DNA from: Thermoplasmata archaeon
GTDB lineage: Archaea > Thermoplasmatota > Thermoplasmata > GCA-020350865
NCBI GenBank assembly: GCA_020348445.1
Contig: CP070751.1
Coordinates: forward strand, 16,832 to 80,831
Direction of reading: 5' to 3'
DNA: 64,000 bases
In this document: positions 1 to 64,000 of the stretch, piece by piece
How positions within the stretch are numbered: the first letter of the stretch is position 1
How the letters are laid out: every line of letters begins with the position of its first letter
Program-made: the position numbers and the translations under genes
The notes under the pieces: model-generated
What the model was told of the DNA's origin: nothing
What the model saw: only the letters and a program-made list of their open reading frames with translations
Databases searched by the model: none

Positions 1-173
1 TTCACATAGTTAAAATATCTATCAATCTCCTGTTCTAAATATAATGGAAGGGGCTTTACGGGTTCTTCTTTGGGCTTTTCATCTTCATCATGCTCTTTTA
101 TCTTTTTATCTTTAGTTTTGCTATTCAGTTTTGCTTCTTTCTCCTCCTTACGCGCTAAAGTTATATACATCAT
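1..173 (-). CDS. partial ORF, Lys/Glu-rich hypothetical protein (N-terminal part only; continues past left window edge)
   Basis: Own minus-strand translation from ATG-ATG at 173/170: MMYITLARKEEKEAKLNSKTKDKKIKEHDEDEKPKEEPVKPLPLYLEQEIDRYFNYV..., open to position 1. Absent from the ORF track because truncated. No family recognised. Confidence 0.3.
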   Translation of the reverse strand, partial: MMYITLARKEEKEAKLNSKTKDKKIKEHDEDEKPKEEPVKPLPLYLEQEIDRYFNYV

Positions 174-227
174 CAATACAGGAATTGCGGCTATCTGTGT
201 AAATCTCAAATTGTAATGTTTCGTTAT

Positions 228-455
228 TCATTCCCCCTTGATCAGTAAAAATGACACACCGAAATTCTCCTCTGCAAAATCTGAATTACCTCTATGTATA
301 TCAAATACCCTTAGCTCTTCATCCCAGGTTTCCCTAAGCTCGAGTTTTTCATGGTTTGCTTCGATCCCCTTTCTTATCGAAATCTGGGTTTTTAATGGGT
401 TTTGTTTCATCCTTTTATCCTCCATTTTTCGTATCGAATCCGGTTCATGGCACAT
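228..455 (-). CDS. small hypothetical protein (60-75 aa)
   Basis: ORF track. Internal ATG at 410 is preceded by GGAGG with an 8-nt spacer and is the likelier start (MKQNPLKTQISIRKG...). Sits downstream of the RHH genes and of a conserved palindrome. No family recognised. Confidence 0.45.
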   Translation of the reverse strand: MCHEPDSIRKMEDKRMKQNPLKTQISIRKGIEANHEKLELRETWDEELRVFDIHRGNSDFAEENFGVSFLLIKGE

Positions 456-487
456 CGATTCTAAATTATGACAGATTTAATTGATAA

Positions 488-512
488 CTCTTTGTGGCTA
501 CATGTGACCACA
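488..512. promoter_or_regulatory. conserved palindromic motif, copy 1 (CTCTTTGTGGCTACATGTGACCACA)
   Basis: Matches the copy at 981-1005 at 22 of 25 positions. Core is TGTGG-N2-ACATGT-N2-CCACA (16/20 self-complementary). Lies between RHH gene 687-878 and the start of ORF 228-455. Confidence 0.45.
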
Positions 513-686
513 GAGTGGTGCTCCTTCAAAGGGATCGTTAAAAAGTTACTCTTTAACTGAACTAGATAAAAAAGAAATATCAATTGCCCTAGCGCCAATA
601 ATTACTCTAAACAATGAGGACTTTTAAAATAATCATGTAATTCCATGGATCCTCACAAAAAAATACGAAGCTTATCTTTGTAGAAT

Positions 687-878
687 TTACTCTATCTCAT
701 CCCCTCTTGAACGAATATATACGTTCAGTTCATCCAAATATAATCCAGTTCTGATACACCATCTAACATATGTGGACATGTCCGTATTCAGCCTATCGGC
801 CTCTTTTTTTACATGCTCTAACAATTCTGGATCGATTCTCACCCTGATGGTCTTGGTATATTTTTCCTCAACCGTCAT
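687..878 (-). CDS. ribbon-helix-helix (CopG/Arc/MetJ-like) DNA-binding protein, paralog A
   Basis: 63 aa. N-terminal beta-strand then two helices (KTIRVRIDPELLEHVKKEADRLNTDMSTYVRWCIRTGL). Clear paralog of 1083-1268 and 5742-5933 (shared YTK..V/IR.DPELL..VK.....TD.S.Y/FVR.CIRTG.YL). Confidence 0.75.
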   Translation of the reverse strand: MTVEEKYTKTIRVRIDPELLEHVKKEADRLNTDMSTYVRWCIRTGLYLDELNVYIRSRGDEIE

Positions 879-980
879 TTATGATTCACCACTAGCGTCT
901 ATTTCATGCATTTTTCGATTCACGTATTATAATTCACAAGATCGTTTTCCAAACAGTGAATTGTTGTGACTTTCATATAA

Positions 981-1005
981 CCCTTTGTGACTACATGTGC
1001 CCACA
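981..1005. promoter_or_regulatory. conserved palindromic motif, copy 2 (CCCTTTGTGACTACATGTGCCCACA)
   Basis: 22/25 identical to 488-512. Sits between RHH gene 1083-1268 and the start of RHH gene 687-878. Confidence 0.45.
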
Positions 1006-1082
1006 TGATTGCCTTTTCTTCCTCATCTGGAGGAAAGGGATTGTTCCCAATCATGGATTCTAAGATATGGCCATACATATTT

Positions 1083-1268
1083 CTACTCCTCGCTTTTTGA
1101 TTTTAGAAACTTGTTCACGTCCTTTAGGTACAATCCCGTTCTGATACACCATCTTACATAGGTGGACAAATCAGTGTCAAGCTTCTTGACTTCCTCTTTA
1201 ACCAGGGCAAGAAGCTCAGGGTCCACCCTCACCTTGAGGATTTTGGTGTACTTCCCCTCTTTCTCCAT
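1083..1268 (-). CDS. ribbon-helix-helix DNA-binding protein, paralog B
   Basis: 61 aa, MEKEGKYTKILKVRVDPELLALVKEEVKKLDTDLSTYVRWCIRTGLYL. Very close to 5742-5933. Own AT-rich promoter region in the 125-nt gap after the GTPase gene. Confidence 0.75.
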   Translation of the reverse strand: MEKEGKYTKILKVRVDPELLALVKEEVKKLDTDLSTYVRWCIRTGLYLKDVNKFLKSKSEE

Positions 1269-1393
1269 TTTATTTCCTCTGCAGTCTTACCATAATAATA
1301 TTTCATACTAAAAAAGGTTCTTGATGGGTATTAAAGCCTGAGATTTGGCCAAATAAAAATAGGTTATACGAGGCATATCGGGGTATTTTCTCA

Positions 1394-2266
1394 TCATTTG
1401 ATGTCATTGGCCAGCTCCCTTCTTCTTTCTAGATTGGAGAAAACTGTCTTTTCATCCATGAACTCGTTCTCTGCCTCTGCAAAATATTCCACAGCCTTGA
1501 GTATCCCTTCTTTTGTGGGTTTGTTTATATCGAGTCCGGCCCTGGCTATCTCCTGACGAAGGATCACCATGGCCATCCTGGAATCAGAAAATCCCTCGCA
1601 GAAATCAACGATTATTACATCAAGTGCGCCTATAGGGGTGGTTCGGTCAGAATTTCGGCGTATGCCTGTTGCCGTAAGGATTTCATAGACTTTTTTTACT
1701 GGATCTTCATACTTACCTTCAGCAAGAACAAGATGCCCAAGTGCTTCAAATGCCTCCTCAACATTAATTGCCTCCTTGGCACTTGTGGAATAATTTGTTT
1801 TCAATGTACCTCTGAGGATTGTATCAGCAGCGCTGTTGTACCTTTTGGCCATATCCTCCAATTCCTCGGGCTGGAACTCGAAGTCTTCTTTCAAATCCGA
1901 CTTGTTGCACACGAAGATCATGGGCACCTCCTCCACGACCTTGAACAAAAGGGGAATCCAGTATCGCTCCAGACTTTTTAGGGTCTCCTTTCTTGTCAGG
2001 TCTGCTACCAGAATGGCACCGTCTACTCCCACGAACGTCCTGGTTTGAACGGCACTGTACCCTTCCCTGCCGATGAGATCCCAGATCACGAATGTGAGGT
2101 TGTGGGTCTGATCAGGTCTTTGGATCAAAAGGTTCTTTTTAGTGATCTTGCAGCCGACTGTGGAGATGTAGGAGCTTTCGAACACATCGAAGACATATCT
2201 TCGAATGAGGCTTGTCTTGCCCACTGCACTGTCCCCTAAAAGGGCTATCTTCTTTTTCACTGTCAA
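1394..2266 (-). CDS. Ras/Rab-like small GTPase fused to a ~110-aa C-terminal domain of unknown family (paralog 1)
   Basis: All five G motifs are readable: G1 GDSAVGKT, G2 YISTVG, G3 WDLIGRE, G4 NKSD, G5 TSAK. TTG start preceded by AAAGGTGAACAA, the same initiation region as paralog 5952-6830. The C-terminal half (TTPIGALDVIIVDFCEGFSDSRMAMVILRQEIARAGL...) is conserved in the paralog. Confidence 0.85.
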   Translation of the reverse strand: MTVKKKIALLGDSAVGKTSLIRRYVFDVFESSYISTVGCKITKKNLLIQRPDQTHNLTFVIWDLIGREGYSAVQTRTFVGVDGAILVADLTRKETLKSLERYWIPLLFKVVEEVPMIFVCNKSDLKEDFEFQPEELEDMAKRYNSAADTILRGTLKTNYSTSAKEAINVEEAFEALGHLVLAEGKYEDPVKKVYEILTATGIRRNSDRTTPIGALDVIIVDFCEGFSDSRMAMVILRQEIARAGLDINKPTKEGILKAVEYFAEAENEFMDEKTVFSNLERRRELANDIK

Positions 2267-2435
2267 TTGTTCACCTTTCTTTGTACAATATTTTCGTATC
2301 CAATAAACTCTGGGCTATCGATTGGTGGCTAATGGCAATGAAAATACTTATGTTTATTTGTGATAAGACATAAGAAGGATTTAGCCATTCTTTTTCAATA
2401 TAAAAAATAGAAAATATTAAGGTACGGCGACTGTT

Positions 2436-4337
2436 CTATATGCCCAATTTTTTCCTGTTCGCCTCTATATGGGCCAAAATACCATCAGCAGCTTTGACTG
2501 GATCCTTCTCCACATTCATCACCCCGCCAGTCACCTGCTTGCAATCTTGAGTTAGGAGCTTCACAAGATCCGGTCCTCCAGTTACAGTGGGAACTGGATT
2601 CACATAAGTATAGAGTCCAAAAGCCAAAGCGAACACGGCATCTATTGTAGCCTTCTGCTCCATGTACTCAGGTGCACACGCTGCAACGGGTAAATCTGGA
2701 ATGGGCACATCTCCCAAGGCTTTGGAAACCGCCCCAACAAGATCAGCTAGTCGGCCTGTATCAGTGCACGTTCCGAAACTGAGAACTGGGGGAATCCCAA
2801 GTTTCTCACATAGGCCTTTAAGTCCCGATCCAGCCAGTTCCTTTGCTTGGGGGCTGCAAAGACCAGCAACCTGCACCCCACCGTTTCCGCAGCCCAAGGA
2901 AAGCACAAGGATGTCTCTTTTTATCAATTCCTTGACCATCCTTACAGTGTGAACATCCTGACCAGTGTCTCTTAGGGTTGTGCAGGAAACCATTCCCACC
3001 ACGCCTCTTATTACTCCATCCTTTATCGCCTCAAGCAAGGGATCCAGTTTTCCCCCCAGGGCCTCTAGTATACTTTCAGTGGAAAAACCCACAATCGCTT
3101 CTTTTACAGGCAATCCTGAGACAGGCTCATTTGATGACCTACGATCCTTGAAATTATCAATTGCCATCTCAAGAAGTCGGGAGGCTTGCGCAACTGCTCT
3201 ATCGGGAATATAATCCACTCGATCCTCTACTCCTTCAAAGGCAACAACTTCACTTATGGGAACAAGTTTGAACTTATATTTTTGGGCATATATTGGATCA
3301 ATGGGCATGGAGCAGTTCATATCACATGCAAAAAGATCAACACATCCGCTGGCCAAAACTGCTTCCTGCATTATCCAGTTTCCTGTGAATCCATAAAAGA
3401 CATCGTCCATCTCCCATCTTTGGATCATCTCCTGGCCAGTCTCGATATTAGCGATAATGCGTAATCCTTTGGCTCCAGCTTTTTTGGCTTTGTCCTGCCA
3501 CTCTGGAGTTCGAGCCAATTGAACCATTGCAAATCCAAGAAAAGGCTCGTGGCCGTTGGGAAGGACGTTCACATAATCCGGATCCAATACTCCAAGATCC
3601 ACACGCATATTATGAGGCCTTGGAATGCCGAATAAAATATCCTGGCAGAACTCGTTCACTATTTGACTTTGGTATGCCATTGCGATACCCAAACGCATGG
3701 CTTTAAGTGCGAGGGTTGCATAATAGCCATCCACGTTTGTTAGGCAGGAGCTTGTAGAGAACATTATCTCCCCGTGAATCCCACCTGGAAATATCCCCAA
3801 TTTTTTCCAGAGCTCCTTACGCTCATTGGGAGCCAGGGCTTCAACAATTTCACTTGGCTCATCATACTTTCTATTGAATTCTTTCTCCACGAAATCACAA
3901 AGGCGAAGGGCAATTTCTTTTTCAGAGCCAGAGGTATCCACACCAAGGCGTGCAGCAAAGGTTTTCAGCTTCTCAGGCTCCTTGATCTCAAAGGGTGTTT
4001 TATCGTTTGCAGTTGCGTAAAGGGTTTTTATTGTCTGGTCTGTATGATAATGATAGGTGGAGGCACCCATGACATTTCTGAGGAGCATCATGCGCATGGC
4101 CATTCCGTCTCCTGTGATGCCGCACACTCCCCTTTTGTCCTTTGATACGTCTGCACGGCACGGACCGTTTGAGCAGAGATCGCATCGAACACCGCCCATA
4201 CAAAAAGGACAGCGTTTGTCGGGATCACCAAAGCCCTGGGCCTCGAAGCGGTCCCAGATATTTGTCATGTTGTCCGATTTGATCTTCTCGTACATTTTAC
4301 GAACTGATTCATGATAAGAAATCCTATCGTCTTTCAT
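2436..4337 (-). CDS. cooS: anaerobic carbon-monoxide dehydrogenase catalytic subunit (CooS family)
   Basis: 633 aa. N-terminal Cys pattern CPFCMGGVRCDLCSNGPCRAD...GVCGITGDGMAMR and the overall length are typical of Ni-CODH CooS. No cooF/cooC/acs genes in the window. Confidence 0.85.
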   Translation of the reverse strand: MKDDRISYHESVRKMYEKIKSDNMTNIWDRFEAQGFGDPDKRCPFCMGGVRCDLCSNGPCRADVSKDKRGVCGITGDGMAMRMMLLRNVMGASTYHYHTDQTIKTLYATANDKTPFEIKEPEKLKTFAARLGVDTSGSEKEIALRLCDFVEKEFNRKYDEPSEIVEALAPNERKELWKKLGIFPGGIHGEIMFSTSSCLTNVDGYYATLALKAMRLGIAMAYQSQIVNEFCQDILFGIPRPHNMRVDLGVLDPDYVNVLPNGHEPFLGFAMVQLARTPEWQDKAKKAGAKGLRIIANIETGQEMIQRWEMDDVFYGFTGNWIMQEAVLASGCVDLFACDMNCSMPIDPIYAQKYKFKLVPISEVVAFEGVEDRVDYIPDRAVAQASRLLEMAIDNFKDRRSSNEPVSGLPVKEAIVGFSTESILEALGGKLDPLLEAIKDGVIRGVVGMVSCTTLRDTGQDVHTVRMVKELIKRDILVLSLGCGNGGVQVAGLCSPQAKELAGSGLKGLCEKLGIPPVLSFGTCTDTGRLADLVGAVSKALGDVPIPDLPVAACAPEYMEQKATIDAVFALAFGLYTYVNPVPTVTGGPDLVKLLTQDCKQVTGGVMNVEKDPVKAADGILAHIEANRKKLGI

Positions 4338-4403
4338 TTTCTAATCCCCCAATTGGTAATGCCCACAATGATTTGGATTATTTAAAACTAATGTGTAGAC
4401 TTT

Positions 4404-4448
4404 TTACTCCCAATCCAAAAGCCTCTTGCCATGAGTTTTGAAAATGGA
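4404..4448 (-). pseudogene. remnant of the 3' end of a PAS-domain (DUF438-type) gene, copy 1
   Basis: Minus-strand reading SIFKTHGKRLLDWE-stop. The 18-nt core TTACTCCCAATCCAAAAG is identical to 9831-9848 and to the true gene end at 10879-10896. No upstream ORF body. Confidence 0.6.
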
Positions 4449-4603
4449 TTGGGGGGATATTCACTGGATTGAGGGAGTACCGTGCAAGCTATGTTATTAA
4501 AAAAAAGAAAAAGATATGCGGCGAGGGTTTTGGAAATAGTCTATAATTCATGTGTAACTACTGCTGGATCCCACCGCGAGTCTTCTATTCTGAAGAACCT
4601 AAT

Positions 4604-5581
4604 CTATCTTTTCCAGTCAGGCCACCAACCTTTTGCGAGCTCCTCAGTCTGTTCAGTGCCGAAGTCGTATATATATACAGTCCATCCAGAAACACGTCCG
4701 CCTCCAGAGATACGTTTAGGCTTGGAAAATGCCTGTTGGGAATCATCGGGCGACCATGAGGGATAACGACTTTCTCCGCCGGAAACAAGCTGGGCTGTGG
4801 GGTTGCTCTGTGTCAAGTCCAGAGTGTATATAGCACTTCCATCAGATCCATCAAGAGCTGGCCATAACGTAAATGCCAGTTTATCTGGAGAACGAGACCA
4901 ATCTAGATCCTTAATACCTGCCTGTTCATAGTCATAGACTGTCACTGGGTCTTCTTCTGAATCAATTGTTAAGATATTGATATACGATTTACCGTCGATT
5001 GCTGTTGTCCAGTCAACAAATGCTATTTCTGTACCATCAGGGCTCCAGGCAATATCCACTAGATAATGCCCTTCATCTGCAGTATAAAGTGTATCAACTG
5101 AACCGTCGCTGAGAGAAATTGTCTGAATCAGCCTTGGGCGCTCACTACCCGTAGAAGGATCGTAGAGCTTTTGAATAAAGGCTATTTCACCACCCAAAGG
5201 TGACCATGCAATACTATATTGGATGTCTTGACACAGGAGTGTTGGTTCGCCTGCCTGCACTTCTCCTTCATTCACAGATATTTCAATAGTGTATAGATCA
5301 TGTGGAATGTTCTTGGTATATGCTATTGATGTTCCATCCGGTGCCCAGGTTGGACTGTATAGATTACCTGCTGAATCCACTTCGACCTGGTTAGTTCCGT
5401 CAGCATTCATCACCATGAGTGCATCATTTTTACCTACTTTAATAAACGCTATTGCCGGATCTGCTGGTGGTTCCTCATCAGGTGGTGGTTTTGGCGGTTT
5501 TTTTGCGGTAGCCATGGGTATGGCCATGCTCACAAGCAAGGACACTAATACTATGCCGATTAACAGCTTTCCTAGTTTCAT
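4604..5581 (-). CDS. secreted/lipid-anchored TolB-like beta-propeller protein (PD40/WD40-like repeats)
   Basis: N-terminal hydrophobic signal (MKLGKLLIGIVLVSLLVSMAIPMATA) followed by a Pro-rich linker. Repeated W(S/A)PDG..IAF motifs are typical of PD40 blades. Confidence 0.75.
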   Translation of the reverse strand: MKLGKLLIGIVLVSLLVSMAIPMATAKKPPKPPPDEEPPADPAIAFIKVGKNDALMVMNADGTNQVEVDSAGNLYSPTWAPDGTSIAYTKNIPHDLYTIEISVNEGEVQAGEPTLLCQDIQYSIAWSPLGGEIAFIQKLYDPSTGSERPRLIQTISLSDGSVDTLYTADEGHYLVDIAWSPDGTEIAFVDWTTAIDGKSYINILTIDSEEDPVTVYDYEQAGIKDLDWSRSPDKLAFTLWPALDGSDGSAIYTLDLTQSNPTAQLVSGGESRYPSWSPDDSQQAFSKPKRISGGGRVSGWTVYIYDFGTEQTEELAKGWWPDWKR

Positions 5582-5647
5582 ATTCTTTTCCTCCGATTAT
5601 CTTTCTAAATAGTCAAAAATCCTAAATCAGATTAATAAAGATAAAAT

Positions 5648-5669
5648 TTTGTCGGTACATGTACATACA
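5648..5669. promoter_or_regulatory. conserved palindromic motif, copy 3 (TTTGTCGGTACATGTACATACA)
   Basis: 16/22 identical to copy 1 and contains the perfect palindrome GTACATGTAC. Lies between RHH gene 5742-5933 and the start of the beta-propeller gene (5581). Confidence 0.4.
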
Positions 5670-5741
5670 TGACTATTTAATAAATAACGGAATTAAATAA
5701 ATCCCAATCCAAGAAACTCATCATCTTTTCCAATAAATTAC

Positions 5742-5933
5742 TCAATATAGCTTTCCTTTCCTCGATCTTAACTCTACATTCATCTCCTTCAAATAAAATC
5801 CAGTGCGTATGCACCCTCTGATAAACGCGGATATATCGGTCCCTTGTACCTTTGCCTTCTTTTTCACTTCTTCAAGGAGTTCCGGTTCAATTCTTATGGT
5901 GAGAACTTTAGTGTACTTTCCTTCCTTTTCCAT
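5742..5933 (-). CDS. ribbon-helix-helix DNA-binding protein, paralog C
   Basis: 63 aa, MEKEGKYTKVLTIRIEPELLEEVKKKAKVQGTDISAFIRGCIRTGFYL. SD AAGGTGG upstream. Starts 18 nt after the GTPase stop. Confidence 0.75.
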   Translation of the reverse strand: MEKEGKYTKVLTIRIEPELLEEVKKKAKVQGTDISAFIRGCIRTGFYLKEMNVELRSRKGKLY

Positions 5934-5951
5934 CTCGCCACCTTTTTTGAA

Positions 5952-6830
5952 TCAGTCTCCAACAATGCTTTCGGCCCACTCTCTTCTTCTTTTCATATTG
6001 GCTAAAACAATATCTCGATCTTTAAACTCACTCTCTGCTTCTGCTAAATACTCAACAGCTGTTAGAATCTTCTCTTTTGTGGGATTGTTAACATCGATTT
6101 TCGCTCTTGCAAGTTCCTGGCGCAGGATTAGCATTGCTATTCTCGAATCCTTGAAATCCTTGCAGAAATCCACCATTATAGCATCCAATGCACCAATGGG
6201 CGTTGTCTTATCCAAATTTCTCTGAATACCTGTTGCAAAGAGAGTTTCAAGGAGAATCTCAACAGTATTATCTGGTTTATACTCACTTAGCATAAAATTC
6301 CCCAAGCTCTCAAAGGCGCATTCGACATTGTTCCCATCTTTTGCACTGGTCGCATAGCAGGATTTTAATCCCTGAAATGTTGTTTTAAGGGATTGACCGC
6401 TGTATCTTCCCGCCAAATCCTCCATATCCTCGAATCCGAACTCGTATTTTCCTTTCAGATCGGATTTGTTACAAGTAAACACCAAGGGCACATTCTCTAC
6501 TATCTTGAACAAAAAAGGAATCCAATATTTCTCAAGGTTCTCCAGGGTCTCCTTTCTCGTAAGATCCGCCACAAGGATTGCACCTTCCACACCCACAAAG
6601 GTCCTGGCATGAAGGGCGTGATATCCCTCTCTACCGATAATGTCCCAGATCATAAATTTGACATCTACATTAGCGTTGGATCTATGAATGGAAAATTCCT
6701 TCATGGTTACCTTGCTTCCTATTGTGGAGGTATAGGAATCCTCGAACTGGTCGAAAACGAATCTTCGAATGAGGCTGGTTTTGCCTACGGCGCTGTCGCC
6801 GAGCAGGACGATTTTCTTTTTTATTGCCAA
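5952..6830 (-). CDS. Ras/Rab-like small GTPase fused to a ~110-aa C-terminal domain of unknown family (paralog 2)
   Basis: G1 GDSAVGKT, G2 YTSTIG, G3 WDIIGRE, G4 NKSD, G5 TSAK. TTG start after AAAGGTGAACAG. 39 nt downstream of the STAND ATPase gene. Confidence 0.85.
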   Translation of the reverse strand: MAIKKKIVLLGDSAVGKTSLIRRFVFDQFEDSYTSTIGSKVTMKEFSIHRSNANVDVKFMIWDIIGREGYHALHARTFVGVEGAILVADLTRKETLENLEKYWIPFLFKIVENVPLVFTCNKSDLKGKYEFGFEDMEDLAGRYSGQSLKTTFQGLKSCYATSAKDGNNVECAFESLGNFMLSEYKPDNTVEILLETLFATGIQRNLDKTTPIGALDAIMVDFCKDFKDSRIAMLILRQELARAKIDVNNPTKEKILTAVEYLAEAESEFKDRDIVLANMKRRREWAESIVGD

Positions 6831-6869
6831 CTGTTCACCTTTCCGTTTGTGATTTTGTAGATTCCACCT

Positions 6870-9683
6870 CTACAAATCCTTGAGCGCTGCTCTCACCTTC
6901 TCTTTTTTCTTTTCCAACTTCAATTCCTTGTAAATATCGATTGCCTTGTTTAGTTGTTCTTTCGCTTTATTAGGATCTCCCTTAGCCTTCCACATCAATC
7001 CAAATTCGAAGTGGGATTCTGCCAATTCCCTTTTTATTCCAATTCCCTTAAAAATCTTTACGCTCTCTTCAAAATTCTCAATGGATTCCTTCCATTTTCC
7101 CTGGTTTGTAAATATAATTCCTAAAATTCTTCTCGAGCTTGCTAGGGTCACTTTTGAACCAATCTCTTTAGATAGTTCAAATGATCGTTTGCAGAAATCA
7201 AATGCTCTTGTCAGATCCTTTTTTCTAAGATAGGCTTCCGCTATAAACCAATAGTTGTAAGCCATCAGTATCCGGTAGCCGATCTTTATAACTATTTTCA
7301 TGCTCTTTTCGAATTGATCAAGGGCTTTGTCATATTCTCCTTTATAAAAGTGTGCAACACCAATGTTGTGTAAAATTACAGCAATCCTCTTTTGGTCACC
7401 CATCCTCTCATGTATTTCTTTGGTCCTATCATAGTATTCAAGGGCTTTGTCATACTCTTCTATTTCAACATGAACAATACCAATGTTCATCATGTGAATG
7501 GCAGTAAATTGCATATCACCGATTTGCTCCGAAATGCCTAGACTTTTTTTGTAGTATTCGAGAGCTTCATTATATTTTCCAATCCACATATGAATTATGC
7601 CGATATTGTTGAGGGACCCTGCGATTCCTTTTTTATCTTCTATTATTTCCCTTATCTTAAGGCTCTTATCGTAATATCCAAGCGCCATTTCTATTTCTCC
7701 TCTTTCTTGGTGCACAGTGCCAATTAGATTTAGGGCATCCGCTTTTTCCCTGCATTCCTCATCTCTAACCAAGAATAGTGCTTCATTACAAATTTTTATT
7801 GATTCATTATATCCTCCCATATGCCTATGACAGTTCCCAATCCCAATCTTAATCTCAGCTTTTTTCTTATTATCAATGCTCAATTCCAATGCACGCTCGT
7901 AAGCCTTGATACTATTCTGATAATCCCCAATCAAGGAATAAATACCTGCCATTTCTTCGAGTGTTTTCCTCCTCTTTTTCGGATTATCCTCAAGTCCAAG
8001 AGCATAGGAATAGAATCTTATTGATTCTTCATTTGAATAATCCTTCTTTGCCTTCTCCGCCGCTTTAAGGAGATAGTGAAGTGCTTTGTCCTTATTCTTG
8101 CATTGATAATAATGAAATGCTAAATCTTCAACCACTTCATCCAGATTATCTTGGCTCAGTGTCTCAACCGAGTTTGCGATTATCGAGTGATAATCCCTTC
8201 TCAATTCTTCTGGTATTTCGCTGTAAAGCACCTCTTTTACTTTGGCATGGTCGAACTTGAAATATCCATTATGGGATTTGAGTAATCTATGAACTTGCTC
8301 TAAACTTCTCAACTGCTCTAAAAGTTGAGTTCTGTTCGTATCCAGGGCATAGGTTAGGATCGATGATGTGAACGTTTCTCCGATGATAGAAGCATAATCC
8401 AATACCTTCCTGTCTTCTTTTTCCAATCTGTTCAATCTTCTTTCAATCACGTTGTATATTTTGGATGGGATTTCGATATCTTTTAGATCTTTGGCTAACT
8501 TCCATGTTCCCTCATCTTCCAAAATGATCTTTTCATCGACTAGGAATTTTATTAAAAGGATAAAGAACAATGGATTCCCTTCGGTCTCCTTGTAGATTCG
8601 ATTCTTAAATTCATCAGTGAAATCGATTTTTCCAAGCAGGACAGACAAAAATTCGTCCATAATCTCTTCGGGTAATCTCGCAAGCTCCATCTTTTTCAAC
8701 AGATCCTCGCGGTCCATCAACTGCATGGTTCCCACAAGAGGATGACTCTTTTCATCCATTGAAGCAACATCCTCAGGTCTATAAGTGCCCATAATAAATA
8801 GCCCAGTCTCTCTCGTGTTTCTAGCGAGGTAGTGCATTAGAGCTAAGGATGATAGGTCTGTCCATTGTAAGTCTTCTATGCATAAAAGAGTGGGCATTTG
8901 CTGTGCCTGCCTTATCAATCCCAAAGAGACATTCTCGAATAATAAATTCCTTCTAATCTTTGGATCATCTTTACCATAATAGATACCGTCATACTTTCCG
9001 GATGTGATAAGAGGTTTGAGGAGCTCGTCGATTCCAGCAACCTTTTTTTCGTCACCACCCCATTTCTCAAGGATTCGTTTAAAAGTTTTTGTTATCTTTA
9101 ATAGGATCTCTCTCATATCGTTTAGCAGGAATTCATTTTCTCTTCCTGTTAGTATAACCACAAGATTGGTATCCTTATAATTATCGATTAATATACGATA
9201 ATTCTGGTATCCTAACGAATTCAAAGTTCCTTTTTCTTCCTCTCCAGACAGCTTTGAAAGAGATTCATTAAGAAAGTCAGTTATAGTGGTAAACATTGAT
9301 GCAAAAACATCAGGATTAAGTTCTGTTTCTTCTCTCACAAGATTTCTTATTAATATGCCCGCATTGGTTACCAGATAAACAGCTTCCACTCGTGGGGCTT
9401 CCTCTGCAAAAAGCGATTCCAGGCCTACAGATCTCAGGGCTTCCATAATGGGCATGAAGGGAGTAAGGGATTCATACATGCAGTTACCTGACAAGATCTG
9501 GAAGCCTTTGGATTGAGCAATCTCTTTCAGCTCGTTTACCAAACGGGTCTTTCCGATTCCTGCCTCCCCTGAGATGAATATTGTCCTTCCTTGCCCTTCC
9601 ATGGCTCTTTCTAGATAAGACTGCAGTTCTCTGAGTTCATCCTCGCGACCAACCATCTTGGGTTGGAGATCTAGATTCTGCAT
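6870..9683 (-). CDS. STAND-type (AAA_16/COG3899-like) ATPase with Roadblock/LC7-like insertion and C-terminal TPR array
   Basis: Likely start is ATG 9683 (MQNLDLQPKMVGREDEL...). The 45 codons upstream in the ORF track run through an AT-rich promoter. Walker A GEAGIGKT, Walker B-like LLCIEDLQWTD, and more than 10 TPR-like repeats (G.Y.EAL.YY.K.L.I). See the separate insertion feature. Confidence 0.8.
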   Translation of the reverse strand: MQNLDLQPKMVGREDELRELQSYLERAMEGQGRTIFISGEAGIGKTRLVNELKEIAQSKGFQILSGNCMYESLTPFMPIMEALRSVGLESLFAEEAPRVEAVYLVTNAGILIRNLVREETELNPDVFASMFTTITDFLNESLSKLSGEEEKGTLNSLGYQNYRILIDNYKDTNLVVILTGRENEFLLNDMREILLKITKTFKRILEKWGGDEKKVAGIDELLKPLITSGKYDGIYYGKDDPKIRRNLLFENVSLGLIRQAQQMPTLLCIEDLQWTDLSSLALMHYLARNTRETGLFIMGTYRPEDVASMDEKSHPLVGTMQLMDREDLLKKMELARLPEEIMDEFLSVLLGKIDFTDEFKNRIYKETEGNPLFFILLIKFLVDEKIILEDEGTWKLAKDLKDIEIPSKIYNVIERRLNRLEKEDRKVLDYASIIGETFTSSILTYALDTNRTQLLEQLRSLEQVHRLLKSHNGYFKFDHAKVKEVLYSEIPEELRRDYHSIIANSVETLSQDNLDEVVEDLAFHYYQCKNKDKALHYLLKAAEKAKKDYSNEESIRFYSYALGLEDNPKKRRKTLEEMAGIYSLIGDYQNSIKAYERALELSIDNKKKAEIKIGIGNCHRHMGGYNESIKICNEALFLVRDEECREKADALNLIGTVHQERGEIEMALGYYDKSLKIREIIEDKKGIAGSLNNIGIIHMWIGKYNEALEYYKKSLGISEQIGDMQFTAIHMMNIGIVHVEIEEYDKALEYYDRTKEIHERMGDQKRIAVILHNIGVAHFYKGEYDKALDQFEKSMKIVIKIGYRILMAYNYWFIAEAYLRKKDLTRAFDFCKRSFELSKEIGSKVTLASSRRILGIIFTNQGKWKESIENFEESVKIFKGIGIKRELAESHFEFGLMWKAKGDPNKAKEQLNKAIDIYKELKLEKKKEKVRAALKDL
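9084..9395 (-). other. Roadblock/LC7 (MglB-like) domain-like insertion inside the NTPase domain
   Basis: About 100 aa between Walker A and Walker B: VEAVYLVTNAGILIRNLVREETELNPDVFASMFTTITDFLNESLSKL...LNSLGYQNYRILIDNYKDTNLVVILTGRENEFLLNDMREIL. By eye this follows the beta-beta-alpha-beta-beta(-alpha) pattern of Robl_LC7. No profile search was run. Confidence 0.55.
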
Positions 9684-9830
9684 CTTCCCCCCACAATGAT
9701 TTATTATCCCCGGGCTATTTATATACAAAACGTTTTTAAAATATATAAGGTTATATGTAAATTTGTGAGATTTTAAAAAATATGAGAGGAATTTAGCAAT
9801 GTTTCTAAAATATTGCATTTTTATAACTTT

Positions 9831-9898
9831 TTACTCCCAATCCAAAAGCCTCTTTTCGCCCTCGAGTTTTTTCATATCAGTTACATCCTGCGAGACCA
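9831..9898 (-). pseudogene. remnant of the 3' end of a PAS-domain (DUF438-type) gene, copy 2
   Basis: Reads ...MVSQDVTDMKKLEGEKRLLDWE-stop versus the intact gene end LEVSQDVTDIKKLEGENRLLDWE-stop. About 68 nt align to 10879-10946 with 6 mismatches. An upstream in-frame stop leaves no gene body. Confidence 0.7.
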
Positions 9899-9981
9899 TG
9901 AGAGGGATAATAGCTACAATAAGTTAAAAAAAAAACCCAAAGGTCAACTCTCGTCATTACTTTAAAATCCAAACCATAGTG

Positions 9982-10485
9982 TTAACTTTTAGCAATTCTT
10001 TCCATAATAGTTTTATAGAGAACCACTGTCATTCTAAAGTCACTCTCAGCAAGCTTGGCAATTACCTCCTTGGCCTTCTTTTTATCGATTTTTTTCATCT
10101 CGACCGCAGCTACAATCAAACCCAAAAGCCCGGTATAATCTCTATTCTCAACATCCGCAACCCTTCTTGCATTTAGCTCGTCTATAATCAGCCTCGCCTT
10201 TTTTTCAGTGAAAAATAAAGTCGCCTCGCCTTCGCCTAAACCATATTTTGTAAACTGTTTCACATTCCCCTTCACTCTAACTGATATTATCCAATCTCCC
10301 ATTGCTTGCATGATCTTGTCAGTTTCTGGATAGTTATGGCCAAGAAGCTCTTTCTCGATGGATTTTGTAATATATATTTTACCCAACAATTTTTTTAAAA
10401 GGTCAAGCTCTCCAATCCTGGATAACGCGATTATGGTGGATGAGTCCACAAAAGTTCTCATACTGACACTCAGCTTTTGAGCCAT
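9982..10485 (-). CDS. PIN-domain toxin (DUF3368-like)
   Basis: The N-terminus VDSSTIIALSRIGELDLLKKLLGKIYITKSIEKEL matches the typical DUF3368/PIN start. Overlaps the upstream antitoxin gene by 16 nt. An alternative start is ATG 10461. Confidence 0.7.
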   Translation of the reverse strand: MAQKLSVSMRTFVDSSTIIALSRIGELDLLKKLLGKIYITKSIEKELLGHNYPETDKIMQAMGDWIISVRVKGNVKQFTKYGLGEGEATLFFTEKKARLIIDELNARRVADVENRDYTGLLGLIVAAVEMKKIDKKKAKEVIAKLAESDFRMTVVLYKTIMERIAKS

Positions 10486-10790
10486 TTCTTGGCTTTCCTT
10501 GTGTCCTTCTCAAGTTCGCTTTCCGAGTATTTGAAGAATGGTATCTCTCTTTTCCCCAGATAGTCAGCCATTTCTTGGATGCTTACATCCGCAAACTCCG
10601 CTGCCCTACATAATGTAAATTCATTGCTCAGGTATTTCTTTTGAGCGATTTCCAGTTTTAAAACCTTAATACCTTCATGAAGTGCATTTCTTGCCACTTC
10701 TGATTTGGTCATATGGAGAATCTCGATTAACTCCTCCATTTCCGATATTTCATCATCGGGTAATCGTATCTGCAAGTTTTCCATATTCAA
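10470..10790 (-). CDS. UPF0175-family antitoxin-like protein
   Basis: 106 aa with an HTH-like segment CRAAEFADVSIQEMADYLGKREIPF, characteristic of UPF0175 partners of DUF3368 PIN proteins. N-terminal RHH-like strand IRLPDDEISEMEELI. Confidence 0.65.
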   Translation of the reverse strand: MNMENLQIRLPDDEISEMEELIEILHMTKSEVARNALHEGIKVLKLEIAQKKYLSNEFTLCRAAEFADVSIQEMADYLGKREIPFFKYSESELEKDTRKAKKWLKS

Positions 10791-10878
10791 CCCATTACAA
10801 TATAATGTTTTGTAATGATATAAAGGTTGTGGTTGTTATTATCTGCAAGTTGTAAGGCAATTGTTTTTTGGGGTTCCT

Positions 10879-12681
10879 TTACTCCCAATCCAAAAGTCTG
10901 TTTTCACCCTCAAGTTTTTTGATGTCAGTTACATCCTGCGAGACTTCAAGGGTGCCCTTGTAAATACCCTCAGAATCCCTCACAGCAAAATATCTAATAT
11001 GTATGAACTTACCATCCAACTGCAGCCAGAACTCGGCAACGTCCTTGTAACCTGCCTTGAATTGATTTAGTATTTTTTGGACGGTATCCACGCTCTTTGA
11101 GGGATGGCATTTCTGAACCTTCCTTCTGATCACTGCGGGACTTCTTGGGAAGATCCTCTCCTTGGTTGCAGAATAATACGCAACCCTATCAGTCTCATCA
11201 ACAAAAGAAATATCCACTGGGAGATGAGTCAGTATCAAATCGATCTGCTCCTTGGATAGAGCGCCTGTAGCCAGAGGTATCTTCTGCTCTTTAACAGGTA
11301 TTTCCAGTATTTGCACCTCTTTTGGCATTTCAAAATCCTCAGGTGGCCATTTCTCCTCAGGTTCAACCCAGGCATAACCTATCTCCTCTTCACCAGATCG
11401 CACCTTTGTCCACTCTGATTGGGATAGTTGTTCAAGACTCATGGGAAACAGTATGTGCTCCTCCTTGTAGATCATCTCCCGGGTTGTTGGGATCAATTCC
11501 TTTAACGTCTTCACAAGTGCGGTGGGTTCCTCCTGGGATAACAGCTCACTTGCCTTTTTTAGCAATGTCCTTACATCATCATGTATTCCCCACATGACCT
11601 GTGAAGGTCCTGAGACATCATGGGACTCAAGCATCGGAAACAGCTGGTTCTCCTTTCTCAGATAATGATAGTCGATCTTGGCAAAGCTTTCAAGTAATCT
11701 CCCCAGTCCTCCACGACAGTCCAAAAATACAGTCTCATTTGGAGGATCCCCCAGCCTTTTCAGCATCTCCTCGATTTCATCCATGATCTTTTCAGCTTCC
11801 CTGTTCTCCTTCATGAATGTGTGAACAGGGTGACCTGGGGGTGCAGTTGGAATCTCTTTTTTATCAAGCGATTCCTTGAAAATCTCAACATGAACATCAC
11901 AAAGTCTCTTTACTTCTTCCTCGGGAATACCCTCATCAATCAATTGTTGCTCCATCTTTGATATCTCGGAGGGATCGACATCCTTTATGAGCTCTCTGAA
12001 TTTATTCTTCAGAACATTCATGTCCTCCCCTTCATGAACCCCCCTTATGATTTCCTTTAGAACCTCCTGCCTTTTATCAGATTCTACTAACTGTTCTTTG
12101 GGTTCCTCAAAAGGTTCTTTAGGTTCTTCAAAAGGCTCTTTAGGTTCCTCAATAGGTTCCCTAGGTTCCTCAAAAGGTTCCTTGGGCTCCTCAATATGTT
12201 CTTTGGATTCCTCAATAGGTTCCTTGGGCTCCTCAAAAGGTTCTTCAAAAGGTTCTTTGGGCTCTTCAAAAGGTTCTTTGGGTTCCTCAAAAGGTTCTTT
12301 AGGTTCTTCAAAAGGTTCTTTGGGTTCCTCACCAGGCTCCTTGGGCTCCTCAAAAGGTTCCTTGGGTTCTTCAAAAGGTTCCCTAGGTTCTTCAAAAGGT
12401 TCCTTGGGCTCTTCAACAGTTTCTTTGGAAAATTCAACCTTAATAACAAGCTCTTCGTTTGTCTTCTCCAAAACCTCCCGTGCGATCTCATTCATAAGCA
12501 GGTTAAGTTCGATTTTACCCATGGATGCTACTTTTTCCAATGTGGCAACCTTGGCCATGGTCTTACGTAAGATACGGCTCTTCAATTGTCGTAAGTCAGG
12601 CGAAAGTTCGGCTAAAAAATCCACCAGAAAAGGATATCTGCTCAATAGAACATCAAGTTTGGTATTAGCGTCAATTTTCAT
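10879..12681 (-). CDS. DUF1858 / DUF438 / hemerythrin-like / PAS domain protein with internal acidic Pro-rich repeat
   Basis: N-terminus MKIDANTKLDVLLSRYPFLVDFL (DUF1858-like). Middle region has His/Glu-rich hemerythrin-like helices (HPVHTFMKENREAEKIM, DYHYLRKENQLFP). C-terminal PAS domain (FVDETDRVAYYS...IRYFAVRD). 108-aa EEPKEPF repeat. Confidence 0.8.
   Translation of the reverse strand: MKIDANTKLDVLLSRYPFLVDFLAELSPDLRQLKSRILRKTMAKVATLEKVASMGKIELNLLMNEIAREVLEKTNEELVIKVEFSKETVEEPKEPFEEPREPFEEPKEPFEEPKEPGEEPKEPFEEPKEPFEEPKEPFEEPKEPFEEPFEEPKEPIEESKEHIEEPKEPFEEPREPIEEPKEPFEEPKEPFEEPKEQLVESDKRQEVLKEIIRGVHEGEDMNVLKNKFRELIKDVDPSEISKMEQQLIDEGIPEEEVKRLCDVHVEIFKESLDKKEIPTAPPGHPVHTFMKENREAEKIMDEIEEMLKRLGDPPNETVFLDCRGGLGRLLESFAKIDYHYLRKENQLFPMLESHDVSGPSQVMWGIHDDVRTLLKKASELLSQEEPTALVKTLKELIPTTREMIYKEEHILFPMSLEQLSQSEWTKVRSGEEEIGYAWVEPEEKWPPEDFEMPKEVQILEIPVKEQKIPLATGALSKEQIDLILTHLPVDISFVDETDRVAYYSATKERIFPRSPAVIRRKVQKCHPSKSVDTVQKILNQFKAGYKDVAEFWLQLDGKFIHIRYFAVRDSEGIYKGTLEVSQDVTDIKKLEGENRLLDWE
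12091..12414. repeat. 21-nt (7-codon) tandem repeat encoding about 15 copies of EEPKEPF
   Basis: Directly visible in the DNA and the protein. It generates three spurious repeat-frame ORFs in the track. Confidence 0.95.
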
Positions 12682-12750
12682 TTTTTACCCCCCTGTAATC
12701 CAAGCCTACATCGAATAGGAAAATATAAATGTAATGGCCAAATTTGGGCT

Positions 12751-13755
12751 CTACCTAAGATATTGACCGCAAGTTTTGCATTTGGATTCATGCTCCAGAT
12801 TGACTGTTTGACAGCTTGGACATTTTACATAACCCACTGGGACAACTGCTGAATCATCCCCCTTTGGTATTTGCTGTTCATAATCCATATCTCTTTTATA
12901 CCGAGGTTGCGGGCTCTGATATGTGGGATAATGACCTCCTGAATCTTGATATGTGTGTGGAGGTGTTACCTCCATTAGGTCAGACGGTATTATATTGACC
13001 TGTCCTGTCGTGGCATACCGATAGAGGGCCGCGGTAAGCACTCCCTGGGCTGCTGTGGAAATGCAGAAAAGAACTATGAAATAGACTATCCCCACACTCA
13101 GGCCCACCCAAATCCAAATTCCGCCTGCCATGATCCCCAAGACGATTGGAATCACTCCTAAAAGACCGAATAAGAAGAAGATTATTCCCAGGCCAAAGGA
13201 GGATATAAACGTCTCTCCCCATGTATCCTTGAAAACATGGGCACTTCTTTTGACGGCTTTAAAAACTGATACCTTCTCATATATCAAAACAGGTATTATA
13301 AAGAAAGTGGCCATGGTCCACGCAAATCCAATTAATGAGATCATGATTCTTCCCAGGGCATCCATTCTTTCTTCAAGTGCCCTTAATATCAAACCAACTG
13401 TTGCGGCAAGTACTGCCCACCCCAGTATTCCCTTTATATTTTCATTGGCGATTCTAAAACCGTCTTTTAAGGTGGGGTCGCCGCCCTGTAACCTAATGGT
13501 AGCGCATCCGATCACAGCGGTATTGAAATATATTCCAATAAAATAAAGTATAAAATAGAGCAAAATAAACAATACCACCATTAGGATACCATTTGAAAGG
13601 AAAAGACCTGTAAAAAAGATGCCCAGGATAAATGTCATTCCTATCACTGCCATAACTATACCTGCTATCAGAGGAAACAGCAGTATTTCCTTATCCTTTC
13701 TTATGACACCCAAGCTGATTTTCATGAGCTCCCAACTACGACCAAATCGACCCAT
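12751..13755 (-). CDS. polytopic membrane protein with C-terminal zinc-ribbon
   Basis: 334 aa with about 6 hydrophobic helices. Tail is Pro/Tyr/Gln-rich and ends CPSCQ...CKTCG. Confidence 0.6.
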   Translation of the reverse strand: MGRFGRSWELMKISLGVIRKDKEILLFPLIAGIVMAVIGMTFILGIFFTGLFLSNGILMVVLFILLYFILYFIGIYFNTAVIGCATIRLQGGDPTLKDGFRIANENIKGILGWAVLAATVGLILRALEERMDALGRIMISLIGFAWTMATFFIIPVLIYEKVSVFKAVKRSAHVFKDTWGETFISSFGLGIIFFLFGLLGVIPIVLGIMAGGIWIWVGLSVGIVYFIVLFCISTAAQGVLTAALYRYATTGQVNIIPSDLMEVTPPHTYQDSGGHYPTYQSPQPRYKRDMDYEQQIPKGDDSAVVPVGYVKCPSCQTVNLEHESKCKTCGQYLR

Positions 13756-13902
13756 TTGATCACCTCGATGTTATAAATTCAATTTTTAATCAAGACCCAA
13801 ATCCAATTTATCTATAATAAATATATTGTTATTATTATCGTCGTGAACTTAAAGTGCAAATGTAGGTTCATAAGAGCAGAATGTCAACGGGCAAATCAGT
13901 AT

Positions 13903-14826
13903 CTATCCTTCTAATATGTCTCCTTTTACGCCAATTGTGTAATCCTTTACTGGGATATCTTTGCCTGAATCTCCAATGGCATCCTGAATCAGCTTCACAA
14001 GACCAAAGCAGCACAGAACCTCCATATGAGCAACTGTTATGGATTTTATATTGTTGACCTTAAGAATCTGGGCGATCTTCTCCCTATAGAATGCGTAGTC
14101 ATCCAATTTAGGACAGCCTACAAGCAGTATCTTGTCTTTCAAGAAACCATTGTGGAAATCGGGGTATGCAAAGGGAACGCAGTCAGCAGCAATCAAAAGA
14201 TCAGCATCTTTAAAATACGGTGCATTTGGAGGAACCAACATGATCTGAACGGGCCACTGTCTCAGCTGGGATACTCCTTTAGGAACTACCTTTGTAACCT
14301 CCTCAACGCATTCCTCTTCTTCTTTTCTAAGATCCATAACTGCAGATCCTAGACATCCGCAGGGAAGTGTATCCTCCTTCTTTTCTTCCCGAAGGTCCAT
14401 CACAGCTGAGCCCGGGCATCCGTGGACTCCACCTTGAGAAGGGGCAGGCTCCTCTTTGGGCTCTTCCCCAAGTTGCGGAACCTCCATAATGTTCTCCTTT
14501 AGGTAGTCTATTGCCTGGTTCAAATATTCAGTTTGACCGTGTTCTTTGAGATGCACAAGATGAGCCTCAATAACATTGGGTCCCTCCTTTACAACATTAG
14601 CCATGACCTTTTTCTCATCGTACTCCTCGGCCTCTCTTTCCTCAATTGAAATGGCATCAACTGGGCAGTGGCCAATGCAGGCTCCAAGCCCATCACAGAA
14701 TAAATCTGAAATTATTCTTGCCTTGTCATCAATAATTTGAAGAGCTCCTTCGGGACAGTTGGGAATACAATCTCCGCAGCCCGTACAAGTATCCTCATCG
14801 ATCTTGATTATCTGTCTTTTTACCAT
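13903..14826 (-). CDS. 4Fe-4S dicluster domain protein with duplicated C(P/L)GSAVMDLR motif
   Basis: CTGCGDCIPNCP and CDGLGACIGHCP ferredoxin motifs at the N-terminus. Internal duplication HGCPGSAVMDLREE / CGCLGSAVMDLRKE. C-terminal Cys-containing domain. Confidence 0.7.
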   Translation of the reverse strand: MVKRQIIKIDEDTCTGCGDCIPNCPEGALQIIDDKARIISDLFCDGLGACIGHCPVDAISIEEREAEEYDEKKVMANVVKEGPNVIEAHLVHLKEHGQTEYLNQAIDYLKENIMEVPQLGEEPKEEPAPSQGGVHGCPGSAVMDLREEKKEDTLPCGCLGSAVMDLRKEEEECVEEVTKVVPKGVSQLRQWPVQIMLVPPNAPYFKDADLLIAADCVPFAYPDFHNGFLKDKILLVGCPKLDDYAFYREKIAQILKVNNIKSITVAHMEVLCCFGLVKLIQDAIGDSGKDIPVKDYTIGVKGDILEG

Positions 14827-15196
14827 CTAATTCACTCCTTCTTTCACAGTATTTTTTAATCTTTTCCATATACTCCTTCATTTTCTTCTCTTCATCCTCA
14901 GTTCTTTTTTTATCCTCTCTTGTAGCTTCTTTAGCCTTCATATATTTGGTATAAGCCTCCTCCCCAACACATTCTTTTCCATAATCGCACCATTCGATGC
15001 AAGTTGGAACTTCTTCCTTTAGGACATTGCTCCCGCACACCTGACATTTACGTGAGAATTCGTGGGTCCATATCTCAACCTCAGCACCGCATTTTCCGCA
15101 TTTGAAGAACTCGGGAATGGGTTCTTTTATTCTCGAGGCGCCGGGGCACGAGAATTGCGTCAATTTATTGCTCATCTCCTTTTGTATTGGGTTCAT
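14795..15196 (-). CDS. Cys-rich zinc-ribbon protein with Lys/Glu-rich tail
   Basis: 133 aa with FSCPGASR, CGKCG...CQVCG, CIEWCDYGKEC. Overlaps the downstream ferredoxin-like gene by 32 nt. Confidence 0.55.
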   Translation of the reverse strand: MNPIQKEMSNKLTQFSCPGASRIKEPIPEFFKCGKCGAEVEIWTHEFSRKCQVCGSNVLKEEVPTCIEWCDYGKECVGEEAYTKYMKAKEATREDKKRTEDEEKKMKEYMEKIKKYCERRSELDGKKTDNQDR

Positions 15197-15365
15197 ATCT
15201 TGGCTTTTTACATTGCACTAGGACATAATATAAACACTATAATATATATAGGTTGTTGCTATACTTAATAGGCATTATAATTCATCAATCTATTACATAT
15301 AATCTATTATCCAATATTATATGGGGTTTTCGAATATTTTCCAACACCCGCCATACCAGGGATTC

Positions 15366-16100
15366 TTAAACGAGTCTCTCATCCACGAGGGTCAGGAGAT
15401 TCACGACCTCGATATCTGCACCTATAAGGTCACGCCCGAAATTTAAGGACCGCTCACAGAAAGGGCAGGCCGTGACAATAACTGAGGCACCTAATGATTG
15501 GGCTTCTTTTACTATCAAGTAAGACATGGAATCTGCAAGGTCCTTGTTCAGGGCTCTCAAACCTCCACCTGATCCGCAGCAGAGTGCCTTTTCCCCGTGG
15601 TATGAAAGCTCTTTGAGTTTCAGGTTCGGGATTTTATTTAGTATCTCGCGGGGCTCCTTTACAACACCCAATCCCTTGGCAAGGTGACATGAGTCATGGT
15701 AGGTCACAGTGATTGGATTTGGATTCTCGAAATTCATTTTGTCAAGGTTCTGGGATAGAAATTGGGTCACATGAAGGGGCTTTTTATCTAGGTCATATTG
15801 CTTGGTGAATATCTGAGTGCACCCCGGACATGGTGAAACCAACTGGGAATCACCTTCTGTTTCACTTTTTATTACTGGTTCCATTTTAGCCTTGTTTTCT
15901 TCTGCAACATCAGAAAGTCCTATTCCCCAGAGAGTTGAAGCGCAGCAGGAGTTCTGATTGTCATCCTTGTCAATCACGTCGAATTTGAGGTTCATTTTTT
16001 CAAGAACAGATTGCAAGGATTTCATGGTGTTGTCAAAATAGTACCGCGTTGTGCATCCGTGCCACAGCTTTATTGAGTTTCCATTATCAGGGCCTGCCAT
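15366..16100 (-). CDS. CCG-domain (Fe-S)-binding oxidoreductase subunit (LutA/GlcF/HdrD-like)
   Basis: Two Cys-rich CCG-type motifs (SCCAS..., CCGSGGG, CPFC). Preferred start is ATG 16100 with SD GGGGTGAT, 1 nt after the upstream stop. Confidence 0.7.
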   Translation of the reverse strand: MAGPDNGNSIKLWHGCTTRYYFDNTMKSLQSVLEKMNLKFDVIDKDDNQNSCCASTLWGIGLSDVAEENKAKMEPVIKSETEGDSQLVSPCPGCTQIFTKQYDLDKKPLHVTQFLSQNLDKMNFENPNPITVTYHDSCHLAKGLGVVKEPREILNKIPNLKLKELSYHGEKALCCGSGGGLRALNKDLADSMSYLIVKEAQSLGASVIVTACPFCERSLNFGRDLIGADIEVVNLLTLVDERLV

Positions 16101-16101
16101 C

Positions 16102-17313
16102 TCAATCACCCCTTCCATAAGGATTTCCAAAGGTCCTTACATTCTCAGCAATAGTCATGTGCTTTTTAGGGGCGAGGTTTTCCGCAACTGCATTGTTACG
16201 GATGTTTAAAAGAAAATCAGGCAGGGGAATTCCCAGGGGACATGCGATCTCGCAGTTTCCGCATAAGGAGCAGTTGTACAGTCCCTCTGAAACTGATTGC
16301 TCAACACCTGAAGTGAAATTCAGAAGCACAAGTTCCCTTGGGGTTCGATACTCCCCCTCCTTCATAAAAAGGGATCTGGGACAGACTGAGCCGCAGGCTC
16401 GGCAGTTGATGCACTGTAGGAACTCCGAGAACTCACCAGCCACAAGATCCGATCTTCCATTGTCCAAAATGATCACGTGGAGGTTGTTTTCCAAAGTGCC
16501 TGTTGTTTTAGAGAACTTTTTTGGGAGTTCATCAACATGAACCTTCTGAAACTCAGTGTCGTAGGAAAGTATCCCAAGAAGCAGGCTCGGAAGACCGAAC
16601 ATCCCGGACGCCCGAGAAATGTATTTGGCCTGTTCAGAATCATTTACTATCTTTTCCAGGCTCACTACCAAAATCGTCTCTTTGGACTGCGATATCAGAC
16701 TTGAGATGTTGTTGAAGTGCTGGACAAAGAAGAAGCTTCCGTCCTTTGAGGATACAGAATTTGCACCGATGAGAGAGGCAAACTCAAGTGGTTTTTTGTA
16801 CTTGATTTTAAAAATGTCAAAGGATTTCCAGATATGATCCTCAGATATTTTAGGAATTTCCCATAAATCAAGATGCTTGGCATCTTCGATCTCTTTCTGG
16901 CTTGCATGGTACGTATCAAATACTGTAATGTCCTTGGGAAGGTCCCCTATGATCTCCTTTACAACTGAAGAATTGTTGATGCAAACATTCTTTAGATCGG
17001 CTTTTGTCAGCACCTTTTGAATATAAGAAGCTGCATCTGAAGAGGTCTTGGCATTGTAGGTGTCGATTCCTTTTCCCTGCAAAAAAAATGTGAGATTTTT
17101 TACATTTGATTCGAGATTTTTTAGGCTCGTCTCTCTTATAGATTTTAACTGCTTCTTGATTTCTTCAATATCTATTTCCTGATAATCCTTGTCATCCAAC
17201 TTCCTTAGCTTGGAATAAATGAAGTGCTCTCTTATAAGATTGGCAGAAGGCTCTAAAACGTGGATGGGTATTCTTGTTTTCTGTGACTGTGAGTCTGATT
17301 TGCTTTTATTCAA
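16102..17313 (-). CDS. LUD-domain / 2x[4Fe-4S] protein (LutB-like)
   Basis: CINCRACGSVCP and CSLCGNCEIACP motifs after a LUD (DUF162)-like region. TTG start with SD GGAGGT 8 nt upstream. Confidence 0.65.
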   Translation of the reverse strand: MNKSKSDSQSQKTRIPIHVLEPSANLIREHFIYSKLRKLDDKDYQEIDIEEIKKQLKSIRETSLKNLESNVKNLTFFLQGKGIDTYNAKTSSDAASYIQKVLTKADLKNVCINNSSVVKEIIGDLPKDITVFDTYHASQKEIEDAKHLDLWEIPKISEDHIWKSFDIFKIKYKKPLEFASLIGANSVSSKDGSFFFVQHFNNISSLISQSKETILVVSLEKIVNDSEQAKYISRASGMFGLPSLLLGILSYDTEFQKVHVDELPKKFSKTTGTLENNLHVIILDNGRSDLVAGEFSEFLQCINCRACGSVCPRSLFMKEGEYRTPRELVLLNFTSGVEQSVSEGLYNCSLCGNCEIACPLGIPLPDFLLNIRNNAVAENLAPKKHMTIAENVRTFGNPYGRGD

Positions 17314-17779
17314 AATTTAAACCTCCATATCATCATTCCAATAATTTCTTCTTTAGAATATCGTCAATAGTCTAATAATTTTTCTATGCCATCTTGTTTG
17401 ATAAACTCTACTTATTCATAATAACAAAAATAGAGAAAATAGGAGGGGGGAAAAGAGAGAATTTATCATTCACATTAGTTGGGGCATCCAACAGAGAACA
17501 TCAAATAACATCTGGGTAGATATGGGGTATCTAAATAGATCGACATCCAATAATTTAAGGGAGTGGTTCCCTCAACTCCCCCTCCATAGGGTAGAGCGTT
17601 TTTTTCCAAAGGATCCTCAAATTCTCTCTGAAACATTAAATGACATCTCTTAGAACACTAAACGAGGTTATAATATATATAGATACCTAAAATACTATAT
17701 TTGAGTATATGTTGCATTACCTATATATTATCGTTAATTATTTATATTACCAACGTTATTACGCGATTTCAGGGATAAA

Positions 17780-18343
17780 ATGAAAATCGATAAAAAGGAC
17801 AGAGTCATAATCTCGATGTACGCTGAAAATCCAGATGTTTCACAGGAAGAAATTGCTAAGAAAATAAGCCTCTCTCAGCCTTCTGTTGCCATGAGAATAA
17901 AGAAGCTTAAAGAAAATGGAGCAATAGAAACTCAGACAGGAATCAATCCCTTGAAGATGGGTTTGTACATGGCAAAGGTGGATATCTCATCCAACGATCC
18001 TGCTGAGATACTTAGAATGTTTAAGAACTGCCCTTATTTTGCAAACGGATTTTCAATATCTGGAAAAAGTAATTTATGTTTGTTCTTCGTCAGTGAGAGT
18101 ATAGCAACTTTGGAGGCAATAATAAATGGCCATGTGAGACCTAATAAGTCAGTTACAGACGTTGATTTCAATATCGTCATTGCAACTGAAAAGGACTTCG
18201 TAGTTCCCAGTATTTTGACCCCTGAAAAATCTGAAAAACCTCCCTGCGGAATTCTGGTTCAATGCAGAAATTGTCAGTCCTTCAAAGAAGATAAATGCCT
18301 TGGCTGTCCTGCAACTGGAACCTACAAAGGCTGGTTCTACTAA
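17780..18343 (+). CDS. Lrp/AsnC-type HTH regulator with C-terminal Cys cluster
   Basis: N-terminal HTH (VSQEEIAKKISLSQPSVAMRIKKLKENG). C-terminus CGILVQCRNCQSFKEDKCLGCP. Long AT-rich promoter region with TATA-like boxes upstream. Confidence 0.7.
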   Translation: MKIDKKDRVIISMYAENPDVSQEEIAKKISLSQPSVAMRIKKLKENGAIETQTGINPLKMGLYMAKVDISSNDPAEILRMFKNCPYFANGFSISGKSNLCLFFVSESIATLEAIINGHVRPNKSVTDVDFNIVIATEKDFVVPSILTPEKSEKPPCGILVQCRNCQSFKEDKCLGCPATGTYKGWFY

Positions 18344-18348
18344 CAAAA

Positions 18349-19008
18349 TTAATCTATTTTTCTTTCCACACATTCAACAGTTTGGCATAAGCTGTCGTAT
18401 GCAGCCTTGTAACCCAGATCAAATGCTTTGAGGTTCACATCCAGGGCTTTTTTAGGAACAGATTCGGCCACGCTTTCTTTTAGGACCTCTGCATCCAGAG
18501 GAAATGATTTTAATGCAGACAACGCTCCAATAAAAACCACGTTCTCGGTTAAAGGATTTCCAGCCTCTTTGGCAAGATCAAGAGCGGGAAGGGGGGCAAT
18601 ATTTTGGGTAATCACATTTAACTTCTCTTTGATTTCATCAAATTTTATAAAATCTGTGCGTTTTTCCTTGGATAGTTGTGCAACCTCAATTGGAGGATTT
18701 ATCACCCTTTTATTAAGAATTATCACACCGTCATCCTTAAGATATTCGAGGTACCTCAAAGCTTCCACTGCCTCCAAGGATATGAGGGCATCGGCTTCAC
18801 CATAAGGTATCAGAGGTGAAAGATTGTCTTTCCCGATTCTCATGTGAATGTATATGGTGCCGCTGCGCTGGGAAAGGCCGTGCAGCTCTCCAGTTCTTGC
18901 CTCTAAATCTGCCTTGGCACAGCCGCGGCCTATTATATTTGAAAGCAGGACTATTCCCTGACCACCAACTCCGCAGATCACGAGATCGAATGAGGAATCT
19001 TGGCTCAT
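18349..19008 (-). CDS. iorB: indolepyruvate:ferredoxin oxidoreductase beta subunit
   Basis: 219 aa, DLVICGVGGQGIVLLSNIIG. ATGA overlap with iorA. Confidence 0.85.
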   Translation of the reverse strand: MSQDSSFDLVICGVGGQGIVLLSNIIGRGCAKADLEARTGELHGLSQRSGTIYIHMRIGKDNLSPLIPYGEADALISLEAVEALRYLEYLKDDGVIILNKRVINPPIEVAQLSKEKRTDFIKFDEIKEKLNVITQNIAPLPALDLAKEAGNPLTENVVFIGALSALKSFPLDAEVLKESVAESVPKKALDVNLKAFDLGYKAAYDSLCQTVECVERKID

Positions 19009-20915
19009 TGTTTCACCTCCCTACCTGGTGCTTCTTCTCCTATTGGATGAATCGTGCCAAAGGGACAGATTTTTGCACACACTCCACAGCCGTCACATAT
19101 TTCAGGCAGGATCCTTGCTGCCCTGTCATCAGAATCGAACCTAAAAGAAGGGCAGTAGAAGTCTTTAATGCATGTATGTGGTTTTTTGCAGATTGACTTA
19201 TCCACTTCATTTTGGACTATGGGAACGCCGGTTCTCCGCTTTATTCTGTCACCATGAAGTGCGCAGGATCTTCTTGATATTACAACAGAAGGACCTTTAA
19301 AATCAAGAGCTTCCTTTATTATATCTACATTGTTCTTTACGTCGTATGAATCCATTATCGCAACATGCCCAACTCCAATTCCTCTGCACACATCCTCGAT
19401 TATTATTCTCTTTTTGCCTTCGGGCATACCGCGATCCTCAGGTGTTCCTGCATGGAACTGCTGGCCTGTCATTGCTGTAACTTCATTGTCCAGAACAAAG
19501 AGGGTGATATTCAGGTTATGATAAACAGAATTGACAAGTCCTGGAAGTGCTGCGTGAAAGAAAGTGGAATCCCCTACCACGCACATGACATCGTCCTCCA
19601 AAACCTGGGACATGCCTGCAGAAAGTCCCAAAGAAGAGCCCATGCACAAAAGGGACATGGTCATGTTAAGGGGAGGAAAGAACGCCATGGAGTAGCAACC
19701 AATGTCGTTGTTGAACACCACATTCCTTCCTCGTACAGCCTGTTTGATTGCCCAGAATGTTGCCCTGTGAGGACAGCCTGCACAAAAACACGGCATCCTT
19801 TCAGGAAGTATTGTCTTTAAGTCATTTGCCCTTTTAAGAATTCCATCGTAGTCTATCGGAGATTTGATTCCCAAAGCAGATGAAATCCCCATAACAACTA
19901 TTGGAACGTTATATTCCATAGCTTCGCTGAAATGCCCTGCATCTTTTCCTAGTATTGTCACATCGAGCTCAAAATCCTTGGCAATCCTTTTTGCATTGTG
20001 CTCCAGATACGGGGATAATTCCTCAATGACCACAACTTTCGAAAGCCCCTTCATAAAGTCAGCGATTTTCTTCTCTGGCAAGGGAAATGGTGTGCCTATC
20101 TTGAGTATCTTTGGATTTATTTTAAGAATCTTACACGCATCCTTGGCATAGCAGTACCCGACACCTGAAGTGAGTATACCGATATCACCCTCACCCTCTG
20201 AAATTACATTGAAGGGCGAATCCTCGAATTCGATTTGAATATTCTTAACCTTCTCAAGAAGTTTGAATTTGTTCTGCCTGGCTGTCTCCCCAACTGTAAA
20301 ATAATTTTCTCCCACCTCTGACCATTTGGCTTTCACAAATGGAGTTCGGTTAAGTGCCTCAGTTTCAACAATACCGCTTTGGTGGTTTACCCTTGTTGTT
20401 GTTCTGATGACGACTATGCTCTTATGACGCTCCGAAATCTCGAAGGCTGTCTTGACCATTTTTCTTGCTTCTTTCGGATTGGAAGGCTCGAGCATTGGGA
20501 TGTAAGCATTTGGCCCAAAAAACCTGCCGTCCTCCTCACTTTGGGAGGAATGACAATGGGGATCATCTGCTACTATCATTACACATCCTGCATTTATCCC
20601 TGTATAAGCCAGGGAGAAGAATGCATCAGAGGCCACATTCAGACCCACAGATTTCATGGATGTCAGGGCTCGAAAACCGGACATGGAGGCTCCAGCCACA
20701 GTCTCTAAAGCTACCTTCTCATTTGTGGCTGTTGTGAATTTATAATCAAACTCGTTACGCAGCAAAAAGAAAGTGTCAAGTATCTCGCTCGTTGGAGCTC
20801 CAGGATAACACGATATGACCTTGACATCTGCTTCAAGGGCACCTCTTACCATGGCCTCGTTGCTCATCATGAATGCTTTTTTTGGATCTTTGTTTACCAA
20901 ATATTCCTTTGCCAT
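19005..20915 (-). CDS. iorA: indolepyruvate:ferredoxin oxidoreductase alpha subunit
   Basis: 636 aa. TPP-binding region (GDSTFFH) and a C-terminal ferredoxin motif (CDGCGVCAKICP), typical of IorA. Confidence 0.9.
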   Translation of the reverse strand: MAKEYLVNKDPKKAFMMSNEAMVRGALEADVKVISCYPGAPTSEILDTFFLLRNEFDYKFTTATNEKVALETVAGASMSGFRALTSMKSVGLNVASDAFFSLAYTGINAGCVMIVADDPHCHSSQSEEDGRFFGPNAYIPMLEPSNPKEARKMVKTAFEISERHKSIVVIRTTTRVNHQSGIVETEALNRTPFVKAKWSEVGENYFTVGETARQNKFKLLEKVKNIQIEFEDSPFNVISEGEGDIGILTSGVGYCYAKDACKILKINPKILKIGTPFPLPEKKIADFMKGLSKVVVIEELSPYLEHNAKRIAKDFELDVTILGKDAGHFSEAMEYNVPIVVMGISSALGIKSPIDYDGILKRANDLKTILPERMPCFCAGCPHRATFWAIKQAVRGRNVVFNNDIGCYSMAFFPPLNMTMSLLCMGSSLGLSAGMSQVLEDDVMCVVGDSTFFHAALPGLVNSVYHNLNITLFVLDNEVTAMTGQQFHAGTPEDRGMPEGKKRIIIEDVCRGIGVGHVAIMDSYDVKNNVDIIKEALDFKGPSVVISRRSCALHGDRIKRRTGVPIVQNEVDKSICKKPHTCIKDFYCPSFRFDSDDRAARILPEICDGCGVCAKICPFGTIHPIGEEAPGREVKQ

Positions 20916-21003
20916 TTTCCTTCCCCCTAATGTCCAATAATCTGTGCATAAATTATTCTTTTTTGGTAATCGAGTTTTGATAGCTCACTTCAAAGGCAAT
21001 GAC

Positions 21004-21516
21004 TTAACCTTCTAGTATTGGAACATAACCGTACCAGACACCCTCATCTTTTAGGGTGCGGAGATTTTCTTTTAGAAGGGCAAGATGCTCCCTTTCCCAA
21101 TTCGAAAGGTCATTAAACAGCGTGGCAATATCTTGCTCTGGAGTCTTTTGGGCGTTATTTTTGTAGAAATCAATGGACTTTGCCTCCACCTCCATGCCCA
21201 ATTTCATTGCTTCGATTGCATCTACTATCTCCAGTCTATCCTTTGCCATTAGATCCTTGAATATATTCTGGATGCCCTCCTCCATGAGAATATCCGCCAT
21301 AAGTGTGTCTATTTCAGTTTTCCTAGCCTCTGCACCGTATTTATTGAGGATACTTGTTAGTTGCTCCCTGTGCTCGTTTTCTGCATTGGCTAAAAAACCT
21401 AGCAATGCGCTTCCCTCTCTATCCTCAACAGCACCTTTGAGTTTATTGTAGTAATCCAGCCCAAACGCCTCAATCTCTATTGCCCTTTGAAGTATCTCAA
21501 TGCTCTCTTCCTCCAT
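21004..21516 (-). CDS. ferritin-like diiron (rubrerythrin-family) protein
   Basis: 170 aa. Repeated E..H-type helices (AENEHREQL, NWEREHLALL). Confidence 0.7.
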   Translation of the reverse strand: MEEESIEILQRAIEIEAFGLDYYNKLKGAVEDREGSALLGFLANAENEHREQLTSILNKYGAEARKTEIDTLMADILMEEGIQNIFKDLMAKDRLEIVDAIEAMKLGMEVEAKSIDFYKNNAQKTPEQDIATLFNDLSNWEREHLALLKENLRTLKDEGVWYGYVPILEG

Positions 21517-21593
21517 AATATCACCTCCATGCTAAATCAAGTTGGTTTGTATATCTTTTTTGATTATGCAAATATTTTTGTGAACAGGAAATA

Positions 21594-22052
21594 CTAGTAG
21601 CCTTCTGTCAAAAAGAACTCGTCATATTCCATCTCAAGACGCAATTTATGCTTGGCCTCTTCCTGGGCCAATCCCTGCATAAGTGATTGCAGAGTGCTAT
21701 CTTCGGTTGTTGCAGCTAAATCGGTGTACAGTCTAAAGGATGCCTTCTCCTTTTTCATTGCTAGTATCAACGCATCCTGGTAGTCCATATCTGGACCTGC
21801 AGGAACATCTACAAGATAATCACCTATCTTAAGATCTGTGATCTTTTGCTCAACAGGCATCAACTGCTTTCCTTCTTTTACTGCCGATATTTTTTCCTTG
21901 TGCTTGGCCTCTTCGGCTGCAAAACCCGTAAAGACCTTCTTCATATGTTCTCTTTCCATCTTTACGGCGAGACCAAGATAGAACTTGTTGGCCTCCTCTT
22001 CTTTCTCCATTGCAAAGTTCAATAGTGCGTCCACAGATTCAAATGTATCCAT
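21594..22052 (-). CDS. rubrerythrin-family diiron protein
   Basis: 152 aa. EEANKFY, AAEEAKHKEK, AQEEAKHKLR motifs. Confidence 0.7.
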   Translation of the reverse strand: MDTFESVDALLNFAMEKEEEANKFYLGLAVKMEREHMKKVFTGFAAEEAKHKEKISAVKEGKQLMPVEQKITDLKIGDYLVDVPAGPDMDYQDALILAMKKEKASFRLYTDLAATTEDSTLQSLMQGLAQEEAKHKLRLEMEYDEFFLTEGY

Positions 22053-22072
22053 TTTCTCATCCTCCTTTCTTT

Positions 22073-22648
22073 TTACAAATTCTCTCCGAGCAACTCAAAG
22101 TAAGCCTGTTCATGCTTGCATGCCGGGCATAACTCAGGTGCTTCGGGACCCTCATGAAGATATCCGCAGTTTAAGCAGCGCCAAACCACTGTACCGTCCT
22201 TTTTGAATACCTTGCCTGCCTCAACATTCGCCAGAAGGCCGAGATATCTTTTTTCGTGCTGTTTCTCTGCAACAGATATATTTTTAAAGGCCGCTACAAC
22301 CTCAGGGAAACCCTCTGATTCTGCATCACCAGCAAAGTCCTGATAGAGTTTTGTCCATTCGAAATTCTCACCCGCAGCTGCTGCCTTGAGGTTCTCTTGA
22401 GTGGTTCCAATTACTCCAGCAGGGTATGCTACGTTAATCTCCACGTCCCCACCTTCGAGAAACTTGAAGAACCTTTTTGCATGTTCTTTCTCCTGATTTG
22501 CTGTTTCCTCGAATATCAATGATATCTGCACAAATCCGTCCTTTTTCGCCTGGCTTGCAAAGTAGGTGTACCTGTTTCTTGCCTGCGACTCACCTGCAAA
22601 GGCTTTCAACAAATTCTTTTCTGTTTTGGTTCCTTTCAAACTTGGCAT
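22073..22648 (-). CDS. rbr: rubrerythrin (diiron domain plus C-terminal rubredoxin-like CxxC..CxxC)
   Basis: LKGTKTEKNLLKAFAGESQARNRYTYF...WRCLNCGY...CPACK. Start ATG 22648 with SD GGAGGT. Confidence 0.9.
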   Translation of the reverse strand: MPSLKGTKTEKNLLKAFAGESQARNRYTYFASQAKKDGFVQISLIFEETANQEKEHAKRFFKFLEGGDVEINVAYPAGVIGTTQENLKAAAAGENFEWTKLYQDFAGDAESEGFPEVVAAFKNISVAEKQHEKRYLGLLANVEAGKVFKKDGTVVWRCLNCGYLHEGPEAPELCPACKHEQAYFELLGENL

Positions 22649-22667
22649 TTTTCCTACCTCCATAAAT

Positions 22668-22850
22668 TCACTTTGTTGGTGCCCAATAGCATCTTTTCGG
22701 GGATGACACCTTCCCCTTTTCCTTTAAGCCTTTTATGGCGTTGGAAACTTCTTTGCTATCTATACCTGTCATCTTCGCAACATCACCTGGTCTGACAGGT
22801 TTTCCTGCATTCTTCATAGCTTTTAATACAGTTTGTTCTGTTGTTGCCAT
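22668..22850 (-). CDS. small winged-helix DNA-binding protein
   Basis: About 60 aa, VLKAMKNAGKPVRPGDVAKMTGIDSKEVSNAIKGLKEKGKV. ATG 22850 preceded by GAGGTG. Confidence 0.6.
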   Translation of the reverse strand: MATTEQTVLKAMKNAGKPVRPGDVAKMTGIDSKEVSNAIKGLKEKGKVSSPKRCYWAPTK

Positions 22851-22896
22851 ATCATTCACCTCTAAATTCTCTCCTTTATTATAAATCTATATTACT

Positions 22897-23403
22897 CTAT
22901 TTAATGGAAGAACCCCTCCATTGTCCTATCTCCTGTAAGCTCTTTAGATTCTCCTCTAATATGATTATATGATCCCTTTCGAAATCTGCGAGCCGTTTAA
23001 AGAGTTCCTTTGTTTTATCATCCTCTGAAATATCCATGTTCTTTTCGTAGAAATCCACGGACCTGTTTTCAATTCCTATTGCAAAGTCTATCGCTTTTAT
23101 GGGATCGAATTCCCGAAAGATGTCGGGTAACTTATCTTGCTCAAGAAATATCTCCTCTTTTCCTAAAATAGATATCTTCTCTTCTGGCTCATCCCTAAGC
23201 TCATCCAATTTCTCTAACTGTCTGTGATATTCCTCCTCCAGCCATTTTATGTGGTCGACTTCTAATCTGGCTAGATGAGATACAAGTTTTTGTCCATTTC
23301 CATCTTTGACAAAATCCCTCATGCTGTTGTAAAAATCATAGCCAAATCTTTCAATTTCTATGGCCTCTTTTACCGTCCCAAGTACCTTTTCTATATCGGA
23401 CAT
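22897..23403 (-). CDS. ferritin-like diiron (rubrerythrin-family) protein
   Basis: 168 aa. LEVDHIKWLEEE and DFERDHIIILEE motifs. Confidence 0.7.
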   Translation of the reverse strand: MSDIEKVLGTVKEAIEIERFGYDFYNSMRDFVKDGNGQKLVSHLARLEVDHIKWLEEEYHRQLEKLDELRDEPEEKISILGKEEIFLEQDKLPDIFREFDPIKAIDFAIGIENRSVDFYEKNMDISEDDKTKELFKRLADFERDHIIILEENLKSLQEIGQWRGSSIK

Positions 23404-23427
23404 TGAAACACCTCTGAATATTTATCT

Positions 23428-23973
23428 TCATCCCCCAGCCAAATCAAATTCCTTGAAATCGAACCAATAACCTGGTCCGCTCAGGTAATCGATTTCTGCC
23501 TGCACTATGGCCAAATGCCCCTCTTCAATTTCAACAAAGCGCGAAAAAAGCTGCTGCCCCTCGGCCGGAATCTCGCTGACCATCTTTTTGTAGAAGGTGC
23601 TCGTTTCCCTTTCAACCTCAAGGGCGTTTTGGAGCATCCTCAGTTCAGAACCATGATGTCGATCCATGTCATGTTCTTTCACCTTGCCCTCGAGTTTATC
23701 CACCTCTTGCAGGATTGTTTCTTTGGAGGGAATTGCGGTCTTTAGACTAGTTTGTGTTATCGTACCAGTTTCCTTCCATTCAGCAAGCCTACTGTTTAGA
23801 TAATCCAGATGACCAAGTTCCTCGTTCACCAAGACCCCAAATACCTTTTTTCCAATTGGATCCTTAGCCTGGTCCTTTGCCTCTTTATATAATTGACTTA
23901 CTCTTGTTTCAAATTCTATTGCTGTTTTTATCGCTTTTTCTATACTCATACTCATATTCAACACCTTTTCCAT
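23428..23973 (-). CDS. ferritin-like diiron protein
   Basis: 181 aa. NEELGHLDYL and EIEEGHLAIV motifs. Start could be ATG 23955 instead. Confidence 0.65.
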   Translation of the reverse strand: MEKVLNMSMSIEKAIKTAIEFETRVSQLYKEAKDQAKDPIGKKVFGVLVNEELGHLDYLNSRLAEWKETGTITQTSLKTAIPSKETILQEVDKLEGKVKEHDMDRHHGSELRMLQNALEVERETSTFYKKMVSEIPAEGQQLFSRFVEIEEGHLAIVQAEIDYLSGPGYWFDFKEFDLAGG

Positions 23974-23977
23974 TGTT

Positions 23978-23994
23978 TAATAAGAATCTTATTA
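23978..23994. promoter_or_regulatory. perfect 17-bp palindrome TAATAAGAATCTTATTA (7-1-7 Fur/PerR-box-like)
   Basis: Verified base by base. Lies in the 26-nt gap between the ferritin stop and the start of 23428-23973. Confidence 0.35.
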
Positions 23995-23999
23995 TTGTC

Positions 24000-24518
24000 T
24001 TACTTTTCCGCAGATGTAGTAGGTGGGGTGAATACACGCTGGCCTAATTCTTGGTCAAGCATGAACAGGCCACTACCCTCCCCACCAATTATCTTTATCT
24101 TCTGAAGTATTCCATTTGCAGATGCCTCCTCCTCAACCTGCTCTGTTACGAACCATTGTAAGAAGTTGTTTGTTGCATGATCCTTTTCCGAAATGGCCAG
24201 ATTCACTAGATCGTTTATCAAATTCGTGACCTTCTGCTCGTGGGAATAGACATGCTCAAATGCTGCCTGCGGTGACTCCCACTCAAGTTGTGGAGCTGCA
24301 ATTTCCTTTAACTTTACCCGACCACCCCGCTCGTTTATATAATCATAGAACTTCATTGCATGCATCAGCTCTTCCCTGGCCTGAACACGCATCCAGTTTG
24401 CAAAACCAGCAAGATCAGTTCCCTGAAAATAAGCTGACATGGACAGGTACAGGTAAGATGAGTAGATCTCAGCATTTAGCTGCTCATTAAGCGCTTCCTG
24501 AATTTTCTCGTTCATCAT
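24000..24518 (-). CDS. ftn: ferritin
   Basis: [31 protein letters not shown] is a classic Ftn N-terminus. The ORF track start 24530 adds 4 codons. Confidence 0.85.
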
Positions 24519-24533
24519 ACAAGTCACCATATC

Positions 24534-24908
24534 TCAGCTCTTCCATAAACCGTGGACATTGCAGTACTCCCTAGCAAAAGAAATATCCCTTTTACAGTCA
24601 AATACCGCTTCAGGGGCCTCCCCTGGTTTCAGGTACCTTCGAACAACACCTGAATCAGTCACTATCTCTATCCATTCTATGTAGTGTGCGTCTTCCATTG
24701 GATGTGGAACTGAACCCACCTTGACCTTTGTGCTGGACTCTGTCTTCTCAACCACTGGTACGTGCTTCTCAGTGGTGGCATCTGCTGTCTTTTCCTCAAA
24801 CAGCTTCATTGGCTGTCCGCAGCACACGAGTTCACCTGCACCTCCATGCAGTACCTCCACTATGTTCCCGCATATCTCACACTTATAGACTTCCAATCTC
24901 TTTGCCAT
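24534..24908 (-). CDS. dfx: desulfoferrodoxin (2Fe superoxide reductase)
   Basis: N-terminal desulforedoxin motif VYKCEICGN...VCCGQPMK plus the SOR domain (HVPV...[12 protein letters not shown]). ATG 24908 after GGAGGAG. Confidence 0.9.
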
Positions 24909-24940
24909 ATTTTCTCCTCCATTCAAATTTCCAAGTCACT

Positions 24941-25183
24941 TTATTTTGTTCTTTTTATAAAGAAGGTCATTTGTGCTCCTTCTTTTTGGAATTTTAAAAC
25001 TTCATGTCCCGTCCTTTTGGCCCATCGCTTTATGTCCTCTTCTGCAGCTGGATCGTCTGCTTCAACCTTTAGGACCTGGCCGATTTCGATTTTATCGATC
25101 TCTTCCTTTGTCCTGGCAATTGGTATTGGGCAGTACAGACCTATGCAGTCAAGTTCTGCATCAGCGACGATGTCGGAATTCAT
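24941..25183 (-). CDS. TusA/SirA-like sulfur-carrier protein
   Basis: 80 aa with the CPxP motif (LDCIGLYCPIPIARTKEEI). Confidence 0.75.
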   Translation of the reverse strand: MNSDIVADAELDCIGLYCPIPIARTKEEIDKIEIGQVLKVEADDPAAEEDIKRWAKRTGHEVLKFQKEGAQMTFFIKRTK

Positions 25184-25207
25184 TTTTTTACCTCCATCTT
25201 ATTGCAT

Positions 25208-25360
25208 TCACAATCTTTTATCAACGCCTGTATCCTCGCACTCGGGAATGTAGCATGTCACATTCACAAATTCGCACTTGTGATTGCATGATGGACATTC
25301 CGCAGGGGGATTCTCGGCATTTAATTGATATCCACAATCAGAGCATTTCCATTCCGGCAT
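25208..25360 (-). CDS. 50-aa rubredoxin-like zinc-ribbon protein (not in ORF track)
   Basis: Own translation: MPEWKCSDCGYQLNAENPPAECPSCNHKCEFVNVTCYIPECEDTGVDKRL. SD GAGGAGGTG upstream. Below the 60-aa track cutoff. Confidence 0.75.
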   Translation of the reverse strand: MPEWKCSDCGYQLNAENPPAECPSCNHKCEFVNVTCYIPECEDTGVDKRL

Positions 25361-25376
25361 ATCTTCACCTCCTCAT

Positions 25377-25490
25377 TCAATCTGGCAGTTTAACGAACTT
25401 TGAAGCAGGTGCGCCGCATTTTGGGCATCTTCTTGGAGGCGCATCCCCCTCATGTATGTAATTGCACACCAAACATTTCCATCTCGTCAT
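25377..25490 (-). CDS. 37-aa mini-rubredoxin-like protein (not in ORF track)
   Basis: Own translation: MTRWKCLVCNYIHEGDAPPRRCPKCGAPASKFVKLPD. SD GAGGAG upstream. Confidence 0.7.
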   Translation of the reverse strand: MTRWKCLVCNYIHEGDAPPRRCPKCGAPASKFVKLPD

Positions 25491-25500
25491 CTTCATCTCC

Positions 25501-25653
25501 TCATTTCACTCTCTTCATTGGTGCACCACAGCAATACGGCACAGATTTTGGCTCCTCATCAAATTCAATGACGCCGCAGGCGCAATCGTCTCCACAATCA
25601 CATTTGTATACAACCGGTTTTTCTGGTACGCTACATCCGCATGTTTCACACAT
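25501..25653 (-). CDS. 50-aa desulforedoxin-like Cys-rich protein (not in ORF track)
   Basis: Own translation: MCETCGCSVPEKPVVYKCDCGDDCACGVIEFDEEPKSVPYCCGAPMKRVK. VYKC...CCG.PMK parallels the Dfx N-terminal domain encoded at 24534-24908. SD GGAGGTG upstream. Confidence 0.7.
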   Translation of the reverse strand: MCETCGCSVPEKPVVYKCDCGDDCACGVIEFDEEPKSVPYCCGAPMKRVK

Positions 25654-25671
25654 ATTTTTCACCTCCAAATT

Positions 25672-26850
25672 TCATACTTTGATCAGTTTTCCCAATTCAC
25701 ATCCAATTTTTTTTACATTTGCCAATTCATCCTCATCAGGAATGAATTTGATCTTCGTGCATTGAACGGGTAACTCCCATTTCAGCTCCTTCATGATTTC
25801 TTCAATATCACCAACAGCTTGTCCGCCCCAACCATAGGAGCCGAATGCAAAGCCAATTCTGTTTCTGGGACGAAGGCCTTTAAGGTAAGTGAGAAAGGCT
25901 CCCATGGATGGGAGCATGCCATTGTTGAGGGTAGGGGAACCTATCAGAATCATCTTTGTTGATATAACATCTGTCATAACATCCGAGATATGATTTGTCT
26001 TGAGACTTCTGATGGTCACATATATACCCGCATCCTCCAATCCTTCTTTAAGCTTGTATGCCATCTTCTTTGTCGATTCCCACATTGAATCGTACACAAT
26101 TAGAGCTTTATTTTCTGTCTTATGATTTGCCCATTTGGTATATTCCTCCAGAATATTGGGGATAAGAGAGCGCCATATGATACCATGACTGGGCCCTATC
26201 ATATCGATCTCCAAACCAGATAGGGCCTCAAGCGCCTTTTTTACTTGGTCCCCATATGGTAGGACTATATTGGCATAGTATTTGGCTGCTTCTTCTTTTA
26301 ATATCTCCAAGCCAATTTCATCATCGAACCTCTCAGAACAGGCAATATGCTGCCCAAAGGCATCGTTTGGCAGAAGCAGCTTGTCTTCAGGAATATATGT
26401 GACCATATTATCGGGCCAGTGAACCATTGGAGTGTGAACAAAATGTAAGGTTCGCTTCCCGATATTCAGCGTATCCCCCGAGTTGACCACCTGAAAGTTC
26501 AGGTCTTTTTTGTAGTGCCGTAAAAGGCCTTTTTCACCCTGTGTAGAGGTTATTACCTTGGCATTGGTTGCATATTCTAGAATTTTTAGAATTGAACCCG
26601 AATGGTCCATTTCCACATGGTTTGACACTATATAGTCTATCTTTGTCGGGTCTATTATTTCCCTGATTCTCGCCAGCATCTCTTCAAACAGATAATGCTT
26701 TACAGTATCCACGAGAACTATCTTTTCATCTAGGATCAGATATGCATTGTATGTCGTTCCTCTTTGGGTTAGATATCCGTGGAAGTTCCTGATATCCCAG
26801 TCTACGCCTCCAACCCAATATATATTTGGTTTGATCTCTTTCTTACCCAA
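25672..26850 (-). CDS. fprA: flavodiiron protein (FprA; metallo-beta-lactamase-like plus flavodoxin domains)
   Basis: IYWVGGVDWDIRNFHGY...SNHVEMDHSG...flavodoxin-like C-terminus. Preferred start is TTG 26850 after GGAGTG. The track's 427-aa version runs out of frame across the rubredoxin gene. Confidence 0.85.
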   Translation of the reverse strand: MGKKEIKPNIYWVGGVDWDIRNFHGYLTQRGTTYNAYLILDEKIVLVDTVKHYLFEEMLARIREIIDPTKIDYIVSNHVEMDHSGSILKILEYATNAKVITSTQGEKGLLRHYKKDLNFQVVNSGDTLNIGKRTLHFVHTPMVHWPDNMVTYIPEDKLLLPNDAFGQHIACSERFDDEIGLEILKEEAAKYYANIVLPYGDQVKKALEALSGLEIDMIGPSHGIIWRSLIPNILEEYTKWANHKTENKALIVYDSMWESTKKMAYKLKEGLEDAGIYVTIRSLKTNHISDVMTDVISTKMILIGSPTLNNGMLPSMGAFLTYLKGLRPRNRIGFAFGSYGWGGQAVGDIEEIMKELKWELPVQCTKIKFIPDEDELANVKKIGCELGKLIKV

Positions 26851-26863
26851 GGTATCACTCCTA

Positions 26864-27022
26864 TTAGATCTTCTTAAAATCTTCTTTTGCTGCTCCGCAT
26901 GTGGGACAAACCCAGTCAGCTGGAAGGGATTCAAAAGCAGTCCCAGGGGCCACATTGTTATCTGGGTCGCCTACTTCAGGGTCATATACATATCCACATA
27001 TCTGGCACTCATACTTATCCAT
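26864..27022 (-). CDS. rub: rubredoxin (not in ORF track)
   Basis: Own translation: [52 protein letters not shown], a canonical rubredoxin. SD GGGGGAGAG upstream. Confidence 0.9.
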
Positions 27023-27035
27023 ATTTCTCTCCCCC

Positions 27036-27461
27036 TTAATTATTCGTCACTGTTTTCCTTTTTCCTCTGCAAACATTACATATGCCTTTAAAGTATCCGT
27101 GGACCTCATCCACCTTGTATTTACCCTTCAACATCTTGTTGAGTTTTGGGCACTCAACATCAATGTCAATTATTTTACCACAGCTTTTGCAGAGGAAATG
27201 ATGGTGAAGGGTATTTTTGAAATCATACCTAAGCTCTGATTCTGAGATGGTAAGCACTTGTACAATATTATATTTTCTCAATATCTCTAATGTATTATAT
27301 ACCGTCGTTTTGGATAATGCTGGGTTCTTCTTTTTAAGATCTGAATAAATCTTTTCCACATCAGGATGTGTCATATGTTCATCGAGATATTTCATAATCT
27401 CCAGCCTCTGAGGGGTTACTTTTATCCCGTTTTCTTTCAAGATATTTACATATTTTTTCAA
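27036..27461 (-). CDS. fur: Fur-family regulator (PerR-like by context)
   Basis: 141 aa. [25 protein letters not shown] and C-terminal CNVC pairs. First gene of the oxidative-stress gene string. Confidence 0.85.
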
Positions 27462-27590
27462 GGGTTTGCACCTCGGACTTGGAATTATTTTCAGTTTGTA
27501 ATCATTTCAATGTAACACCGGATACAAGTTCCATTATTTATAGTTTTCTACTTTTAGTGGGATACAGGTTTCGGTTATCCCCCCCTTACC

Positions 27591-28994
27591 CTAGTGTCCA
27601 TGTCCATGGTCATGCTCATGACCTGGCTGTTTGAGACTTGCGAAGGCGTTTATTACCACCTCGCTTAGAGCAGGATGAATTATCTGCGAGGTGACAAGTG
27701 GCATGTAATCTTGCTCCCCTGCATTCATAAGGTAGACCACCTGTTGTACCAGGTCTGCTGCTTCCGAGCCAACAATGTGACAGCCCAGTATCTTCCGGGA
27801 TTCTCCATCAACAACAACCTTCACGAGGCTGTCCTCTTCCCCCATGGCAAATCCTTTGGCCACATCAGTATATTTGGCCTTACCAACCAAAATGGCATAT
27901 CCTGCGGCCTTTGCCTCGGCTTCCGTCATTCCTACAGACCCTACAGTTGGATAGCCAAATACGGCATGTGGAACTGCATGGTAATCTGTTTTTTGTTTAT
28001 GCTCTGTAAATGCGTTCCTCCACACTATACTTGATTCGTAGTTGGCTGTGTGCCTGAACATATATTTGCCTGTGGCATCGCCCAGGGCCCAGATATTAGG
28101 CTTGCTGGTTTCAAGATACTCGTTTACAATAATCCAGCCGTTTTTATCGGTGGCAACGCCGGTTTTTTCGGGCTTAAGCAGATCTGCATTGGATTTTCTG
28201 CCTATTGCCAGCATGATCTCCTCGGCTTTGAATTTGTACACCTTGTTATCCTGTCTGTTCTTTGCCAAGACAACCTTCTGATGACCTTCTTTTCTCACTT
28301 CCCGCGCCTCGTAACCCGTATAAACATTGGCATATTTTGAAAAACGATTTTTAACTATCTCCGATATTTCGGGCTCCTCCCTTTTAAGCAATCTCGGGTT
28401 TCTGCCAAGTACGGTCACATTGGTTCCAATGGCAGAGAAGAAATGCCCGAACTCGCATGCTATGTACCCCCCGCCCATTATTATGAGGCTCTTTGGCTGT
28501 TTTTTAAGATCGAATACCGAAATGTTGTCGATGTAACCTGCTTCTTTTAATCCTGGAATCGGCAAGACGAGCAACCTGGCCCCTGAAGCTATAACTATCT
28601 TGGGTGCCGTGATCGTATCTGAACCAACCTTCAATGTGTAATCCTTGATAAATTCCCCTGTTTCACGGAACCATGTGATCGCATCTGTTGATGCGATGCC
28701 CCTTTCCATCTCAATTCTGCCCTCATCAACAAAATTACGCATCCGTTTCATTATGAAGGGAAAGTCCACCTTTGTGACTTTGCCAAACACCCCGATTGCC
28801 GAGGCGTCATCCATATTGCGGATGACATCAGCAGGATGAAGAAGGATTTTTGAAGGGATGCATCCGTAATTAAGGCAGGTGCCCCCCATGAGGTAGCGCT
28901 CCACAATCGCCACGTTCAATCCGGCATTGACTGCGTTGGATGCTATGTTCATACCGGCTCCAGAACCAATAACTATGAGATCGAATTTCTTCAT
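27591..28994 (-). CDS. class I pyridine-nucleotide disulfide oxidoreductase (glutathione/mycothione/dihydrolipoamide reductase-like) with His-rich tail
   Basis: GSGAGMN FAD motif, redox disulfide GGTCLNYGCIPSK, dimerisation domain. Ends GHEHDHGHGH. Confidence 0.8.
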   Translation of the reverse strand: MKKFDLIVIGSGAGMNIASNAVNAGLNVAIVERYLMGGTCLNYGCIPSKILLHPADVIRNMDDASAIGVFGKVTKVDFPFIMKRMRNFVDEGRIEMERGIASTDAITWFRETGEFIKDYTLKVGSDTITAPKIVIASGARLLVLPIPGLKEAGYIDNISVFDLKKQPKSLIIMGGGYIACEFGHFFSAIGTNVTVLGRNPRLLKREEPEISEIVKNRFSKYANVYTGYEAREVRKEGHQKVVLAKNRQDNKVYKFKAEEIMLAIGRKSNADLLKPEKTGVATDKNGWIIVNEYLETSKPNIWALGDATGKYMFRHTANYESSIVWRNAFTEHKQKTDYHAVPHAVFGYPTVGSVGMTEAEAKAAGYAILVGKAKYTDVAKGFAMGEEDSLVKVVVDGESRKILGCHIVGSEAADLVQQVVYLMNAGEQDYMPLVTSQIIHPALSEVVINAFASLKQPGHEHDHGHGH

Positions 28995-29045
28995 TTCAAC
29001 CCCCCATAAACTTAATTCCGAAATGTATTGCGCCTATAATAATTT

Positions 29046-29063
29046 CACCTATTTTAATAGGTG
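29046..29063. promoter_or_regulatory. 18-bp near-perfect palindrome CACCTATTTTAATAGGTG in a divergent promoter
   Basis: 8-bp arms verified. Located between the divergent disulfide reductase and glutaredoxin-like genes. Confidence 0.3.
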
Positions 29064-29122
29064 TAGTATCTCTTGGTTACATGCAAAGCTTTTAGTTGTA
29101 AAATAAATATCACCTTGGGATT

Positions 29123-29410
29123 ATGATGACGAAAGTTGAGGGAAAAAACCGTGAACATAAGGTCACGATATATACATTGAGCACATGCGGTTGGTGCAAG
29201 AAAACAAAAAAACTTTTAAAAGACCTGGAAGTGGAGTACGAATACTTTGATATCGACATTTTAACAGGCGGGGAAGAAGGTAGGATTCGGGAAGAGATGA
29301 GAAAGCACAATCCCAGAATGGCTGCACCCACGATAGTTGTGGATGATGGAAAAGAGGTCATCGTGGGATTTGAAGAAGAGAAGATAAGGAGGGCTCTTGG
29401 CCATGGCTGA
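29123..29410 (+). CDS. glutaredoxin-like protein (YruB/NrdH-like, CGWC active site)
   Basis: VTIYTLSTCGWCKKTKKLL. Confidence 0.8.
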   Translation: MMTKVEGKNREHKVTIYTLSTCGWCKKTKKLLKDLEVEYEYFDIDILTGGEEGRIREEMRKHNPRMAAPTIVVDDGKEVIVGFEEEKIRRALGHG

Positions 29411-29948
29411 TAAAAATGCAATCCTAAATCGGACGAAAAAGAACGCAGAGGACAATGGCTATTATGTATGTCCAGATGAGGATCTTTTAAAGGACCTCAT
29501 CGATGGTTTGGCCACAAACGAGGACAGATACGGATATGGTGCCTGCCCATGCAGGATATCAAGCGGGCTAAAACAGTACGATTCAGATATCATATGCCCT
29601 TGCGAATACAGGGATGCCGATGTTGCCGAGTTCGGTATGTGCTACTGCGGGCTCTTCGTGTCAGAAACGATAAAAAATGATCCCTCTAAAATGAAACCCG
29701 TTCCTGAAAGGCGTCCTGTGGAGGCCCAGGATGCAGGTATGGAGGCCAAGGCAAAAGCTGAATCTGGGGAAGAGATGCCCTCCCCTTCCGAATCCCATGA
29801 ACATGTTCAAGTTGGAACAGACTCAAAAGGAATCCCTATCTGGCGGTGCGTAGTATGCGGCTATCTATGTGCAAGGGAACTGCCCCCACCCATATGCCCA
29901 ATCTGTAAAGCCAAAGCCGATAAGTTCGAGAGATTCAGTTTTGGGTAG
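29403..29948 (+). CDS. ferredoxin:thioredoxin reductase catalytic-subunit-like protein fused to a C-terminal rubredoxin domain
   Basis: FTRc Cys pattern (CPCR...CPCEY...CYCGLF). C-terminus WRCVVCGY...CPICK. ATG 29403 overlaps the glutaredoxin stop. Confidence 0.75.
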   Translation: MADKNAILNRTKKNAEDNGYYVCPDEDLLKDLIDGLATNEDRYGYGACPCRISSGLKQYDSDIICPCEYRDADVAEFGMCYCGLFVSETIKNDPSKMKPVPERRPVEAQDAGMEAKAKAESGEEMPSPSESHEHVQVGTDSKGIPIWRCVVCGYLCARELPPPICPICKAKADKFERFSFG

Positions 29949-30037
29949 ATTTTACCTGAAGGGCACTGAGCTTTCTATCCTTTTTCTCTTGTGGGATGAA
30001 AAAACATTAATACACCAAATAACACATTCCCCAAATC

Positions 30038-30934
30038 ATGCCCGAACCCGACAAAGAGACTGTGGTTGACGCTGTCCAAAACGTTGCCGGAATTACGGTG
30101 GTCATTCTCGTGATTCTGGGCATAATCCAGATCGTTCTGAGTGCAACCATCTCAAAAAGTGTCGCACTCACTGCCAATGGAATCGATTGCATAGGAGACG
30201 GCTTCGTCTCGGGTATAGTATGGGTTGGATTGAGATTTTTCAGAAAACCTGCAGATCATAGGTTCCATTTCGGTTACTATAAACTCGAAAACCTTGCTGC
30301 AATAGGAGCGGCAGTTGTCATGATAGTTTTGGCCTCGTACATAACATACAGATCATATTTACAGCTTATCGACCCTCATGAAATCCAGCTGCCTCTAATT
30401 GGTGCCTTTGTTGCACTTATCGCAGCCCTTATCGCCTGGGGTCTTGGAGTCAAGAAGTACAAGGAATGGAAGCAGTCCAATTTAAGTTCCGTGAAATTGG
30501 ATGCCTACAATACCATTAAAGACGGCACGGCATCCTTTTTGGCGGTAATCGCCCTTTTAGTTTCTGGATATGGATACCCTGTGGCCGATGCAGTTGTGGG
30601 TTTTGTGATAGCCGGGATAATTCTGAGTATCGGATTTGCCACTATAAAAGAGGCCAGTTACGTTTTGGTAGATGCATGTGACACTGAATGCATCGAGCAG
30701 GGTCAGGTCATGATGAAATTTATAAATGGAATCGAGGGTGTACATTCTGCCAAGGTGGTTAGGCTCAGACGCACAGGTCCTGTACTTCAGGGGGAGATCG
30801 AGATTCATGTCCCAGGGGATATGTCAATCTCAGAGGTGAACAAGATTCGAAACAAGATCACCTCGCAACTAAAGGAAACCATCCCCGATATAGAGAGGTT
30901 GACTGTTGTTGCCCTGCCTGAGAAGGAGGATTAA
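30038..30934 (+). CDS. cation diffusion facilitator (CDF) metal efflux transporter
   Basis: 298 aa with six TM helices and a C-terminal cytoplasmic domain. Typical CDF layout (SATISKSVALTANGIDCIGD). Confidence 0.8.
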   Translation: MPEPDKETVVDAVQNVAGITVVILVILGIIQIVLSATISKSVALTANGIDCIGDGFVSGIVWVGLRFFRKPADHRFHFGYYKLENLAAIGAAVVMIVLASYITYRSYLQLIDPHEIQLPLIGAFVALIAALIAWGLGVKKYKEWKQSNLSSVKLDAYNTIKDGTASFLAVIALLVSGYGYPVADAVVGFVIAGIILSIGFATIKEASYVLVDACDTECIEQGQVMMKFINGIEGVHSAKVVRLRRTGPVLQGEIEIHVPGDMSISEVNKIRNKITSQLKETIPDIERLTVVALPEKED

Positions 30935-30965
30935 AGTATTCAAGTAAAAAATGGAGGTGCAATGT

Positions 30966-31283
30966 ATGACTTTAGAGCCAGAGGTTATGAAGGTTTCAGG
31001 CATGGTGGAGTACCAGGACGGCTCCGTAGTGAGCAGGACCCTAATCGATAAAGGCACAGGAACTGTTACATTGTTTGCCTTTGCCAAAGACCAGGGGCTA
31101 AGCGAGCACACTGCTCCGTTTGATGCCATGGTTCATATTATCGACGGTGAAGCCGAGATTATAATATCTGGAAAGAAGTATAATGTAAAAAACGGTGAAA
31201 TGATAATCATGCCGGCAAACGAGCCCCATGCCCTGAACGCAACTGGAAAGTTCAAGATGATCCTTACGATGATAAGATCTTGA
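30966..31283 (+). CDS. cupin-domain protein
   Basis: GLSEHTAPFDAMVHIIDGEAEI...MPANEPHAL. ATG 30966 after GGAGGTG. Confidence 0.7.
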   Translation: MTLEPEVMKVSGMVEYQDGSVVSRTLIDKGTGTVTLFAFAKDQGLSEHTAPFDAMVHIIDGEAEIIISGKKYNVKNGEMIIMPANEPHALNATGKFKMILTMIRS

Positions 31284-31465
31284 ATTTTTACTTTTAGGAT
31301 ATATTATTGCAGGGGTAATTAAGATCCCAGTTGGGCAAAGGGATATTTTCGAGGAAAGCGAAGCTTTCCGAGTGGTGAATATAATTCGAAACATTTACAT
31401 AGCCACTCATTATTTGGGTGTATGTATTGGAAATCTCTATAAAATAAAATGTAACGAGGGGGAAC

Positions 31466-31864
31466 ATGACTGAAAAAAAGATCAGAGTTTTGATTGCAAA
31501 GCCCGGTTTAGATGGGCATGACAGAGGTGCCAAGGTCGTGGCAAGGGCCCTTCGGGACGCAGGCATGGAAGTGATTTACGTTGGCCTTAAGCAGACACCA
31601 GAGCAGATCGTGGAAACAGCGATTCAGGAGGATGTGGATGTAATTGGGCTCAGCTGCCTATCAGGGGCACATACCTATCTGTTTCCAAAGGTCATGGAAT
31701 TACTTAAGAAGAATAACGTCGAGGATATCCTGGTGACATGTGGCGGGATAATACCAGATGATGATGTGAAAACGCTAAACGAGGCGGGCATCAAGGGCAT
31801 TTTTGGCCCTGGCTGCTCAACCGAGGATATTGTGGAGTTTATAAAACAGAATGTAAAAAGATGA
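31466..31864 (+). CDS. methylmalonyl-CoA mutase, B12-binding small subunit
   Basis: [27 protein letters not shown] contains the DxHxxG cobalamin motif. Confidence 0.9.
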
Positions 31865-31886
31865 TTTTATTTCCCAGGGTGCCAAA

Positions 31887-32834
31887 ATGAAGCTTGAAGA
31901 GGGTGTTTTGAAGAAGGACAGAAGAGCGCTGGCGAGACTCATCACGCTTGTGGAGAATGATTCTGATGAGGCGCAAGAAGCGCTTCGCGTTCTTCATTCA
32001 CATACCGGTAAAGCCCACATAATAGGTATAACAGGGCCTCCCGGCGGAGGTAAGAGCACCTTGGTGGACAAACTCGCAAAGGAGCTGAGAAAGCGAAATA
32101 AGACAGTTGGAATAGTTGCAGTTGATCCCACGAGCCCCTTTACTGGAGGAGCACTTTTGGGTGACAGAATAAGAATGTCTGAATTGAGCACAGATTCTGA
32201 TGTCTTCATAAGAAGCATGGGCACGAGAGGCGCCCTTGGGGGAGTCGCCCGGGCCACCTCCGATGTTGTTAAACTACTTGACGCGTTCGGTAAGGATACT
32301 ATATTCATAGAGACAGTGGGAACAGGACAGGCCGAGGTTGATATAGTAAAAATCGCACACACCACGATTATTGTCACGATGCCAGGTCTAGGCGATGATA
32401 TCCAGACGATCAAAGCGGGCATCATGGAAATCGGGGACATATTTGTTGTGAACAAGGCTGATCGTCAAGATGCCGACAAGAAGGTCATGGAAATTCAGGC
32501 CATGCTGGAATTGGGACAGAAAAAGAATTCCTGGGAACCCCCCGTGTTAAAAACCACTGCAAGAGATGGGGTGGGAATCCCAGAGCTTCTTGATTTGGCA
32601 GAGAATCATTATAGGTGGCTTTTGGAGTCTGGAAATCTGAAAAAAATGAGTATCGAGAAAAGCAGGGCCGAGCTGTTTTCCATAATCGAGCAAAACGTTG
32701 AAAAGGTGGTAGTGGATAGGGTGGATGAGGGTGAAATTGATAAATTATGCCAGCAAATTGCCAATAAAGAAATCGATCCATACAAGGCAGCGGACGAGGT
32801 ACTTGCAAAAACTGGAATTAAATTGAAAAAATGA
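31887..32834 (+). CDS. meaB: MeaB/ArgK G3E-family GTPase (mutase chaperone)
   Basis: GITGPPGGGKST P-loop, VETVGTGQ, NKAD. Confidence 0.9.
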   Translation: MKLEEGVLKKDRRALARLITLVENDSDEAQEALRVLHSHTGKAHIIGITGPPGGGKSTLVDKLAKELRKRNKTVGIVAVDPTSPFTGGALLGDRIRMSELSTDSDVFIRSMGTRGALGGVARATSDVVKLLDAFGKDTIFIETVGTGQAEVDIVKIAHTTIIVTMPGLGDDIQTIKAGIMEIGDIFVVNKADRQDADKKVMEIQAMLELGQKKNSWEPPVLKTTARDGVGIPELLDLAENHYRWLLESGNLKKMSIEKSRAELFSIIEQNVEKVVVDRVDEGEIDKLCQQIANKEIDPYKAADEVLAKTGIKLKK

Positions 32835-32854
32835 CACAGGTATGAGGGAATAGA

Positions 32855-34534
32855 ATGGGTGAAGACAAAGATTTGAAGAAACCTTCAAGAAGTCGCAGGG
32901 ATTGGGAAGATGACACCCTCAAAAAACATCTAGATAAACACCCTGAATGGAAAGAGGACTTCATCACCACTTCAAGTGTTCCAATTAATCGACTTTACTC
33001 ACCTGATGACATCAAGGATTTCGAGTACCTAAAAGACCTGAACTTTCCCAGCCAGTACCCCTATACAAGGGGAGTTCAACCCACGATGTACCGCGGAAAG
33101 CTTTGGACCATGAGGATGTTTTCTGGTTTCGGAACTGCCGAAGAATCCAATGAACGATACAAGTACCTTCTCGAGCACGGTGAAACAGGCCTTTCTGTTG
33201 CCTTCGACTTTCCAACACTATACGGTTTTGATACTGATCATCCCATGGCAAAAGGTGAGTTCGGAAAATGCGGCGTTGCCATATCATCACTAAAGGATAT
33301 GGAAATACTTTTTTCAGGCATCCCCATCGATAAGATCACAACGTCCATGACCATCAATGGTCCGGCAGCCATTTTATGGGCCATGTACATCGTCAATGCA
33401 GAAAAACAAGGCTTCTCAAAGGACCAGATAGGAGGAACCATTCAAAACGATATTCTGAAGGAGTACATAGCCCAAAAATCCTATATATTTCCCCCCGAAC
33501 CCAGCATGAGACTGATCGTTGATACCTTCGAGTATGGATACAAACACGTTCCTAAATGGAACACCATAAGCATCTCAGGTTATCATATTCGCGAGGCTGG
33601 CTCCACAGCGGTGCAGGAATTGGCATTCACTCTTGCCGATGGCCTTGCCTATGTTGAGGAGGCAATAAACCGCGGTCTTGATGTGGACGACTTTGCTCCG
33701 AGACTCTCCTTTTTCTTCAATGCCCACAACGATCTTTTCGAGGAGGTAGCCAAGTACAGGGCAGCAAGGAGAATCTGGGCCAGGGAGATGAAGGAAAGAT
33801 TCAAGGCTAAAAATCCCAGATCATGGTGGTTGCGCTTCCATACCCAAACTGCGGGCTGTGCACTTACTGCCCAGCAGCCCGAGAACAACATCGTTCGGGT
33901 TACAATCCAAGCCCTTGCCGCTATTCTGGGCGGGACTCAATCCCTTCACACGAACTCCATGGACGAGGCCCTGGCCCTACCCTCAGCGAAGGCTGTTAGA
34001 ATTGCCCTCAGAACCCAGCAGATCTTGGCCCATGAAAGCGGTGTTGCCAACACAATAGACCCTGTGGGAGGCAGTTATTTTATTGAAACCCTGACAAATC
34101 AGATGGAGGAGGAAACCTACAAGTACTTTGACAAAATCGATGCCCTGGGTGGAGTAATTCCCGCCATAGAAAAGGGATTCTTTCAAAAGGAGATAGCAAA
34201 TGCCTCTTATCTGTATCAAAAGGAGATAGAGAAGAAAAAAAGAACGGTAGTGGGAGTAAACGATTATGTCCTTGATGAGCCTCTTAGAATCGAGCTGCTC
34301 AAGATGGACCCTGAAGGCGAGATGCGGCAGATCAACAGGCTCAAAGAATTAAGAGCAAAAAGGGACAACAAAAAGGCCACAGAATCACTTGATACCCTGA
34401 AAAACAAGGCCGAGGGCAATGAAAATCTCATGCCATACATCATAGATTGCGTCAGTGCCTATTGCACCCTAGGTGAGATCACAGATGTTTTTAGAAATGT
34501 GTTCGGTGAATACAAAGAGGAGCCTATTTATTAG
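32855..34534 (+). CDS. methylmalonyl-CoA mutase, large catalytic subunit
   Basis: 559 aa. [32 protein letters not shown]... is a canonical MCM substrate domain. Confidence 0.9.
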
Positions 34535-34583
34535 TATTAAAAAATCCCCTTTTAATCCAAATCTGTTGCCCTAAAATCGAACA

Positions 34584-35150
34584 TTAGCTCCAATTTCTCT
34601 TGGGCTCCCGCCACGAAGTCTCGAACTTGCAGAACTTGTCTCCTTTGCCTCTGCACTTCACCTCTTCTACAAAGGCATCATTTCTTCCGCACACAGCTGA
34701 GATGATCCCCTCCAAGAATCCTTCCATGCGTTTGCAGTAGAGTGGATTGGCTGGATAGTCACAGATATATATGGTTGCTGAGGATTCGCTTTCCTTTTTA
34801 ATCTCTATTTTTCCGAAATCGTTGAATCGACTCCAGTTGCTCTGCATCATGTTAAAAATGGTGATTGGATCTGTTTTCTTCTTGTGATATTCAAAAAATT
34901 CCAGGGTCTTTGCCCTGTCGAAGCCGATTCGAAATATTATGTTTGGATCATTATGTTCAAAATTGCTATTGATGACCTCCAAAAGGTCGATATACATCTC
35001 AAAAGGATACATTTTTTCAGGGTAAATATCTTCAATAGTTTTACCTGTTTCGCTAACAATCCAATTCAATCCCTCTATTCCCTTCTTTCTTCTTATAAAC
35101 TCCAAAGCATGGGTAAGATTATCTCCAGAAATGCGCAACTGCTCGTTCAT
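34584..35150 (-). CDS. V4R/DUF2378-like small-molecule-binding domain protein
   Basis: 188 aa. C-terminal CRGKGDKFCKF is typical of V4R-type domains. Weak call. Confidence 0.45.
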   Translation of the reverse strand: MNEQLRISGDNLTHALEFIRRKKGIEGLNWIVSETGKTIEDIYPEKMYPFEMYIDLLEVINSNFEHNDPNIIFRIGFDRAKTLEFFEYHKKKTDPITIFNMMQSNWSRFNDFGKIEIKKESESSATIYICDYPANPLYCKRMEGFLEGIISAVCGRNDAFVEEVKCRGKGDKFCKFETSWREPKRNWS

Positions 35151-35279
35151 TTCAACCCGTACATTAAAAAACGATAATCATGTTATTTAATGCTTTTTAT
35201 ATTATATTAATAAAATGATAATGTTATCAATGATCGTTTTTTACCCCCGGGAATCCTTTTTACTGACAGGGAGAAATGC

Positions 35280-35744
35280 CTATTTGTCAAACACGCTTTT
35301 GGCGTACACCATTATTTCAAGACTGTTTAACTCACCAACCAGTGTATTTTCATCATCAATAATGGGAAGATCATTTAAATGATTCTCGACCATGAGTCGC
35401 ACAGCATCCAGCACTTTGTGTCTGTTCGTTATGGTCACTGGTTGTTCCATGATCTCAGACACGTTTTCCTTGAGAACTCCAGAGAGGAACTTGAAGAATG
35501 ATATCATTCCAGTCTCCCTTACACCAACAATATATCCTACATGTTTAAGAAGTGTCTCAATTGTTATGGCTCCTTTGAGTTTTCCTTCTTCGTCAACAAC
35601 GTACACCTTGTGCGATGTGGAATCCTGGGTAATGGCATCCACAGCATCTTTGAGTATGGCATCCTCCTTTACAGTTGCGGGCTTTCCCACCATACTCTCG
35701 TGTATCTCTCCCACGGTAAGGTCCCTAAAATCCTTTTCAACCAT
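35280..35744 (-). CDS. CBS-pair domain protein
   Basis: 154 aa with two CBS motifs (VYVVDEEGKLKGAITIETLL; LPIIDDENTLVGELN). Confidence 0.8.
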   Translation of the reverse strand: MVEKDFRDLTVGEIHESMVGKPATVKEDAILKDAVDAITQDSTSHKVYVVDEEGKLKGAITIETLLKHVGYIVGVRETGMISFFKFLSGVLKENVSEIMEQPVTITNRHKVLDAVRLMVENHLNDLPIIDDENTLVGELNSLEIMVYAKSVFDK

Positions 35745-35755
35745 TCATATCACCC

Positions 35756-37309
35756 CTACTCCTTTTTAACATGAACCACCCTTTGCGGGAACGGTATCTC
35801 GATTCCCGCCTTTTCGAACCTCTTGTAAATCTCGGTGTTGAGGTAGTCGATTACACCCAGCTTGTTATCCCTGTCGTCCACGATAACTTGAATAAAGAAA
35901 TTGATGCTGGATTCACCTAGCTCATCGAATCTTATAATCGGTTTAAGGGCCTCGTCGTCTTTTATAATATGCTCATTTTCTGCAAAAACCTTGTCGAGGA
36001 TTTTTCTGACCTTTGCAGAATCAGTACCGTATGCCACGCCTATGGTCATCCTGATTCTCACCTTGTCATACGGATTTGAGTAGTTAATTATCTTGTCCCC
36101 TGCGAGTTTGTTGTTTGGAATGCTGATTAGGCTGGCGTCCTTGTATCGGAACAAGCGCGTGCTTCTCAGGCCGATGTCTCGAACTTCATACCAATCGCCA
36201 TCTGGTAGGATTATTGTATCCCCCTCTACAAATGGGCGGTCAGTAAGAATAAATATCCCAGAGAAGAAATTTGATAGGGTTTCCTGGGCTGCAAATGCTA
36301 TGACCATGCTGATGACCACTCCACCAGCTACGAACATTGTCAAATCTATATTCATATATCCAAGTAGGTATCCCAAGGCCAGTAAACCTATTATCACAAC
36401 ACCGATCTTCTCGACTATTGGAATGATCACATTGTCGATGTTGGAGGCTGTCTTCTCTGCGATTACTTGCCCATAGTACACTAGAATATCTTTAAACAGT
36501 TTGTAGGCCACGTAAAATAATATTAGAACAGCTGCTATTCCATAAAGAGCATTTAATATATCAATAACCACAGAAGGGATTATATCTTCCAGGATAACCA
36601 GGGATGAGACAAAACCGTAGAAGAAAACCAAGATTAGAAGTGGAGTCCTTATGATCCTCAGAACTATATCGTCGATCTCGGTTTTGGTTTTCAATGTAAA
36701 TGCTTTTACGCATGGATCCAAAAGGAACACAAGAATAAGGGAACCAATGAGCCAAAAGATCACTGTAAGAAGAAATATGCCCCATTCGTTGTCCAGGGGA
36801 GAAGGCAGTGGATTTTCAAACCAGCCAAGGACCTTCTCTTCTTCAGGTTTAATAATATCTTCCAATGATGTTAATGTGTACTTTTCATCCTCAAATACTT
36901 TCGATGCATTATGCGTAATTGTGAAAGTCAAAGTCACATTTGTCTTTCCCTCGTCTTTGTTTGAGGGGGCTGTCACAGTCAATGTAACCATTTTCCATTC
37001 CGTGGATCCAATTGTGAAAGGGGATTGAGGTTCGATTGTTGCCTCCCAATCGCTATTGCTATTGTCAATAATTATGGCAACATCGTATGTTAAATCATCA
37101 GGATCTATATTATGTAAAGTCCAGTTGTAGGTTGTTGCTTCTCCTGAGGAAATCTCTCTCGAATATCCTTTGATTCTGTCGGAATCTTCGATTGTAACAA
37201 CTTCATTGTCCGCTGTTGCACAAAATGCAAAAAAGGTCAATTGTAACAACATAATTATTAGAGTAATTAACAAGGTTCTTTTAATTAGCTGTTTCTTTCG
37301 AATTTGCAT
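35756..37309 (-). CDS. MscS-family mechanosensitive channel with large N-terminal extracellular domain
   Basis: C-terminal MscS beta domain (PFVEGDTIILPDGDWYEVRDIGLRSTRL). Start ATG 37309 after AGGGGGAG. Confidence 0.8.
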   Translation of the reverse strand: MQIRKKQLIKRTLLITLIIMLLQLTFFAFCATADNEVVTIEDSDRIKGYSREISSGEATTYNWTLHNIDPDDLTYDVAIIIDNSNSDWEATIEPQSPFTIGSTEWKMVTLTVTAPSNKDEGKTNVTLTFTITHNASKVFEDEKYTLTSLEDIIKPEEEKVLGWFENPLPSPLDNEWGIFLLTVIFWLIGSLILVFLLDPCVKAFTLKTKTEIDDIVLRIIRTPLLILVFFYGFVSSLVILEDIIPSVVIDILNALYGIAAVLILFYVAYKLFKDILVYYGQVIAEKTASNIDNVIIPIVEKIGVVIIGLLALGYLLGYMNIDLTMFVAGGVVISMVIAFAAQETLSNFFSGIFILTDRPFVEGDTIILPDGDWYEVRDIGLRSTRLFRYKDASLISIPNNKLAGDKIINYSNPYDKVRIRMTIGVAYGTDSAKVRKILDKVFAENEHIIKDDEALKPIIRFDELGESSINFFIQVIVDDRDNKLGVIDYLNTEIYKRFEKAGIEIPFPQRVVHVKKE

Positions 37310-37464
37310 AACGTCTCTCCCCCTATCTCTCACCTGTAAAAGCAATTGTCATATGTATATCTTTCTATTCCGATTGGTTATGAGTATTTAGACATGTTAT
37401 CATTCGGAAAGGATGTGAAAAAGTATGATATTCTCATTAATAAATGAACCTTATTATGATATCA

Positions 37465-40215
37465 CTACTTTTTTTTCATTCTTTTCTTTTCTTGTGCTAT
37501 TCCTAAAAGCATCTTTGCCTCTTCACGTAGATGTGGGGGGGCTTTTTCGAGTAACTCTTCAGCTTTCCTTGAGGATTTTACTTTAGTTTCAATATATTTC
37601 GCTACTAGATTTACAGGTTCGAATGATGGATATATTTTCTCATCTTCAGAGAAATCCTTTTCAAAGCATTCAAGGATTTCAAGAGTTTCCCAGATGAGAG
37701 TGGTTTTTCCCAAGTGGATAAAATTTTGAAAAAGAGTAAGTAAAAGTTGAACACCTAACTGGGTTGAAACTCCAGGTTTTCTAAGGTTTTCAAGTAAGGA
37801 TTCTAATTCTTCTCGAAAGTTAAAAGATGAGTTACTAACAATGAGGGTTTGAATCTTATTCGTCTTGACGATAGATGCTATGACCCAGTCATCTTTTTCA
37901 GTTAAGAGAACCAATGCTTTATCATATGCTTCCATTGCTTCTTTATGTCTTCCGAGGTGAAAGAGTATATTACCTTTGTTGTTCCAAGCATTGGCATATT
38001 TTGAATTGATTTTCAATGCTTTATCACATGCCTTAAGTGCTTTTTGATACTTTTTTAAGATAAAGAGAGTATTGCATTTGTTGTTCCATGCTTTTTCAAA
38101 ATTTGGATTAATTTTCAAGGCCATCTCGAACACTTCTAAAGCCTTTTGGAGCCTTCCTAGTTCTTTAAGAGCAATGCCTTTATTGTTCCAAGCTTCAACT
38201 AGTTTTGGATTGATATCCAGGGCTTTTTCACAGGCCTCTAGACCTTTTAAAGGTTTTCCAAGATTCGTGAGAGCGAGGCCTTTATTGTTCCATGCCTCCG
38301 ATAAATTGGGGTTGATTTCTAGAGCTTTTTCACAGGCTTCTAAAGCTTCAAGGTGCCTTCCAAGTTTGATAAGAGCATTGCCTTTGTTATTCCATGCTTC
38401 TGCGAGATTTGGATTGATTTTTAGGGCTTTTTCACAAACCTTTAGACCTTCCTTGAATCTTCCAAGGTATATAAGAGTGAGGCTTTTATTGTTCCATGCG
38501 ATAAACAAATCAGGATCGATATCAATAGCTTTATTATAACTATCCAAGGCTTCCCTTAGTTTCCCTAAAAGACCAAGAGTGACACCTTTGTTGTACCATA
38601 TAAGGGCATTATCAGGCTTAATCTTTAAAGCTTTATCAATTGCTTTTAATGCATCTTGGTATCTTTTAAGATAACCGAGAGTACTGCCTTTATTCACCCA
38701 TGCTATAATATCATCTGGATTGATTTTTAAGGCTTTATTATATGCATCAAGAGCTTCTCGATGCCTTCCTCGGTTAAGATTAATCTCACCTATATTACGC
38801 CATCCACTAGCTTCAACTTCCCTATCTTTCTTTCTCTTTGCAGCTCTTATAGCTTTTTCAAAAACACCTAAAGCTTTATCAAGTTTTCCTTCTTCTACTA
38901 AAGTCATTCCCAATGTCATGGCCGCGGAGACATATTCCTCCTTTAGACTTTCAAAAGCACGTCTTATGGGAACTGAAGCCATGTCAGGGTCTGTTAAACC
39001 GCCGAATCGTTCTACAAATTCTTCTATAGTATAATATGCATGGATAAATTCCAGAATATACTTACCCTCAAATGTAGCATCCTTGACATGAGTTTTTAGG
39101 TACCATATACCAAAAATAGGATTGCTCAGGCGGTGGAATACCTTACGACCTTCCTTATGATGAACTGTAAGGAATCCTTTCTTCTTCAATTTGGAAAATA
39201 AAGCTCTATTTCGGCCCCGCTCATTCTCAGATCCATTCTCAAAGATATCCTCAAATGAAAAGTTAGCTTTAGTCATATTTGGTGAAAGGTTACGCACTAT
39301 CTGACCAAAAACGTAACGCTCTTGCGAACTGAGTCCTGCATCGATTCCTTCAAAATAAGGTGATAGGCGATCTAACATAGAATCAAACGACTTTGCGATG
39401 TCCTGAGGCTCCTCTAAAAGGAGCACCTCATACAATGAGACACCAAGCCGAGGATACCCAGAGGTTAGATGATGCATAGATCTGATTTTTATCGATATTT
39501 CTTTTCTCAATTTTCCATTGTCATCTAAGAGGGTCTCTCCATCATAAAACCTAGCCATTCTTTCCATCATATCTAGGAAATCTTTCTCGTTCAGAGGTTT
39601 TACATCGTGTACTTTGAAAAATGCCCAGAAACGAGATTTGTACTTCCATATTGACTTTGGTATTTCGGTTGCTGTTCCAATTAAAAGGATGTTACTATGG
39701 TTCTCAAGGAAGGCTCTCATTCCTTCAAAACCTTTATCACGCGGCCGCATTTCCATCAATTCTTGGAGATTTTCCATCATTAAAACAATTTTCTTTTTAT
39801 ATAACTTCTCAAACCGTTTCTCAACTATTTCTAATTTTTCTTCAAAATATACTGCCGGTGTCTTTTCAATAGGGAGGTTAAGTAGGCGATAAAGTTCCGT
39901 CGTAATACGTAAAAGGATATCGCTTAAATCTTGAGCATCATGAACGCATTTGTAATCAGTGAATAACAGCGGGATAATAGACTGTTTTTTGTTATATCGT
40001 TTGTATATTTTTTTTTCAAAAAAACGTAAAAGAGCACTCTTTCCAACCCCACGTTCTCCAACCAGTAAAAGATGATTTCGAGAATCATTCTTTATAAATT
40101 TGTTAACAGCGTTTTCCATAATTTTCAAAAGTTCCTCTCTGTCAGTGAATATATCATTAAGCTCAGCTGGGGAAAGCGCATCAGGATCAAAAAGTGGAGG
40201 GCTTCTCTTTACCAT
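37465..40215 (-). CDS. AAA+/ORC-Cdc6-like ATPase with wHTH and long C-terminal TPR array
   Basis: Walker A GERGVGKSALL, Walker B-like VLMMENLQEL, and about 10 near-identical TPRs (AWNNKG.AL..LGR..EAL....KAL.INP). Start ATG 40215 with SD AGGAGG, 4 nt after the upstream stop. Confidence 0.75.
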   Translation of the reverse strand: MVKRSPPLFDPDALSPAELNDIFTDREELLKIMENAVNKFIKNDSRNHLLLVGERGVGKSALLRFFEKKIYKRYNKKQSIIPLLFTDYKCVHDAQDLSDILLRITTELYRLLNLPIEKTPAVYFEEKLEIVEKRFEKLYKKKIVLMMENLQELMEMRPRDKGFEGMRAFLENHSNILLIGTATEIPKSIWKYKSRFWAFFKVHDVKPLNEKDFLDMMERMARFYDGETLLDDNGKLRKEISIKIRSMHHLTSGYPRLGVSLYEVLLLEEPQDIAKSFDSMLDRLSPYFEGIDAGLSSQERYVFGQIVRNLSPNMTKANFSFEDIFENGSENERGRNRALFSKLKKKGFLTVHHKEGRKVFHRLSNPIFGIWYLKTHVKDATFEGKYILEFIHAYYTIEEFVERFGGLTDPDMASVPIRRAFESLKEEYVSAAMTLGMTLVEEGKLDKALGVFEKAIRAAKRKKDREVEASGWRNIGEINLNRGRHREALDAYNKALKINPDDIIAWVNKGSTLGYLKRYQDALKAIDKALKIKPDNALIWYNKGVTLGLLGKLREALDSYNKAIDIDPDLFIAWNNKSLTLIYLGRFKEGLKVCEKALKINPNLAEAWNNKGNALIKLGRHLEALEACEKALEINPNLSEAWNNKGLALTNLGKPLKGLEACEKALDINPKLVEAWNNKGIALKELGRLQKALEVFEMALKINPNFEKAWNNKCNTLFILKKYQKALKACDKALKINSKYANAWNNKGNILFHLGRHKEAMEAYDKALVLLTEKDDWVIASIVKTNKIQTLIVSNSSFNFREELESLLENLRKPGVSTQLGVQLLLTLFQNFIHLGKTTLIWETLEILECFEKDFSEDEKIYPSFEPVNLVAKYIETKVKSSRKAEELLEKAPPHLREEAKMLLGIAQEKKRMKKK

Positions 40216-40219
40216 TTTA

Positions 40220-41377
40220 TTAATCCCTCCTTTCTTCCAGTTCACCCTCAAGTGGATGTAATCTTGACCACACATCCCCAAGAAATTTCAAGTAAGAGAT
40301 ATAATTATCCCCAGAACTCTTGATTAGATAGTTATCACTAAGAGTATTAAGGATTGTTTCTATCCCCTGGTCCTTAAACGAAGAAATGATAACAGGTGTG
40401 ATTTCGCCCATTAAGAGTATTCTGGTTACTAATTGTGTCCTATTTCTAGAGAGAGTTCCAGTGCGAGTTAAATCTCCCTCGATTAAGTGAATATATCCAA
40501 TAAGGTCTTGAAGAGGACCACCTCCGGTACTTCTTCTATTATATACATCGACAACCTGTTGAAGACATCCATCATAAATCTCTTTTATAACTTCTTCAAG
40601 TTTTATTTTTTTCTGCGGATCGATATCGACATTAACCTTATCATTGCTTATTTCATTAGTAATTATCTTCTGCCAATCCTCGCTAGATCTAAAATGAGAT
40701 CGAACTGTATGGGTTATGAATCGATCTAGAAATAAAGGGAAAAGCGAGTCTTTTCCAAAGCACATAGTAATTGATTCTGTTAGGACCGATAAAATACCAT
40801 CTGGTAGAGTCTGACCATTCCCTAAGAAACATTCTTTTATAAAACCCTGTGCTGTATCTTCATCGAATGGTTCAACATATAGTGGAACGAACATGGCTCG
40901 AATTTTATATGCTTTTTTATAATTTTCTAGTATCTTATCAAAACCAATTGAGCCACATATTATCATTTGTATTCCTAGTTTATCTGGTATCCATAGGAGA
41001 CCATCGAGAAATTCATGTCTTTCTTCTTCGGTCATTTTATCCAAAGAATCGGATAGTTCATCAATTATAATTATACAATCAGTGTTTTTTCTTTTTAAAA
41101 ATTCATAGACCTCATACATTACTTCTACCCAAGAATCTTCTGGTGCTTCACGGGGTGTATTTACATGAAATAATCGCTTCATACTGTTCGCAATAGTAAC
41201 CGGGGAGCTTACACCTGTAGTTTCACAATTAAAATAATAAAACTTGGTCTCTAATCGATCATTAAGATTTTCAAGGATTGTTGTCTTTCCTACTTTTCTT
41301 GGACCACAAACTTGAATATGTCTTCCTTCACTTAGAAGCTTTTCAATAGCTTTTACATCTTTTTCCCTATCATACAT
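40220..41377 (-). CDS. archaeal-type ATPase (COG1672/Arch_ATPase-like) with C-terminal wHTH-like region
   Basis: Walker A CGPRKVGKTT, Walker B IIIIDELSD. Confidence 0.7.
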   Translation of the reverse strand: MYDREKDVKAIEKLLSEGRHIQVCGPRKVGKTTILENLNDRLETKFYYFNCETTGVSSPVTIANSMKRLFHVNTPREAPEDSWVEVMYEVYEFLKRKNTDCIIIIDELSDSLDKMTEEERHEFLDGLLWIPDKLGIQMIICGSIGFDKILENYKKAYKIRAMFVPLYVEPFDEDTAQGFIKECFLGNGQTLPDGILSVLTESITMCFGKDSLFPLFLDRFITHTVRSHFRSSEDWQKIITNEISNDKVNVDIDPQKKIKLEEVIKEIYDGCLQQVVDVYNRRSTGGGPLQDLIGYIHLIEGDLTRTGTLSRNRTQLVTRILLMGEITPVIISSFKDQGIETILNTLSDNYLIKSSGDNYISYLKFLGDVWSRLHPLEGELEERRD

Positions 41378-41546
41378 CTATTTCACCATTTTAATACATG
41401 CCCATTCAAGATTCTTTGTAATATATATAGTAATTATTCAACGAAGATATTTCGCAGCTTATTTGTTTCGAAACACTTTCGTTTCGTAATATATTCGTTT
41501 CTGGGTATATAAAGGTTTCTATAGGCGGGGTAAGCTCTATTAGACG

Positions 41547-42416
41547 TTATTCCAATATCTTTCCTTCGTATAACTCCTTTCTTCTCGCTTCAAACATATC
41601 GTTTTTTTCCCCGGCGAACTCTGCAATGGTCATTATCTTCACTTTTTTCTTTTTCGCCTGTGCAAATACCCTCTTAATCTGCTCTTTCCACCCAAGGTCC
41701 CTTAAAAGATGGTGGTCCAAAACAAATTTCTTGACCTTGGTTTCTCTGATTATGCGGTTTATGTTTCTTACGCTTTTCTTTAGGTTCTTTTTTGAATATC
41801 TAAATCCCAGCATGTAGGTCATGGGACCATCGCAGAATATCACCTTTGGCCTTTCATCCAATATGAACTGAAGCTGGTCCTTAAGAGAAGGCCCTTGAAC
41901 ATCGGATGTGTACACAAATCTATCTCTGCCCTCTATCACACATACCTCGGTTACATAACCGAGTTTGGTATTTGTCCCGTGGGGCACGGCTTCGGAAAAT
42001 CTTATGGTTGTCTTTCCAAATGAGAATTCGTTTCCGTCGGAAAACTCGATTTCTTTGGGTAATTCTCCCAACTGGTTAAGGAAGTATCTGGCCCTTTTCT
42101 TCTGACTTTTATTGATGTTCTCCTTGGGGTGTTTTGTGAAGAGAATCTTGTTTTTGAAAACACCGGGCTCATCAGGGTCGTGATGATCGTAGTGGTAGTG
42201 GGTGACTATTAATACCTTGGCCTTTTTTGCATAGCGTTTGATCTTCTTCCAGTCTTCGTCCATTCTTTCCCATTCTAATGGATGAGGTTCAAGACCGTAC
42301 CTGTACGGCCCCAGAGCCACCCCGGGATCGATTAATACCTTGGTGTCCTTGGTTTCAATGAAAGTGGCCATGCTTCTTGTTCCCATACTGTCGCTGGCAA
42401 GCGGAGTTATCTTCAT
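41547..42416 (-). CDS. metallo-beta-lactamase-fold hydrolase (UPF0282-like)
   Basis: MKITPLASDSMGTRSMATFIETKD...VTHYHYDHHD. Confidence 0.75.
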   Translation of the reverse strand: MKITPLASDSMGTRSMATFIETKDTKVLIDPGVALGPYRYGLEPHPLEWERMDEDWKKIKRYAKKAKVLIVTHYHYDHHDPDEPGVFKNKILFTKHPKENINKSQKKRARYFLNQLGELPKEIEFSDGNEFSFGKTTIRFSEAVPHGTNTKLGYVTEVCVIEGRDRFVYTSDVQGPSLKDQLQFILDERPKVIFCDGPMTYMLGFRYSKKNLKKSVRNINRIIRETKVKKFVLDHHLLRDLGWKEQIKRVFAQAKKKKVKIMTIAEFAGEKNDMFEARRKELYEGKILE

Positions 42417-42463
42417 CTCGCCTCCCGCCCCTTATATGTTGGAAAATATTATAAAAGAAGAAA

Positions 42464-43087
42464 TTAACTGACTACCTTTCCAAAGGCTATTGTACCTGAG
42501 ACATTCTCTATCTGAACCTTGACCTTTGCCCCCTTTGCTGTACCAGGGACATAGATGATATAACCTCCCCTTTTGGCCATACCATCCCCCTTTCTCCCCA
42601 CATCCTGGATCATTAGCTCGTAGACCTTGCCGACCTCCAACACAGCTTGAGGCTCCGGACCTCTGCTTCCCTTCCTCACCTTTACTGGCCTGTGGGCACC
42701 GCATGCATCACACTCGAGAATCAAGGTCCTGCCGTCCTTTACAAGCTTGGTATCTGGTCTTTCGCATTCTGAGCAAAGGACGTACGTGGAAACGTAAGAA
42801 TCGATCCTGTCCTTTATCTGATCAGCCTGCACCTTTCCTTTGAAAATCACCCTCTTGCCATCGCTGGAGCCAGCAGTTCCCAATTCCTTGAGCAGGTAGG
42901 CGAGGATATCAGCCGGATCTCGGTTGACTGCACTTGCTATATCTGCAAAATTTCGAAGCACTGTTGTCTTTCCTTCGATTAGTACATCCACTTCCGGCAC
43001 TTGAAACCTCGAATGCTCTGTTATTGCCGAAGGAAGTTTGTCCCTTGCCCTTTTGAGCAAGGTCTTGTAATCGTATTGTTCTGACAT
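42464..43087 (-). CDS. eif2b: translation initiation factor aIF-2 beta subunit with C-terminal TRAM domain
   Basis: Start MSEQYDYKTLLKRARDKLP. Zinc ribbon CSECERPDT...CDACG. The extra about 65 aa (VGKVYELMIQDVGRKGDGMAKRGGYIIYVPGTAKGAKVKVQIENVSGTIAFGKVV) look TRAM-like. The track start adds 41 codons. Confidence 0.85.
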   Translation of the reverse strand: MSEQYDYKTLLKRARDKLPSAITEHSRFQVPEVDVLIEGKTTVLRNFADIASAVNRDPADILAYLLKELGTAGSSDGKRVIFKGKVQADQIKDRIDSYVSTYVLCSECERPDTKLVKDGRTLILECDACGAHRPVKVRKGSRGPEPQAVLEVGKVYELMIQDVGRKGDGMAKRGGYIIYVPGTAKGAKVKVQIENVSGTIAFGKVVS

Positions 43088-43327
43088 GTTGATTATGGAA
43101 AGGAAAAAACCACTTATAAAACCTTTGGTTTCTTTTATTAATAGGGGGATAGAGGGAGTATGAAGACCTAAGGTATCAAAATAAGTTAGACTGCTAAGAT
43201 TTACATTCAAATCAGATACTCAAATAGTTGAGGAAATTATTATTCATGGCTTCATTGAGGAAATCTTTAAATATCAGGAGTATAAATACTCCTTAAGGAG
43301 TGCTTAGGCTCCTTGGAGTGAATATGA

Positions 43328-43564
43328 ATGCCGAAAGTGAACATCACCCTTAACCAGGATATTTGGGAATGGTGGAAGGCCAATAGATGGATCAACCTGT
43401 CACAGCTTTTGGAAAAGGAGCTGTGGCGGATCAGGCGCATGGAAGAGATTCATCAAGGAGCCAGGGACATAGGGATGGGGAACTGTCCAAAATGTGGTAA
43501 TTCCAAACTCAAGTTCATAGACGGTGTAAGCTACAAATGCACCAAGTGCGGATCCATTATATGA
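43328..43564 (+). CDS. small RHH-like plus zinc-ribbon protein
   Basis: 78 aa. KVNITLNQDIWEWWK strand-helix start. C-terminus CPKCG...CTKCG. Confidence 0.5.
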   Translation: MPKVNITLNQDIWEWWKANRWINLSQLLEKELWRIRRMEEIHQGARDIGMGNCPKCGNSKLKFIDGVSYKCTKCGSII

Positions 43565-43587
43565 TATTAAAAAAAGGAGTGGTATAG

Positions 43588-43902
43588 ATGTTGATAACAA
43601 CAACAGAAGAAGTGCCAGATAAAGAAATCAAAGATATATTGGGAGTGGTCTTTGGCAGCTGTGTGCAGACCAAGCATCTTGGAAAGGATATTGGTGCAGG
43701 ATTGCGCTCGGTGGTTGGAGGCGAAGCCAAAGGATATACTGAGATGATGGAGGAGTCCCGTCGCACGGCAACTGAACGTATGATCAAGCAGGCCATGGCT
43801 CTGGGAGCCAACGCTATCATCACCATGCGGTACATGACGGCCCAGACCATGCGGGGAGCCGCCGAGATCATTGCATTCGGTACCGCCGTAAGAGTGACCT
43901 GA
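43588..43902 (+). CDS. YbjQ/UPF0145 family protein
   Basis: 104 aa. LGVVFGSCVQTKHLGKDIGAGLRSVVGGE...ANAIITMRY. Confidence 0.8.
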   Translation: MLITTTEEVPDKEIKDILGVVFGSCVQTKHLGKDIGAGLRSVVGGEAKGYTEMMEESRRTATERMIKQAMALGANAIITMRYMTAQTMRGAAEIIAFGTAVRVT

Positions 43903-43914
43903 GGTGGAATTGGC

Positions 43915-44424
43915 ATGTCCAATGACTCTTCCGCCCTTGGTTTTTTGATATCTATGGTGTTACTCAGCGTGGTCCTTGCATTAATATTCTTTTTTTACGT
44001 TGATCCCCTGTGGACCGCGATAATAATTATATTTTGGATGGTGTTGTTCGCTTCGATTCTCGCATACGACAGCCGCCACTGGGGACGGCCCGGGCTCGAT
44101 ACCCTTGGAGTGCAGCTATCCTCTCGGACCCGAAAACTTGAGCTGGGCGAATACTCAATCGAAGGAATGGTGATGGGTACCTGCGTTAAGGCCCGCAATA
44201 TGTTCTCGGCTGCCAGGGCCGAGGCAAGATCACTTATTGGTGGCGAGGCCACTCAGTTCACTTCATTGGTGGACGAGTGCCGCAACATCGCACTGATGCG
44301 GATGTGTCGCAAGGCCAAGGACATGGGTTGCAACGGAGTTGTGGGATTTCGAATGATCACAGCAGAAACCCTTTGGGGGGCAACTGAGATTATCGCGTTC
44401 GGGACTGCTGTTAAGATCAAGTAG
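43915..44424 (+). CDS. membrane-anchored YbjQ/UPF0145 domain protein
   Basis: Two N-terminal TM helices followed by a YbjQ domain (GMVMGTCVKARNMFSAARAEARSLIGGE...CNGVVGFRM). Confidence 0.7.
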   Translation: MSNDSSALGFLISMVLLSVVLALIFFFYVDPLWTAIIIIFWMVLFASILAYDSRHWGRPGLDTLGVQLSSRTRKLELGEYSIEGMVMGTCVKARNMFSAARAEARSLIGGEATQFTSLVDECRNIALMRMCRKAKDMGCNGVVGFRMITAETLWGATEIIAFGTAVKIK

Positions 44425-44574
44425 TCCAATAGAGTGTGTGAAGTTGATAGGGATGAACGGGCCCCATAAATTCGCATAATTCAAAATTCTAAGTGGTGTT
44501 CAGAATTTCATTTTAATCTATAAGGAATAGAAAGTAAACCTTAAAATAAATCAAAATCCATTCAAAAGATAGTG

Positions 44575-45108
44575 ATGGATATGGAGATAAAAATAGGCAA
44601 CACAACAATTACCCTTCAGCAGGGTGACATCACAGAAATCGAGGCTGATGCCATTGTGAACGCCGCCAACAACCATCTTTGGATGGGAGGGGGTGTTGCA
44701 GGAGCAATAAAAAGAAAAGGTGGTAAAATCATCGAAGATGAGGCAGTGAAATTGGGACCCATACCAATTGGCGAAGCCGTGGCCACCACTGCAGGGAAAT
44801 TGAATGCCAAGTACGTGATTCACGCGGCAGGGATGGGTACAGATCTAAAAACAGATGAGGAAAAAATCCGAAATGCAACCTTAAATTCACTAAAACGCGC
44901 CAACGAGCTTAAGATCAAAAGCATAGCTTTTCCTTCCATTGGCACTGGTGTAGGGGGATTCCCCTTGGATACCGCAGCAGATATCATGCTGAGATGCGCA
45001 ATAGAACATGTGAAAAAAGATACCTCCTTAGAAAACGTTATCTTCGTCCTCTACCAAAAAGATGCGTACAAAATCTTTGAAAATGTGCTGGGATCTTTAA
45101 AACGTTGA
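44575..45108 (+). CDS. Macro domain protein (ADP-ribose binding/hydrolase)
   Basis: GDITEIEADAIVNAANNHLWMGGGVAGAI...FPSIGTGVGGFP. Confidence 0.85.
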   Translation: MDMEIKIGNTTITLQQGDITEIEADAIVNAANNHLWMGGGVAGAIKRKGGKIIEDEAVKLGPIPIGEAVATTAGKLNAKYVIHAAGMGTDLKTDEEKIRNATLNSLKRANELKIKSIAFPSIGTGVGGFPLDTAADIMLRCAIEHVKKDTSLENVIFVLYQKDAYKIFENVLGSLKR

Positions 45109-48100
45109 TTATCTTCTGAGATCTGCAGAAAATCCGCAATCTGGGCACTGTATTGACGAGGAAATATCTGCATTGAATAATCTCTTGCATCTCGGGCATC
45201 TAACTGTATCGTACACCAAATGATGCGGAATTTCTTCTTCGACTGAGAAAGAGACAGGTTCTATGCCAGAGATAAAAGTAACTTCTGGCTCCTCGCTTAA
45301 GGCTGTTGTATCTGGAATGAACGATATTTCGTCTTCTGTTCCATCAGAGATTTCGGGCTCCTCATCAGGTATAAATCCTATTTCCTGTGCATCCGAAGTC
45401 GGGGTAAAACCTATGGAAAAAGGCCCTTCTACACCGTCGATTTCCTCCATTAAATCCAATGTCTCAGAGGTAGGTCTTGGACGGCGGCGCATGCGTGATA
45501 TCGCAGGTACAACAGCGATAATTATGATGGCAACCAACGCAATGATAAGATAAGGCAGCCATGATGAAGTCTCCCTCTCTCCCGCTTTTTCCTGATGCTC
45601 TACAAAGAATGTTATATCCTCTTCCATTGACACTTCGCCTACCATGGCCCTTACATAGAGGGTGTGCTCGCCCTCCGAATACACGGATGTATCGAGCTCG
45701 ATTGCGAAGGTTCTGTCTTTTCCCAGGCTTTTCCAGGTTTCGTTATCTATTCTGTATTCAATTGATTGGATATCGCCTGTCCCGCCAGTTACCTCACCCA
45801 TGATGGTTACGACTCCTGTTAGAATGTCTCCTTTGCCAAGGTTATTGAACCTAATATCGATGGGTATTACCACTTCTGGAGTCTCAAAGGAATAATTATA
45901 ACTCTCAAATACGTTTCCAGCTTCATCTGTGGATTTGACCCTGAAATAATATGTTGTTGAAGGAGTCAAGCCCGTTATTGTGATCATATGTTCTTTTACC
46001 TTTGAATCATCTTTTTCAGAGTACCCCATATTCAATTCTGTTCCGTAGATGACCTCGCTGGTACTGGATTCGTCTGTAATCCAGGTTATTGTTGCAGTGT
46101 ACTCGCCTATGATTGTGATCGGGCTACCGATCATTATTGGAGGTGTTATATCTGGTGCAATTAATGTTTTGAAGGTGTCATCAACTGAGACGATTTCATT
46201 GGCATTGGGGCTGCTGTCCCTGGATTTGACCCTGAAATGGTAGGTTGTATCTGATTTGAGGTTTGTCAAGGTGATGTTGTGTATCAAGACGTAATTATCA
46301 TCCCTTTTCTCTGATTCATAATCATCCTTATCAAATCCATATTCAACCAAGCTGTCGCTCTTTTCATCGGTTGTCCACACTATTGAAGCTGTGGAGTGGG
46401 TGATCATGGTTACTTGGGGTCCGCTTTCGATATATGGAGGTGTGGTATCAGGGGGACCTTCGGTGTAGAAATAGATGGTTTCGTCCCCGATACTTGCGTT
46501 GTTATCGCTTGGATCTTTGGATTCCACTCGATAATAGTACCTGGTGGATGGTTTCAGACCTGTCAATTTTATTGAAAATTCCTTCCAATAATAGTCGAGA
46601 TCCGAATATACCTTTCCATAAGAGTCCGTCTCACCGATTTTGATGATCCAGTTGCATGGTTCGTTCGTTTTCCATTCTATAATCGCTGTTGTATCAGTTA
46701 TATCCCTTACCGTAAGCTCTGTTATGACGGGATCTAAGATATCAGGAGTATCGTCTGTCGTAAAATTGAAATCTTCACTTAAATTGTAATTCAGGCTTGC
46801 ATCAGAGGAATTGATACGAAAATGGTATGTGGTATCTGACTCCAAACCGAACAACGTGATGGAATGCACCCACACCATTTTAATATCGATCACCATGGAT
46901 CCATATTCGGCGGTGAGACCGTACTCCACCTTACTATCAGCGAGTTCATCAGTATTCCAGAAAATCGTTGCAGTACTATCACTTTTACCAATGATCTCAA
47001 CGTTGTAAATTCCAGGCGGTGTTGTATCAGGTAATATCTCGGTTGTAAAATTCCCAATGGGACTTTCCCCGGGACCGATATTGTTCTCATCATAACCTTT
47101 TATCTTGAAATAGTAATCTGTCCCTTCATCTAAACCAGTCAGCGTCATGGAATGGTTATACGTATAATTGTCAAGATCGCTTTTCGATTCAGTAAGTTGG
47201 CTCTGGCTAGTCCCATAATCGATTATGCTGTTGGCCTTTTTGTGAGTGAGCCAGTTGATGGTGGCTGTTATGCCGCTCACCTGAACAGAGATGTCAGTGA
47301 TAATTGGCGGTCTATCATCGTACTCCTGTGTCATTAAGGTTGCCATGTACGCATCGACAATCCCCCAACCAAAATCTTCGTTGTATTTATCGCTTTGTTC
47401 GGGATCGTATGGATCACCTCTTGCCTCGGCTGTTTCATGAAGAATCCATATCACTTCATCAGGTGTCAGGTTGGGTGCAACCTCGAGCATCATGGCCACC
47501 ACACCAGCCACATGCGGTGCAGCAAAGGACGTGCCGCTTGCCTCGATTCCAGTTGGAAGCCCGTACCGTTTATAGCTGTTGCGCGTGGGTGCTGTTATGA
47601 ACTGTCCAGGTGCTGAGATGTCGGGTTTTAGGGCACCGTCCACCCTGGGACCCCTGCTGGAAGAAACGGCTAGTGTATCGTCATCCCGTGATATTGTTTC
47701 CTGATCAAAAACCGAAGCAACTACTATTACCTTATCGGGCCAGGCTGTTACACTTGGCGGAGGATTATTTGGCCCGTCGTTACCAGCAGATGTCACAACA
47801 ATGATTCCAGATTCAGCTGCTGCAGCAGCCGCTTCTCCGGGTGTTCCGTCTATGTCTGAGCTTATGGAAATCACATCGATCCCATCATATTCATCTGGTT
47901 GATCCGGCCAATCAGTGTCCTTGTAATCGATAACCCATTGAATTGATCGCGTCATCTGATCTGATGTGGCTCCAAGATTAATTGAATATTGAACATCTAT
48001 GATCTTCGCATCTGTTGCCACGCCCATAAAGTCAGGCTCTCCATCCAGGTCCAAATCTGTTGTACCTCCTGTCCCCAAGGCGATGCCGGCACAGTACGTA

Positions 48101-48744
48101 CCATGCCCTACCACATCATTTGGATTGTAGGTCCCGTCCTTTGATGTGGCATCTTCTTCGAATGAGACACCGGCCACAAATTTACCCATTAATGACTCGT
48201 GATACTCATCCACACCTGTGTCGATGATGGCGATATTGATTCCCTTTCCAGAGTAACCCAATGTCCATGCCGTGTTGGGGGAATATTCTGTGGAGTTTCG
48301 GGCCTTGATTGCCGGGTTACTAACATCCAGATGAGGTTCGATTGGTAATTGAAGTTCTATCATTCCCACCCCGGGTAATTGGCGAAGTCTCATGATGTCT
48401 TTCAAATGGACATCTCTTGCCGAAATGGTGTTGATGAACTCAAAGACGTACTTCAGTTCTAAATCGAATTCTGTGACTATTTCTGAATCTGATTGTTTTA
48501 GTTCTCGCTCGTATTTTAAGTAAATCGGCACCCGCTCATTTAAATTGGATGCGATTTTTTCATCTATTAAATCGTCGATACCGTTGCGATTTTTATCCCT
48601 TTCCCAATGCTCCCACCAGAAATCATTGGATGATTCGTCCCCAAAATCGGAGTCGATGGCATCACTTGAAATTGCCACTGAAAAGCTCGATGACAGGAGC
48701 ATTATTGAAAATAACCAAAACACTGCAAGAACAGTTTTTTGCAT
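45109..48744 (-). CDS. extracellular subtilisin-like (S8) serine peptidase with multiple FN3/Ig-like domains, TM anchor and cytoplasmic zinc-ribbon tail
   Basis: Catalytic triad contexts AIIDTGVD, GHGTYCAG, GTSFAAPHVAG. At least 6 repeats of about 95 aa (T.DE.S.S.VEYG...Y.H.ITLTGL...TTYYFRV.S.D). TM helix LIIALVAIIIIAVV. Alternative start 48765. Confidence 0.85.
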   Translation of the reverse strand: MQKTVLAVFWLFSIMLLSSSFSVAISSDAIDSDFGDESSNDFWWEHWERDKNRNGIDDLIDEKIASNLNERVPIYLKYERELKQSDSEIVTEFDLELKYVFEFINTISARDVHLKDIMRLRQLPGVGMIELQLPIEPHLDVSNPAIKARNSTEYSPNTAWTLGYSGKGINIAIIDTGVDEYHESLMGKFVAGVSFEEDATSKDGTYNPNDVVGHGTYCAGIALGTGGTTDLDLDGEPDFMGVATDAKIIDVQYSINLGATSDQMTRSIQWVIDYKDTDWPDQPDEYDGIDVISISSDIDGTPGEAAAAAAESGIIVVTSAGNDGPNNPPPSVTAWPDKVIVVASVFDQETISRDDDTLAVSSSRGPRVDGALKPDISAPGQFITAPTRNSYKRYGLPTGIEASGTSFAAPHVAGVVAMMLEVAPNLTPDEVIWILHETAEARGDPYDPEQSDKYNEDFGWGIVDAYMATLMTQEYDDRPPIITDISVQVSGITATINWLTHKKANSIIDYGTSQSQLTESKSDLDNYTYNHSMTLTGLDEGTDYYFKIKGYDENNIGPGESPIGNFTTEILPDTTPPGIYNVEIIGKSDSTATIFWNTDELADSKVEYGLTAEYGSMVIDIKMVWVHSITLFGLESDTTYHFRINSSDASLNYNLSEDFNFTTDDTPDILDPVITELTVRDITDTTAIIEWKTNEPCNWIIKIGETDSYGKVYSDLDYYWKEFSIKLTGLKPSTRYYYRVESKDPSDNNASIGDETIYFYTEGPPDTTPPYIESGPQVTMITHSTASIVWTTDEKSDSLVEYGFDKDDYESEKRDDNYVLIHNITLTNLKSDTTYHFRVKSRDSSPNANEIVSVDDTFKTLIAPDITPPIMIGSPITIIGEYTATITWITDESSTSEVIYGTELNMGYSEKDDSKVKEHMITITGLTPSTTYYFRVKSTDEAGNVFESYNYSFETPEVVIPIDIRFNNLGKGDILTGVVTIMGEVTGGTGDIQSIEYRIDNETWKSLGKDRTFAIELDTSVYSEGEHTLYVRAMVGEVSMEEDITFFVEHQEKAGERETSSWLPYLIIALVAIIIIAVVPAISRMRRRPRPTSETLDLMEEIDGVEGPFSIGFTPTSDAQEIGFIPDEEPEISDGTEDEISFIPDTTALSEEPEVTFISGIEPVSFSVEEEIPHHLVYDTVRCPRCKRLFNADISSSIQCPDCGFSADLRR

Positions 48745-48894
48745 TTTGTACACCTTTTTACCCATCTTTTTGCGTTTTTTTCGGATAAGGGATATTGTCT
48801 CCTCAGTAAACCACTATTGATTATTATTATATAAATATTATATGGTAATTACCCATCTTAACCACATAACCAAGGCCTATTTGGGCTTTTTGGT

Positions 48895-49812
48895 CTAATA
48901 TGGATATACCTTTCCTAGAACCTCCATGGAGGTCAATGCCGCAACCGCGCCCTCTGCACACGCCGTGACCACCTGTCTCAGCCCACCTGTGACATCACCT
49001 GCCGCATAAACCCTCTTGATGTTGGTTCTCATGTTTCTATCGGTTTTAATGTATCCCTTTACGTCCAATTCCACTCCTATTTGCGCAGCCAGCTGACTTT
49101 GGGGCTCTTCGCCTATTGAAACGAAGACAGCAGCCACCTTCATCTCGGACTTGCTCGCGTCTTTTACATTGTGTAATACAACCTTTTCTACCTTATCTTC
49201 ACCTTTTATTTCTTCCATGTGGGTTTCATAGAGTATTTTCACGCCCACCTCCTGGGCTTTGTCCTTGTAGGCATCCTCGGCTCGAAGCATGTCCCTTCGG
49301 TGAACCACGGTGGCATCAAGACCCATCTGTTTCAGTGCAATGGCCTCTATCAGGGCGCTGTTGCCTCCGCCCACAACCAGTGCCGATTTACCCTTGAAAA
49401 AGGGACCATCGCAGGTTGCGCAGTAGGAAACACCCCTTCCAGTGAGCTTCTCTTCGCCCTCTATGCCCAGTTTCCTGTGTTTAGTGCCTGTAGCGATTAT
49501 GACAGCACCGACATCGTAGGTGGCTTTGGAGGTGGTTATCTTGACCTCGCCTTCTGAGACCTCCAATTTGGTAACATCTTCTACCAAGTTGATCTTCATG
49601 TATTTTTCCAGATGCTCCCTCATCTTGTCTGAAAGCTCCATTCCCGAGATGCTTTTAAAACCTGGATAGTTCTCTATTTCAGGGGATAAGGCCATGAGAC
49701 CCCCGCCTGCACCCGAGTCGAACAATACGGCCTTGATGCCCGCTCTTGTTGCATATATTCCTGCCGTGAATCCAGCGGGGCCGCCGCCTATGATGGCAAG
49801 TTCATAATCCAT
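48895..49812 (-). CDS. trxB: thioredoxin reductase
   Basis: IIGGGPAGFTAGIYA, active site CATCDG. Confidence 0.9.
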   Translation of the reverse strand: MDYELAIIGGGPAGFTAGIYATRAGIKAVLFDSGAGGGLMALSPEIENYPGFKSISGMELSDKMREHLEKYMKINLVEDVTKLEVSEGEVKITTSKATYDVGAVIIATGTKHRKLGIEGEEKLTGRGVSYCATCDGPFFKGKSALVVGGGNSALIEAIALKQMGLDATVVHRRDMLRAEDAYKDKAQEVGVKILYETHMEEIKGEDKVEKVVLHNVKDASKSEMKVAAVFVSIGEEPQSQLAAQIGVELDVKGYIKTDRNMRTNIKRVYAAGDVTGGLRQVVTACAEGAVAALTSMEVLGKVYPY

Positions 49813-50003
49813 GATACCGCCGTAATTATGTCTAGATTGAAAATAATGTTAAAACTGTATATTATGTTTTTGGTTGACATGTTGACCTATCCAATTTAAT
49901 TTTGCTTTTTCCTCTGCTATATCGTTTTCCCTTTATGTTTATTTACCCAAATCAACCCAATCTCTTATATATAAAACCGTTCATTTCCGTTTTCTGTGAG
50001 AAA

Positions 50004-51902
50004 TTGAAGAACAACATCTACAGTGTAATTGGCATGGGCCTTCTGTTTGTGATCGTTCAGATCATTGCAATTGCCATTGCACCCATATACAGCCATACCC
50101 AATCCGAGGCCATGGGCGGCAGGGAGACCATCGAAAATCCCAGCTTCGCCTTCTTCTATCTTGGTATCATACTTCTGTTCACGTTCGTTATATTGTGGAT
50201 AGCAAAGCGCAAGAAGGAGAAGTTCATCAAAGTCCTTATTCTGGCGGCTATCTTCATGACAATGGTTTACCTTTTCATACCACTTAATATCGCTATTATG
50301 TATCCGTCCTCTGGGGATGGATGGAAATTCACGGAAGTGGACGCTGATGTAGTTGCCCTTGAGGCCGAGGATATTGATGGCGATGGTGTAATCGAGATAA
50401 TTGCAGGCTGCGCTGACAATAGGATCAGGGTCTATGAGAGTGAGAACCACACTCTTGAGTGGGAGAGCGGAGATTTAGGTTCCAACATAACACAAATATT
50501 GGCCGATAATTTGGATAATGATGAATTTTTTGAAATTGCAGTTGTTTGCGATACCATTAATGTATTTTCTGGGGAGAACTTATCAAACAATTGGACTCTT
50601 GGCCCCGCAAATCTCAGCATCGTCGCAGCTTATGATTTGAATGCAAATGGAACATCTGAACTCATAGTGGGAACAGAGAATGCGAGCATAATGATATTCG
50701 AGTCTGGGTTGCTTGTAAGGGAGATCAACGTCTCGTCAAATCTGCACAATATTTCGCATCTTGACACAACTGATGACGGGCAGATAGTTGCCGCCGATAA
50801 TACGACAATTATATTACTTGATCCCGCAACTGAAGAAATCTTGCTTAAAATAACTGAAAGGGAGGAGATAAATGCACTTTTGGTGGTTCATGATCCCTCA
50901 GGCGAGGATAACTTAATTGTTGCCGATGCCAACAGGGTTTACTTTTATAACCTGGCCAGTTCGGAATTTGTCAGGCGTGGTCCCAAGTTCCGCGATGTCG
51001 AGGCTATGTACCTTGAGTATTACTCCATTCCAGATTATAAGGATGATATCCCGGATGTCATCGCATTCGGTGATGATACCGTTTACTTCTCTCCTGATTT
51101 GCTGAAAGAACGTGATTCTTATTATTACCTGAGGTTCAGATACGATGTTCACTCGATACTTAGCAAGGACCTGGACGCAGACGGTGACAATGAGATGATT
51201 ATGGGTGTGGATGAAGGTTACAGGCACACGTCCATCGTATTTGGCGAGGGGGCGAACATGGCGCTGCCCATAATCATCGCCATCGTCATCGCCTTTTTGC
51301 TCACACTAATAGTTCACAAGTATCCTGAATGGTATGTAGTGGACGCTGTTGGTCTTGTCATGGCTATAGGAGCAACTGTTATACTGGGGGTCACATTTGC
51401 GATTCTTCCTGCCATTGTTCTTCTTCTGGTCCTTGCCATATATGACGCCATATCAGTTTACAAGACAAAGCACATGATAAGCCTGGCTGATAGTGTAATA
51501 GATTTAAATCTTCCTGTTTTGTTGGTTATTCCAAAGAAGCTGGGTTACTCATTTAGAAAGGAAAAGCCACGTCTAAAGGAGCAGCTTGAATCAGGGGAAG
51601 AGAGGGAGGCAATGTTCATGGGACTTGGAGACATAGTCATACCGAGCCTTTTGATCGTGTCCGCCCTTTCCTTTTTGCCCGATACAAGCAGCGGGATTGG
51701 GGTACCAGGCAATCTTCTGGTTTGTATAGGAACCATGATAGGAATCTTGATTGGATTCTCGGTTTTGATGAGATATGTCATGAAAGGCAATCCCCAGGCA
51801 GGCCTTCCCCTCCTGAACTCGGGAGCAATTACAGGCTATATAATCACCTACATCATCGTTTTTGGTAATTTCGGATTCGGCTTCAACCTGAACTTCATAT
51901 GA
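50004..51902 (+). CDS. presenilin/signal-peptide-peptidase homolog (A22 family, PSH-like) with large FG-GAP-like propeller insertion
   Basis: Catalytic motifs LAIYDAISVY (YD) and GLGDIVIP (GxGD). The N-terminus GMGLLFVIVQIIAIAIAP resembles archaeal PSH. TTG 50004 is the preferred start (the track begins at TTG 49902; ATG 50034 is also possible). Confidence 0.75.
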   Translation: MKNNIYSVIGMGLLFVIVQIIAIAIAPIYSHTQSEAMGGRETIENPSFAFFYLGIILLFTFVILWIAKRKKEKFIKVLILAAIFMTMVYLFIPLNIAIMYPSSGDGWKFTEVDADVVALEAEDIDGDGVIEIIAGCADNRIRVYESENHTLEWESGDLGSNITQILADNLDNDEFFEIAVVCDTINVFSGENLSNNWTLGPANLSIVAAYDLNANGTSELIVGTENASIMIFESGLLVREINVSSNLHNISHLDTTDDGQIVAADNTTIILLDPATEEILLKITEREEINALLVVHDPSGEDNLIVADANRVYFYNLASSEFVRRGPKFRDVEAMYLEYYSIPDYKDDIPDVIAFGDDTVYFSPDLLKERDSYYYLRFRYDVHSILSKDLDADGDNEMIMGVDEGYRHTSIVFGEGANMALPIIIAIVIAFLLTLIVHKYPEWYVVDAVGLVMAIGATVILGVTFAILPAIVLLLVLAIYDAISVYKTKHMISLADSVIDLNLPVLLVIPKKLGYSFRKEKPRLKEQLESGEEREAMFMGLGDIVIPSLLIVSALSFLPDTSSGIGVPGNLLVCIGTMIGILIGFSVLMRYVMKGNPQAGLPLLNSGAITGYIITYIIVFGNFGFGFNLNFI

Positions 51903-51911
51903 GGTGGGAAA

Positions 51912-52547
51912 ATGAGGATATTGGCTATTGCAGATGTCCATGGCTCAAAAGAGGCAAGAAAGAAAGTTGATGCCCAGATAAGGGATTATATTCCAAACAT
52001 CGTGATCGTGGATGGCGATATTACACAGTTCGGCCCCCCTGCATGGGCAGAGGAATTTCTAAACAGTATTATGCTGAAGACATTGGCTTTACCAGGTAAC
52101 TGCGATCCAAGGGGAGTTCTGGAGGCAATTGAGAACAGCCAGGCAATTCCCCTGCATGCCAAAAAAGTGGATGTCGGAGATTATGCTGTGGTTGGCCTGG
52201 GCGGCTCAAATGCCACACCTTTTGGCACACCCTTTGAGCTTTCAGAGGATGAGATATACAGTGCCTTGGATGATCTCATGGTTGAGGGAGCTCTGCTGGT
52301 TGTCCATGCCCCACCGAAGGGGCATGTAGATAAAACCTCAAGCCAGACACACTCGGGAAGCCAGGCAATCGCAGACATCATTTCCAAATACTCACCACCT
52401 CTTGTTATCTCTGCACATATACACGAGGCAAGAGGTGTGGAAAGAGAAGGGGCAACCACTTATGTGAACCCCGGACCTGCTTCAAGGGGCTACGCAGCTG
52501 TTATAGATTTAAATGGTGAGGTAAAGGTCGAGCTGATCCAAAGCTAA
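51912..52547 (+). CDS. calcineurin-like metallophosphoesterase
   Basis: MRILAIADVHGS...VDGDIT...GNCD...HAPP...SAHIHE motifs. Confidence 0.8.
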   Translation: MRILAIADVHGSKEARKKVDAQIRDYIPNIVIVDGDITQFGPPAWAEEFLNSIMLKTLALPGNCDPRGVLEAIENSQAIPLHAKKVDVGDYAVVGLGGSNATPFGTPFELSEDEIYSALDDLMVEGALLVVHAPPKGHVDKTSSQTHSGSQAIADIISKYSPPLVISAHIHEARGVEREGATTYVNPGPASRGYAAVIDLNGEVKVELIQS

Positions 52548-52735
52548 GGCTCCCCTATGTCCATATCTGGTAATTCAATGAGAATTTTGAGGGAGGATTG
52601 ACTTGATACAAAGCTAAGGCTCCCCTATGTCCATATCTGGTAATTCAATGAGAATTATGAGGGGGGGTTGACTTGATACAAAGCTAAGGCTCCCCTATGA
52701 CCCTATCTGGTAATTTAATTAGAATTTCGAGGGTA
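52539..52735. repeat. tandem repeat, 2 full plus 1 partial copy of a 70-bp unit
   Basis: Units start at 52539, 52609 and 52679. Copies 1 and 2 differ at 3/70 positions. Copy 3 matches for about 55 nt with 5 mismatches. The unit begins with the last codons and stop (CAAAGCTAA) of the phosphoesterase gene. Confidence 0.9.
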
Positions 52736-52829
52736 TAATCATCTATATTCTCTGCCTAGAATTTTTAGGTATTATTAAATACAAGATATTTACTTAATGT
52801 TAATAATATTATCATGAGGAAGGACCCTT

Positions 52830-53216
52830 ATGAAAAGGCCAACATCAATTTATAAAAAGGGGCAACTCTTTGTTTCGGCAGTTTTCGCACTGGATATTCT
52901 GTTGTGTTTCACTTTATTGATTTTGGTTACCCTTTTACTAGTTTCCGAAAATCTTCAACCCAGGATAATAAAGGATGAAATTGTTGAGCAGTTTTCTTTA
53001 CCTGCGTCTATTATCGGATTCTGTTTGGCTGCGATTCTGATGTTGAATATGAGATATTTTGTTTCCTCTTTTAGAGGGACTTTATTATTTCTCAGAATCA
53101 GTTTTCTTGCGGGTATGGCCCACTTGATCTGTGCACTTGCCCTTATCTTCTACTGTGCCACCCATTTGGGTCAGCTTACCGTATATCTGGGTCATATATA
53201 CAGGGATTATGGTTAA
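52830..53216 (+). CDS. hypothetical membrane protein (about 4 TM)
   Basis: ORF track, with hydrophobic segments throughout. No family recognised. Confidence 0.5.
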   Translation: MKRPTSIYKKGQLFVSAVFALDILLCFTLLILVTLLLVSENLQPRIIKDEIVEQFSLPASIIGFCLAAILMLNMRYFVSSFRGTLLFLRISFLAGMAHLICALALIFYCATHLGQLTVYLGHIYRDYG

Positions 53217-53424
53217 ATACATCTAGCAAATGCAGTTTTTTTATTTGGTCTGTTTATCTTCTTTATCCTGTATCTTAGGCCCTCGACTTCCAAGGCTTAA
53301 CTCCAAAACATCTTCTGAAAGTCTAATCCTTTCACCCGCATCAGGCACACCCAAAAATATATAATACCTATTTAACATCATATGGCCAGAATAAATGCAG
53401 AAAATTTGAATTTCGGTGGTTACA

Positions 53425-53652
53425 ATGCGAGAAAAAATCGAGAAGATAATTGATGAGCAAATCAGGCCCGGACTGCAGATGGACGGCGGGGACATAGAGC
53501 TTGTTGATGTTGATTCGGACGGTACAGTCAAGGTGCGTCTTATGGGAGCCTGCGGCGGATGCCCAATGTCCCAGATAACGCTCACCATGGGGGTTGAGAG
53601 AAAGCTAAAAGAGGAGATCCCCGAGGTAAAGGCCGTGGTTGCAGTTCCGTGA
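53425..53652 (+). CDS. NifU-like (C-terminal domain) Fe-S cluster scaffold/carrier protein
   Basis: IRPGLQMDGGDIELVDV...VRLMGACGGCPMS. Confidence 0.85.
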   Translation: MREKIEKIIDEQIRPGLQMDGGDIELVDVDSDGTVKVRLMGACGGCPMSQITLTMGVERKLKEEIPEVKAVVAVP

Positions 53653-53670
53653 TCCTTTAATTTGGTTTTC

Positions 53671-53689
53671 TTTTTTTAAAAAAAAAAAC
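53671..53689. terminator. T7/A12 run, putative (bidirectional) archaeal oligo-T terminator
   Basis: TTTTTTT followed by AAAAAAAAAAAA, about 20 nt after the NifU-like stop. Confidence 0.3.
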
Positions 53690-53834
53690 ACTAAGGATGG
53701 GAAAATAGCGGGTTAAATTATCGGCCAATACCCCGATTTAACCCAAAATTTAAATGATATTAACACCTTTTCAGTAATAGAGCAAGGCAATTCACACAAG
53801 CAATTGCAATCGAGCGAAGTCGAGGATGAGTAAC

Positions 53835-53960
53835 ATGACAACCATATTTCCATCGTGTCCACAGTGCAGTGAGGGAGTGCTTCTGCCCTTTTCAAGGGGC
53901 CAAGACCTGTTCGAACTCTGGAAATGCAGCAAATGTGGGCATACAATCTATAAGAAGTAA
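53835..53960 (+). CDS. 41-aa zinc-ribbon protein (not in ORF track)
   Basis: Own translation: MTTIFPSCPQCSEGVLLPFSRGQDLFELWKCSKCGHTIYKK. GAGG 9 nt upstream. More plausible than the antisense 106-aa ORF. Confidence 0.45.
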   Translation: MTTIFPSCPQCSEGVLLPFSRGQDLFELWKCSKCGHTIYKK

Positions 53961-54224
53961 CGATGTTCCTGCAATACCTGTTCGCAATTCTATGCCCTTG
54001 TAGTGATTGGGTTGGTGGTGGCAGTAACTTCAACTTACTTTATAGCTCCAAAGCTGGTAATAAATAGCCCGTGATTCTGAATGCCAATTTATTAGATTTT
54101 GATCTTGATTAGCTATTTTTATTTCTGGGTGGGAGTCCTGAGGCTTAAGATATAATTATTTCATAGCATAACCGAAGGACAAAGTGGTCTATAAATAAAT
54201 CGTTTAATAGATGGAATAGACCAC

Positions 54225-54442
54225 GACGGTGGGGGCTAGGAGGAGGGGTGAGATGGAGAAGGTAAGTAAAAGAGGATTAGATGGATAGAGGGAAGAAGAG
54301 GAGAGGTAACGCGGAGGAGATAAGGTTAAGGAGGGCAATCTAAAGGACCTTAATCACACTGTTTTTTTATTGTGGGTGGGAGGCGGGGGAAAGGTGGTGG
54401 GGCAAAGAGGAAGAGATAAGGTGGAGGATTTAAGGTGGAGAG
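54225..54442 (+). other. C-depleted polypurine tract in two blocks (54225-54347, 54373-54442)
   Basis: Hand count: 6 C in 123 nt and 2 C in 70 nt on the plus strand. Six GGAGG motifs. No credible ORF on either strand. Preceded by a 9-bp-stem hairpin (54184-54192 / 54216-54224). Confidence 0.8.
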
Positions 54443-54517
54443 CCTAATTTGACATCCAAATAAAATCTTCAAAAAAATCGATAGGCTGATAAAGAAAGGA
54501 AACAATATACGATTCAC

Positions 54518-55552
54518 ATGTTCCTGAAACTCCATCTTGCTGATCTAGAAGGTGCCAAGAAGGTCATGCCCAGGTATTTTAGAATACTGGATGGCGAGGA
54601 GGTGGCCTCCTTTCTCAAATCCAAAAGATACCCTATCGCCATTGACTTTGGTTCTCCCGAGGATGTCCTTTGGGAGGAGCACGATAAGATAATAAAGAGC
54701 CAGGGGAGGGCCTCCGAATTAACTGAAAATCCACAATCATCCTTACTTGATCTCAAACTAAAACTCTCAAGACATATGCTGGCATCCTGTGATTTATGCG
54801 AGAGAAGATGCGAAGCAAACAGGTTGAAGGGAAAGAAAGGGCACTGCGGTGTTCTTCAATCGAAAATCTCCTCTGAATTCGTACATTGGGGAGAGGAGCC
54901 CGAGCTTGTCCCCTCCCATACAATATTCTTCTCAGGCTGCACTTTCAACTGCGTGTTCTGCCAGAACTGGGACATAAGCCAGAATCCAAAGGGCGGTAAT
55001 GTGATGTCACCCCGCAGGGTTGCCGAGATAATTGAAAGGCGCAGCGAGACAACAAAAAACACGAACTGGGTGGGAGGCGATCCCACATCCAACTTGCCCT
55101 TTATTCTCGAATGTCTCACCTACAGCAATGTCAACACACCCCAGGTCTGGAACTCCAATATGTACGTCACAGAAAAGACCATGAGATTGCTTGACGGCAT
55201 AATAGATGTATATCTTACCGACTTCAAATACGGCAATGATGAATGCGCCAAGAGGCTCTCCAATGCAACCAATTACTGGGAGATAGTCACAAGAAACCAT
55301 AAGATGGCTAGGGCACAGTGCGAGATGATAATAAGGCATCTTGTTCTTCCCGGTCATTTTAAATGCTGCACAAAACCTATTCTTACCTGGATTTCCGAGA
55401 ACCTCAAAAATGTCAGGGTAAATGTAATGGACCAGTACCGACCCGAATATAATGCTTATGAACACGAGGAACTGACAAGGAAGCTGCATAAGAACGAGTT
55501 CGCAGCGGCGTTTGACCTGGCCCAGGATCTTGGACTCAGCATCACAGATTGA
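54518..55552 (+). CDS. radical SAM protein (PflX/COG1313-like, PFL-activase homolog)
   Basis: CTFNCVFCQNW radical-SAM cluster motif. Upstream CDLCERRC...HCG motif is typical of the PflX group. Confidence 0.8.
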   Translation: MFLKLHLADLEGAKKVMPRYFRILDGEEVASFLKSKRYPIAIDFGSPEDVLWEEHDKIIKSQGRASELTENPQSSLLDLKLKLSRHMLASCDLCERRCEANRLKGKKGHCGVLQSKISSEFVHWGEEPELVPSHTIFFSGCTFNCVFCQNWDISQNPKGGNVMSPRRVAEIIERRSETTKNTNWVGGDPTSNLPFILECLTYSNVNTPQVWNSNMYVTEKTMRLLDGIIDVYLTDFKYGNDECAKRLSNATNYWEIVTRNHKMARAQCEMIIRHLVLPGHFKCCTKPILTWISENLKNVRVNVMDQYRPEYNAYEHEELTRKLHKNEFAAAFDLAQDLGLSITD

Positions 55553-55637
55553 TTTTTTTCTGTTTTATTAAAATTAGACATATATGATATTAAAAACAAC
55601 ATATTTAAATACCAATAAAAATCTTCAAAATTCGAAG

Positions 55638-56135
55638 ATGAACATGGCAAAGATATCTGGTTTTTCAGTTGAAGAGGGCAAGATACCCAAGCTGTCTTTG
55701 AGAGACTGGGTCCTGGCGATAATCCAGGATAAAGAGAAAAGAAAGAACAAGGATGCCATCTTCATAATGAACGAGGTTTTTATTTTTGTAAACGAAGTTG
55801 TACCGTCATTAAAATCTGAATTTGATTTCAAGAGCGCGTGGTGCGGTCCGTACAGCGAAAAGGTGGTAAAGAGTTTAGAGCATTTTATTGATGCAAAGGT
55901 CCTTGAGGTAAAGGAGAGCAAATCCACGGCAATAGGTTTTACCTATGAATTGACAGAGAGCGGTGCCAAGAAGGCATCCGAGATTACGTCAAAGCTTCCT
56001 GCTTCACTGAGGGACAAGATAGAGTTTTTAAAGACAGCGGTATCGCATATGGGCCCCACTGGAATGTTCCAGTACATATACTCGATATATCCTGAGTATG
56101 TGTTTCTGAGGGAGGGAGGAGAGAACATTGTATGA
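55638..56135 (+). CDS. Panacea/DUF4065 (SocA/GepA)-like putative antitoxin
   Basis: WCGPYSEKVVKSLEHFID resembles the conserved GPYS motif region of DUF4065. Start 55638 or 55644 (the TATA-like AATAAAAAT about 27 nt upstream suggests a leaderless mRNA). The track start 55584 is unlikely. Confidence 0.45.
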   Translation: MNMAKISGFSVEEGKIPKLSLRDWVLAIIQDKEKRKNKDAIFIMNEVFIFVNEVVPSLKSEFDFKSAWCGPYSEKVVKSLEHFIDAKVLEVKESKSTAIGFTYELTESGAKKASEITSKLPASLRDKIEFLKTAVSHMGPTGMFQYIYSIYPEYVFLREGGENIV

Positions 56136-56709
56136 CAGCATAATATGGATAGGGGTTATTATCTTCATAGCCTTGATTATCGCCTCCGTACTTTTTTATT
56201 TCCAGAATGAAAAATTCGATACAAAGTACAAGAAGAACATCGAGATCATAAGGGCTATCAAGGCCCAGAAGTTAAAGGATTTTGGTATGAAGTACTTTGA
56301 GGAGGAGGCTCTTGAGGTTAAAGCCAAATCAAAAAAGGAAGTTCCAAGTGGTGAGGACTTCAAGGACCTGGGAAAGAAGGCGCTTCGCTCTGGAAAGAAC
56401 CTCAACAGGCTAACCAAGAAGGCAGCTGATCTGAAGATGTGGTATGATTACCAGCCCAGGGCAAAGGATTTTTTGGTGAGTGCGGCCTTGTGGACTTTTC
56501 TTCTCGGTCTGATCTCCCTGGTGATCTGCCTCTCTATCTGGGCCGAGTTGAACAACGCGGGGGAGATACGCTACTCAGGCTACCTGAGTTTTATCTGGAT
56601 AATCATGGCAATTAATTTATTCAAGAATATTCTGAGGTATAACATAGTGACTACGAACATCAATAAACACATGGATATGATAAGAGAGGGGGATGTGGAG
56701 AAGTTCTAA
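56128..56709 (+). CDS. 3-TM membrane protein, putative toxin/effector partner
   Basis: TTG start overlapping the upstream stop by 8 nt. N-terminal TM, Lys-rich cytoplasmic region, two C-terminal TMs. Confidence 0.5.
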   Translation: MYDSIIWIGVIIFIALIIASVLFYFQNEKFDTKYKKNIEIIRAIKAQKLKDFGMKYFEEEALEVKAKSKKEVPSGEDFKDLGKKALRSGKNLNRLTKKAADLKMWYDYQPRAKDFLVSAALWTFLLGLISLVICLSIWAELNNAGEIRYSGYLSFIWIIMAINLFKNILRYNIVTTNINKHMDMIREGDVEKF

Positions 56710-56762
56710 GAAATGGATTAAGGGGATTAGGCTAATTCTCTTTTTGTGGTCTTGTTCTTTTT

Positions 56763-59700
56763 TTATAATAACTCAGTATCTTCCTCGGAAACATCTTCTT
56801 TTACTTCACCTACATCTTGTTCCTCAGATATTGGCTCAGTGATGTCCCCCTCTGTTGTGATCTCCTCTTTACCTTCCAATGTTTTCAATTCCATTAAGTA
56901 GTCGTCTATCCTTTTATCTAAAATCAGAAAATGGTTTTCCTCGATCTTGCCCCTGTGAACGTCCTTTTTGATGTCATTTCTCAGGATGATTAATTCTTCC
57001 TCACAGGTCTTGGGATCATCCTTGTATTCATCGAAGGTGTCTTCTACCCTTTCCATATACCGCCTGAGCTTACCCCGCTTTCTTCTTATAGTCAGGAACC
57101 CAATAAGAAATACTATAATTGAAGCTAGGACCGTTAGGCCAGTAACTATTGGTTCCATGGTCTCCCAGCTAAATAATCCCTTCTCTTCGGGGGCTTTCTC
57201 GGTGATAAATTCAATATTATAATTCTTATCGAGTTTTCTTCCGCCGATTTCTGAAGTGGCATTTGAGTAAATTGTAATTACATATTTCGTACCGTATTGC
57301 AAGTTTGAGTCGGGAATAAATATAATAGATTTACCTTCCTTAGCAAACATCCCATCAATGGAAGGGGAAATTGAAAATGCCTTATCGACACTTGTCTTAT
57401 CCATGGCTTCGGTGAAATAAATAGTAATTCTTGTTTCAACATCCACATTTGTAGAAGCATCTTCTGGAACGGTACTTAAGATTTGAACATTTACCGTACT
57501 CGGATCTGAAACAGTGGTAAATTCCCAAGATATTGCTGATTCAAGAGGATTACCAGTAATGTCCGTTGCACCAGTGCCAATAGTGACATTATATGTGGTA
57601 CTATAATCCAAATCAGAATTTGGTCTGAATACGAGTTGATTGCCTATCCAACTAGAAGAACCACCAACGTCAGGAAGAATTGAAAATGCACTTTGAACCG
57701 AAGCTTGATTCATTGGCCCATCAAATGATATCGTTATGGTTGTGTTTACGGCCACATTGTTGCCCATTGGGGACTTATCGATTACCGTTGGCGATGTTAT
57801 ATCCTGTGTAACTGTGATATCGATATCATTTAATCCGCTGGGCTCCGTACTGATCTGGCCACTTACTCCGTAATATTTAATGTTGGAAGGATCAACTCCA
57901 TCTTCTGCTTTGATGTAATATTCAAGTCCATCTGTCGTAACTGCAGTCCCTGGAATTTCCGAATAGTAAGTATCTCCAATTGGATTCATTTGCTGCATAG
58001 TGTAGGTTGATTGGGAAGGTTTTTTGTAATACAAAAATACATTTTTCACACCACTTTCATCTGTCACATCGACAGTGATATTGATAGGGATGCCAGATGA
58101 GCCGCTTGTTACGGGAGAATGGGTAATAGAAGGTGGAGTGGTATCAGGATCTTGTATAGTGATATCTATGTCAGTGAGAGGGGTGGGCTCAGTACCAGTT
58201 TGGCCACTGTTGCCGTAATATAAAATATTGTTAGCTTTGTCTGATGCCTTTAAATAATATTCAAGTCCTGCCGAAGTTGCTGCACTCCCAGGAATTTCTG
58301 CGGAATAGGTATTTCCATCGGCAGTCATTTGCTGCTCAGTATAAAGTGATTCACCCGGTTTTTTATAGTATAAAAACACATTTTTTACACCACTTACATC
58401 ATCTGTCACACCCGCGGTGACAGCAATCGGTGTTCCTGATGTTCCACTGGTAACAACATTATGAGTGATGGAGGGTGGAGTCGTATCATCTGTTATTGTT
58501 ATATCGATATCATCTGTCGAGGTGGGCTCTATCTCAACTCCGCCAAACGAACCAAAGTATATGGTAATGGCTGGGTCGGTTTTATCAGTTGCCTTTATGT
58601 AATATTCAAGTCCTTCTGTGGTAACCGCGGTTCCAGGTAATTCTACATAGTAGGTATTTCCGATGGCGTACATTTGTCGTTCGGTATAAGTTGATTCAGT
58701 GGGTTTTTTACAATAGAGATATGCCTTATCTATACCACTATGGGCATCCGTAATAACTGCAGTGAAATTGATTGGAATACCGGTAGCACCGGTTGTAATA
58801 GGTGTATGTGAGATGATTGGAGCGGACGTGTCAATATACACATCGACATATCCTTCAATAAGATTTCCAGCCGTATCAAAAGCTCTTACTGTTATGTTAT
58901 GAATTCCATCTTCTTGGGAAGGCAATGTATAGGGGCTTGCTTGGGTATAAAAGGAACCATGGTCTATACTTACTTTGTAATATTCAACACTGCTTGTCTC
59001 ATCCGTGGTTGAGAATGAGATCACAGGTTGGGTATCTGTAGTCCAATTACTTGGAGCTGCTATGGGAATGAAAGCATTAGGAGGAGTTATATCAATGTAC
59101 ACCTCCACATATTCATCTCGATAATTTCCAGCTTGATCATAGGCCCTGACCGTTATGTTGTGCGTCCCTTCGGCCTGGGAAGGTAATGTATAAGGACTCA
59201 TTCGGGTAGTGAAATCACCAGAGTCTATGCTGATATTGTAATAGTCAATACCGCTGAGATCGTCCGTGGTGAGAAACTCAATTACAGGTTGGGTATTGGA
59301 TGTCCAGTTACTTGGATCTGCTGTGGGTGTAAAGGAATTTGGGGGTGTGGAATCAAAGATGTAATAGGATGCTTCAGGAGGGGTTGATGGATCGGGTGGC
59401 TCCTCGTTCTCGGATATGGCTAACCAGCTGTAATAACCGTCCGCGGGTACGGTCCAGGGGTAGATCCCATCGGGTGTATTATCGGTATCCATTAAAGTCC
59501 ATGAATATGGCGCACTTGTATTGAGTGTGTAGTAAATAGTTACATTCGGTGGGGTTCCACTCATATTGTATGATATGTTAATGTCCGCCTCATTCACAGG
59601 GCCGCCCACTGGACCCGTGGCCATGGTGTATGGAGCTACAGTGAGGCCTGTGTTCCTGAAGTACTCAACAATAGTTACAGCTCTATCATCCCTGGTATAT

Positions 59701-60566
59701 GAGATGTTGAGCTCAGGCCTATAATAATCTGGGGGGACGTCCATGGATACATCAAAATTCCAATTCAATTCCAAGTTTCCATCTGCTGAAATGGGCCCTG
59801 GATTCGTTGACAGATTGATACCGTCCGAAAAAGTTATGTCTTGAGGTATTCCGCCTAAATTGAGATCGGCTTCAATATCAGAAATCGAGTAAGGGGCGTG
59901 ATTTGTCAGTTGAATCTCGCCATCCTGCCAAGTCTCGCCTGCCTCGAAATCCGGGTGAAAATCTGTCTCATCGATATCAGGAAGGTCCTCATGCATATCG
60001 GTTTCACCAGGGCTATTATCAGGATCGAATATGGAACTCACATAGATATCGAAATAAAAAGACTCGTCTGCGATAGAGGTGCCTATCGGCTGTTCCATGT
60101 TCTCTAGTAATATCCCAAGAGCATCCTCATACAAGAAATTGACATCTCCGCTGTTACCTATGTCAATTGTAAACTGGAATGTCTCGGATCCAAATGGGAA
60201 TATTGTATGACCATCATCCTCATCCATATTAGGAGTGAATAGGGGATGGTATGAAACAAGCGTCGCGTCGCCAACAAAGATATTATCAGTAGAATCAGTA
60301 TTTTCAAGTGTTAGCCACACATTTACATCCATGTCTCCAAGATGGTAGGCATTACCGTTCATGCTGTCAAAGTTGATTTGTATCAATTCATCCCAAGGGG
60401 GAATTGCTGGGTCATCCTCCATCCAATTATCTTCCCAACGGGCTAATATATCCCCACCTACATTCTCATCAGCCATAGCCCTTAAACCTACCATGGCCAC
60501 AAACGAGCTCACTGACAAGAAAGCTGCCACGCAAATAACAAATAGTATCCTTTTCACACCCGTCAT
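56763..60566 (-). CDS. giant modular cell-surface protein (Ig/FN3-like repeats, C-terminal TM, conserved cytoplasmic tail)
   Basis: Signal/TM at MTGVKRILFVICVAAFLSVSSFVAMV (ATG 60566). Module counts: 2x SGIDYY-type, 3x PxITHxPVTSG-type, 2x SbsA-Ig-like. TM then RRKRGKL tail. Confidence 0.8.
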   Translation of the reverse strand: MTGVKRILFVICVAAFLSVSSFVAMVGLRAMADENVGGDILARWEDNWMEDDPAIPPWDELIQINFDSMNGNAYHLGDMDVNVWLTLENTDSTDNIFVGDATLVSYHPLFTPNMDEDDGHTIFPFGSETFQFTIDIGNSGDVNFLYEDALGILLENMEQPIGTSIADESFYFDIYVSSIFDPDNSPGETDMHEDLPDIDETDFHPDFEAGETWQDGEIQLTNHAPYSISDIEADLNLGGIPQDITFSDGINLSTNPGPISADGNLELNWNFDVSMDVPPDYYRPELNISYTRDDRAVTIVEYFRNTGLTVAPYTMATGPVGGPVNEADINISYNMSGTPPNVTIYYTLNTSAPYSWTLMDTDNTPDGIYPWTVPADGYYSWLAISENEEPPDPSTPPEASYYIFDSTPPNSFTPTADPSNWTSNTQPVIEFLTTDDLSGIDYYNISIDSGDFTTRMSPYTLPSQAEGTHNITVRAYDQAGNYRDEYVEVYIDITPPNAFIPIAAPSNWTTDTQPVISFSTTDETSSVEYYKVSIDHGSFYTQASPYTLPSQEDGIHNITVRAFDTAGNLIEGYVDVYIDTSAPIISHTPITTGATGIPINFTAVITDAHSGIDKAYLYCKKPTESTYTERQMYAIGNTYYVELPGTAVTTEGLEYYIKATDKTDPAITIYFGSFGGVEIEPTSTDDIDITITDDTTPPSITHNVVTSGTSGTPIAVTAGVTDDVSGVKNVFLYYKKPGESLYTEQQMTADGNTYSAEIPGSAATSAGLEYYLKASDKANNILYYGNSGQTGTEPTPLTDIDITIQDPDTTPPSITHSPVTSGSSGIPINITVDVTDESGVKNVFLYYKKPSQSTYTMQQMNPIGDTYYSEIPGTAVTTDGLEYYIKAEDGVDPSNIKYYGVSGQISTEPSGLNDIDITVTQDITSPTVIDKSPMGNNVAVNTTITISFDGPMNQASVQSAFSILPDVGGSSSWIGNQLVFRPNSDLDYSTTYNVTIGTGATDITGNPLESAISWEFTTVSDPSTVNVQILSTVPEDASTNVDVETRITIYFTEAMDKTSVDKAFSISPSIDGMFAKEGKSIIFIPDSNLQYGTKYVITIYSNATSEIGGRKLDKNYNIEFITEKAPEEKGLFSWETMEPIVTGLTVLASIIVFLIGFLTIRRKRGKLRRYMERVEDTFDEYKDDPKTCEEELIILRNDIKKDVHRGKIEENHFLILDKRIDDYLMELKTLEGKEEITTEGDITEPISEEQDVGEVKEDVSEEDTELL

Positions 60567-60703
60567 TCCTATTCCCCCTATCCATTGTGTAGTCACAACT
60601 CCAGTTCCATGCAATAGGCCACCTCCTGGAATTGGACCAGGTATTTGAATAATATATGGATATATAAGTTTATCTTTTTATCTGGTCTTGGTCTCCCTCA
60701 ATC

Positions 60704-63700
60704 CTATTCAAATCCCCCACCAAGATCTTCTTCCTCTGAAATTGACTCCTCGGAAACTGGCTCTGTAATGTCCTCCTCCAACACCTCCCCTGCCTCCTCT
60801 TTTTCCATGGTTTTCAAATCCAATAAGTAGTCGTCTATCCTTTTATCCAATATCAGGAAGTGATTTTCCTCGATCTTTCCCTTCCTAACATCGACTTTAA
60901 TGTCTTCCCTAAGAGCAATTAGCTCCTGCTCACAAGCTTGTGGGTCCTTTTTGTATTCGTTGAATGTATCTTCTATTCTATCTATATGCTTCTTGAGCTT
61001 ACCACGCTTTCTTCTTATGGAAAGAAATCCAATCAAGAATACGATAATAGAGGCTAGAACTGTTGCTCCGGTGATTATGGGTTCCCAAACATCCCAAAAG
61101 GATTCCTTATCCTGAACCGCGTCAGCTTCTTTTTCTGTTTGGAATGCTTGATTAAATTCAGTCTCAAGGTCAATGTTAGCCAAATCTTTCGCACTTGTAG
61201 AAATTGTTACAGTATACTCGGTATCATAACTCAAGGGAATATCAGGCTTGAATTTTAAAGTGATCCCAGCCATTTCAACCCATTCGAATTTACCCTCTAC
61301 ATGCGGGGTGATTGAAAAAGCACTCTGTGTAACATTCATAATCATAGTTTCACTAAATGTAATTGTGATAATCGAATCAATAGGCACATCAGAACCATCT
61401 GGTGACATATCTAATACCTTGGGAGGTATTGTATCTCTTTCCTGGATTAATATATCGATATCATCTAAAGTTGATGGTGCTGTTAGAACTCGTCCATTTT
61501 TACCGAAGTATATAGTGTTAGATGGTAACGAATTATCTACCGCTTTTATATAGTATTCAATAAAATCTGTGTCAACTGTTGCAGCAGATATTTCAGCGGA
61601 ATAGATATTTTCTTGAAGGGTCATTTGAATTGGTGTATATACGACTTCGTTTTGTTTTTTAAAGAAGAGAGTTACACTTGCAACCCCACTATTTTCGTCA
61701 GTAACTGTTGCAGCAATTATTATTGATGTTCCTTTGAGTCCGCTTGTAACAGGTGTATGAGTAATCACAGGTGGAGTTGTATCAATATATACAACAATGT
61801 CTTCTTCGATAAAATTACCAACATTATCGAATGCCCGTATGGTTATATTATGAATGCCATTATCTTGATGGGGTAATGTGTACGGACTTGTTTGGATCGA
61901 AAAACTTTCACCATCAATACTAATTTCATAATGAGCAATATCGCTAAGATCATCTGTTGTCGAAAATGATATTTGTGGTTGGGTATTGGAAGTCCAACCC
62001 TCAGAACTAGTGGTAGGAGTAAAACTCTCCGGGCCTGTAGTGTCAATATAGACGAATACATATCCTTCAATGTAATTTCCAGCTTTGTCAAATGCCCGGA
62101 CGGTTATGTTATGGATGCCATCATCTTGTGAAGGTAATATATATGGACTTGTTTGGATTGAAAAACTCTCACCGTCAATGCTTATCTCATAATGATCTAT
62201 ACCGCTAACAACATCCGTTGTTTCGAATGTAATTGTAGGTTGTGTATTATCGGTCCAGCTACTAGGATTTGCTATAACAGTTAATGGAGAATCAGGAGGC
62301 GAGCTGTCATAATATAAATATGTGGTGTTGTAGCTAGTATAATCTTTATTGTTTATGTCGTCTACCAACCATATAAATATTTCATTCGAGCTTTCCAAAG
62401 GAACTGGAATACCCATGAGGGAATTTATCCCAGGGTTAGTAATCAATGTTCCATCGGTATTGGATGTAGGTGGAGAGTTGAACCTATAGTAAGCTCCTGC
62501 AATACCCGTTAAATCACTTGGATTCGTCCAGGATATATCGAATGAATTTGTGTTAATCCAATTGCTTGGTGTTACAGAAACTCCAATAGGGGAATCTGGG
62601 GCTGTTGCATCGTAGTAAAGATATGTTGTTGTGTAATTCAAATAATTGACATTACCCGCCTCATCGATTAACCAGACATAAATTGTATGATTGCCATCAC
62701 CTGTAACTGTGATACCATTTAAGGAAGTAACGTTTGAACCGGCAACGTATGTCCCATCGGTGTCTGAGGTCGGAGCAGAATCTAACTTGTAATACGCGCC
62801 AGTAATACCTGCCGTATCACTTGGATTGGTCCATGAAATATCGAATGAATTTGTATTATTCCAAGTTGCAGGATTCGCTGTAAGACCTATGGGTGGATCA
62901 GGGTCTGAATTATCATACAATAGATAAATTATCGAGTGATTATTATAATCTTTATTGTCTAAGTTATCGTTTAACCAGACATAGATAGTATGATTGCCTT
63001 CACCACTGACAATGATATTATCAATATATGTGATATCCACACCAGCGACATAAGTGCCATCCGTATCGGAGGTGGGTGCCGATTTCAATTTATAAAATGC
63101 CCCAGCTATTCCCGAGAATTCGCTAGGATTAGTCCATGATACCGTAAATGAATTCGTAGATGTCCAATCACCAGGTGTAGCTTTCAAATTTATTGGCGAA
63201 GAAGGTGCAAGACCATCATAGAATAGAATTGTTGAACTGTAAGTAGTAAAATTCACATTATTTGCATTATCTTTTAACCAGATATAAATCGTATGCACAC
63301 CTGAATCCAAAACAGATATACCGCTTATGTTGTTTATTTCCTGACCCTGGACGTATATACCATCATCATTGGATGTTGGCGCAGAATACAATTTGTAATA
63401 AACTCCCGCAATACCCGCGTCATCGACTGGGTTAGTCCAAGATACATTGAACGAATTCATATTAGTCCAACTGCTGGGAATTGCAGAAACACCAATCGGG
63501 GAATCCGGGTCCGTTGTGTCATAATGAAGATATGTTGTTGTGTAATTCAAATAATTGACATTGCCGGCTTCATCTTTTAACCAGACGTAAATTGTATGAT
63601 TGCCATCACCTATAACAGAGATATTACCTAAGAAAGTAATGTCCGAACCTACCACAAATATCCCGTCAGTATCTGAAGTCGGAGGAGAGTCTAGCCTGTA

Positions 63701-64000
63701 ATATACACCAGCTATCCCTGAGGCATCGATTGGATTGGTCCATGAAATATTAAACGAATTCCTTGAATTCCAGGTGCTCGGTTCTGCAGAAATTCCACCA
63801 GGTGGATCCGGTGCGGTTATATCTATTCCTAGAGTTTGGTAGGAGCTGTACGCACTCCAATTTCCATCAGAGTCCTTTGTGCGGACTTTCCAGAACCAAA
63901 AACCCTCAGCCATTGTAGTGTATCCTGTACCTGAAGGGAACTGCCAAAATTCGTTTGATGAACTTTGTTCACCGCTGTTATAATCTAGGCTTGTAAAACT
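60704..64000 (-). CDS. giant modular cell-surface protein, paralog (5' end beyond right window edge)
   Basis: The frame stays open upstream of the track's ATG 63913 to position 64000 (SFTSLDYNSGEQSSSNEFWQFPSGTGYTT-MAEGFWFW...). Six repeats of about 95 aa (SWTNP.D..GIAG.YYKLDS.PTS..DG), then the same module types and tail as 56763-60566. Confidence 0.8.
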   Translation of the reverse strand, partial: SFTSLDYNSGEQSSSNEFWQFPSGTGYTTMAEGFWFWKVRTKDSDGNWSAYSSYQTLGIDITAPDPPGGISAEPSTWNSRNSFNISWTNPIDASGIAGVYYRLDSPPTSDTDGIFVVGSDITFLGNISVIGDGNHTIYVWLKDEAGNVNYLNYTTTYLHYDTTDPDSPIGVSAIPSSWTNMNSFNVSWTNPVDDAGIAGVYYKLYSAPTSNDDGIYVQGQEINNISGISVLDSGVHTIYIWLKDNANNVNFTTYSSTILFYDGLAPSSPINLKATPGDWTSTNSFTVSWTNPSEFSGIAGAFYKLKSAPTSDTDGTYVAGVDITYIDNIIVSGEGNHTIYVWLNDNLDNKDYNNHSIIYLLYDNSDPDPPIGLTANPATWNNTNSFDISWTNPSDTAGITGAYYKLDSAPTSDTDGTYVAGSNVTSLNGITVTGDGNHTIYVWLIDEAGNVNYLNYTTTYLYYDATAPDSPIGVSVTPSNWINTNSFDISWTNPSDLTGIAGAYYRFNSPPTSNTDGTLITNPGINSLMGIPVPLESSNEIFIWLVDDINNKDYTSYNTTYLYYDSSPPDSPLTVIANPSSWTDNTQPTITFETTDVVSGIDHYEISIDGESFSIQTSPYILPSQDDGIHNITVRAFDKAGNYIEGYVFVYIDTTGPESFTPTTSSEGWTSNTQPQISFSTTDDLSDIAHYEISIDGESFSIQTSPYTLPHQDNGIHNITIRAFDNVGNFIEEDIVVYIDTTPPVITHTPVTSGLKGTSIIIAATVTDENSGVASVTLFFKKQNEVVYTPIQMTLQENIYSAEISAATVDTDFIEYYIKAVDNSLPSNTIYFGKNGRVLTAPSTLDDIDILIQERDTIPPKVLDMSPDGSDVPIDSIITITFSETMIMNVTQSAFSITPHVEGKFEWVEMAGITLKFKPDIPLSYDTEYTVTISTSAKDLANIDLETEFNQAFQTEKEADAVQDKESFWDVWEPIITGATVLASIIVFLIGFLSIRRKRGKLKKHIDRIEDTFNEYKKDPQACEQELIALREDIKVDVRKGKIEENHFLILDKRIDDYLLDLKTMEKEEAGEVLEEDITEPVSEESISEEEDLGGGFE

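Follow-up and report, generated by a model that had tools for sequence, protein, structure and literature searches.

In Escherichia coli, the prophages e14 and phage 21 integrate into the 3' end of the protein gene icd and supply a new end for it. ICE accretion with integrase-less cis-mobilisable elements (CIMEs) occurs in Streptococcus thermophilus, tandem degraded elements (tycheposons) are found at tRNA genes in Prochlorococcus, and in the minimal mobile elements of Neisseria, cassettes occupy a constant position between a pair of conserved genes. Core genes also flank the 'core defence hotspots', whose construction was called enigmatic (Johnson et al. 2023, PMC10250203). At Rhs and T6SS loci, 3' regions orphaned downstream of a conserved anchor were ascribed to homology-facilitated illegitimate recombination (HFIR) (Kirchberger et al. 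2017, PMC5361080), and C-terminal displacement arrays are known for Rhs/CDI toxins (Jackson et al. 2009, as cited in PMC5361080).

In the window analysed here, 64 kb of an uncultured Thermoplasmata archaeon (the window being the whole stretch of DNA), the 3' end of a PAS-domain sensor gene occurs three times around two gene cassettes. As with e14 and phage 21, the differences between the duplicated and the resident 3' end are mostly synonymous and the target gene remains functional, but those prophages have their own integrase and a fixed crossover, whereas here no integrase was found and the crossovers differ between events. Like CIMEs and tycheposons, the locus has, at the 3' end of a gene, three att-like direct copies around two elements in tandem, and cargo-only elements without recombinases; however, neither the integrase partner nor the common att core of those systems was found. 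As in the Rhs/CDI and Vibrio cholerae T6SS arrays (PMC5361080), incoming DNA would be anchored on a conserved upstream gene, a new 3' end and cargo would be added with the old 3' end left as an in-frame orphan downstream, and successive events would build an array without an integrase; HFIR was proposed for Rhs/T6SS. In those arrays the displaced end is a variable toxin domain and the cargo its immunity gene, whereas here the end is conserved at the protein level, the cargo consists of whole unrelated operons (TA, AbiE, ATPase, STAND), the orphans measure only 18-71 nt and the host is archaeal.

Gene-end repeats

The features of the locus are listed in Table 1. Orthologs of the PAS gene showed 72-85% identity. 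An internal 21-nt tandem repeat in this gene codes for acidic heptads.

Table 1. Features of the PAS-cooS locus (window positions).
Feature	Position	Strand	Basis and remarks
PAS gene, DUF1858-DUF438-hemerythrin-PAS_10 sensor gene, conserved anchor	10879..12681	-	Pfam
Copy 3	10878..10944	-	functional PAS 3' end, VSQDVTDIKKLEGENRLLDWE-stop, 'beta' allele
TA cassette	9899..10877	-	Pfam; PADLOC PDC-S70
UPF0175 antitoxin	10470-10790	-	Pfam
PIN/DUF3368 toxin	9982-10485	-	Pfam; 16-nt overlap with antitoxin
Copy 2	9826..9896	-	orphan PAS end, 'alpha' allele, VSQDVTDMKKLEGEKRLLDWE-stop + 5 nt
X, STAND upstream region	9684..9825	-	local alignments and shuffle controls
STAND NTPase, AAA_16 + TPR	6870..9683	-	Pfam
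Ras/Roc-like GTPase 'b'	5952..6830	-	Pfam
RHH protein 'b'	5742..5933	-	Pfam; 70% aa identical to L092 RHH
PD40 beta-propeller protein	4604..5581	-	Pfam; N-terminal hydrophobic segment
Distal spacer of 5.4-kb cassette	4428..4603	-	last ~20 nt (4428-4448) weakly PAS-end-like
Copy 1	4399..4427	-	orphan: last 21 coding nt + stop codon + 5 nt; identical to copy 2
Ancestral PAS-cooS intergenic region (by comparison)	4338..4403	-	alignment, BLAST
cooS, Ni-CO dehydrogenase catalytic subunit	2436..4337	-	Pfam Prismane E = 1.7e-143; synteny
D, possible cooS-STAND intergenic remnant	2267..2435	-	similar to X (p ~0.011)
'Type a' module remnant	687..2266	-	GTPase a 1394-2266, RHH 1083-1268, RHH 687-878

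The last 66-67 nt or so of the PAS gene (copy 3, 10878-10944) matched copy 2 at 9830-9896 with 6 mismatches, and the 29-mer ACTTTTTACTCCCAATCCAAAAGCCTCTT showed 29/29 identity between 4399-4427 and 9826-9854, both much as the first-pass annotation had reported from the sequence. The shorter copy that it had placed at 4404-4448 matched perfectly up to 4427, while 4428-4448 resembled the PAS end weakly and with gaps. A 25-nt core, with ≤3 mismatches allowed, occurred at exactly 3 sites in the 64 kb (0.00 expected from shuffles), self-BLAST of the 64-kb window gave no further gene-end orphan repeats, and self-comparison placed the repeat at cassette boundaries only, not as a common intergenic element. 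Copy 3 differed from copies 1 and 2 at 5/29 common positions, and a 19-nt block, CTTTTGGATTGGGAGTAAA, was common to all three window copies. The copy 3/TA-proximal junction was the only one seen independently (L081); the copy 2 and copy 1 junctions rest on the assembly of this MAG.

Frame and stop codon were intact in copy 2, and frame and a stop codon were kept in the orphans of the window and of the relatives' loci L092 and L093. The differences between copies 3 and 2 were all at third codon positions (6/6; P ~0.0014 if positions were random), so that these are two functional alleles of the gene end and not a decayed in-place duplication. The comparison thus showed that the repeats are allelic and diverged as functional gene ends. 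It is extremely improbable that the copies are decayed tandem PAS paralogs, products of recombination among paralog ends as was also suggested at first, or a common intergenic repeat unrelated to the cassette boundaries: no relative had a second PAS gene at the locus, the orphans begin abruptly at cassette junctions, the three occurrences in 64 kb all lie at boundaries and in a metagenome scan every occurrence of the sequence was at the end of a PAS-type gene. All that speaks for this explanation is the nature of the repeats as pieces of a gene end.

Ancestral junction and inserted cassettes

The empty site that had been proposed for a search, with the PAS stop codon followed by ~60-66 nt and then cooS, was present in 6 distinct orthologous loci (L082, L083/84, L085-87, L088, L089 and L091), which bears out the view that the copies bracket inserted DNA. 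Window positions 4427-2437 aligned to the relatives' last ~25 nt of PAS, intergenic region and cooS, and 12084-10877 aligned to the relatives' PAS gene. A conserved leader (…AATCATTGTGGGCATTACC…) and a TATA-like box lie in the intergenic region, which was collinear with the relatives' empty sites. These alignments showed that cooS followed the PAS gene ancestrally and that the PAS end of the ancestral arrangement survives as copy 1, still joined to the conserved cooS promoter region. Since copy 1 and what follows it down to cooS are collinear with the ancestral junction, ~6.45 kb (4428-10877) is an insertion relative to the ancestral state, made in two steps.

The gene content first read for the two cassettes (beta-propeller, RHH, GTPase and STAND; PIN/UPF0175) agreed with Pfam. 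The TA cassette has its own promoter and an 83-nt distal flank, and a T run after the toxin gene was read as a terminator. Its nt identity to L093 5620-6479, which lies at another site, was 87%, in comparison to 78-80% for the backbone. The 5.4-kb cassette is a signalling/defence-like module that matched the block after cooS in L092. Its STAND protein, with a true start at ~9683 by homology and not at 9818, was 69% aa identical to the L092 STAND, which sits downstream of cooS. GTPase b showed 85% aa and 84% nt identity to L092, where the nt backbone was 73% (PAS) and 75% (cooS), and the RHH-PD40 intergenic region (5582-5741) showed 84% nt identity to L092 9308-9382. X was homologous to the L092 cooS-STAND intergenic region and to the cooS-downstream region of the window (p ~0.01 each). 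The PD40 protein had a counterpart with 87% aa identity in a second closed Thermoplasmata MAG, and a homolog search for the distal spacer found none. The low GC content that had been taken as a sign of foreign origin does not serve as such, with cooS at 47.1% and not ~55%, and the STAND gene (38.5%) low-GC in relatives too.

The collinearity of this cassette with the L092 stretch after cooS would also suit an intragenomic rearrangement, in which a [PAS end-cooS-module] unit was tandemly duplicated, one cooS and one part of the module were lost at random so that cooS and the STAND module changed places, and only the TA pair was inserted. A partial second module (GTPase a, RHH, RHH) indeed lies after cooS without a STAND gene downstream of D, D resembles X, and the exact cooS-leader 12-mer AATCATTGTGGG, found once only in relatives, upstream of cooS, occurs again at 9690-9701, just upstream of the STAND gene. 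However, GTPases a and b shared only 62% aa and ~72% nt identity and X and D ~68%, yet the non-coding copies 1 and 2 are identical (29/29), so that not both can come from one recent duplication. The modules are also of different types from different lineages: b resembles L092, whereas the 'type a' genes are positional orthologs of GTPase-RHH-RHH downstream of cooS in L083 and L093. The direct similarity of D to the relatives' intergenic regions was not significant. With three recent events needed and the TA, AbiE and DUF4143 cases unexplained, such a rearrangement was considered quite improbable.

Insertions in relatives and search for mobility genes

At the PAS-cooS spot, three other relatives carried different cargo, either a DUF4143 ATPase or an AbiE pair. 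An AbiEi/AbiEii pair with the orphan 'GAAGGGAAGAAGCGGCTTTTGGATTGGGAGTAG' was found in L093-95, and a convergent AAA_14/DUF4143 ATPase with the orphan 'CTAATAGACTGGGAGTGA' in L092. L001 had the same cassette type as L092, on a contig that ends before the far junction; an orphan PAS end was thus present in every other-cargo case with the far junction assembled. The DUF4143 cassettes of L001 and L092 were 80.5% identical (PAS 71%). Across the events, repeat lengths were 29, 67, ~18 and ~36-50 nt and repeat left edges -63, -21, ~-15 and ~-33 to -45, and the cargo started 1-6 nt from the stop codon in 4/4 cases. Overall, the comparison showed the PAS-cooS junction as a reused insertion hot spot in this Thermoplasmata lineage, and the identities of X, GTPase b, the RHH-PD40 spacer, the TA cassette and the DUF4143 cassette point to cargo drawn from the gene pool of relatives.

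In agreement with the first-pass annotation, no integrase or transposase was present in the cassettes or the window by Pfam scans of the cassette genes and most other ORFs ≥150 aa; the unscanned window ORFs matched, by position and length, genes on a relative's contig whose Pfam families are not those of recombinases. The four cassettes and the called genes of the relatives' loci likewise gave no integrase. No tRNA or Rfam matches were found, and pattern scans of viral contigs gave no attP-like copy.

These absences weigh against att-site accretion, in which a trans-acting recombinase would integrate cassettes site-specifically with the PAS 3' end as attB, a live rival that we nevertheless regard as unlikely. 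The cassettes would be two elements in tandem, either cis-mobilisable without an integrase or integrative and decayed, with the three copies as their attL, hybrid att and attR. Accretion would yield the tandem three-copy architecture, and such a recombinase would fit the use of the same few nucleotides after the stop codon in 4 independent insertions into PAS genes only 70-80% identical, the perfect and sharp-edged 29-nt direct repeat, the block common to the three copies, one DUF4143 cassette type at the same site in two distant lineages and the existence of empty sites. However, every cassette has a different repeat length and left edge, and the TA-event crossover cannot fall in the common 19-nt block because copy 3 differs from the identical copies 1 and 2 just upstream of and after it. 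In addition, the TA cassette occurs at other sites in L093 and L096 without PAS-like sequence there, and no conserved cassette termini were found across the three TA-cassette contexts. Of the first proposal, that integration regenerated the gene end, serial insertion with a rebuilt end is retained, while classical site-specific integration is doubtful.

Proposed mechanism

Homology-anchored additive recombination with DNA of relatives, akin to 'C-terminal displacement', was judged the best reading, with slightly better than even confidence. We infer the pathway of recombination, and which of the two events came first, as follows. The incoming DNA would derive from related archaea and carry a PAS-end homolog beside the cargo, with 15-67 nt of homology as the anchor. 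The first event would have placed a complete 'type b' module (X, STAND, GTPase, RHH, PD40) after the PAS stop codon (+5 nt) and would have repeated the final 21 coding nt of PAS, its stop codon and 5 nt beyond the module, giving the perfect 29-nt repeat of copies 2 and 1. In the second event, the UPF0175-PIN cassette would have come with a foreign PAS-end allele (copy 3), and the resident end, copy 2 (66 nt + 5), would have been displaced downstream. The joining may have proceeded by HFIR, in which one joint is homologous and the other, near where the homology ends, illegitimate, or by single-crossover (Campbell-type) integration of a circularised fragment. Either route would leave the sensor gene intact, the cooS promoter in place and the displaced gene end as an orphan, without an element-encoded integrase.

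As copies 2 and 1 are identical over 29 nt and copy 3 differs at 5 of these, the TA-event crossover lies upstream of repeat position 45. It must fall beyond the other event's 29-nt repeat or right at its margin, and the two window events cannot share a single crossover point. Against homology-anchored recombination, the cargo joints are tighter than random illegitimate joints would give, for which selection keeping PAS and the cooS promoter intact is the sole account offered, and the perfect, sharp-edged 29-nt repeat resembles an att core. The anchor model also needs intermediates that were not seen, as no donor genome with these cargos directly after PAS was found.

Like the minimal mobile elements of Neisseria and the core defence hotspots, the PAS-cooS junction is a fixed spot, empty in some lineages and with varied defence/TA cassettes in others, without mobility genes; for those systems, spread through homologous recombination in the flanks was proposed. 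Duplication of the flanking gene end was not described there, whereas here the duplicated allelic gene ends would be the footprint of the joining reaction itself.

Ancestral empty site and extent of the inserted DNA

Relatives were defined as contigs carrying orthologs of the PAS gene (a DUF1858-DUF438-hemerythrin-PAS_10 sensor gene) with 72-85% amino acid identity. An empty site, which the first-pass annotation had proposed to look for as a PAS gene directly followed by the Ni-CO dehydrogenase gene cooS, was present in six distinct lineages (L082; L083/84; L085-87; L088; L089; L091). In these, approximately 60-66 nt separate the PAS stop codon from cooS, and the spacer is strongly conserved (…ACACATTAATTTTATATAATCCAAATCATTGTGGGCATTACC…). 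Positions 4427-2437 of the window aligned with the last ~25 nt of the relatives' PAS gene, the spacer and cooS, while positions 12084-10877 aligned with the PAS gene. These alignments indicate that copy 1 of the PAS 3' end is the ancestral gene end with the cooS promoter region still attached and that the ~6.45 kb between copy 1 and the present PAS gene end is inserted DNA. As in an integrative element, the insert is flanked by direct repeats of the 3' end of the target gene and the unoccupied site is found in relatives.

The coordinates and gene calls of the first-pass annotation held, and all features at the PAS-cooS locus lie on the minus strand (table). Read on that strand, the PAS gene ends in copy 3 and is followed by UPF0175 and PIN/DUF3368 genes (the 1.0-kb TA cassette), copy 2, the 5.4-kb cassette, copy 1, cooS and a type-a module of GTPase a, RHH and RHH genes. 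The 5.4-kb cassette is a type-b module of STAND (AAA_16+TPR), Ras-like GTPase b, RHH b and PD40 propeller genes. A Logan contig (L081, SRR14739666) carried the PAS gene of the same strain, with a 99.9% match to the window outside the internal repeat, together with the junction between copy 3 and the TA cassette. The PAS proteins of the two sequences differ in length (600 aa in the window and 540 aa in the Logan contig) because of the internal repeat, a 21-nt tandem repeat of ~16-20 units which encodes acidic EEPKEPF-type heptads and is absent from PAS orthologs of ~490 aa. Exact-protein look-ups returned no record of the window PAS and cooS proteins.

Coordinates of features in the window and in contigs of related archaea
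Feature	Sequence	Position (nt)	Strand
Spacer D	window	2267-2435	minus
cooS	window	2436-4337	minus
12-mer AATCATTGTGGG, cooS leader	window	4362-4373	minus
29-mer in copy 1	window	4399-4427	minus
Inserted DNA	window	4428-10877	minus
Spacer X	window	9684-9825	minus
12-mer AATCATTGTGGG, just upstream of STAND start	window	9690-9701	minus
29-mer in copy 2	window	9826-9854	minus
Copy 2	window	9830-9896	minus
TA promoter with palindrome ATTACAAAACATTATATTGTAAT	window	10793-10815	minus
Copy 3 (last 66 PAS nt and one base)	window	10878-10944	minus
PAS gene	window	10879-12681	minus
21-nt tandem repeat in PAS gene	window	12020-12488	minus
DUF6159 membrane-protein gene	window	12751-13755	
Second low-GC block	window	37465-41377	
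70-nt tandem repeat	window	52534-52733	
Two Ig-like-domain (Big_5/Big_13) genes	window	56763-63913	
Example of repeat shared by these genes	window	56881-56948 and 60810-60877	
Segment matching the RHH-PD40 spacer	L092	9308-9382	
Region just downstream of cooS, with the TA pair	L093	5518-6654	
57-nt repeated segment	L096	5650-5706 and 6450-6506	

Allelic nature and edges of the gene-end repeats

A search for the repeat core with up to 3 mismatches returned three sites only in the 64 kb, copies 1-3 (0.00 expected from shuffles), and self-BLAST of the window found no further gene-end orphan repeats. The sole match of a DNA pattern scan of metagenome_contigs was the DUF438 gene end of an unrelated genome, and scans of viral_contigs gave no match. 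Copies 3 and 2 had six mismatches, all of them at third codon positions (P ~0.0014 under random positions), with frame and stop codon intact in both, which marks them as two alleles that diverged while working as gene ends. The orphan ends of L092 and L093 likewise finish in …DWE-stop, with stop-to-stop changes. The repeats are not an in-place duplication that later decayed, and their allelic nature argues against transposase-type target duplication or replication slippage for the TA event. An origin as decayed PAS paralogs, or as copies of some generic repeat, is effectively refuted.

Copies 2 and 1 were identical over 29/29 nt, including 5 nt beyond the stop codon, and copy 3 mismatched both at 5/29 positions, which lie within the terminal block and immediately before it. 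Since copy 1 equals copy 2 and copy 3 differs, at least the last 25 nt of the present PAS gene must have arrived with the TA event, with a crossover upstream of repeat position 45 (at or before 44). The 29-nt repeat of the 5.4-kb event begins at repeat position 43, thus the TA crossover lies outside it or at its very edge, and no crossover core was common to all att-like copies. Relative to the stop codon, the left edges of the repeats were at -63 (TA event), -21 (5.4-kb event), about -15 (L092) and about -33 to -45 (L093), so that repeat extents differ in the relatives as well, while the right edges of all repeats were 1-6 nt past the stop codon.

A site-specific recombinase acting in trans, with CIME-like accretion of cassettes, would explain recurrent insertion at one spot as well as the tandem three-copy architecture. 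However, edges that vary between events do not fit easily with one recombinase with a fixed crossover, and Pfam scans of the cassettes and the other window ORFs scanned, as well as the gene tables of relatives (including L092 and L093-95), showed no integrase or transposase, in agreement with what had first been noted from the sequence. This explanation is considered unlikely.

The PAS C-terminus (…LEGEKRLLDWE) was conserved across all lineages compared, and comparison with the relatives did not discriminate between copies 2 and 3 as the native allele. The pattern of sliding-window identity shifted in the last ~120 nt of PAS, which might point to a donor-derived tract running from the new 3' end into the anchor gene but could just as well stem from derived ends in L082 and L093. 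Local alignments gave no significant sign that the duplications reach into the cooS promoter at copy 3, L092, L093 and L001 (p = 0.05-0.6), and further degenerate PAS-end fragments between copy 2 and STAND were marginal (p = 0.02-0.15).

Independent insertions and their cargo

In addition to the six lineages with an empty site, four lineages had an occupied PAS-cooS site, with four kinds of cargo overall and no mobility genes. Apart from the window, with its UPF0175-PIN pair, STAND-GTPase-RHH-PD40 module and orphan copies 2 and 1, L092 carried a convergent AAA_14/DUF4143 ATPase gene and, ahead of the cooS spacer, an orphan PAS end (CTAATAGACTGGGAGTGA), and L093-95 carried an AbiEi-like and AbiEii pair with an orphan end at the same place (GAAGGGAAGAAGCGGCTTTTGGATTGGGAGTAG). 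In L001, an L092-type cassette directly follows PAS and the contig ends short of the far junction. When placed on the lineage tree that follows from PAS and cooS identities, occupied and empty sites are interspersed, which indicates that the insertions were independent. Three of the four cargos matched PADLOC defence or candidate-defence families: PIN with PDC-S70, the DUF4143 ATPase with PDC-S01 and AbiEii with AbiEii.

Two other variable spots were observed nearby. The DUF6159 gene between a Fer4 gene and PAS was present in the window, L083 and L088 and absent from L085, L089, L091 and L001, a presence/absence polymorphism beside the same sensor gene, and no gene-end repeats were seen around it. 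The other spot is the region just downstream of cooS, including the cooS-STAND spacers of L083, L088 and L092. L093 has the TA pair there and L083 has two STAND genes; L085 and L089 carry unrelated genes, and the window lacks a STAND gene at this place. No duplication of the cooS end was seen in the region by eye.

The TA cassette

UPF0175 was matched with 44.7 bits (cutoff 27.9). The match of the second gene to DUF3368 was just under the cutoff (26.6 versus 27.3) and that to PADLOC PDC-S70 had an E value of 3.7e-25. A small antitoxin gene upstream of a PIN-like gene, with a 16-nt overlap, is the arrangement of a predicted type II toxin-antitoxin system. The cassette was found at three sites, namely the PAS end in the window, the cooS-STAND gap in L093 and, in L096, a position following a shikimate-pathway gene, and the conserved unit consisted of a promoter and the two genes. 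The three contexts shared no common terminal sequences, and there was no PAS-like sequence at the L093 and L096 sites. By eye, no duplication of the cooS end was seen at the L093 cassette, and a repeat search found no copy of the upstream gene's end near the L096 cassette.

A 17-nt inverted repeat (76% complementary) lies near the cassette ends, with no clear counterpart in L093 or L096 by eye. It was not taken as a terminal repeat because the search of the 1.1-kb stretch returned 15 short and imperfect inverted repeats, none of which convincingly marks both ends. Terminal inverted repeats and attC-like ends were therefore rejected for this cassette, whose inverted repeats are imperfect and whose ends are not conserved. 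Beside the L096 cassette, two copies of a 57-nt segment share 70% identity; the second copy is just upstream of the next ThiD/ThiN-type gene and may be a duplicated gene start. In the promoter upstream of UPF0175, the palindrome ATTACAAAACATTATATTGTAAT beside a TATA-like box is kept in the window, L093 and L096 (one substitution in L096) and is probably an autoregulation operator.

Relatedness and composition of the 5.4-kb cassette

The 5.4-kb cassette was collinear with the L092 block downstream of cooS. Amino acid identity to L092 was 69% for STAND, 85% for GTPase b and 70% for RHH b, and the PD40 protein was 87% identical to a protein of a related 4.23-Mb genome. Spacer X aligned with the L092 cooS-STAND spacer (p = 0.01), and the RHH-PD40 spacer was 84% identical at the nucleotide level to an L092 segment which is also followed by a gene beginning with a hydrophobic segment. 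The type-a module after the window cooS shared 72-77% identity with L083/L093, against only 60-66% with the type-b module. No STAND gene follows the window cooS; spacer D resembles spacer X (p ~0.011), which suggests a remnant of a cooS-STAND region.

Nucleotide identities between window and L092 were 84% for GTPase b versus 73% (PAS) and 75% (cooS) for the backbone, those between window and L093 were 87% for the TA cassette versus 80% (PAS) and 78% (cooS), and those between L001 and L092 were 80.5% for the DUF4143 cassette versus 71% (PAS). Across lineages, cassette genes thus tend to be more similar to each other than backbone genes are, which supports horizontal movement. No near-identical donor of the STAND module was found, the best non-self match being 67% identical, and the cassette flanks (9899-9981, 10843-10877 and 4428-4603) had no homologs in any fetched locus.

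The GC content of cooS, put at about 55% by the first-pass annotation, was measured at 47.1%, and that of STAND was 38.5%. Low GC as a sign of foreign origin was rejected, as STAND homologs at their usual position in relatives have 36-40% GC. STAND genes form a large family present in multiple copies in these genomes; the source genome has at least 3 paralogs and a relative of 4.23 Mb at least 8. The source genome (5.16 Mb) and this related MAG are unusually large for Thermoplasmata. A further AAA_16+TPR STAND-like gene lies, together with an archaeal ATPase_2 gene, in a second low-GC block (35-37%) of the window.

The 12-mer AATCATTGTGGG of the cooS leader is exactly repeated upstream of STAND and occurs once in relatives, upstream of cooS. 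The second copy may have been left by a rearrangement or may represent a regulatory motif common to the two genes, and its origin is ambiguous since the same stretch also aligns with the L092 STAND leader. Tandem duplication followed by random loss, swapping cooS and the module, predicts scars of which this 12-mer and the X-like spacer after cooS are partly what is seen. Nevertheless, the 29/29 identity of non-coding copies is irreconcilable with the ~70% identity of the adjacent modules, and such a history is judged improbable.

Elsewhere in the window, an apparently intergenic 70-nt tandem repeat (2.9 copies, 92% matches) and two adjacent genes for very large Ig-like-domain proteins, with internal and mutual repeats, were identified.

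Element class and proposed mechanism

No tRNA or Rfam match was found, and a tRNA or ncRNA as the true insertion target was rejected. There was no intI integrase, no attC-like cassette ends were found, and the TA cassette has its own promoter within the conserved unit in contrast to the mostly promoterless cassettes of integrons. The transposase, IS and MITE hallmarks were also lacking, the duplications being 29 nt (perfect) versus 67 nt (6 third-position differences). The locus did show the conserved anchor and in-frame orphan 3' ends with allele-like divergence that characterise C-terminal displacement arrays, the type ascribed to homology-facilitated illegitimate recombination (HFIR), also in L092 and L093, and the single inter-gene site, empty or differently filled, of minimal mobile elements and hotspots flanked by core genes.

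Additive recombination anchored on the PAS end is the best reading, held with slightly better than even confidence. DNA of a related archaeon, with a PAS-end homolog beside the cargo, would pair with the chromosome. By HFIR, the heterologous tail would be joined illegitimately a few tens of nt upstream of the end of the homology; by a Campbell-type route, a circular fragment would enter by a single crossover. Under either route the gene would be rebuilt and its former end pushed aside, and both would account for repeats that are allelic, in frame and of variable length, for the absent integrase and for a cargo drawn from the gene pool of relatives. Selection for an intact PAS gene and cooS promoter may have confined the surviving joints to a narrow zone. 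The type-b module would have entered first and the TA cassette second, an order suggested by copy 2 being equal to copy 1 and both differing from copy 3. The same argument has been made for 3' regions orphaned at Rhs and T6SS loci (PMC5361080). Weak points of the homology-anchored reading are that no donor arrangement was seen, that the tight clustering just past the stop codon and the perfect 29-mer look att-like, and that the identity pattern near the PAS end is ambiguous as to a donor tract. It is improbable that the conserved sensor-gene end is a dedicated archaeal platform for cassette capture, integron-like or 'homing', served by an unrecognised trans-acting recombinase or another, likewise unrecognised, targeting activity. 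On such a platform, defence and TA cassettes without an integrase would be serially inserted right past the stop codon, each with a replacement gene end.

Novelty and significance

Gene-end insertion sites with displaced ends and cassette hotspots flanked by core genes are already known kinds. New here are the archaeal setting, the absence of an integrase, a gene end that is conserved and not polymorphic, whole defence and TA operons as cargo, and independent occurrences with preserved junction footprints. In C-terminal displacement arrays the displaced 3' region is a polymorphic toxin domain with its cognate immunity gene, whereas here the PAS C-terminus is conserved and the cargo consists of independent operons.

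Hotspots between core genes, fixed sites that receive defence and TA cassettes lacking mobility genes, were called enigmatic by Johnson et al. (PMC10250203). The joining reaction has a readable footprint, allelic in-frame duplicated gene ends with breakpoints varying by event, which was found in four independent insertions of uncultured Thermoplasmata and makes hotspot building testable with existing metagenomic reads. The '3'-end displacement' pattern is thereby extended from bacterial polymorphic-toxin loci to ordinary archaeal genes, and short orphan gene ends are usable as markers for such hotspots.

Follow-up and report, generated by a model that had tools for sequence, protein, structure and literature searches.

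Organisation of the locus

Within the window, the 64,000-nucleotide stretch of Thermoplasmata archaeon DNA analysed here, neighbouring genes encode a STAND ATPase, a Rab/Roc-like small GTPase and an RHH protein (Table 1). The coordinates of their open reading frames agree with the original prediction of three co-directional genes with gaps of 39 and 18 nt, all on the minus strand. The ATPase starts at an ATG at 9683, inside a longer open reading frame (6870-9818), and the GTPase at a TTG with AAGGTGA 5 nt upstream. Both lengths are the same in NCBI's calls for the source genome (P0131, 937 aa; P0001, 292 aa), and the ATPase translation is identical to P0131.

Table 1. Coordinates of the features described at the locus and elsewhere in the window.
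Feature	Position	Strand	Basis or remark
STAND ATPase gene, 937 aa	6870..9683	-	ORF; AAA_16 NTPase, Roadblock-like insert, helical arm, TPR array
Walker A GEAGIGKT (aa 39-46)	9546..9569	-	translation; nearly invariant in alignment A2
Roadblock-like insert (aa ~93-235)	8979..9407	-	AF2 topology, Foldseek, JGI names of homologues
Walker B LLCIED (aa 266-271)	8871..8888	-	translation
TPR array (aa ~570-930)	6894..7976	-	Pfam TPR_12/TPR_1/TPR_2/TPR_10/TPR_MalT; PDB TPR matches
Rab/Roc-like small GTPase gene, 292 aa	5952..6830	-	Pfam Ras, Roc; alignment A1
Switch II DIIGRE (aa 63-68)	6627..6644	-	alignment A1; Arg67 at Ras Gln61 position
Conserved five-helix C-terminal domain of GTPase (aa 178-292)	5955..6299	-	invariant residues in A1, A4
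RHH (CopG-type) DNA-binding protein, 63 aa	5742..5933	-	Pfam RHH_1 2.1e-5
10-bp perfect palindrome	5655..5664	.	judged chance
Secreted PD40/TolB-like beta-propeller gene	4604..5581	-	Pfam PD40, TIGR02800; signal-peptide-like N-terminal segment
29-nt perfect direct repeat, upstream copy	9826..9854	-	left boundary of four-gene block
29-nt direct repeat, downstream copy	4399..4427	-	right boundary of four-gene block; 0 mismatches
Second GTPase paralogue, 290 aa	1394..2266	-	phmmer 5.9e-115; Pfam Ras, Roc
Two further RHH paralogues	1083-1268, 687-878 (span 687..1268)	-	phmmer 8e-21, 3e-20

As predicted, the first gene encodes an AAA_16-type STAND protein with a TPR array, presumed to be a sensor or scaffold. 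Both parts match Pfam families (AAA_16, 1.6e-24; TPR_12, 5.8e-60), and region 612-917 of TIGR03903 aligns with residues 241-561 (3e-52). Alignment A2 shows near-invariance of the residues C, E, D, L, Q and W at Walker B. The third gene is likewise borne out as encoding an RHH DNA-binding protein, its RHH_1 score of 24.8 bits lying above the cut-off of 20.5. Downstream, as had also been proposed, is a secreted beta-propeller gene with PD40/TolB-like repeats and a signal-peptide-like N-terminal segment. It is probably an associated gene of the module; homologues occur near the module in loci L003, L083 and L087.

The spacer downstream of the RHH gene had been said to hold a conserved palindrome, read as an RHH operator. 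The 10-bp perfect palindrome found there, GTACATGTAC, sits within an imperfect 20-bp palindrome (5650-5669). Perfect palindromes of at least 10 bp arise in 30% of shuffles of the same 160-nt spacer and number 72 in the window. Among 85 loci the motif recurs at the same position only in L001 and L002, which are same-strain contigs, with one further match elsewhere in L024; it is absent from the orthologous spacers of L003 and L087, whose sequences differ. We rejected it as a conserved operator on the grounds of its chance-level frequency and the unconserved spacers, and no RHH operator was identified. The original observation is thus confirmed in its gene trio and domain calls but not in its palindrome, and its interpretation is supported in part, by the fold of the insert and the synteny described below but without the operator.

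A direct repeat not remarked upon in the original prediction brackets a four-gene block that includes the beta-propeller gene. No such 29-nt pair is expected by chance, and the upstream copy is a remnant of the 3' end of a hemerythrin/PAS gene.

A Roadblock-like insert in the NTPase domain

The AAA_16 match spans residues 10-296 of the ATPase but covers profile positions 2-165 only, which implies about 120-140 extra residues; these fall between Walker A and Walker B. In the AF2 model (pLDDT 80.4) the insert has Roadblock topology, with a beta-beta-alpha-beta-beta-beta-alpha core (residues 98-200) followed by a conserved W-G/D-G extension and an SGKYDG motif. Its most conserved segment across architectures is helix alpha2. 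Foldseek returned 71 matches to the model at E<=1e-3, the best being dynein LC7/Roadblock, MglB and LAMTOR (LC7/Roadblock, MglB and LAMTOR at prob 1.00) and Asgard Roadblocks, with the Streptomyces Roadblock structure 3kye and chains of Mon1-Ccz1 and TRAPPII also among the matches. The similarity to Pfam Robl_LC7 is marginal, with no match at threshold, so that homology rests on the fold and on a third-party COG label, homologues being named 'Roadblock/LC7/MglB family' by JGI (COG2018-type names). The predicted Roadblock/LC7 insertion therefore holds as a Roadblock/longin fold and not at the level of the Pfam sequence profile. The same window offers an internal control, an AAA_16-TPR protein (37465-40281) with neither the insert nor a GTPase neighbour.

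The GTPase and its clade

The second gene had been described as a complete small GTPase with an unassigned C-terminal domain, and both parts of this description are accurate. Pfam reports Ras (1.4e-29) and Roc (1.8e-25), the best PDB match is a Thorarchaeota Rab (7ezb, 5.9e-22), and all five motifs can be read (G1 GDSAVGKT, G2 T36, G3 DIIG, G4 NKSD, G5 SAK). The C-terminal ~115 residues are conserved and have no Pfam match; AF2 models them as five helices (pLDDT 82.4), for which no fold match was found in the PDB (best E 0.98).

Absent from the original prediction is a Gln-to-Arg change in switch II that is specific to the STAND-linked clade: Arg is present in 23/23 GTPases of this clade, and mostly Gln in more distant paralogues.

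Synteny and domain architectures

Many other Thermoplasmata and Methanomassiliicoccales loci also have the three families in synteny, in varying gene order. An insert-bearing STAND gene adjoins the GTPase in 8 of the 12 closest GTPase loci, and in another of the 12 the neighbour is a membrane protein ending in a Roadblock-like domain. Counted from the STAND side, 18 loci could be evaluated and about 10 have an adjoining GTPase gene, which often overlaps or lies no more than 30 nt away. RHH genes lie directly upstream of the STAND gene or downstream of the GTPase gene in about 15 loci, and RHH paralogues and orthologues adjoin one or the other in many. Roughly 40% of insert-bearing STAND loci, including a 1158-aa subfamily and distant members, have no adjacent GTPase, and some GTPase-RHH sets, one of them in the window, have no adjacent STAND.

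The Roadblock-like domain also forms the cytoplasmic C-terminus of two other kinds of protein encoded beside GTPase genes, 8-TM proteins and 1740-aa cadherin-like proteins, and in P0321 it is fused to a receiver domain; no natural Roadblock-GTPase fusion occurs among 10 short domain-bearing proteins. The linkage to GTPase genes in non-STAND architectures argues for a real coupling between domain and GTPase. Alternatively, the insert may act within the ATPase itself, in regulation, ligand binding or dimerisation, and make no contact with the GTPase. The GTPase and RHH protein would then be co-regulated partners that work downstream or in parallel, by way of the TPR array or of the C-terminal domain of the GTPase. 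Such an arrangement would accommodate the many insert-bearing STANDs lacking a GTPase neighbour and the marginal sequence similarity to true Roadblock proteins; the profilin-like fold is, moreover, common to Roadblock, longin, GAF and PAS domains (PMC2651865), and TPR arrays are themselves common protein-docking surfaces. We nevertheless regard it as unlikely, given that the same domain ends unrelated membrane proteins precisely where GTPase genes adjoin, that the top structural neighbours are GTPase-regulating Roadblocks and not GAF or PAS domains, and that the JGI COG assignment is to the MglB family.

Transmembrane versions of the ATPase went unmentioned in the original prediction. The STAND homologues include single-pass receptors in which a signal peptide or ectodomain and one TM helix precede the STAND/Roadblock and TPR parts, and the genes of these receptors are followed by an Arg-clade GTPase gene; at L120, a receptor-type STAND and GTPase precede two RHH genes and secreted beta-helix genes. 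Also new is the finding that secreted beta-helix and beta-propeller proteins recur beside the module, with NosD/beta-helix neighbours in 5 loci, PD40 in 4 and BNR in 3.

Proposed role

A literature search found no published description of a module comprising a Roadblock-bearing STAND ATPase, a GTPase and an RHH protein, in keeping with the original statement that no such system was known, and the trio appears to be an undescribed wiring of a GTPase switch to a receptor. We estimate a probability of about one half that it is a signalling module, running from sensor-ATPase to GTPase to RHH protein and linked to the cell envelope. The ATPase, with its NTPase, helical arm and TPR array, would serve as sensor and scaffold, and its insert would give the cognate GTPase encoded next door an integral platform for docking and regulation (by GAP, GEF or recruitment), a role likened to that of the free Roadblock proteins MglB, CvnB and Ragulator towards their own GTPases. 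There is published precedent in dimeric MglB, which joins MglA at a 2:1 ratio, and in the GAP or GEF platforms built from Roadblock/longin proteins (PMC9481161, PMC11016934). Since the insert lies inside the nucleotide-binding domain and Roadblocks work as dimers, this platform would be created or exposed when ATP drives the STAND protein to change conformation or to oligomerise. With its catalytic Gln replaced by Arg, the GTPase should be a slow or partner-dependent switch, its five-helix domain likely providing the output surface, and the co-inherited RHH protein may, through its putative targets, be the pathway's DNA-binding end or an autoregulator. The module probably receives its biological input at the cell envelope, given the large ectodomains of its single-pass receptor relatives and the secreted beta-helix and beta-propeller proteins that recur as neighbours.

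A STAND-based antiviral role had been offered as an alternative. In such an antiviral or other conflict system, an Avs-like STAND-TPR pattern-recognition receptor would, once activated, switch the GTPase via the insert, and the GTPase would act together with the RHH protein to bring about growth arrest or another protective response. STAND plus TPR is the classic layout of intracellular pattern receptors (PMC13581612), and diversified STAND paralogues are numerous (3 on a 5.16-Mb contig, 8 on a 4.23-Mb contig). The repeat-bounded block lies at an insertion hot spot, which in the window also carries a PDC-S70-type TA pair and in L083 an AbiEii cassette, so that accessory or conflict genes fit as well as signalling, and Cas4-like PD-(D/E)XK genes lie close to the module in L084 and L085. 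The proposal gains a little from the hot-spot context but has no positive support from PADLOC, whose models match only by generic P-loop or TPR similarity, or from effector domains: the STAND, the GTPase and the conserved neighbours contain no effector of the nuclease, protease, TIR, SIR2 or pore type. Ectodomain fusions via a TM helix point to extracellular and not cytoplasmic sensing, the fusion of a receiver to the Roadblock-like domain points to ordinary signalling, and the GTPases are 60-68% identical across orders, with paralogues that are old and stably kept. We consider an antiviral role somewhat unlikely.

Less probable still is a spatial or trafficking module of the MglA/MglB kind, which would affect transcription little or not at all and whose GTPase would mark a membrane site or pole while the STAND-Roadblock protein positions or times secretion or assembly of neighbouring surface proteins. 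The GTPase is Rab-like, neighbours and fusions are surface proteins, and polarity is under MglAB control (PMC9481161). However, the most faithful third component is a DNA-binding RHH protein, the conserved neighbourhood contains no pilus, secretion or cytoskeletal genes, and the GTPase sequence has no evident lipidation or amphipathic membrane anchor; we hold this reading to be very unlikely.

Relation to known systems

As in MglA-MglB of Myxococcus xanthus and Thermus thermophilus, a Roadblock-fold protein is encoded beside a Ras-superfamily GTPase, and the insert's best structural matches include MglB chains. The MglB Roadblock is a dimeric platform which adjusts hydrolysis or exchange but contributes no catalytic residue (PMC9481161, PMC11016934). 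MglB is, however, a free protein, whereas the fold here is an insertion in the NTPase domain of a 937-aa STAND; the GTPase, unlike MglA, is Rab/Roc-like, with Arg for the catalytic Gln and an extra helical domain; and the set includes an RHH protein and no linked polarity or motility genes. The Streptomyces conservons (CvnA-CvnD) likewise combine sensor, Roadblock/LC7 and small GTPase in a multi-copy paralogous module (PMC4316618). Their sensor is a membrane histidine kinase, whereas here a STAND ATPase with TPRs unites sensor and Roadblock in one polypeptide, no CvnC/DUF742 protein is present, the lineage is archaeal and the GTPase belongs to a different family.

The ATPase shares its AAA_16 NTPase, helical arm and C-terminal TPR sensor array with MalT/AfsR/GutR-type STAND regulators and Avs STANDs, for which ATP-dependent oligomerisation upon ligand binding is expected. 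It differs from both in having no fused HTH or effector domain, its output seemingly being passed to a separate GTPase via the inserted domain, and in that some members are transmembrane receptors. The Pfam Roc match recalls the Roco/LRRK2 GTPases, and LRRK2 Roc also carries Arg at the Ras Gln61 position (DFAGRE), beside repeat-rich scaffolds; the GTPase here, however, lacks a COR domain and is encoded as a small protein of its own. Finally, LAMTOR, Mon1-Ccz1, TRAPPII and Asgard Roadblock chains match the insert fold, and Roadblock/longin domains act as GTPase-binding modules within larger assemblies in Ragulator-Rag, Mon1-Ccz1, TRAPP and Asgard GTPase-Roadblock fusions (PMC9481161, PMC10933270), but without an ATPase built around the Roadblock domain. 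Asgard GTPase genes generally lie outside operons with Roadblock genes (PMC10933270), whereas the pairing described here is operonic.

A second GTPase-RHH-RHH set

The window holds a further GTPase-RHH-RHH set that the original prediction had missed. This second GTPase is 62% identical to the first and of the same clade; it has no adjacent STAND gene, but its orthologue in L083 is preceded by one. The RHH paralogues beside it share 74-76% identity with the two RHH genes of L083.

Composition of the Cassette

The three genes are co-directional and separated by gaps of 39 and 18 nt, in agreement with the original prediction, and no terminator-like sites occur between them on the minus strand (see table). 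NCBI's gene calls for the source genome (Thermoplasmata MAG, 5.16-Mb contig) give the same protein lengths. The ATG assigned as the start of gene 1 agrees with the position of a TATA-like element, recognized by inspection some 35–45 nt upstream (about 9716–9727).

Against the AAA_16 profile (PF13191; cut-off 32.6 bits), gene 1 scores 87.7 bits. This match spans residues 10–296 of the protein yet only positions 2–165 of the profile, which implies that some 120–140 extra residues separate the Walker A motif (GEAGIGKT) from Walker B (LLCIED, within LLCIEDLQW); both motifs were read from the gene 1 sequence and are conserved in the STAND family alignment. Residues 241–561 align to positions 612–917 of TIGR03903 (3e-52), the stretch following the NTPase domain in a kinase/cyclase STAND, and may form the helical or winged-helix arm; TPRs extend from residue ~570 to 930 (TPR_12, 5.8e-60 over seven stretches, plus TPR_MalT). 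The PF13191 and TPR_12 matches thus bear out the predicted AAA_16-type STAND ATPase with a TPR array. Judged by these profiles, gene 1 belongs to the AAA_16–TPR STAND class but lacks the output domain usually fused to its members. An internal contrast is offered by a second AAA_16-like, TPR-containing protein of 938 aa in the window, which has neither the insert nor a GTPase neighbour; the first 62 nt of its gene overlap the 3' end of an upstream archaeal ATPase_2-family gene (385 aa).

Sequence comparison identifies the gene 2 product as a Rab/Roc-like GTPase of the Ras superfamily (Pfam Ras, 1.4e-29, 103 bits; Roc, 1.8e-25). Its closest PDB relative is a Thorarchaeota Rab, and among 867 sequence matches in the PDB the best 60 comprise Rab, Ran and Ypt proteins, MglA being absent from those 60. 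Motifs G1–G5 (GDSAVGKT, T36, DIIG, NKSD and SAK) are all present and invariant, or nearly so, in the GTPase family alignment, confirming that the small GTPase is complete. In switch II, however, Arg67 replaces the catalytic Gln after DxxG. All 23 GTPases of the STAND-linked clade (the Arg clade) share WD[IL]IGRE, and distant paralogues with the same C-terminal domain carry Gln (26), Lys (2) or Ser (1) at this position. That domain (residues 178–292) is strongly conserved and is modelled with confidence as five helices (pLDDT 82.4); it has no Pfam match and no significant PDB fold match. The prenylation cysteines of eukaryotic Rab proteins are absent from the C-terminus, where the helical domain ends ...ESIVGD. 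Tandem arrays of up to four consecutive Ras-like GTPase genes, both small (~180 aa) and long (~270 aa, Gln-type, with the same C-terminal helical domain), were observed in many Thermoplasmata loci (L029, L040, L044, L049, L052, L054, L056, L059, L068, L077 and L078).

The predicted RHH DNA-binding protein encoded by gene 3 is upheld by its RHH_1 score (24.8 bits, cut-off 20.5); its matches to NCBIfam aCcr1 and MobA fall far under their cut-offs. Downstream, a PD40/TolB-like match and the N-terminus of the product likewise agree with the expected, putatively secreted, beta-propeller. The palindrome described as conserved in front of the propeller gene fared differently. The spacer does hold a perfect 10-mer palindrome, GTACATGTAC, but palindromes of this kind arise in 30% of spacer shuffles and number 72 in the window. 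Among the 85 loci compared, two contigs of the same strain are the only ones to share the motif, apart from one match elsewhere in locus L024, and orthologous spacers carry different sequence at the site. Given its chance-level frequency and its absence from orthologous spacers, we rejected it as an operator. When six upstream regions were compared by k-mers, gene-end repeats were all that they shared, and no candidate operator emerged.

Features of the window and of homologous loci (L-numbers)
Feature	Positions	Strand	Remarks
RHH paralogue	687-878	minus	after second GTPase
RHH paralogue	1083-1268	minus	after second GTPase
Second GTPase paralogue	1394-2266	minus	62% identical to gene 2; Arg clade; without own STAND
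Prismane/CO-dehydrogenase-family gene	2436-4337		
Hemerythrin/PAS gene, 3'-end copies	4399-4427, 9826-9896, 10878-10944		
Perfect 29-nt direct repeats	4399-4427, 9826-9854		
PD40/TolB-like propeller gene	4604-5581	minus	signal-peptide-like N-terminus
Gene 3, RHH	5742-5933	minus	63 aa
Gene 2, GTPase	5952-6830	minus	292 aa; TTG start, AAGGTGA upstream
Gene 1, STAND ATPase	6870-9683	minus	937 aa; ATG at 9683, inside a longer ORF
UPF0175 + DUF3368 (PIN-like) toxin-antitoxin pair	9982-10790	minus	immediately upstream of STAND
Hemerythrin/PAS_10 protein	10879-12681	minus	
Second AAA_16-like + TPR protein	in 37465-41377	minus	938 aa
Large putative surface proteins	45109-48765, 56763-60614, 60704-64000		
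Membrane protein ending in Roadblock-like domain, L046	1315-2652		
Same, L055	5645-6928		
Same, L012	6459-7778		
Same, L079/L082	~8760-13990		
Same, L062, L064, L072			

The Roadblock-Like Insert

The extra residues of gene 1 had been read as a Roadblock/LC7 insertion, a claim which holds at the level of fold and falls short of the Pfam Robl_LC7 threshold. In the isolated insert no Pfam family is recognized even at E<=10, and Pfam and NCBIfam scans of the insert and of eight domain-bearing proteins returned nothing usable. Only two of 13 aligned domain members match Robl_LC7 (PF03259), the best at E 0.02 and below the gathering threshold. A sequence-profile search of the PDB gave spurious weak matches only (e.g. 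SlmA, 2e-3), and a fold comparison was therefore needed. An AF2 model of residues 81–260, built from a 49-sequence alignment (pLDDT 80.4), shows a beta-beta-alpha-beta-beta-beta-alpha core by DSSP. The Foldseek search that had been proposed for it returned 71 PDB matches at E<=1e-3, chiefly dynein LC7/Roadblock, MglB (6izw, 6h5b, 1j3w, 3t12), LAMTOR MP1–p14, Streptomyces (3kye) and Asgard Roadblocks, and longin subunits. Matches with a probability of 1.00 include 8glv_AK (6e-5), MglB 6izw_C (7.8e-5) and 3l9k_A (TMt 0.61, rmsd 3.7, 87 columns). Several homologues bear the COG-based JGI name 'regulator of Ras-like GTPase activity (Roadblock/LC7/MglB family)'. The modelled topology, the Foldseek matches and the JGI labels thus indicate, despite the marginal Pfam result, a Roadblock-like fold, the insert being a remote, rather than a routine, member of the superfamily. 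Conservation across architectures is highest in helix alpha2 of the insert and in a W-D/G-G extension, a pattern consistent with a shared interaction surface.

Conservation and Rearrangement of the Gene Neighbourhood

Our GTPase-centred survey covered 80 loci on one-genome-per-species contigs, all from Thermoplasmata, Methanomassiliicoccales and relatives. Among the 12 closest loci, an insert-bearing STAND adjoins the GTPase in eight, in either order, a divergently oriented 8-TM protein ending in the same Roadblock-like domain takes the place of the STAND in one, and an RHH gene lies just downstream in five. Viewed from the STAND, ~10 of 18 evaluable loci have an adjacent GTPase, with reading frames often overlapping or nearly abutting, and RHH genes commonly either precede the STAND directly or follow the GTPase. 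Exceptions include the 1158-aa STAND subfamily and the most distant members, in which the neighbouring GTPase is missing. From these adjacency counts, the trio is a conserved and rearrangeable unit, though not obligatory for every family member, and the three gene families do recur together in other genomes.

Three STAND paralogues occur on the contig of the source genome and eight on a related 4.23-Mb contig. The window itself contains a second GTPase–RHH–RHH set directly downstream of the Prismane/CO-dehydrogenase-family gene. In locus L083, the genes following the STAND are orthologues of this second set (72–76% identity), not of genes 2 and 3, so that partners have been reshuffled. When 148 neighbouring ORFs of 33 loci were clustered, NosD/beta-helix proteins (five loci), PD40 propellers (four) and BNR propellers (three) emerged as recurrent extra neighbours. 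Some GTPase, insert and STAND family members also carry Asgard labels (P0054, P0126, P0154; Hodarchaeales, Hermodarchaeota), which could reflect horizontal transfer or mis-binning.

The Domain Beyond the Soluble STAND

An exhaustive representative search located the Roadblock-like domain in 791 clusters; a word-indexed search with the insert alone returned 10 fragments. STANDs of ~1000 aa carry the domain at residues ~85–225. Elsewhere it makes up the cytoplasmic C-terminal end of 8-TM proteins (~430 aa) and of single-pass proteins of cadherin/Ig-like type (1740 aa), all of them encoded next to one or two genes for Ras-like GTPases. A 542-aa membrane protein carries two copies of the domain, again with one or two such genes beside it. 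These are likely a family of membrane receptor–GTPase pairs without any Pfam annotation. In P0321 (261 aa), a response-regulator receiver domain precedes the Roadblock-like domain, a fusion linking the latter to two-component signalling. Ten short domain-bearing proteins included no Roadblock–GTPase fusion, consisting of STAND fragments and one REC–Roadblock-like fusion.

Receptor-type STANDs (e.g. P0255) follow the order ectodomain or signal peptide, one strong TM helix, AAA_16 with insert, and TPRs; their large ectodomains are of FG-GAP, He_PIG, NosD/beta-helix, fn3 or cadherin type. An Arg-clade GTPase directly follows the receptor gene in both loci that could be located, and in L120 the receptor STAND is succeeded by a GTPase, two RHH genes and secreted beta-helix genes. 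These independent domain architectures speak for the Roadblock-like domain as a GTPase-coupling module and for a link of the system to the cell envelope. The insert could instead serve a purely intramolecular role, without contacting the GTPase; this reading is weakened by the co-occurrence of the domain with GTPase genes independently of the STAND, and we regard it as unlikely.

Several very large putative surface proteins are encoded in the window, namely Ig-like proteins of Big_5/Big_13 type and a subtilase that carries fn3 and purple-acid-phosphatase-N repeats. Envelope proteins of the sorts that are elsewhere fused to the STAND family, or adjoin it, abound in the source genome.

A Putative Signalling Paradigm

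We propose, with a probability of roughly 40%, that the trio represents an undescribed archaeal signal-transduction paradigm, in which a STAND ATPase of the receptor class, either soluble or spanning the membrane once, would directly drive a Ras-superfamily switch via a Roadblock domain in its nucleotide-binding core, with the RHH protein as transcriptional output. It would constitute a prokaryotic counterpart of the route from receptor through GEF/GAP and small GTPase to gene expression, multi-paralogous in Thermoplasmatota and linked to proteins of the cell surface. The Roadblock protein MglB binds one MglA-GTP as a homodimer, with GAP activity arising from the dimer face and GEF activity from a C-terminal helix, and Roadblock and longin proteins generally serve as platforms for GAP or GEF activity (PMC9481161, PMC11016934). 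On the model of MglB and these platforms, the embedded Roadblock may act as the docking and regulatory surface for the adjacent GTPase. As the insert sits inside the ATP-binding domain, and STANDs are proposed to oligomerize, platform formation may be nucleotide-dependent. The Arg-for-Gln GTPase would be a slow or partner-dependent switch, its helical domain would carry the output, and the RHH protein would supply DNA binding.

With its sensor, Roadblock and GTPase in multiple copies, the module would work like both MglA–MglB and the Streptomyces conservons. It appears to be a member of neither: its GTPase is Rab/Roc-like, its Roadblock is carried within a STAND ATPase, and the CvnA-type histidine kinase and CvnC (DUF742) of the conservons are absent from the window genes and the recurrent neighbours. 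An MglAB-like spatial role would leave the faithful presence of the RHH gene unexplained, and appears very improbable.

A full-text literature search, which took in a survey of the prokaryotic Ras superfamily, a study of Asgard GTPases and Roadblocks and a 2026 STAND census across prokaryotes, yielded no account of a Roadblock within a STAND ATPase, nor of this trio; within that literature, the assertion that no described system has this wiring holds. The Roadblock similarity of some homologues has already been flagged by database auto-annotation. Roadblock–GTPase pairs are thought to be the ancestral regulator–switch unit behind eukaryotic GEF and GAP complexes and, to our knowledge, prokaryotic cases of a Roadblock absorbed into a larger machine have so far been lacking. 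Here, the Roadblock would lie inside an ATP-driven receptor whose cognate GTPase lacks the catalytic glutamine, and transmembrane versions exist. Such a paradigm would join two-component systems and Ser/Thr kinases as the third major logic of signalling in archaea, and may explain the sensing or control of large archaeal surface-protein families. The system is compact and genetically linked, making ATPase-to-GTPase coupling testable with three proteins.

Flanking Repeats and the Defence Alternative

Perfect 29-nt direct repeats, left over from the 3' end of a hemerythrin/PAS gene (DUF1858/DUF438/hemerythrin/PAS_10) that lies upstream, bracket the STAND–GTPase–RHH–propeller block; three copies of this gene end are present. 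A 67-nt repeat pair, 91% identical, brackets the adjacent toxin–antitoxin pair, which has a match at 3.7e-25 to PDC-S70, a candidate defence system in PADLOC, and also precedes the STAND in L083. At the same junction L083 holds an AbiEii cassette between two repeat copies, and in L006 a gene-end remnant lies right before an orphan GTPase. The arrangement resembles an insertion hot spot in which cassettes lie in tandem, but no integrase was seen.

This local context, together with the STAND–TPR layout and the expansion of paralogues, speaks for the antiviral role named as an alternative in the original prediction; the trio would then be the first STAND immunity pathway to signal via a small GTPase. 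We nevertheless consider a defence system unlikely. PADLOC-DB 2.0 gives no specific model for the three proteins, with only generic TPR/P-loop matches (SngB, 8e-4; BrxD, 2e-3) and nothing for the GTPase or RHH protein. Effector domains are absent throughout the conserved set, old paralogues are highly conserved, and both the receptor-type fusions to ectodomains and the REC fusion weigh against defence.

The hemerythrin/PAS_10 protein itself contains a long, near-perfect run of EPKEPFE repeats (~aa 90–190), which gives rise to long spurious ORFs on the opposite strand.

Follow-up and report, generated by a model that had tools for sequence, protein, structure and literature searches.

A 64,000-nucleotide stretch of the genome of a Thermoplasmata archaeon (the window) encodes two Rab-like small GTPases in which arginine occupies the position of the catalytic glutamine of Ras, and which continue beyond the G domain into a conserved helical C-terminal domain (the C-domain). 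Judged by their sequences, both are members of a large Thermoplasmata family. The reading favoured here, which is given about an even chance of being right, is that the Arg-type GTPase would cycle without a Ras-type cis-glutamine, as the middle of a relay running from an ATP switch through a GTP switch to a DNA-binding output. The features involved are listed in Table 1.

Table 1. Features of the two GTPase loci, in window coordinates.
Feature	Position	Strand	Details
Arg-type Rab-like GTPase, G domain and C-domain	5952..6830	-	292 aa, TTG start; ORF list and Pfam Ras
C-domain, family-specific, five helices	5955..6284	-	Residues 183-292; R237 and E239 in LRQE helix
AGA codon for Arg67, Gln61-equivalent of switch II	6630..6632	-	Sequence and alignments
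Spacer between STAND stop and GTPase TTG	6831..6869	-	39 nt; GGTGA Shine-Dalgarno-like box (AAAGGTGAACAG)
STAND ATPase, AAA_16 and TPR array	6870..9818	-	AAA_16 E 1.9e-24, TPR_12 E 1.1e-59
Candidate Roadblock/LC7-like domain in STAND	8979..9401	-	~135 aa, residues ~140-280, between two AAA_16 halves (split AAA_16 match)
RHH (CopG-like) protein	5742..5933	-	63 aa, 18 nt downstream of GTPase; Pfam RHH_1 E 2.1e-5
Second Arg-type paralog	1394..2266	-	290 aa, TTG start after AAAGGTGAACAA
RHH paralog	1083..1268	-	61 aa, downstream of second GTPase
Second RHH paralog	687..878	-	63 aa, further downstream of second GTPase

The GTPase genes and their G domain

The two window GTPases share 62% identity (179/290, E 3e-132). 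Database proteins matching the window GTPase at E <= 0.001 number 4188, and the best 120 of these show 60-100% identity across 85-100% of the query, indicating that the ORFs are real genes and not chance. Both had been predicted to start at TTG, which is preceded by AAAGGTGAACAG in the 5952..6830 gene and by AAAGGTGAACAA in the 1394..2266 gene; these starts are supported by the remaining four Arg-type paralogs in this genome, which have ATG at the homologous position (MAIKKK...).

Residues 6-177 match Pfam Ras (E 1.4e-29 in the 292-aa protein and 2.4e-29 in the 290-aa protein) and Pfam Roc (E 1.8e-25 and 5.5e-23, respectively), with the Ras model (PF00071; 103 bits, cut-off 21.6) scoring higher than the Roc model (PF08477; 89.9 bits, cut-off 27, model positions 1-119 of 119). 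The top PDB sequence matches are a Thorarchaeota Rab (the best, E 5.9e-22), Rab11, Rab5 and Ypt7, and the top structural matches in Foldseek and VIA are Rab1b, Rab43, Rab3, Rab5 and Rab8, with Rab/Ras structures matching the AF2 model of the 292-aa GTPase (pLDDT 79.2) at Z ~21 over residues 1-185 only.

The G1 (GDSAVGKT), G2 (T36), G3 (D63-x-x-G66), G4 (NKSD) and G5 (SAK) motifs are invariant in 26 aligned family members and, since all nucleotide-binding motifs are thus intact, the window proteins are expected to bind GTP. The switch II motif reads W62-D63-I64-I65-G66-R67-E68, so that the catalytic Gln which follows DxxG in Ras (Gln61) is absent from the window GTPases and Arg67 stands there instead. 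In HMMER alignments to Thorarchaeota Rab (7ezb), Rab11 (3bfk) and Rab5A (7bl1), R67 falls on the residue after DxxG, and the corresponding column of the family alignment holds Gln in paralogs, confirming the placement of Arg at the Gln61-equivalent position in the original prediction. The C-termini (...WAESIVGD and ...LANDIK) contain no prenylated Cys motif and belong instead to a folded helical domain.

The C-terminal domain

The C-domain (residues ~183-292) is conserved between the two window paralogs and throughout the family; of 1.84 billion representative clusters, 64 match it at E <= 0.001. The earlier claim that this extension of ~110 aa has no known family withstood searches of Pfam and NCBIfam (no match at E <= 0.01), of the PDB with Foldseek (best E 0.72) and with VIA-align wide, in which the best match of the AF2 model (pLDDT 86.4) was to unrelated helical proteins at Z 7.7 and none reached Z >= 8; a feature-based search of the ESM Atlas likewise returned no usable match. 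The C-domain is also present in Gln-type paralogs, so the domain and the Arg did not originate at the same time.

Distribution and origin of the arginine

The 5.16-Mb genome encodes 34 Rab-like paralogs, 18 long and 16 short, of which 10 and 13, respectively, keep Gln at the Gln61-equivalent position; six are Arg-type. Among the best 120 of the 4188 homologs, position 67 is Arg in 118 and Lys in 2. In a tree of 78 rows, a branch with support of UFBoot 99 / SH-aLRT 86 separates the 31 Arg/Lys rows from the rest, and they are nested among Gln-type long paralogs. This topology indicates that Gln is the ancestral state and that Arg is derived, with a single origin in one well-supported subclade. 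Arg as a property of the whole family, as the original prediction had it, thus gives way to a derived state within a mostly Gln-bearing family, and even inside the Arg clade it is not strictly kept, Lys and Ser variants being nested there.

Across a 274-row family set in which positions 67 and 239 were counted, 181 rows have Arg67. Glu239, which lies in the conserved LRxQ/LRQE helix of the C-domain, is present in all 183 Arg/Lys rows, and Gln239 in 62 of the 75 Gln67 rows. Glu239 is not confined to the Arg/Lys rows: position 67 is Gln in 8 of the rows that have it, Ala in 5, Ser in 3, Leu in 1 and Glu in 1, indicating that Glu239 predates the Arg or is independent of it. The counts were rejected as evidence for co-evolution of the two positions, which is kept as a hypothesis only: the set offers only 2-3 independent contrasts, leaving the 67/239 link without statistical support, and Glu239 accompanies several other residues. 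A scan of genome contigs returned only 3 loci.

Gene neighbourhood

The 5952..6830 gene lies in a cassette whose order, a STAND protein (AAA_16 and TPR), then the GTPase, then an RHH protein of ~62 aa, is kept in its close relatives. The complete cassette was found twice in this genome, in genome G001 (locus L021) and on the MAG contig JAGLRN010000075.1 (L017), and L017, L021 and L029 each have an orthologous STAND gene upstream of an Arg-type GTPase. There are three close STAND paralogs, all at cassette loci, and four of the five RHH copies in the 5.16 Mb lie directly downstream of Arg-type GTPases. On metagenome contigs all five Arg-type loci adjoin a STAND gene (L063, L064, L069) or an RHH gene (L065, L074), the latter being upstream rather than downstream of the GTPase in both cases. 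The association is partial within the genome itself: no STAND gene precedes 1394..2266, where a prismane/CO-dehydrogenase-family gene is found instead, and three of the six Arg-type paralogs (5009757, 5073501 and 5074536) have neither STAND nor RHH adjacent.

The STAND protein combines an AAA_16-type P-loop NTPase (residues 55-341, split by an insert) with a following TPR sensor array, which is the architecture of STAND NTPases of the MalT/LAL-like kind; a TPR_MalT match (E 8.8e-9) lies below the cut-off of that model. Its true start is probably Met46, at 9683, which is also the residue at which its ESM Atlas record begins. No DNA-binding domain is present among the Pfam matches of the STAND protein. 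The RHH protein, for its part, may be involved in operon autoregulation only.

The candidate Roadblock-like insert of the STAND protein

The insert that splits the AAA_16 match is a candidate Roadblock/LC7-like domain. In hhalign it aligned with the genome's own Robl_LC7 proteins at a probability of 80.3% (E 1.3e-5, 103 columns; controls 0.1-0.3%), the template consisting of six Robl_LC7 sequences of this genome only, and an earlier alignment with 19 sequences gave 59% over only 43 columns. Pfam matched Robl_LC7 weakly in 3 of 13 members of the insert family (best E 0.0044) and Fuz_longin_1 in 1 of 13, and three insert homologs are named Roadblock/LC7/MglB family by JGI. A PDB profile search with the insert returned designed proteins and chance matches only, and NCBIfam returned nothing relevant. 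Proteins of the OmpA family include both structural look-alikes (TM 0.81-0.83) and sequence homologs of the insert.

Insert-family domains are found next to GTPases of this family well beyond chance. Of the 19 insert-family ORFs in this genome, 7 have a GTPase paralog no more than 526 bp away, where 1.1 would be expected and 2000 random placements never gave more than 6; in relatives, reading by eye found 12 places in 11 genomes with such a domain beside a GTPase. The Roadblock-like domain is upstream of 13 of 30 long Gln-type clusters, compared with 3 of 21 short-type clusters, and also forms the end (cytoplasmic tail) of giant surface/membrane proteins adjoining other GTPase paralogs. The genome additionally carries a classic pair of small GTPase and Robl_LC7 protein (C1:3660178-3661154), and no free Robl_LC7 gene is found beside the window GTPases. 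For the dependence on a partner that the original prediction suggested, the candidate partners of the window GTPase would be the Roadblock/LC7-like domain in the upstream STAND protein and the downstream RHH protein.

Proposed mechanism and alternative explanations

The window ORFs would encode GTP switches from a branch of Rab/Rup-like small GTPases that is centred on Thermoplasmata. For cycling without the cis-glutamine, R67 itself may reach the gamma-phosphate in the way suggested for LRRK2 R1398. Alternatively, the Roadblock/LC7-like domain of the STAND protein, encoded 39 nt upstream, may control hydrolysis and exchange; both could hold. The STAND protein, as a TPR/ATP switch, would set the state of the GTPase, whose C-domain would in turn act on an output; the simplest choice for that output would be the DNA-binding RHH protein, whose gene lies 18 nt downstream. 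The conserved cassette suggests that an ATP switch is wired directly to a GTP switch. No account of such wiring through a STAND protein with a Roadblock insert, a GTPase and an RHH protein was found in the literature searched, and passages of Kaur et al. 2020 (PMC7159879) proved not to be relevant to it.

Loss of the catalytic Gln could also mean that the Arg-type proteins are hydrolysis-dead pseudo-GTPase scaffolds, GTP-locked or nucleotide-insensitive, and regulated by expression or exchange only. This would agree with the tolerance of position 67 for Lys and Ser inside the clade, and for Ala, Ser and Leu in the Glu239 lineages next to it, as though selection on catalysis had lapsed, and with the Leu present at this position in other paralogs of the genome, Leu at the Gln61 position being the classic GTP-locked substitution. 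However, Arg in 118/120 of the best homologs and in 181/274 rows exceeds what is expected of a merely permissive position, all binding motifs are invariant, including the G2 Thr, and the Roadblock-like domain of the adjacent STAND gene provides a conserved candidate regulator. The same substitution in LRRK2 is moreover reported, in the available portion of a preprint (PMC13345514), to support hydrolysis rather than abolish it, and dead scaffolds are considered unlikely. Activation by dimerisation in a Roco/GAD-like manner, in which the C-domain would serve as a COR-like dimerisation module and one subunit would supply R67 or R237 to the active site of its partner, appears improbable. The full-length Roc match (1-119/119, E 1.8e-25), the helical domain directly after the G domain, as COR-A follows Roc, the same Arg in LRRK2 and the near invariance of R237 in the C-domains of aligned family members are all in its favour, but R237 is missing from standalone C-domain proteins, the C-domain has only ~110 aa and no COR Pfam match at E <= 0.01, and no Roco chain is among the structural matches listed by Foldseek and VIA-align for the C-domain or the full model, which would still allow a distant COR-A likeness.

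The cassette might also be an Avs/STAND-type anti-virus or conflict system with the GTPase as effector or adaptor and the RHH protein as an antitoxin-like repressor. Defence systems often contain STAND NTPases with TPR sensors, and RHH proteins are typical antitoxins. The duplication and patchy distribution of the cassette would fit, as would the match of the CopG_antitoxin model to the RHH protein (E 1e-4) and a PIN/RHH pair directly upstream (9982-10790) that matches the PADLOC candidate system PDC-S70. In the cassette itself, however, PADLOC has no model match for the GTPase or the RHH protein and only generic TPR/P-loop matches for the STAND protein, and Pfam finds no nuclease, protease or other killing domain in the three proteins. 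At other places in the genome the GTPase family and the Roadblock-like domain are wired to giant surface proteins, which argues for signalling rather than immunity, and little probability is given to a defence role.

The GTPase as the link between an ATP switch and a DNA-binding output remains the preferred reading, and a wider and more tentative one, considered rather less likely than not to hold as a whole, can be built around it. Large-genome Thermoplasmatota might have a signalling system not described before, in which Rab-like GTPases that bear the C-domain dock on Roadblock-like domains. These would either form the cytoplasmic ends of giant surface proteins with a single membrane pass or be inserted within the core of a STAND-TPR ATPase, with an LRRK2-like Arg branch coupling ATP and GTP switches to RHH proteins. 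The Arg branch would be convergent with LRRK2, with R67 reading the gamma-phosphate and pairing with Glu239 of the C-domain, and the RHH protein would be the transcription factor at the end of the chain from ATP switch to GTP switch.

Comparison with known systems

Large Rab-like repertoires are discussed mainly for Asgard archaea, and the presence of 34 Rab-like paralogs and a dedicated accessory domain in one Thermoplasmata genome indicates that they are not an Asgard monopoly. The Thorarchaeota Rab (7ezb/7ezd/7eze) is the best PDB sequence match of the window GTPase and is among its top structural matches, and neither has C-terminal prenylation cysteines. Archaeal Rab-like GTPases as presented in the available text of Surkont and Pereira-Leal 2016 (PMC4915359) have Gln and no extension, in contrast to the Arg and 110-aa C-domain of the window GTPases.

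The accessible part of the survey by Wuichet and Sogaard-Andersen 2014 (PMC4316618) describes Group 1 Rup proteins as having eukaryote-like G motifs without the G3 Gln, and conserved signalling neighbourhoods. The window GTPases resemble them in their prokaryotic Ras-like G motifs, missing G3 Gln and conserved signalling neighbourhood. A Group 1 Rup neighbour is described there as a domain of undescribed kind followed by a TM helix and OmpA (PMC4316618), which, by description, recalls the OmpA-family homologs of the STAND insert. As far as the same part of that study extends (PMC4316618), Group 1 is bacterial, proteins of >240 aa were excluded, unlike the window GTPases of 290-292 aa, and no C-domain, STAND partner, RHH protein or Arg at the Gln position is described.

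In the MglA-MglB systems of Myxococcus and Thermus, a Ras-like GTPase is regulated by a Roadblock/LC7 protein from an adjacent gene, and the insert of the STAND protein aligns with Robl_LC7 here. MglB is a free dimer, whereas the Roadblock-like domain here is inside the AAA_16 core or on giant membrane-protein tails. The MglA-type G3 (TVPGQ/GTPGQ) lacks the Asp, according to the available text of PMC4316618, whereas the window G3, WDIIGRE, keeps the DxxG Asp.

The switch II of LRRK2 reads DFAGRE, and LRRK2 Roc, like the window GTPases, has Arg directly after the DxxG glycine, then Glu, and a helical domain after the G domain. The window GTPases differ from LRRK2 in having no COR, LRR, kinase or WD40 domains in Pfam, and from LRRK2 Roc in that Rab/Ras structures and Pfam Ras outscore Roc. 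LRRK2 R1398 is the Q61-equivalent and, in the available portions of two sources (PMC13345514; PMC4781896), is proposed to be a gamma-phosphate sensor that aids hydrolysis itself, located at the ROC-COR interface. It is the only precedent found for Arg at the Gln61 position and, by analogy, would point to the opposite of simple catalytic loss. The Arg of the window GTPases arose independently inside an archaeal Gln-type family and, as Arg at this position is reported only in LRRK2 among 20 Roco proteins in the available part of the 2026 preprint (PMC13345514), it would be a second, convergent case. It offers, in nature, another instance of the substitution behind the mechanistic puzzle of LRRK2 Roc, in a small, soluble, single-chain archaeal GTPase with Gln-type sisters that could serve as a tractable model of a switch-II arginine.

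The two GTPases and their C-terminal domain

The first and second GTPases of the window share 62% identity over 290 residues. In each protein Pfam assigned residues 6-177 to a Ras/Roc-type G domain, with Ras E-values of 1.4e-29 for the first and 2.4e-29 for the second, and NCBIfam returned only the generic small_GTP domain. The G1 (GDSAVGKT), G2 (T36), G4 (NKSD) and G5 (SAK) motifs are intact, and none of them varies across 26 aligned family sequences. The G3 motif reads W62-D63-I64-I65-G66-R67-E68, and HMMER alignments to a Thorarchaeota Rab (7ezb), Plasmodium Rab11 and human Rab5A place R67 directly after DxxG, at the Gln61-equivalent position, a register fixed by the invariant Asp and Gly of DxxG. 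Both TTG starts are credible from the sequence, because four other close paralogs in the genome have ATG at the homologous codon (MAIKKK...); they are preceded by AAAGGTGAACAG (first GTPase) and AAAGGTGAACAA (second GTPase), in which a GGTGA box lies at a typical ribosome-binding distance from the start. The original prediction, which described arginine in place of the glutamine in both paralogs, TTG starts and a conserved C-terminal region of about 110 residues with no assigned family, was correct in every element, and the finding is real.

No Pfam family matched the last ~110 residues of either protein at E <= 0.01. When 1.84 billion representative proteins were scanned exhaustively by HMMER with this C-domain (residues 186-292), only 64 clusters reached E <= 0.001 and 13 of them E <= 1e-10, and all 19 of the 64 that were retrieved are the C-terminal part of a family GTPase of ~270-300 aa or a fragment of such a gene. 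The AlphaFold2 model (28-row alignment) has five helices (mean pLDDT 86.4); the Foldseek comparison proposed with the original prediction reached a best E of 0.72 in the PDB, with nothing at E <= 0.001, exhaustive VIA-align reached a top Z of 7.7 with unrelated helical proteins, rated by the tool as helical-bundle background, and the ESM Atlas gave no usable match. On these outcomes the C-domain is real, private to this GTPase family and without a fold match, and a new fold is not claimed. Among the closest relatives within the class, its profile matched 24 of 41 genomes, from 15 of 28 genera; in a sample spread evenly over the phylum it matched 12 of 201 genomes, from 12 of 112 genera, most of them 2.8-5.5 Mb in size. 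Two free-standing C-domain genes are also present in the genome, encoding proteins of 106 and 113 aa that lack R237 and keep Gln239; the longer lies directly upstream of a giant Roadblock-tailed gene, which is followed by a short GTPase.

Origin of the arginine

The genome is a single 5,156,303-bp contig that includes the window. Queried in six frames with the first GTPase, it gave 35 matches, comprising 18 long paralogs (with the C-domain), 16 short paralogs (the G domain alone, about 180-215 aa) and one C-domain fragment containing a TAG. The residue after DxxG is Gln in 10, Arg in six and Leu in two of the long forms, and Gln in 13 and Asp, Lys and Ser in one each of the short forms, none of which has Arg; from these counts among 34 paralogs, Gln is the usual state of the family. 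Among the best 120 of 4188 database homologs of the first GTPase, position 67 is Arg in 118 and Lys in two, the source names being 'GTP-binding protein' of Thermoplasmata or Methanomassiliicoccales MAGs, with one Hodarchaeales record. An IQ-TREE phylogeny of 78 rows, comprising 74 long forms (taken from the genome itself, from relatives and from databases) and four short paralogs, with column 67 kept, placed the 31 Arg/Lys rows on one side of a single branch (UFBoot 99, SH-aLRT 86), nested among Gln-type long paralogs, as also in a quick tree. Since a few Ser and Lys variants sit within the Arg clade of a 274-row FastTree, Arg67 is kept strongly, not absolutely. It is a clade-specific variant within a type of atypical small GTPase that is already known.

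The TAG-bearing fragment, in which the stop is in frame, is near-identical to the tail of the paralog at 5073501-5074409, lies just upstream of a tandem STAND pair and is probably a pseudogene from segmental duplication. A classic MglA/MglB-like pair lies outside the window; its short GTPase has Asp at the Gln61 position (WDIIGDI), and the gene for a Robl_LC7 protein of 134 aa comes directly after it.

When the 31 Arg/Lys rows were compared with the 43 other long forms, position 239, in a conserved C-domain helix, was Glu in all 31 (...L-R237-Q-E239...) and Gln in 86% of the others (...L-R-x-Q...). Across 274 rows the 67/239 pairings were Arg/Glu (181), Gln/Gln (62), Gln/Glu (8), Ala/Glu (5), Ser/Glu (3), Leu/Gln (3), Lys/Glu (2), Leu/Glu (1), Glu/Glu (1) and other rare combinations (8), and Arg/Gln did not occur. 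Because Glu239 also pairs with Gln, Ala, Ser, Leu and Glu, these rows indicate that it is older or broader than Arg67, and it seems to mark a lineage where residue 67 could begin to vary. The pairing, which comprises only two to three phylogenetically independent contrasts, is a lead towards a possible R67-E239 contact, not evidence of one.

A conserved STAND-GTPase-RHH cassette

The Arg-type GTPase gene lies in a conserved operon with genes for a STAND ATPase (AAA_16 and TPR) and a ribbon-helix-helix (RHH) protein.

Features of the window and of related loci (window positions unless C1, the contig of the same genome, or another contig is named)
Feature	Coordinates	Strand	Remarks
First GTPase, 292 aa	5952-6830	minus	TTG start
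Second GTPase, 290 aa	1394-2266	minus	TTG start
RHH ORF, 63 aa	5742-5933	minus	RHH_1/CopG E 2.1e-5; 18 nt past end of first GTPase
RHH paralogs of 5742-5933 protein	1083-1268, 687-878	minus	past second GTPase
Prismane/CO-dehydrogenase family	2436-4337	minus	Pfam Prismane E 1.7e-143; between the two GTPase loci
Secreted PD40/beta-propeller protein	4604-5581	minus	downstream of RHH
STAND	6870-9818	minus	ends 39 nt ahead of first GTPase start
167-aa and overlapping 106-aa proteins	9982-10790	minus	directly upstream of STAND
600-aa repeat protein	10879-12681	minus
Free C-domain gene, 106 aa	C1:684635-684955
Free C-domain gene, 113 aa	C1:4117783-4118124
Six-gene array of long paralogs	C1:3131528-3137291
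Three-gene array of long paralogs	C1:3703376-3706222
MglA/MglB-like pair	C1:3660178-3661154
C-domain remnant	C1:5078893-5079150
Tandem STAND pair	C1:5079417-5085042
STAND, GTPase, RHH (L017)	JAGLRN010000075.1: 1870-4524, 4559-5419, 5476-5667		MAG contig

Upstream of the second GTPase the prismane-family gene stands instead of a STAND. An HMM built from the three window RHH proteins found only five copies when run against the genome's 55,710 six-frame ORFs; four of these sit immediately downstream of an Arg-type GTPase, and the fifth adjoins a run of N. Close STAND copies (>= 54% identity, full length) number only three, all at these GTPase loci: the window copy and the tandem pair, the second member of which ends 1 nt ahead of another Arg-type GTPase, followed by an RHH gene. 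The same order occurs in a relative's genome (G001, L021) and on the MAG contig; another relative (G003, L022) has the GTPase and two RHH genes, with no STAND within the 1.5-kb flank. Arg-type GTPases occur at five of 80 metagenome loci, with a STAND upstream in three (L063, L064, L069) and an RHH gene immediately upstream in two (L065, L074). Three of the six Arg-type paralogs of the genome have neither STAND nor RHH as a neighbour.

The secreted protein downstream of the window RHH has a signal-peptide-like N-terminus, and a secreted protein likewise lies downstream of the second cassette at 5.086 Mb; such a protein is a possible regulated target. For the two proteins upstream of the STAND, PADLOC gave matches to its candidate defence system PDC-S70 (E 3.7e-25 for the 167-aa and E 1.2e-3 for the 106-aa protein), and they look like a toxin-antitoxin-like pair. 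The 600-aa protein carries ~20 tandem EEPKEPF-like acidic/proline repeats between its N-terminal region and a conserved C-terminal part.

A probable Roadblock-like insert near the GTPases

In the tested STAND fragment the AAA_16 domain is split, with model positions 2-~68 on residues 55-~145 and 69-165 on ~210-342, leaving ~135 residues (~140-280) without AAA_16 assignment. A 137-sequence alignment of this insert family, compared by hhalign with the six Robl_LC7 proteins of the genome, gave a probability of 80.3% (E 1.3e-5) over 103 columns spanning the whole Roadblock domain, against 0.1-0.3% in three control comparisons. Pfam recognised Robl_LC7 weakly in three of 13 members and Fuz_longin_1 in one. 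Three homologous STAND fragments are named by JGI as 'predicted regulator of Ras-like GTPase activity (Roadblock/LC7/MglB family)' and four other homologs as OmpA-family porins. For the insert as modelled in the ESM Atlas STAND record, structural look-alikes (TM 0.78-0.85 by query) include bacterial proteins of the OmpA family. We take the insert to be, in all probability, a diverged Roadblock/LC7-like domain that the GTPase family retains as a genomic partner.

The genome encodes 21 insert-family domains in 19 ORFs. Besides the STANDs, the domain closes giant proteins of 1644-5180 aa, where its position directly after a hydrophobic stretch and a basic-residue cluster in the alignment marks it as a cytoplasmic tail that follows one membrane pass. 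For seven of the 19 ORFs a GTPase paralog is no more than 526 bp away, compared with 1.1 on average and a maximum of 6 in 2000 random placements; among them are giant genes beside the six-gene array (3.13 Mb), beside the three-gene array (3.70 Mb) and, at 4.12 Mb, in a position flanked by a free C-domain gene on one side and a short GTPase on the other. The giant neighbours of the two arrays, both outside the window, have 5180 and 3614 aa with a Roadblock-like C-terminal cytoplasmic tail, and two members of the six-gene array have Leu at the Gln61 position.

The insert profile matched 32 of 41 relatives' genomes and, by eye among the matches listed, lay within about 5 kb of a C-domain match in at least 12 places in at least 11 of them. 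Among metagenome GTPases with >= 300 bp upstream, an insert-family ORF ended <= 1.5 kb upstream on the same strand for 22 of 45 long Gln-type forms (13 of 30 clusters at 85% identity) and 3 of 27 short Gln-type forms (3 of 21 clusters); the genomic link is strongest for the long forms. Two relatives of family f17 (G024 and G035; 2.1-2.3 Mb) have 19-21 insert domains each, mostly in STAND-sized ORFs of ~970-1070 aa, and only 4-5 C-domain GTPases, which suggests a separate expansion of the STAND-insert architecture.

Proposed mechanism

Small GTPases dock on MglB and on Ragulator/longin platforms, which serve them as GAP or GEF. By analogy with Roadblock biology, the STAND would hold the GTPase, which combines a predicted GTP-binding G domain without cis-glutamine and a private C-domain, on its inserted Roadblock-like domain. 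Whether ATP and ligand are bound to the STAND would then decide which nucleotide state the GTPase adopts. In LRRK2, R1398 is placed at the Q61-equivalent position by a preprint (PMC13345514), and PMC4781896 mentions a hydrogen bond between R1398 and a residue that it numbers S1671. By analogy, R67 may read the gamma-phosphate and relay the state to the domain that packs behind switch II, a place that the C-domain with Glu239 would take here. Output from the GTPase to the RHH protein is the weakest link of the proposal, and the role of RHH may be limited to autoregulation of the operon. We infer this mechanism as a whole.

Comparison with known systems

The window GTPases are not MglA, because the DxxG Asp is retained, and they are not demonstrably Roco, because no COR was found. 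All measures used place the G domain near the Rabs, but it has neither their tail nor the Gln. It agrees with the wide Rup concept of Wuichet and Sogaard-Andersen (PMC4316618), where Group 1 lacks the G3 Gln and has signalling neighbourhoods including an unknown-domain-TM-OmpA protein, and where proteins > 240 aa were left aside. For a Thermoplasmatales archaeon and for Aciduliprofundum, Surkont and Pereira-Leal (PMC4915359) reported one divergent Rab-like gene each, encoding a G domain without extension. No description of the GTPase family, the C-domain, the Arg variant or the STAND-Roadblock fusion turned up in our searches of open-access text. Three features appear to be undescribed: the C-domain, the size of a Rab-like paralog family outside Asgard archaea, and the recurrent link of this family to a Roadblock-like domain, carried by STAND ATPases or by giant surface proteins. 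This setting of the Arg-type GTPases is of more interest than the single residue 67.
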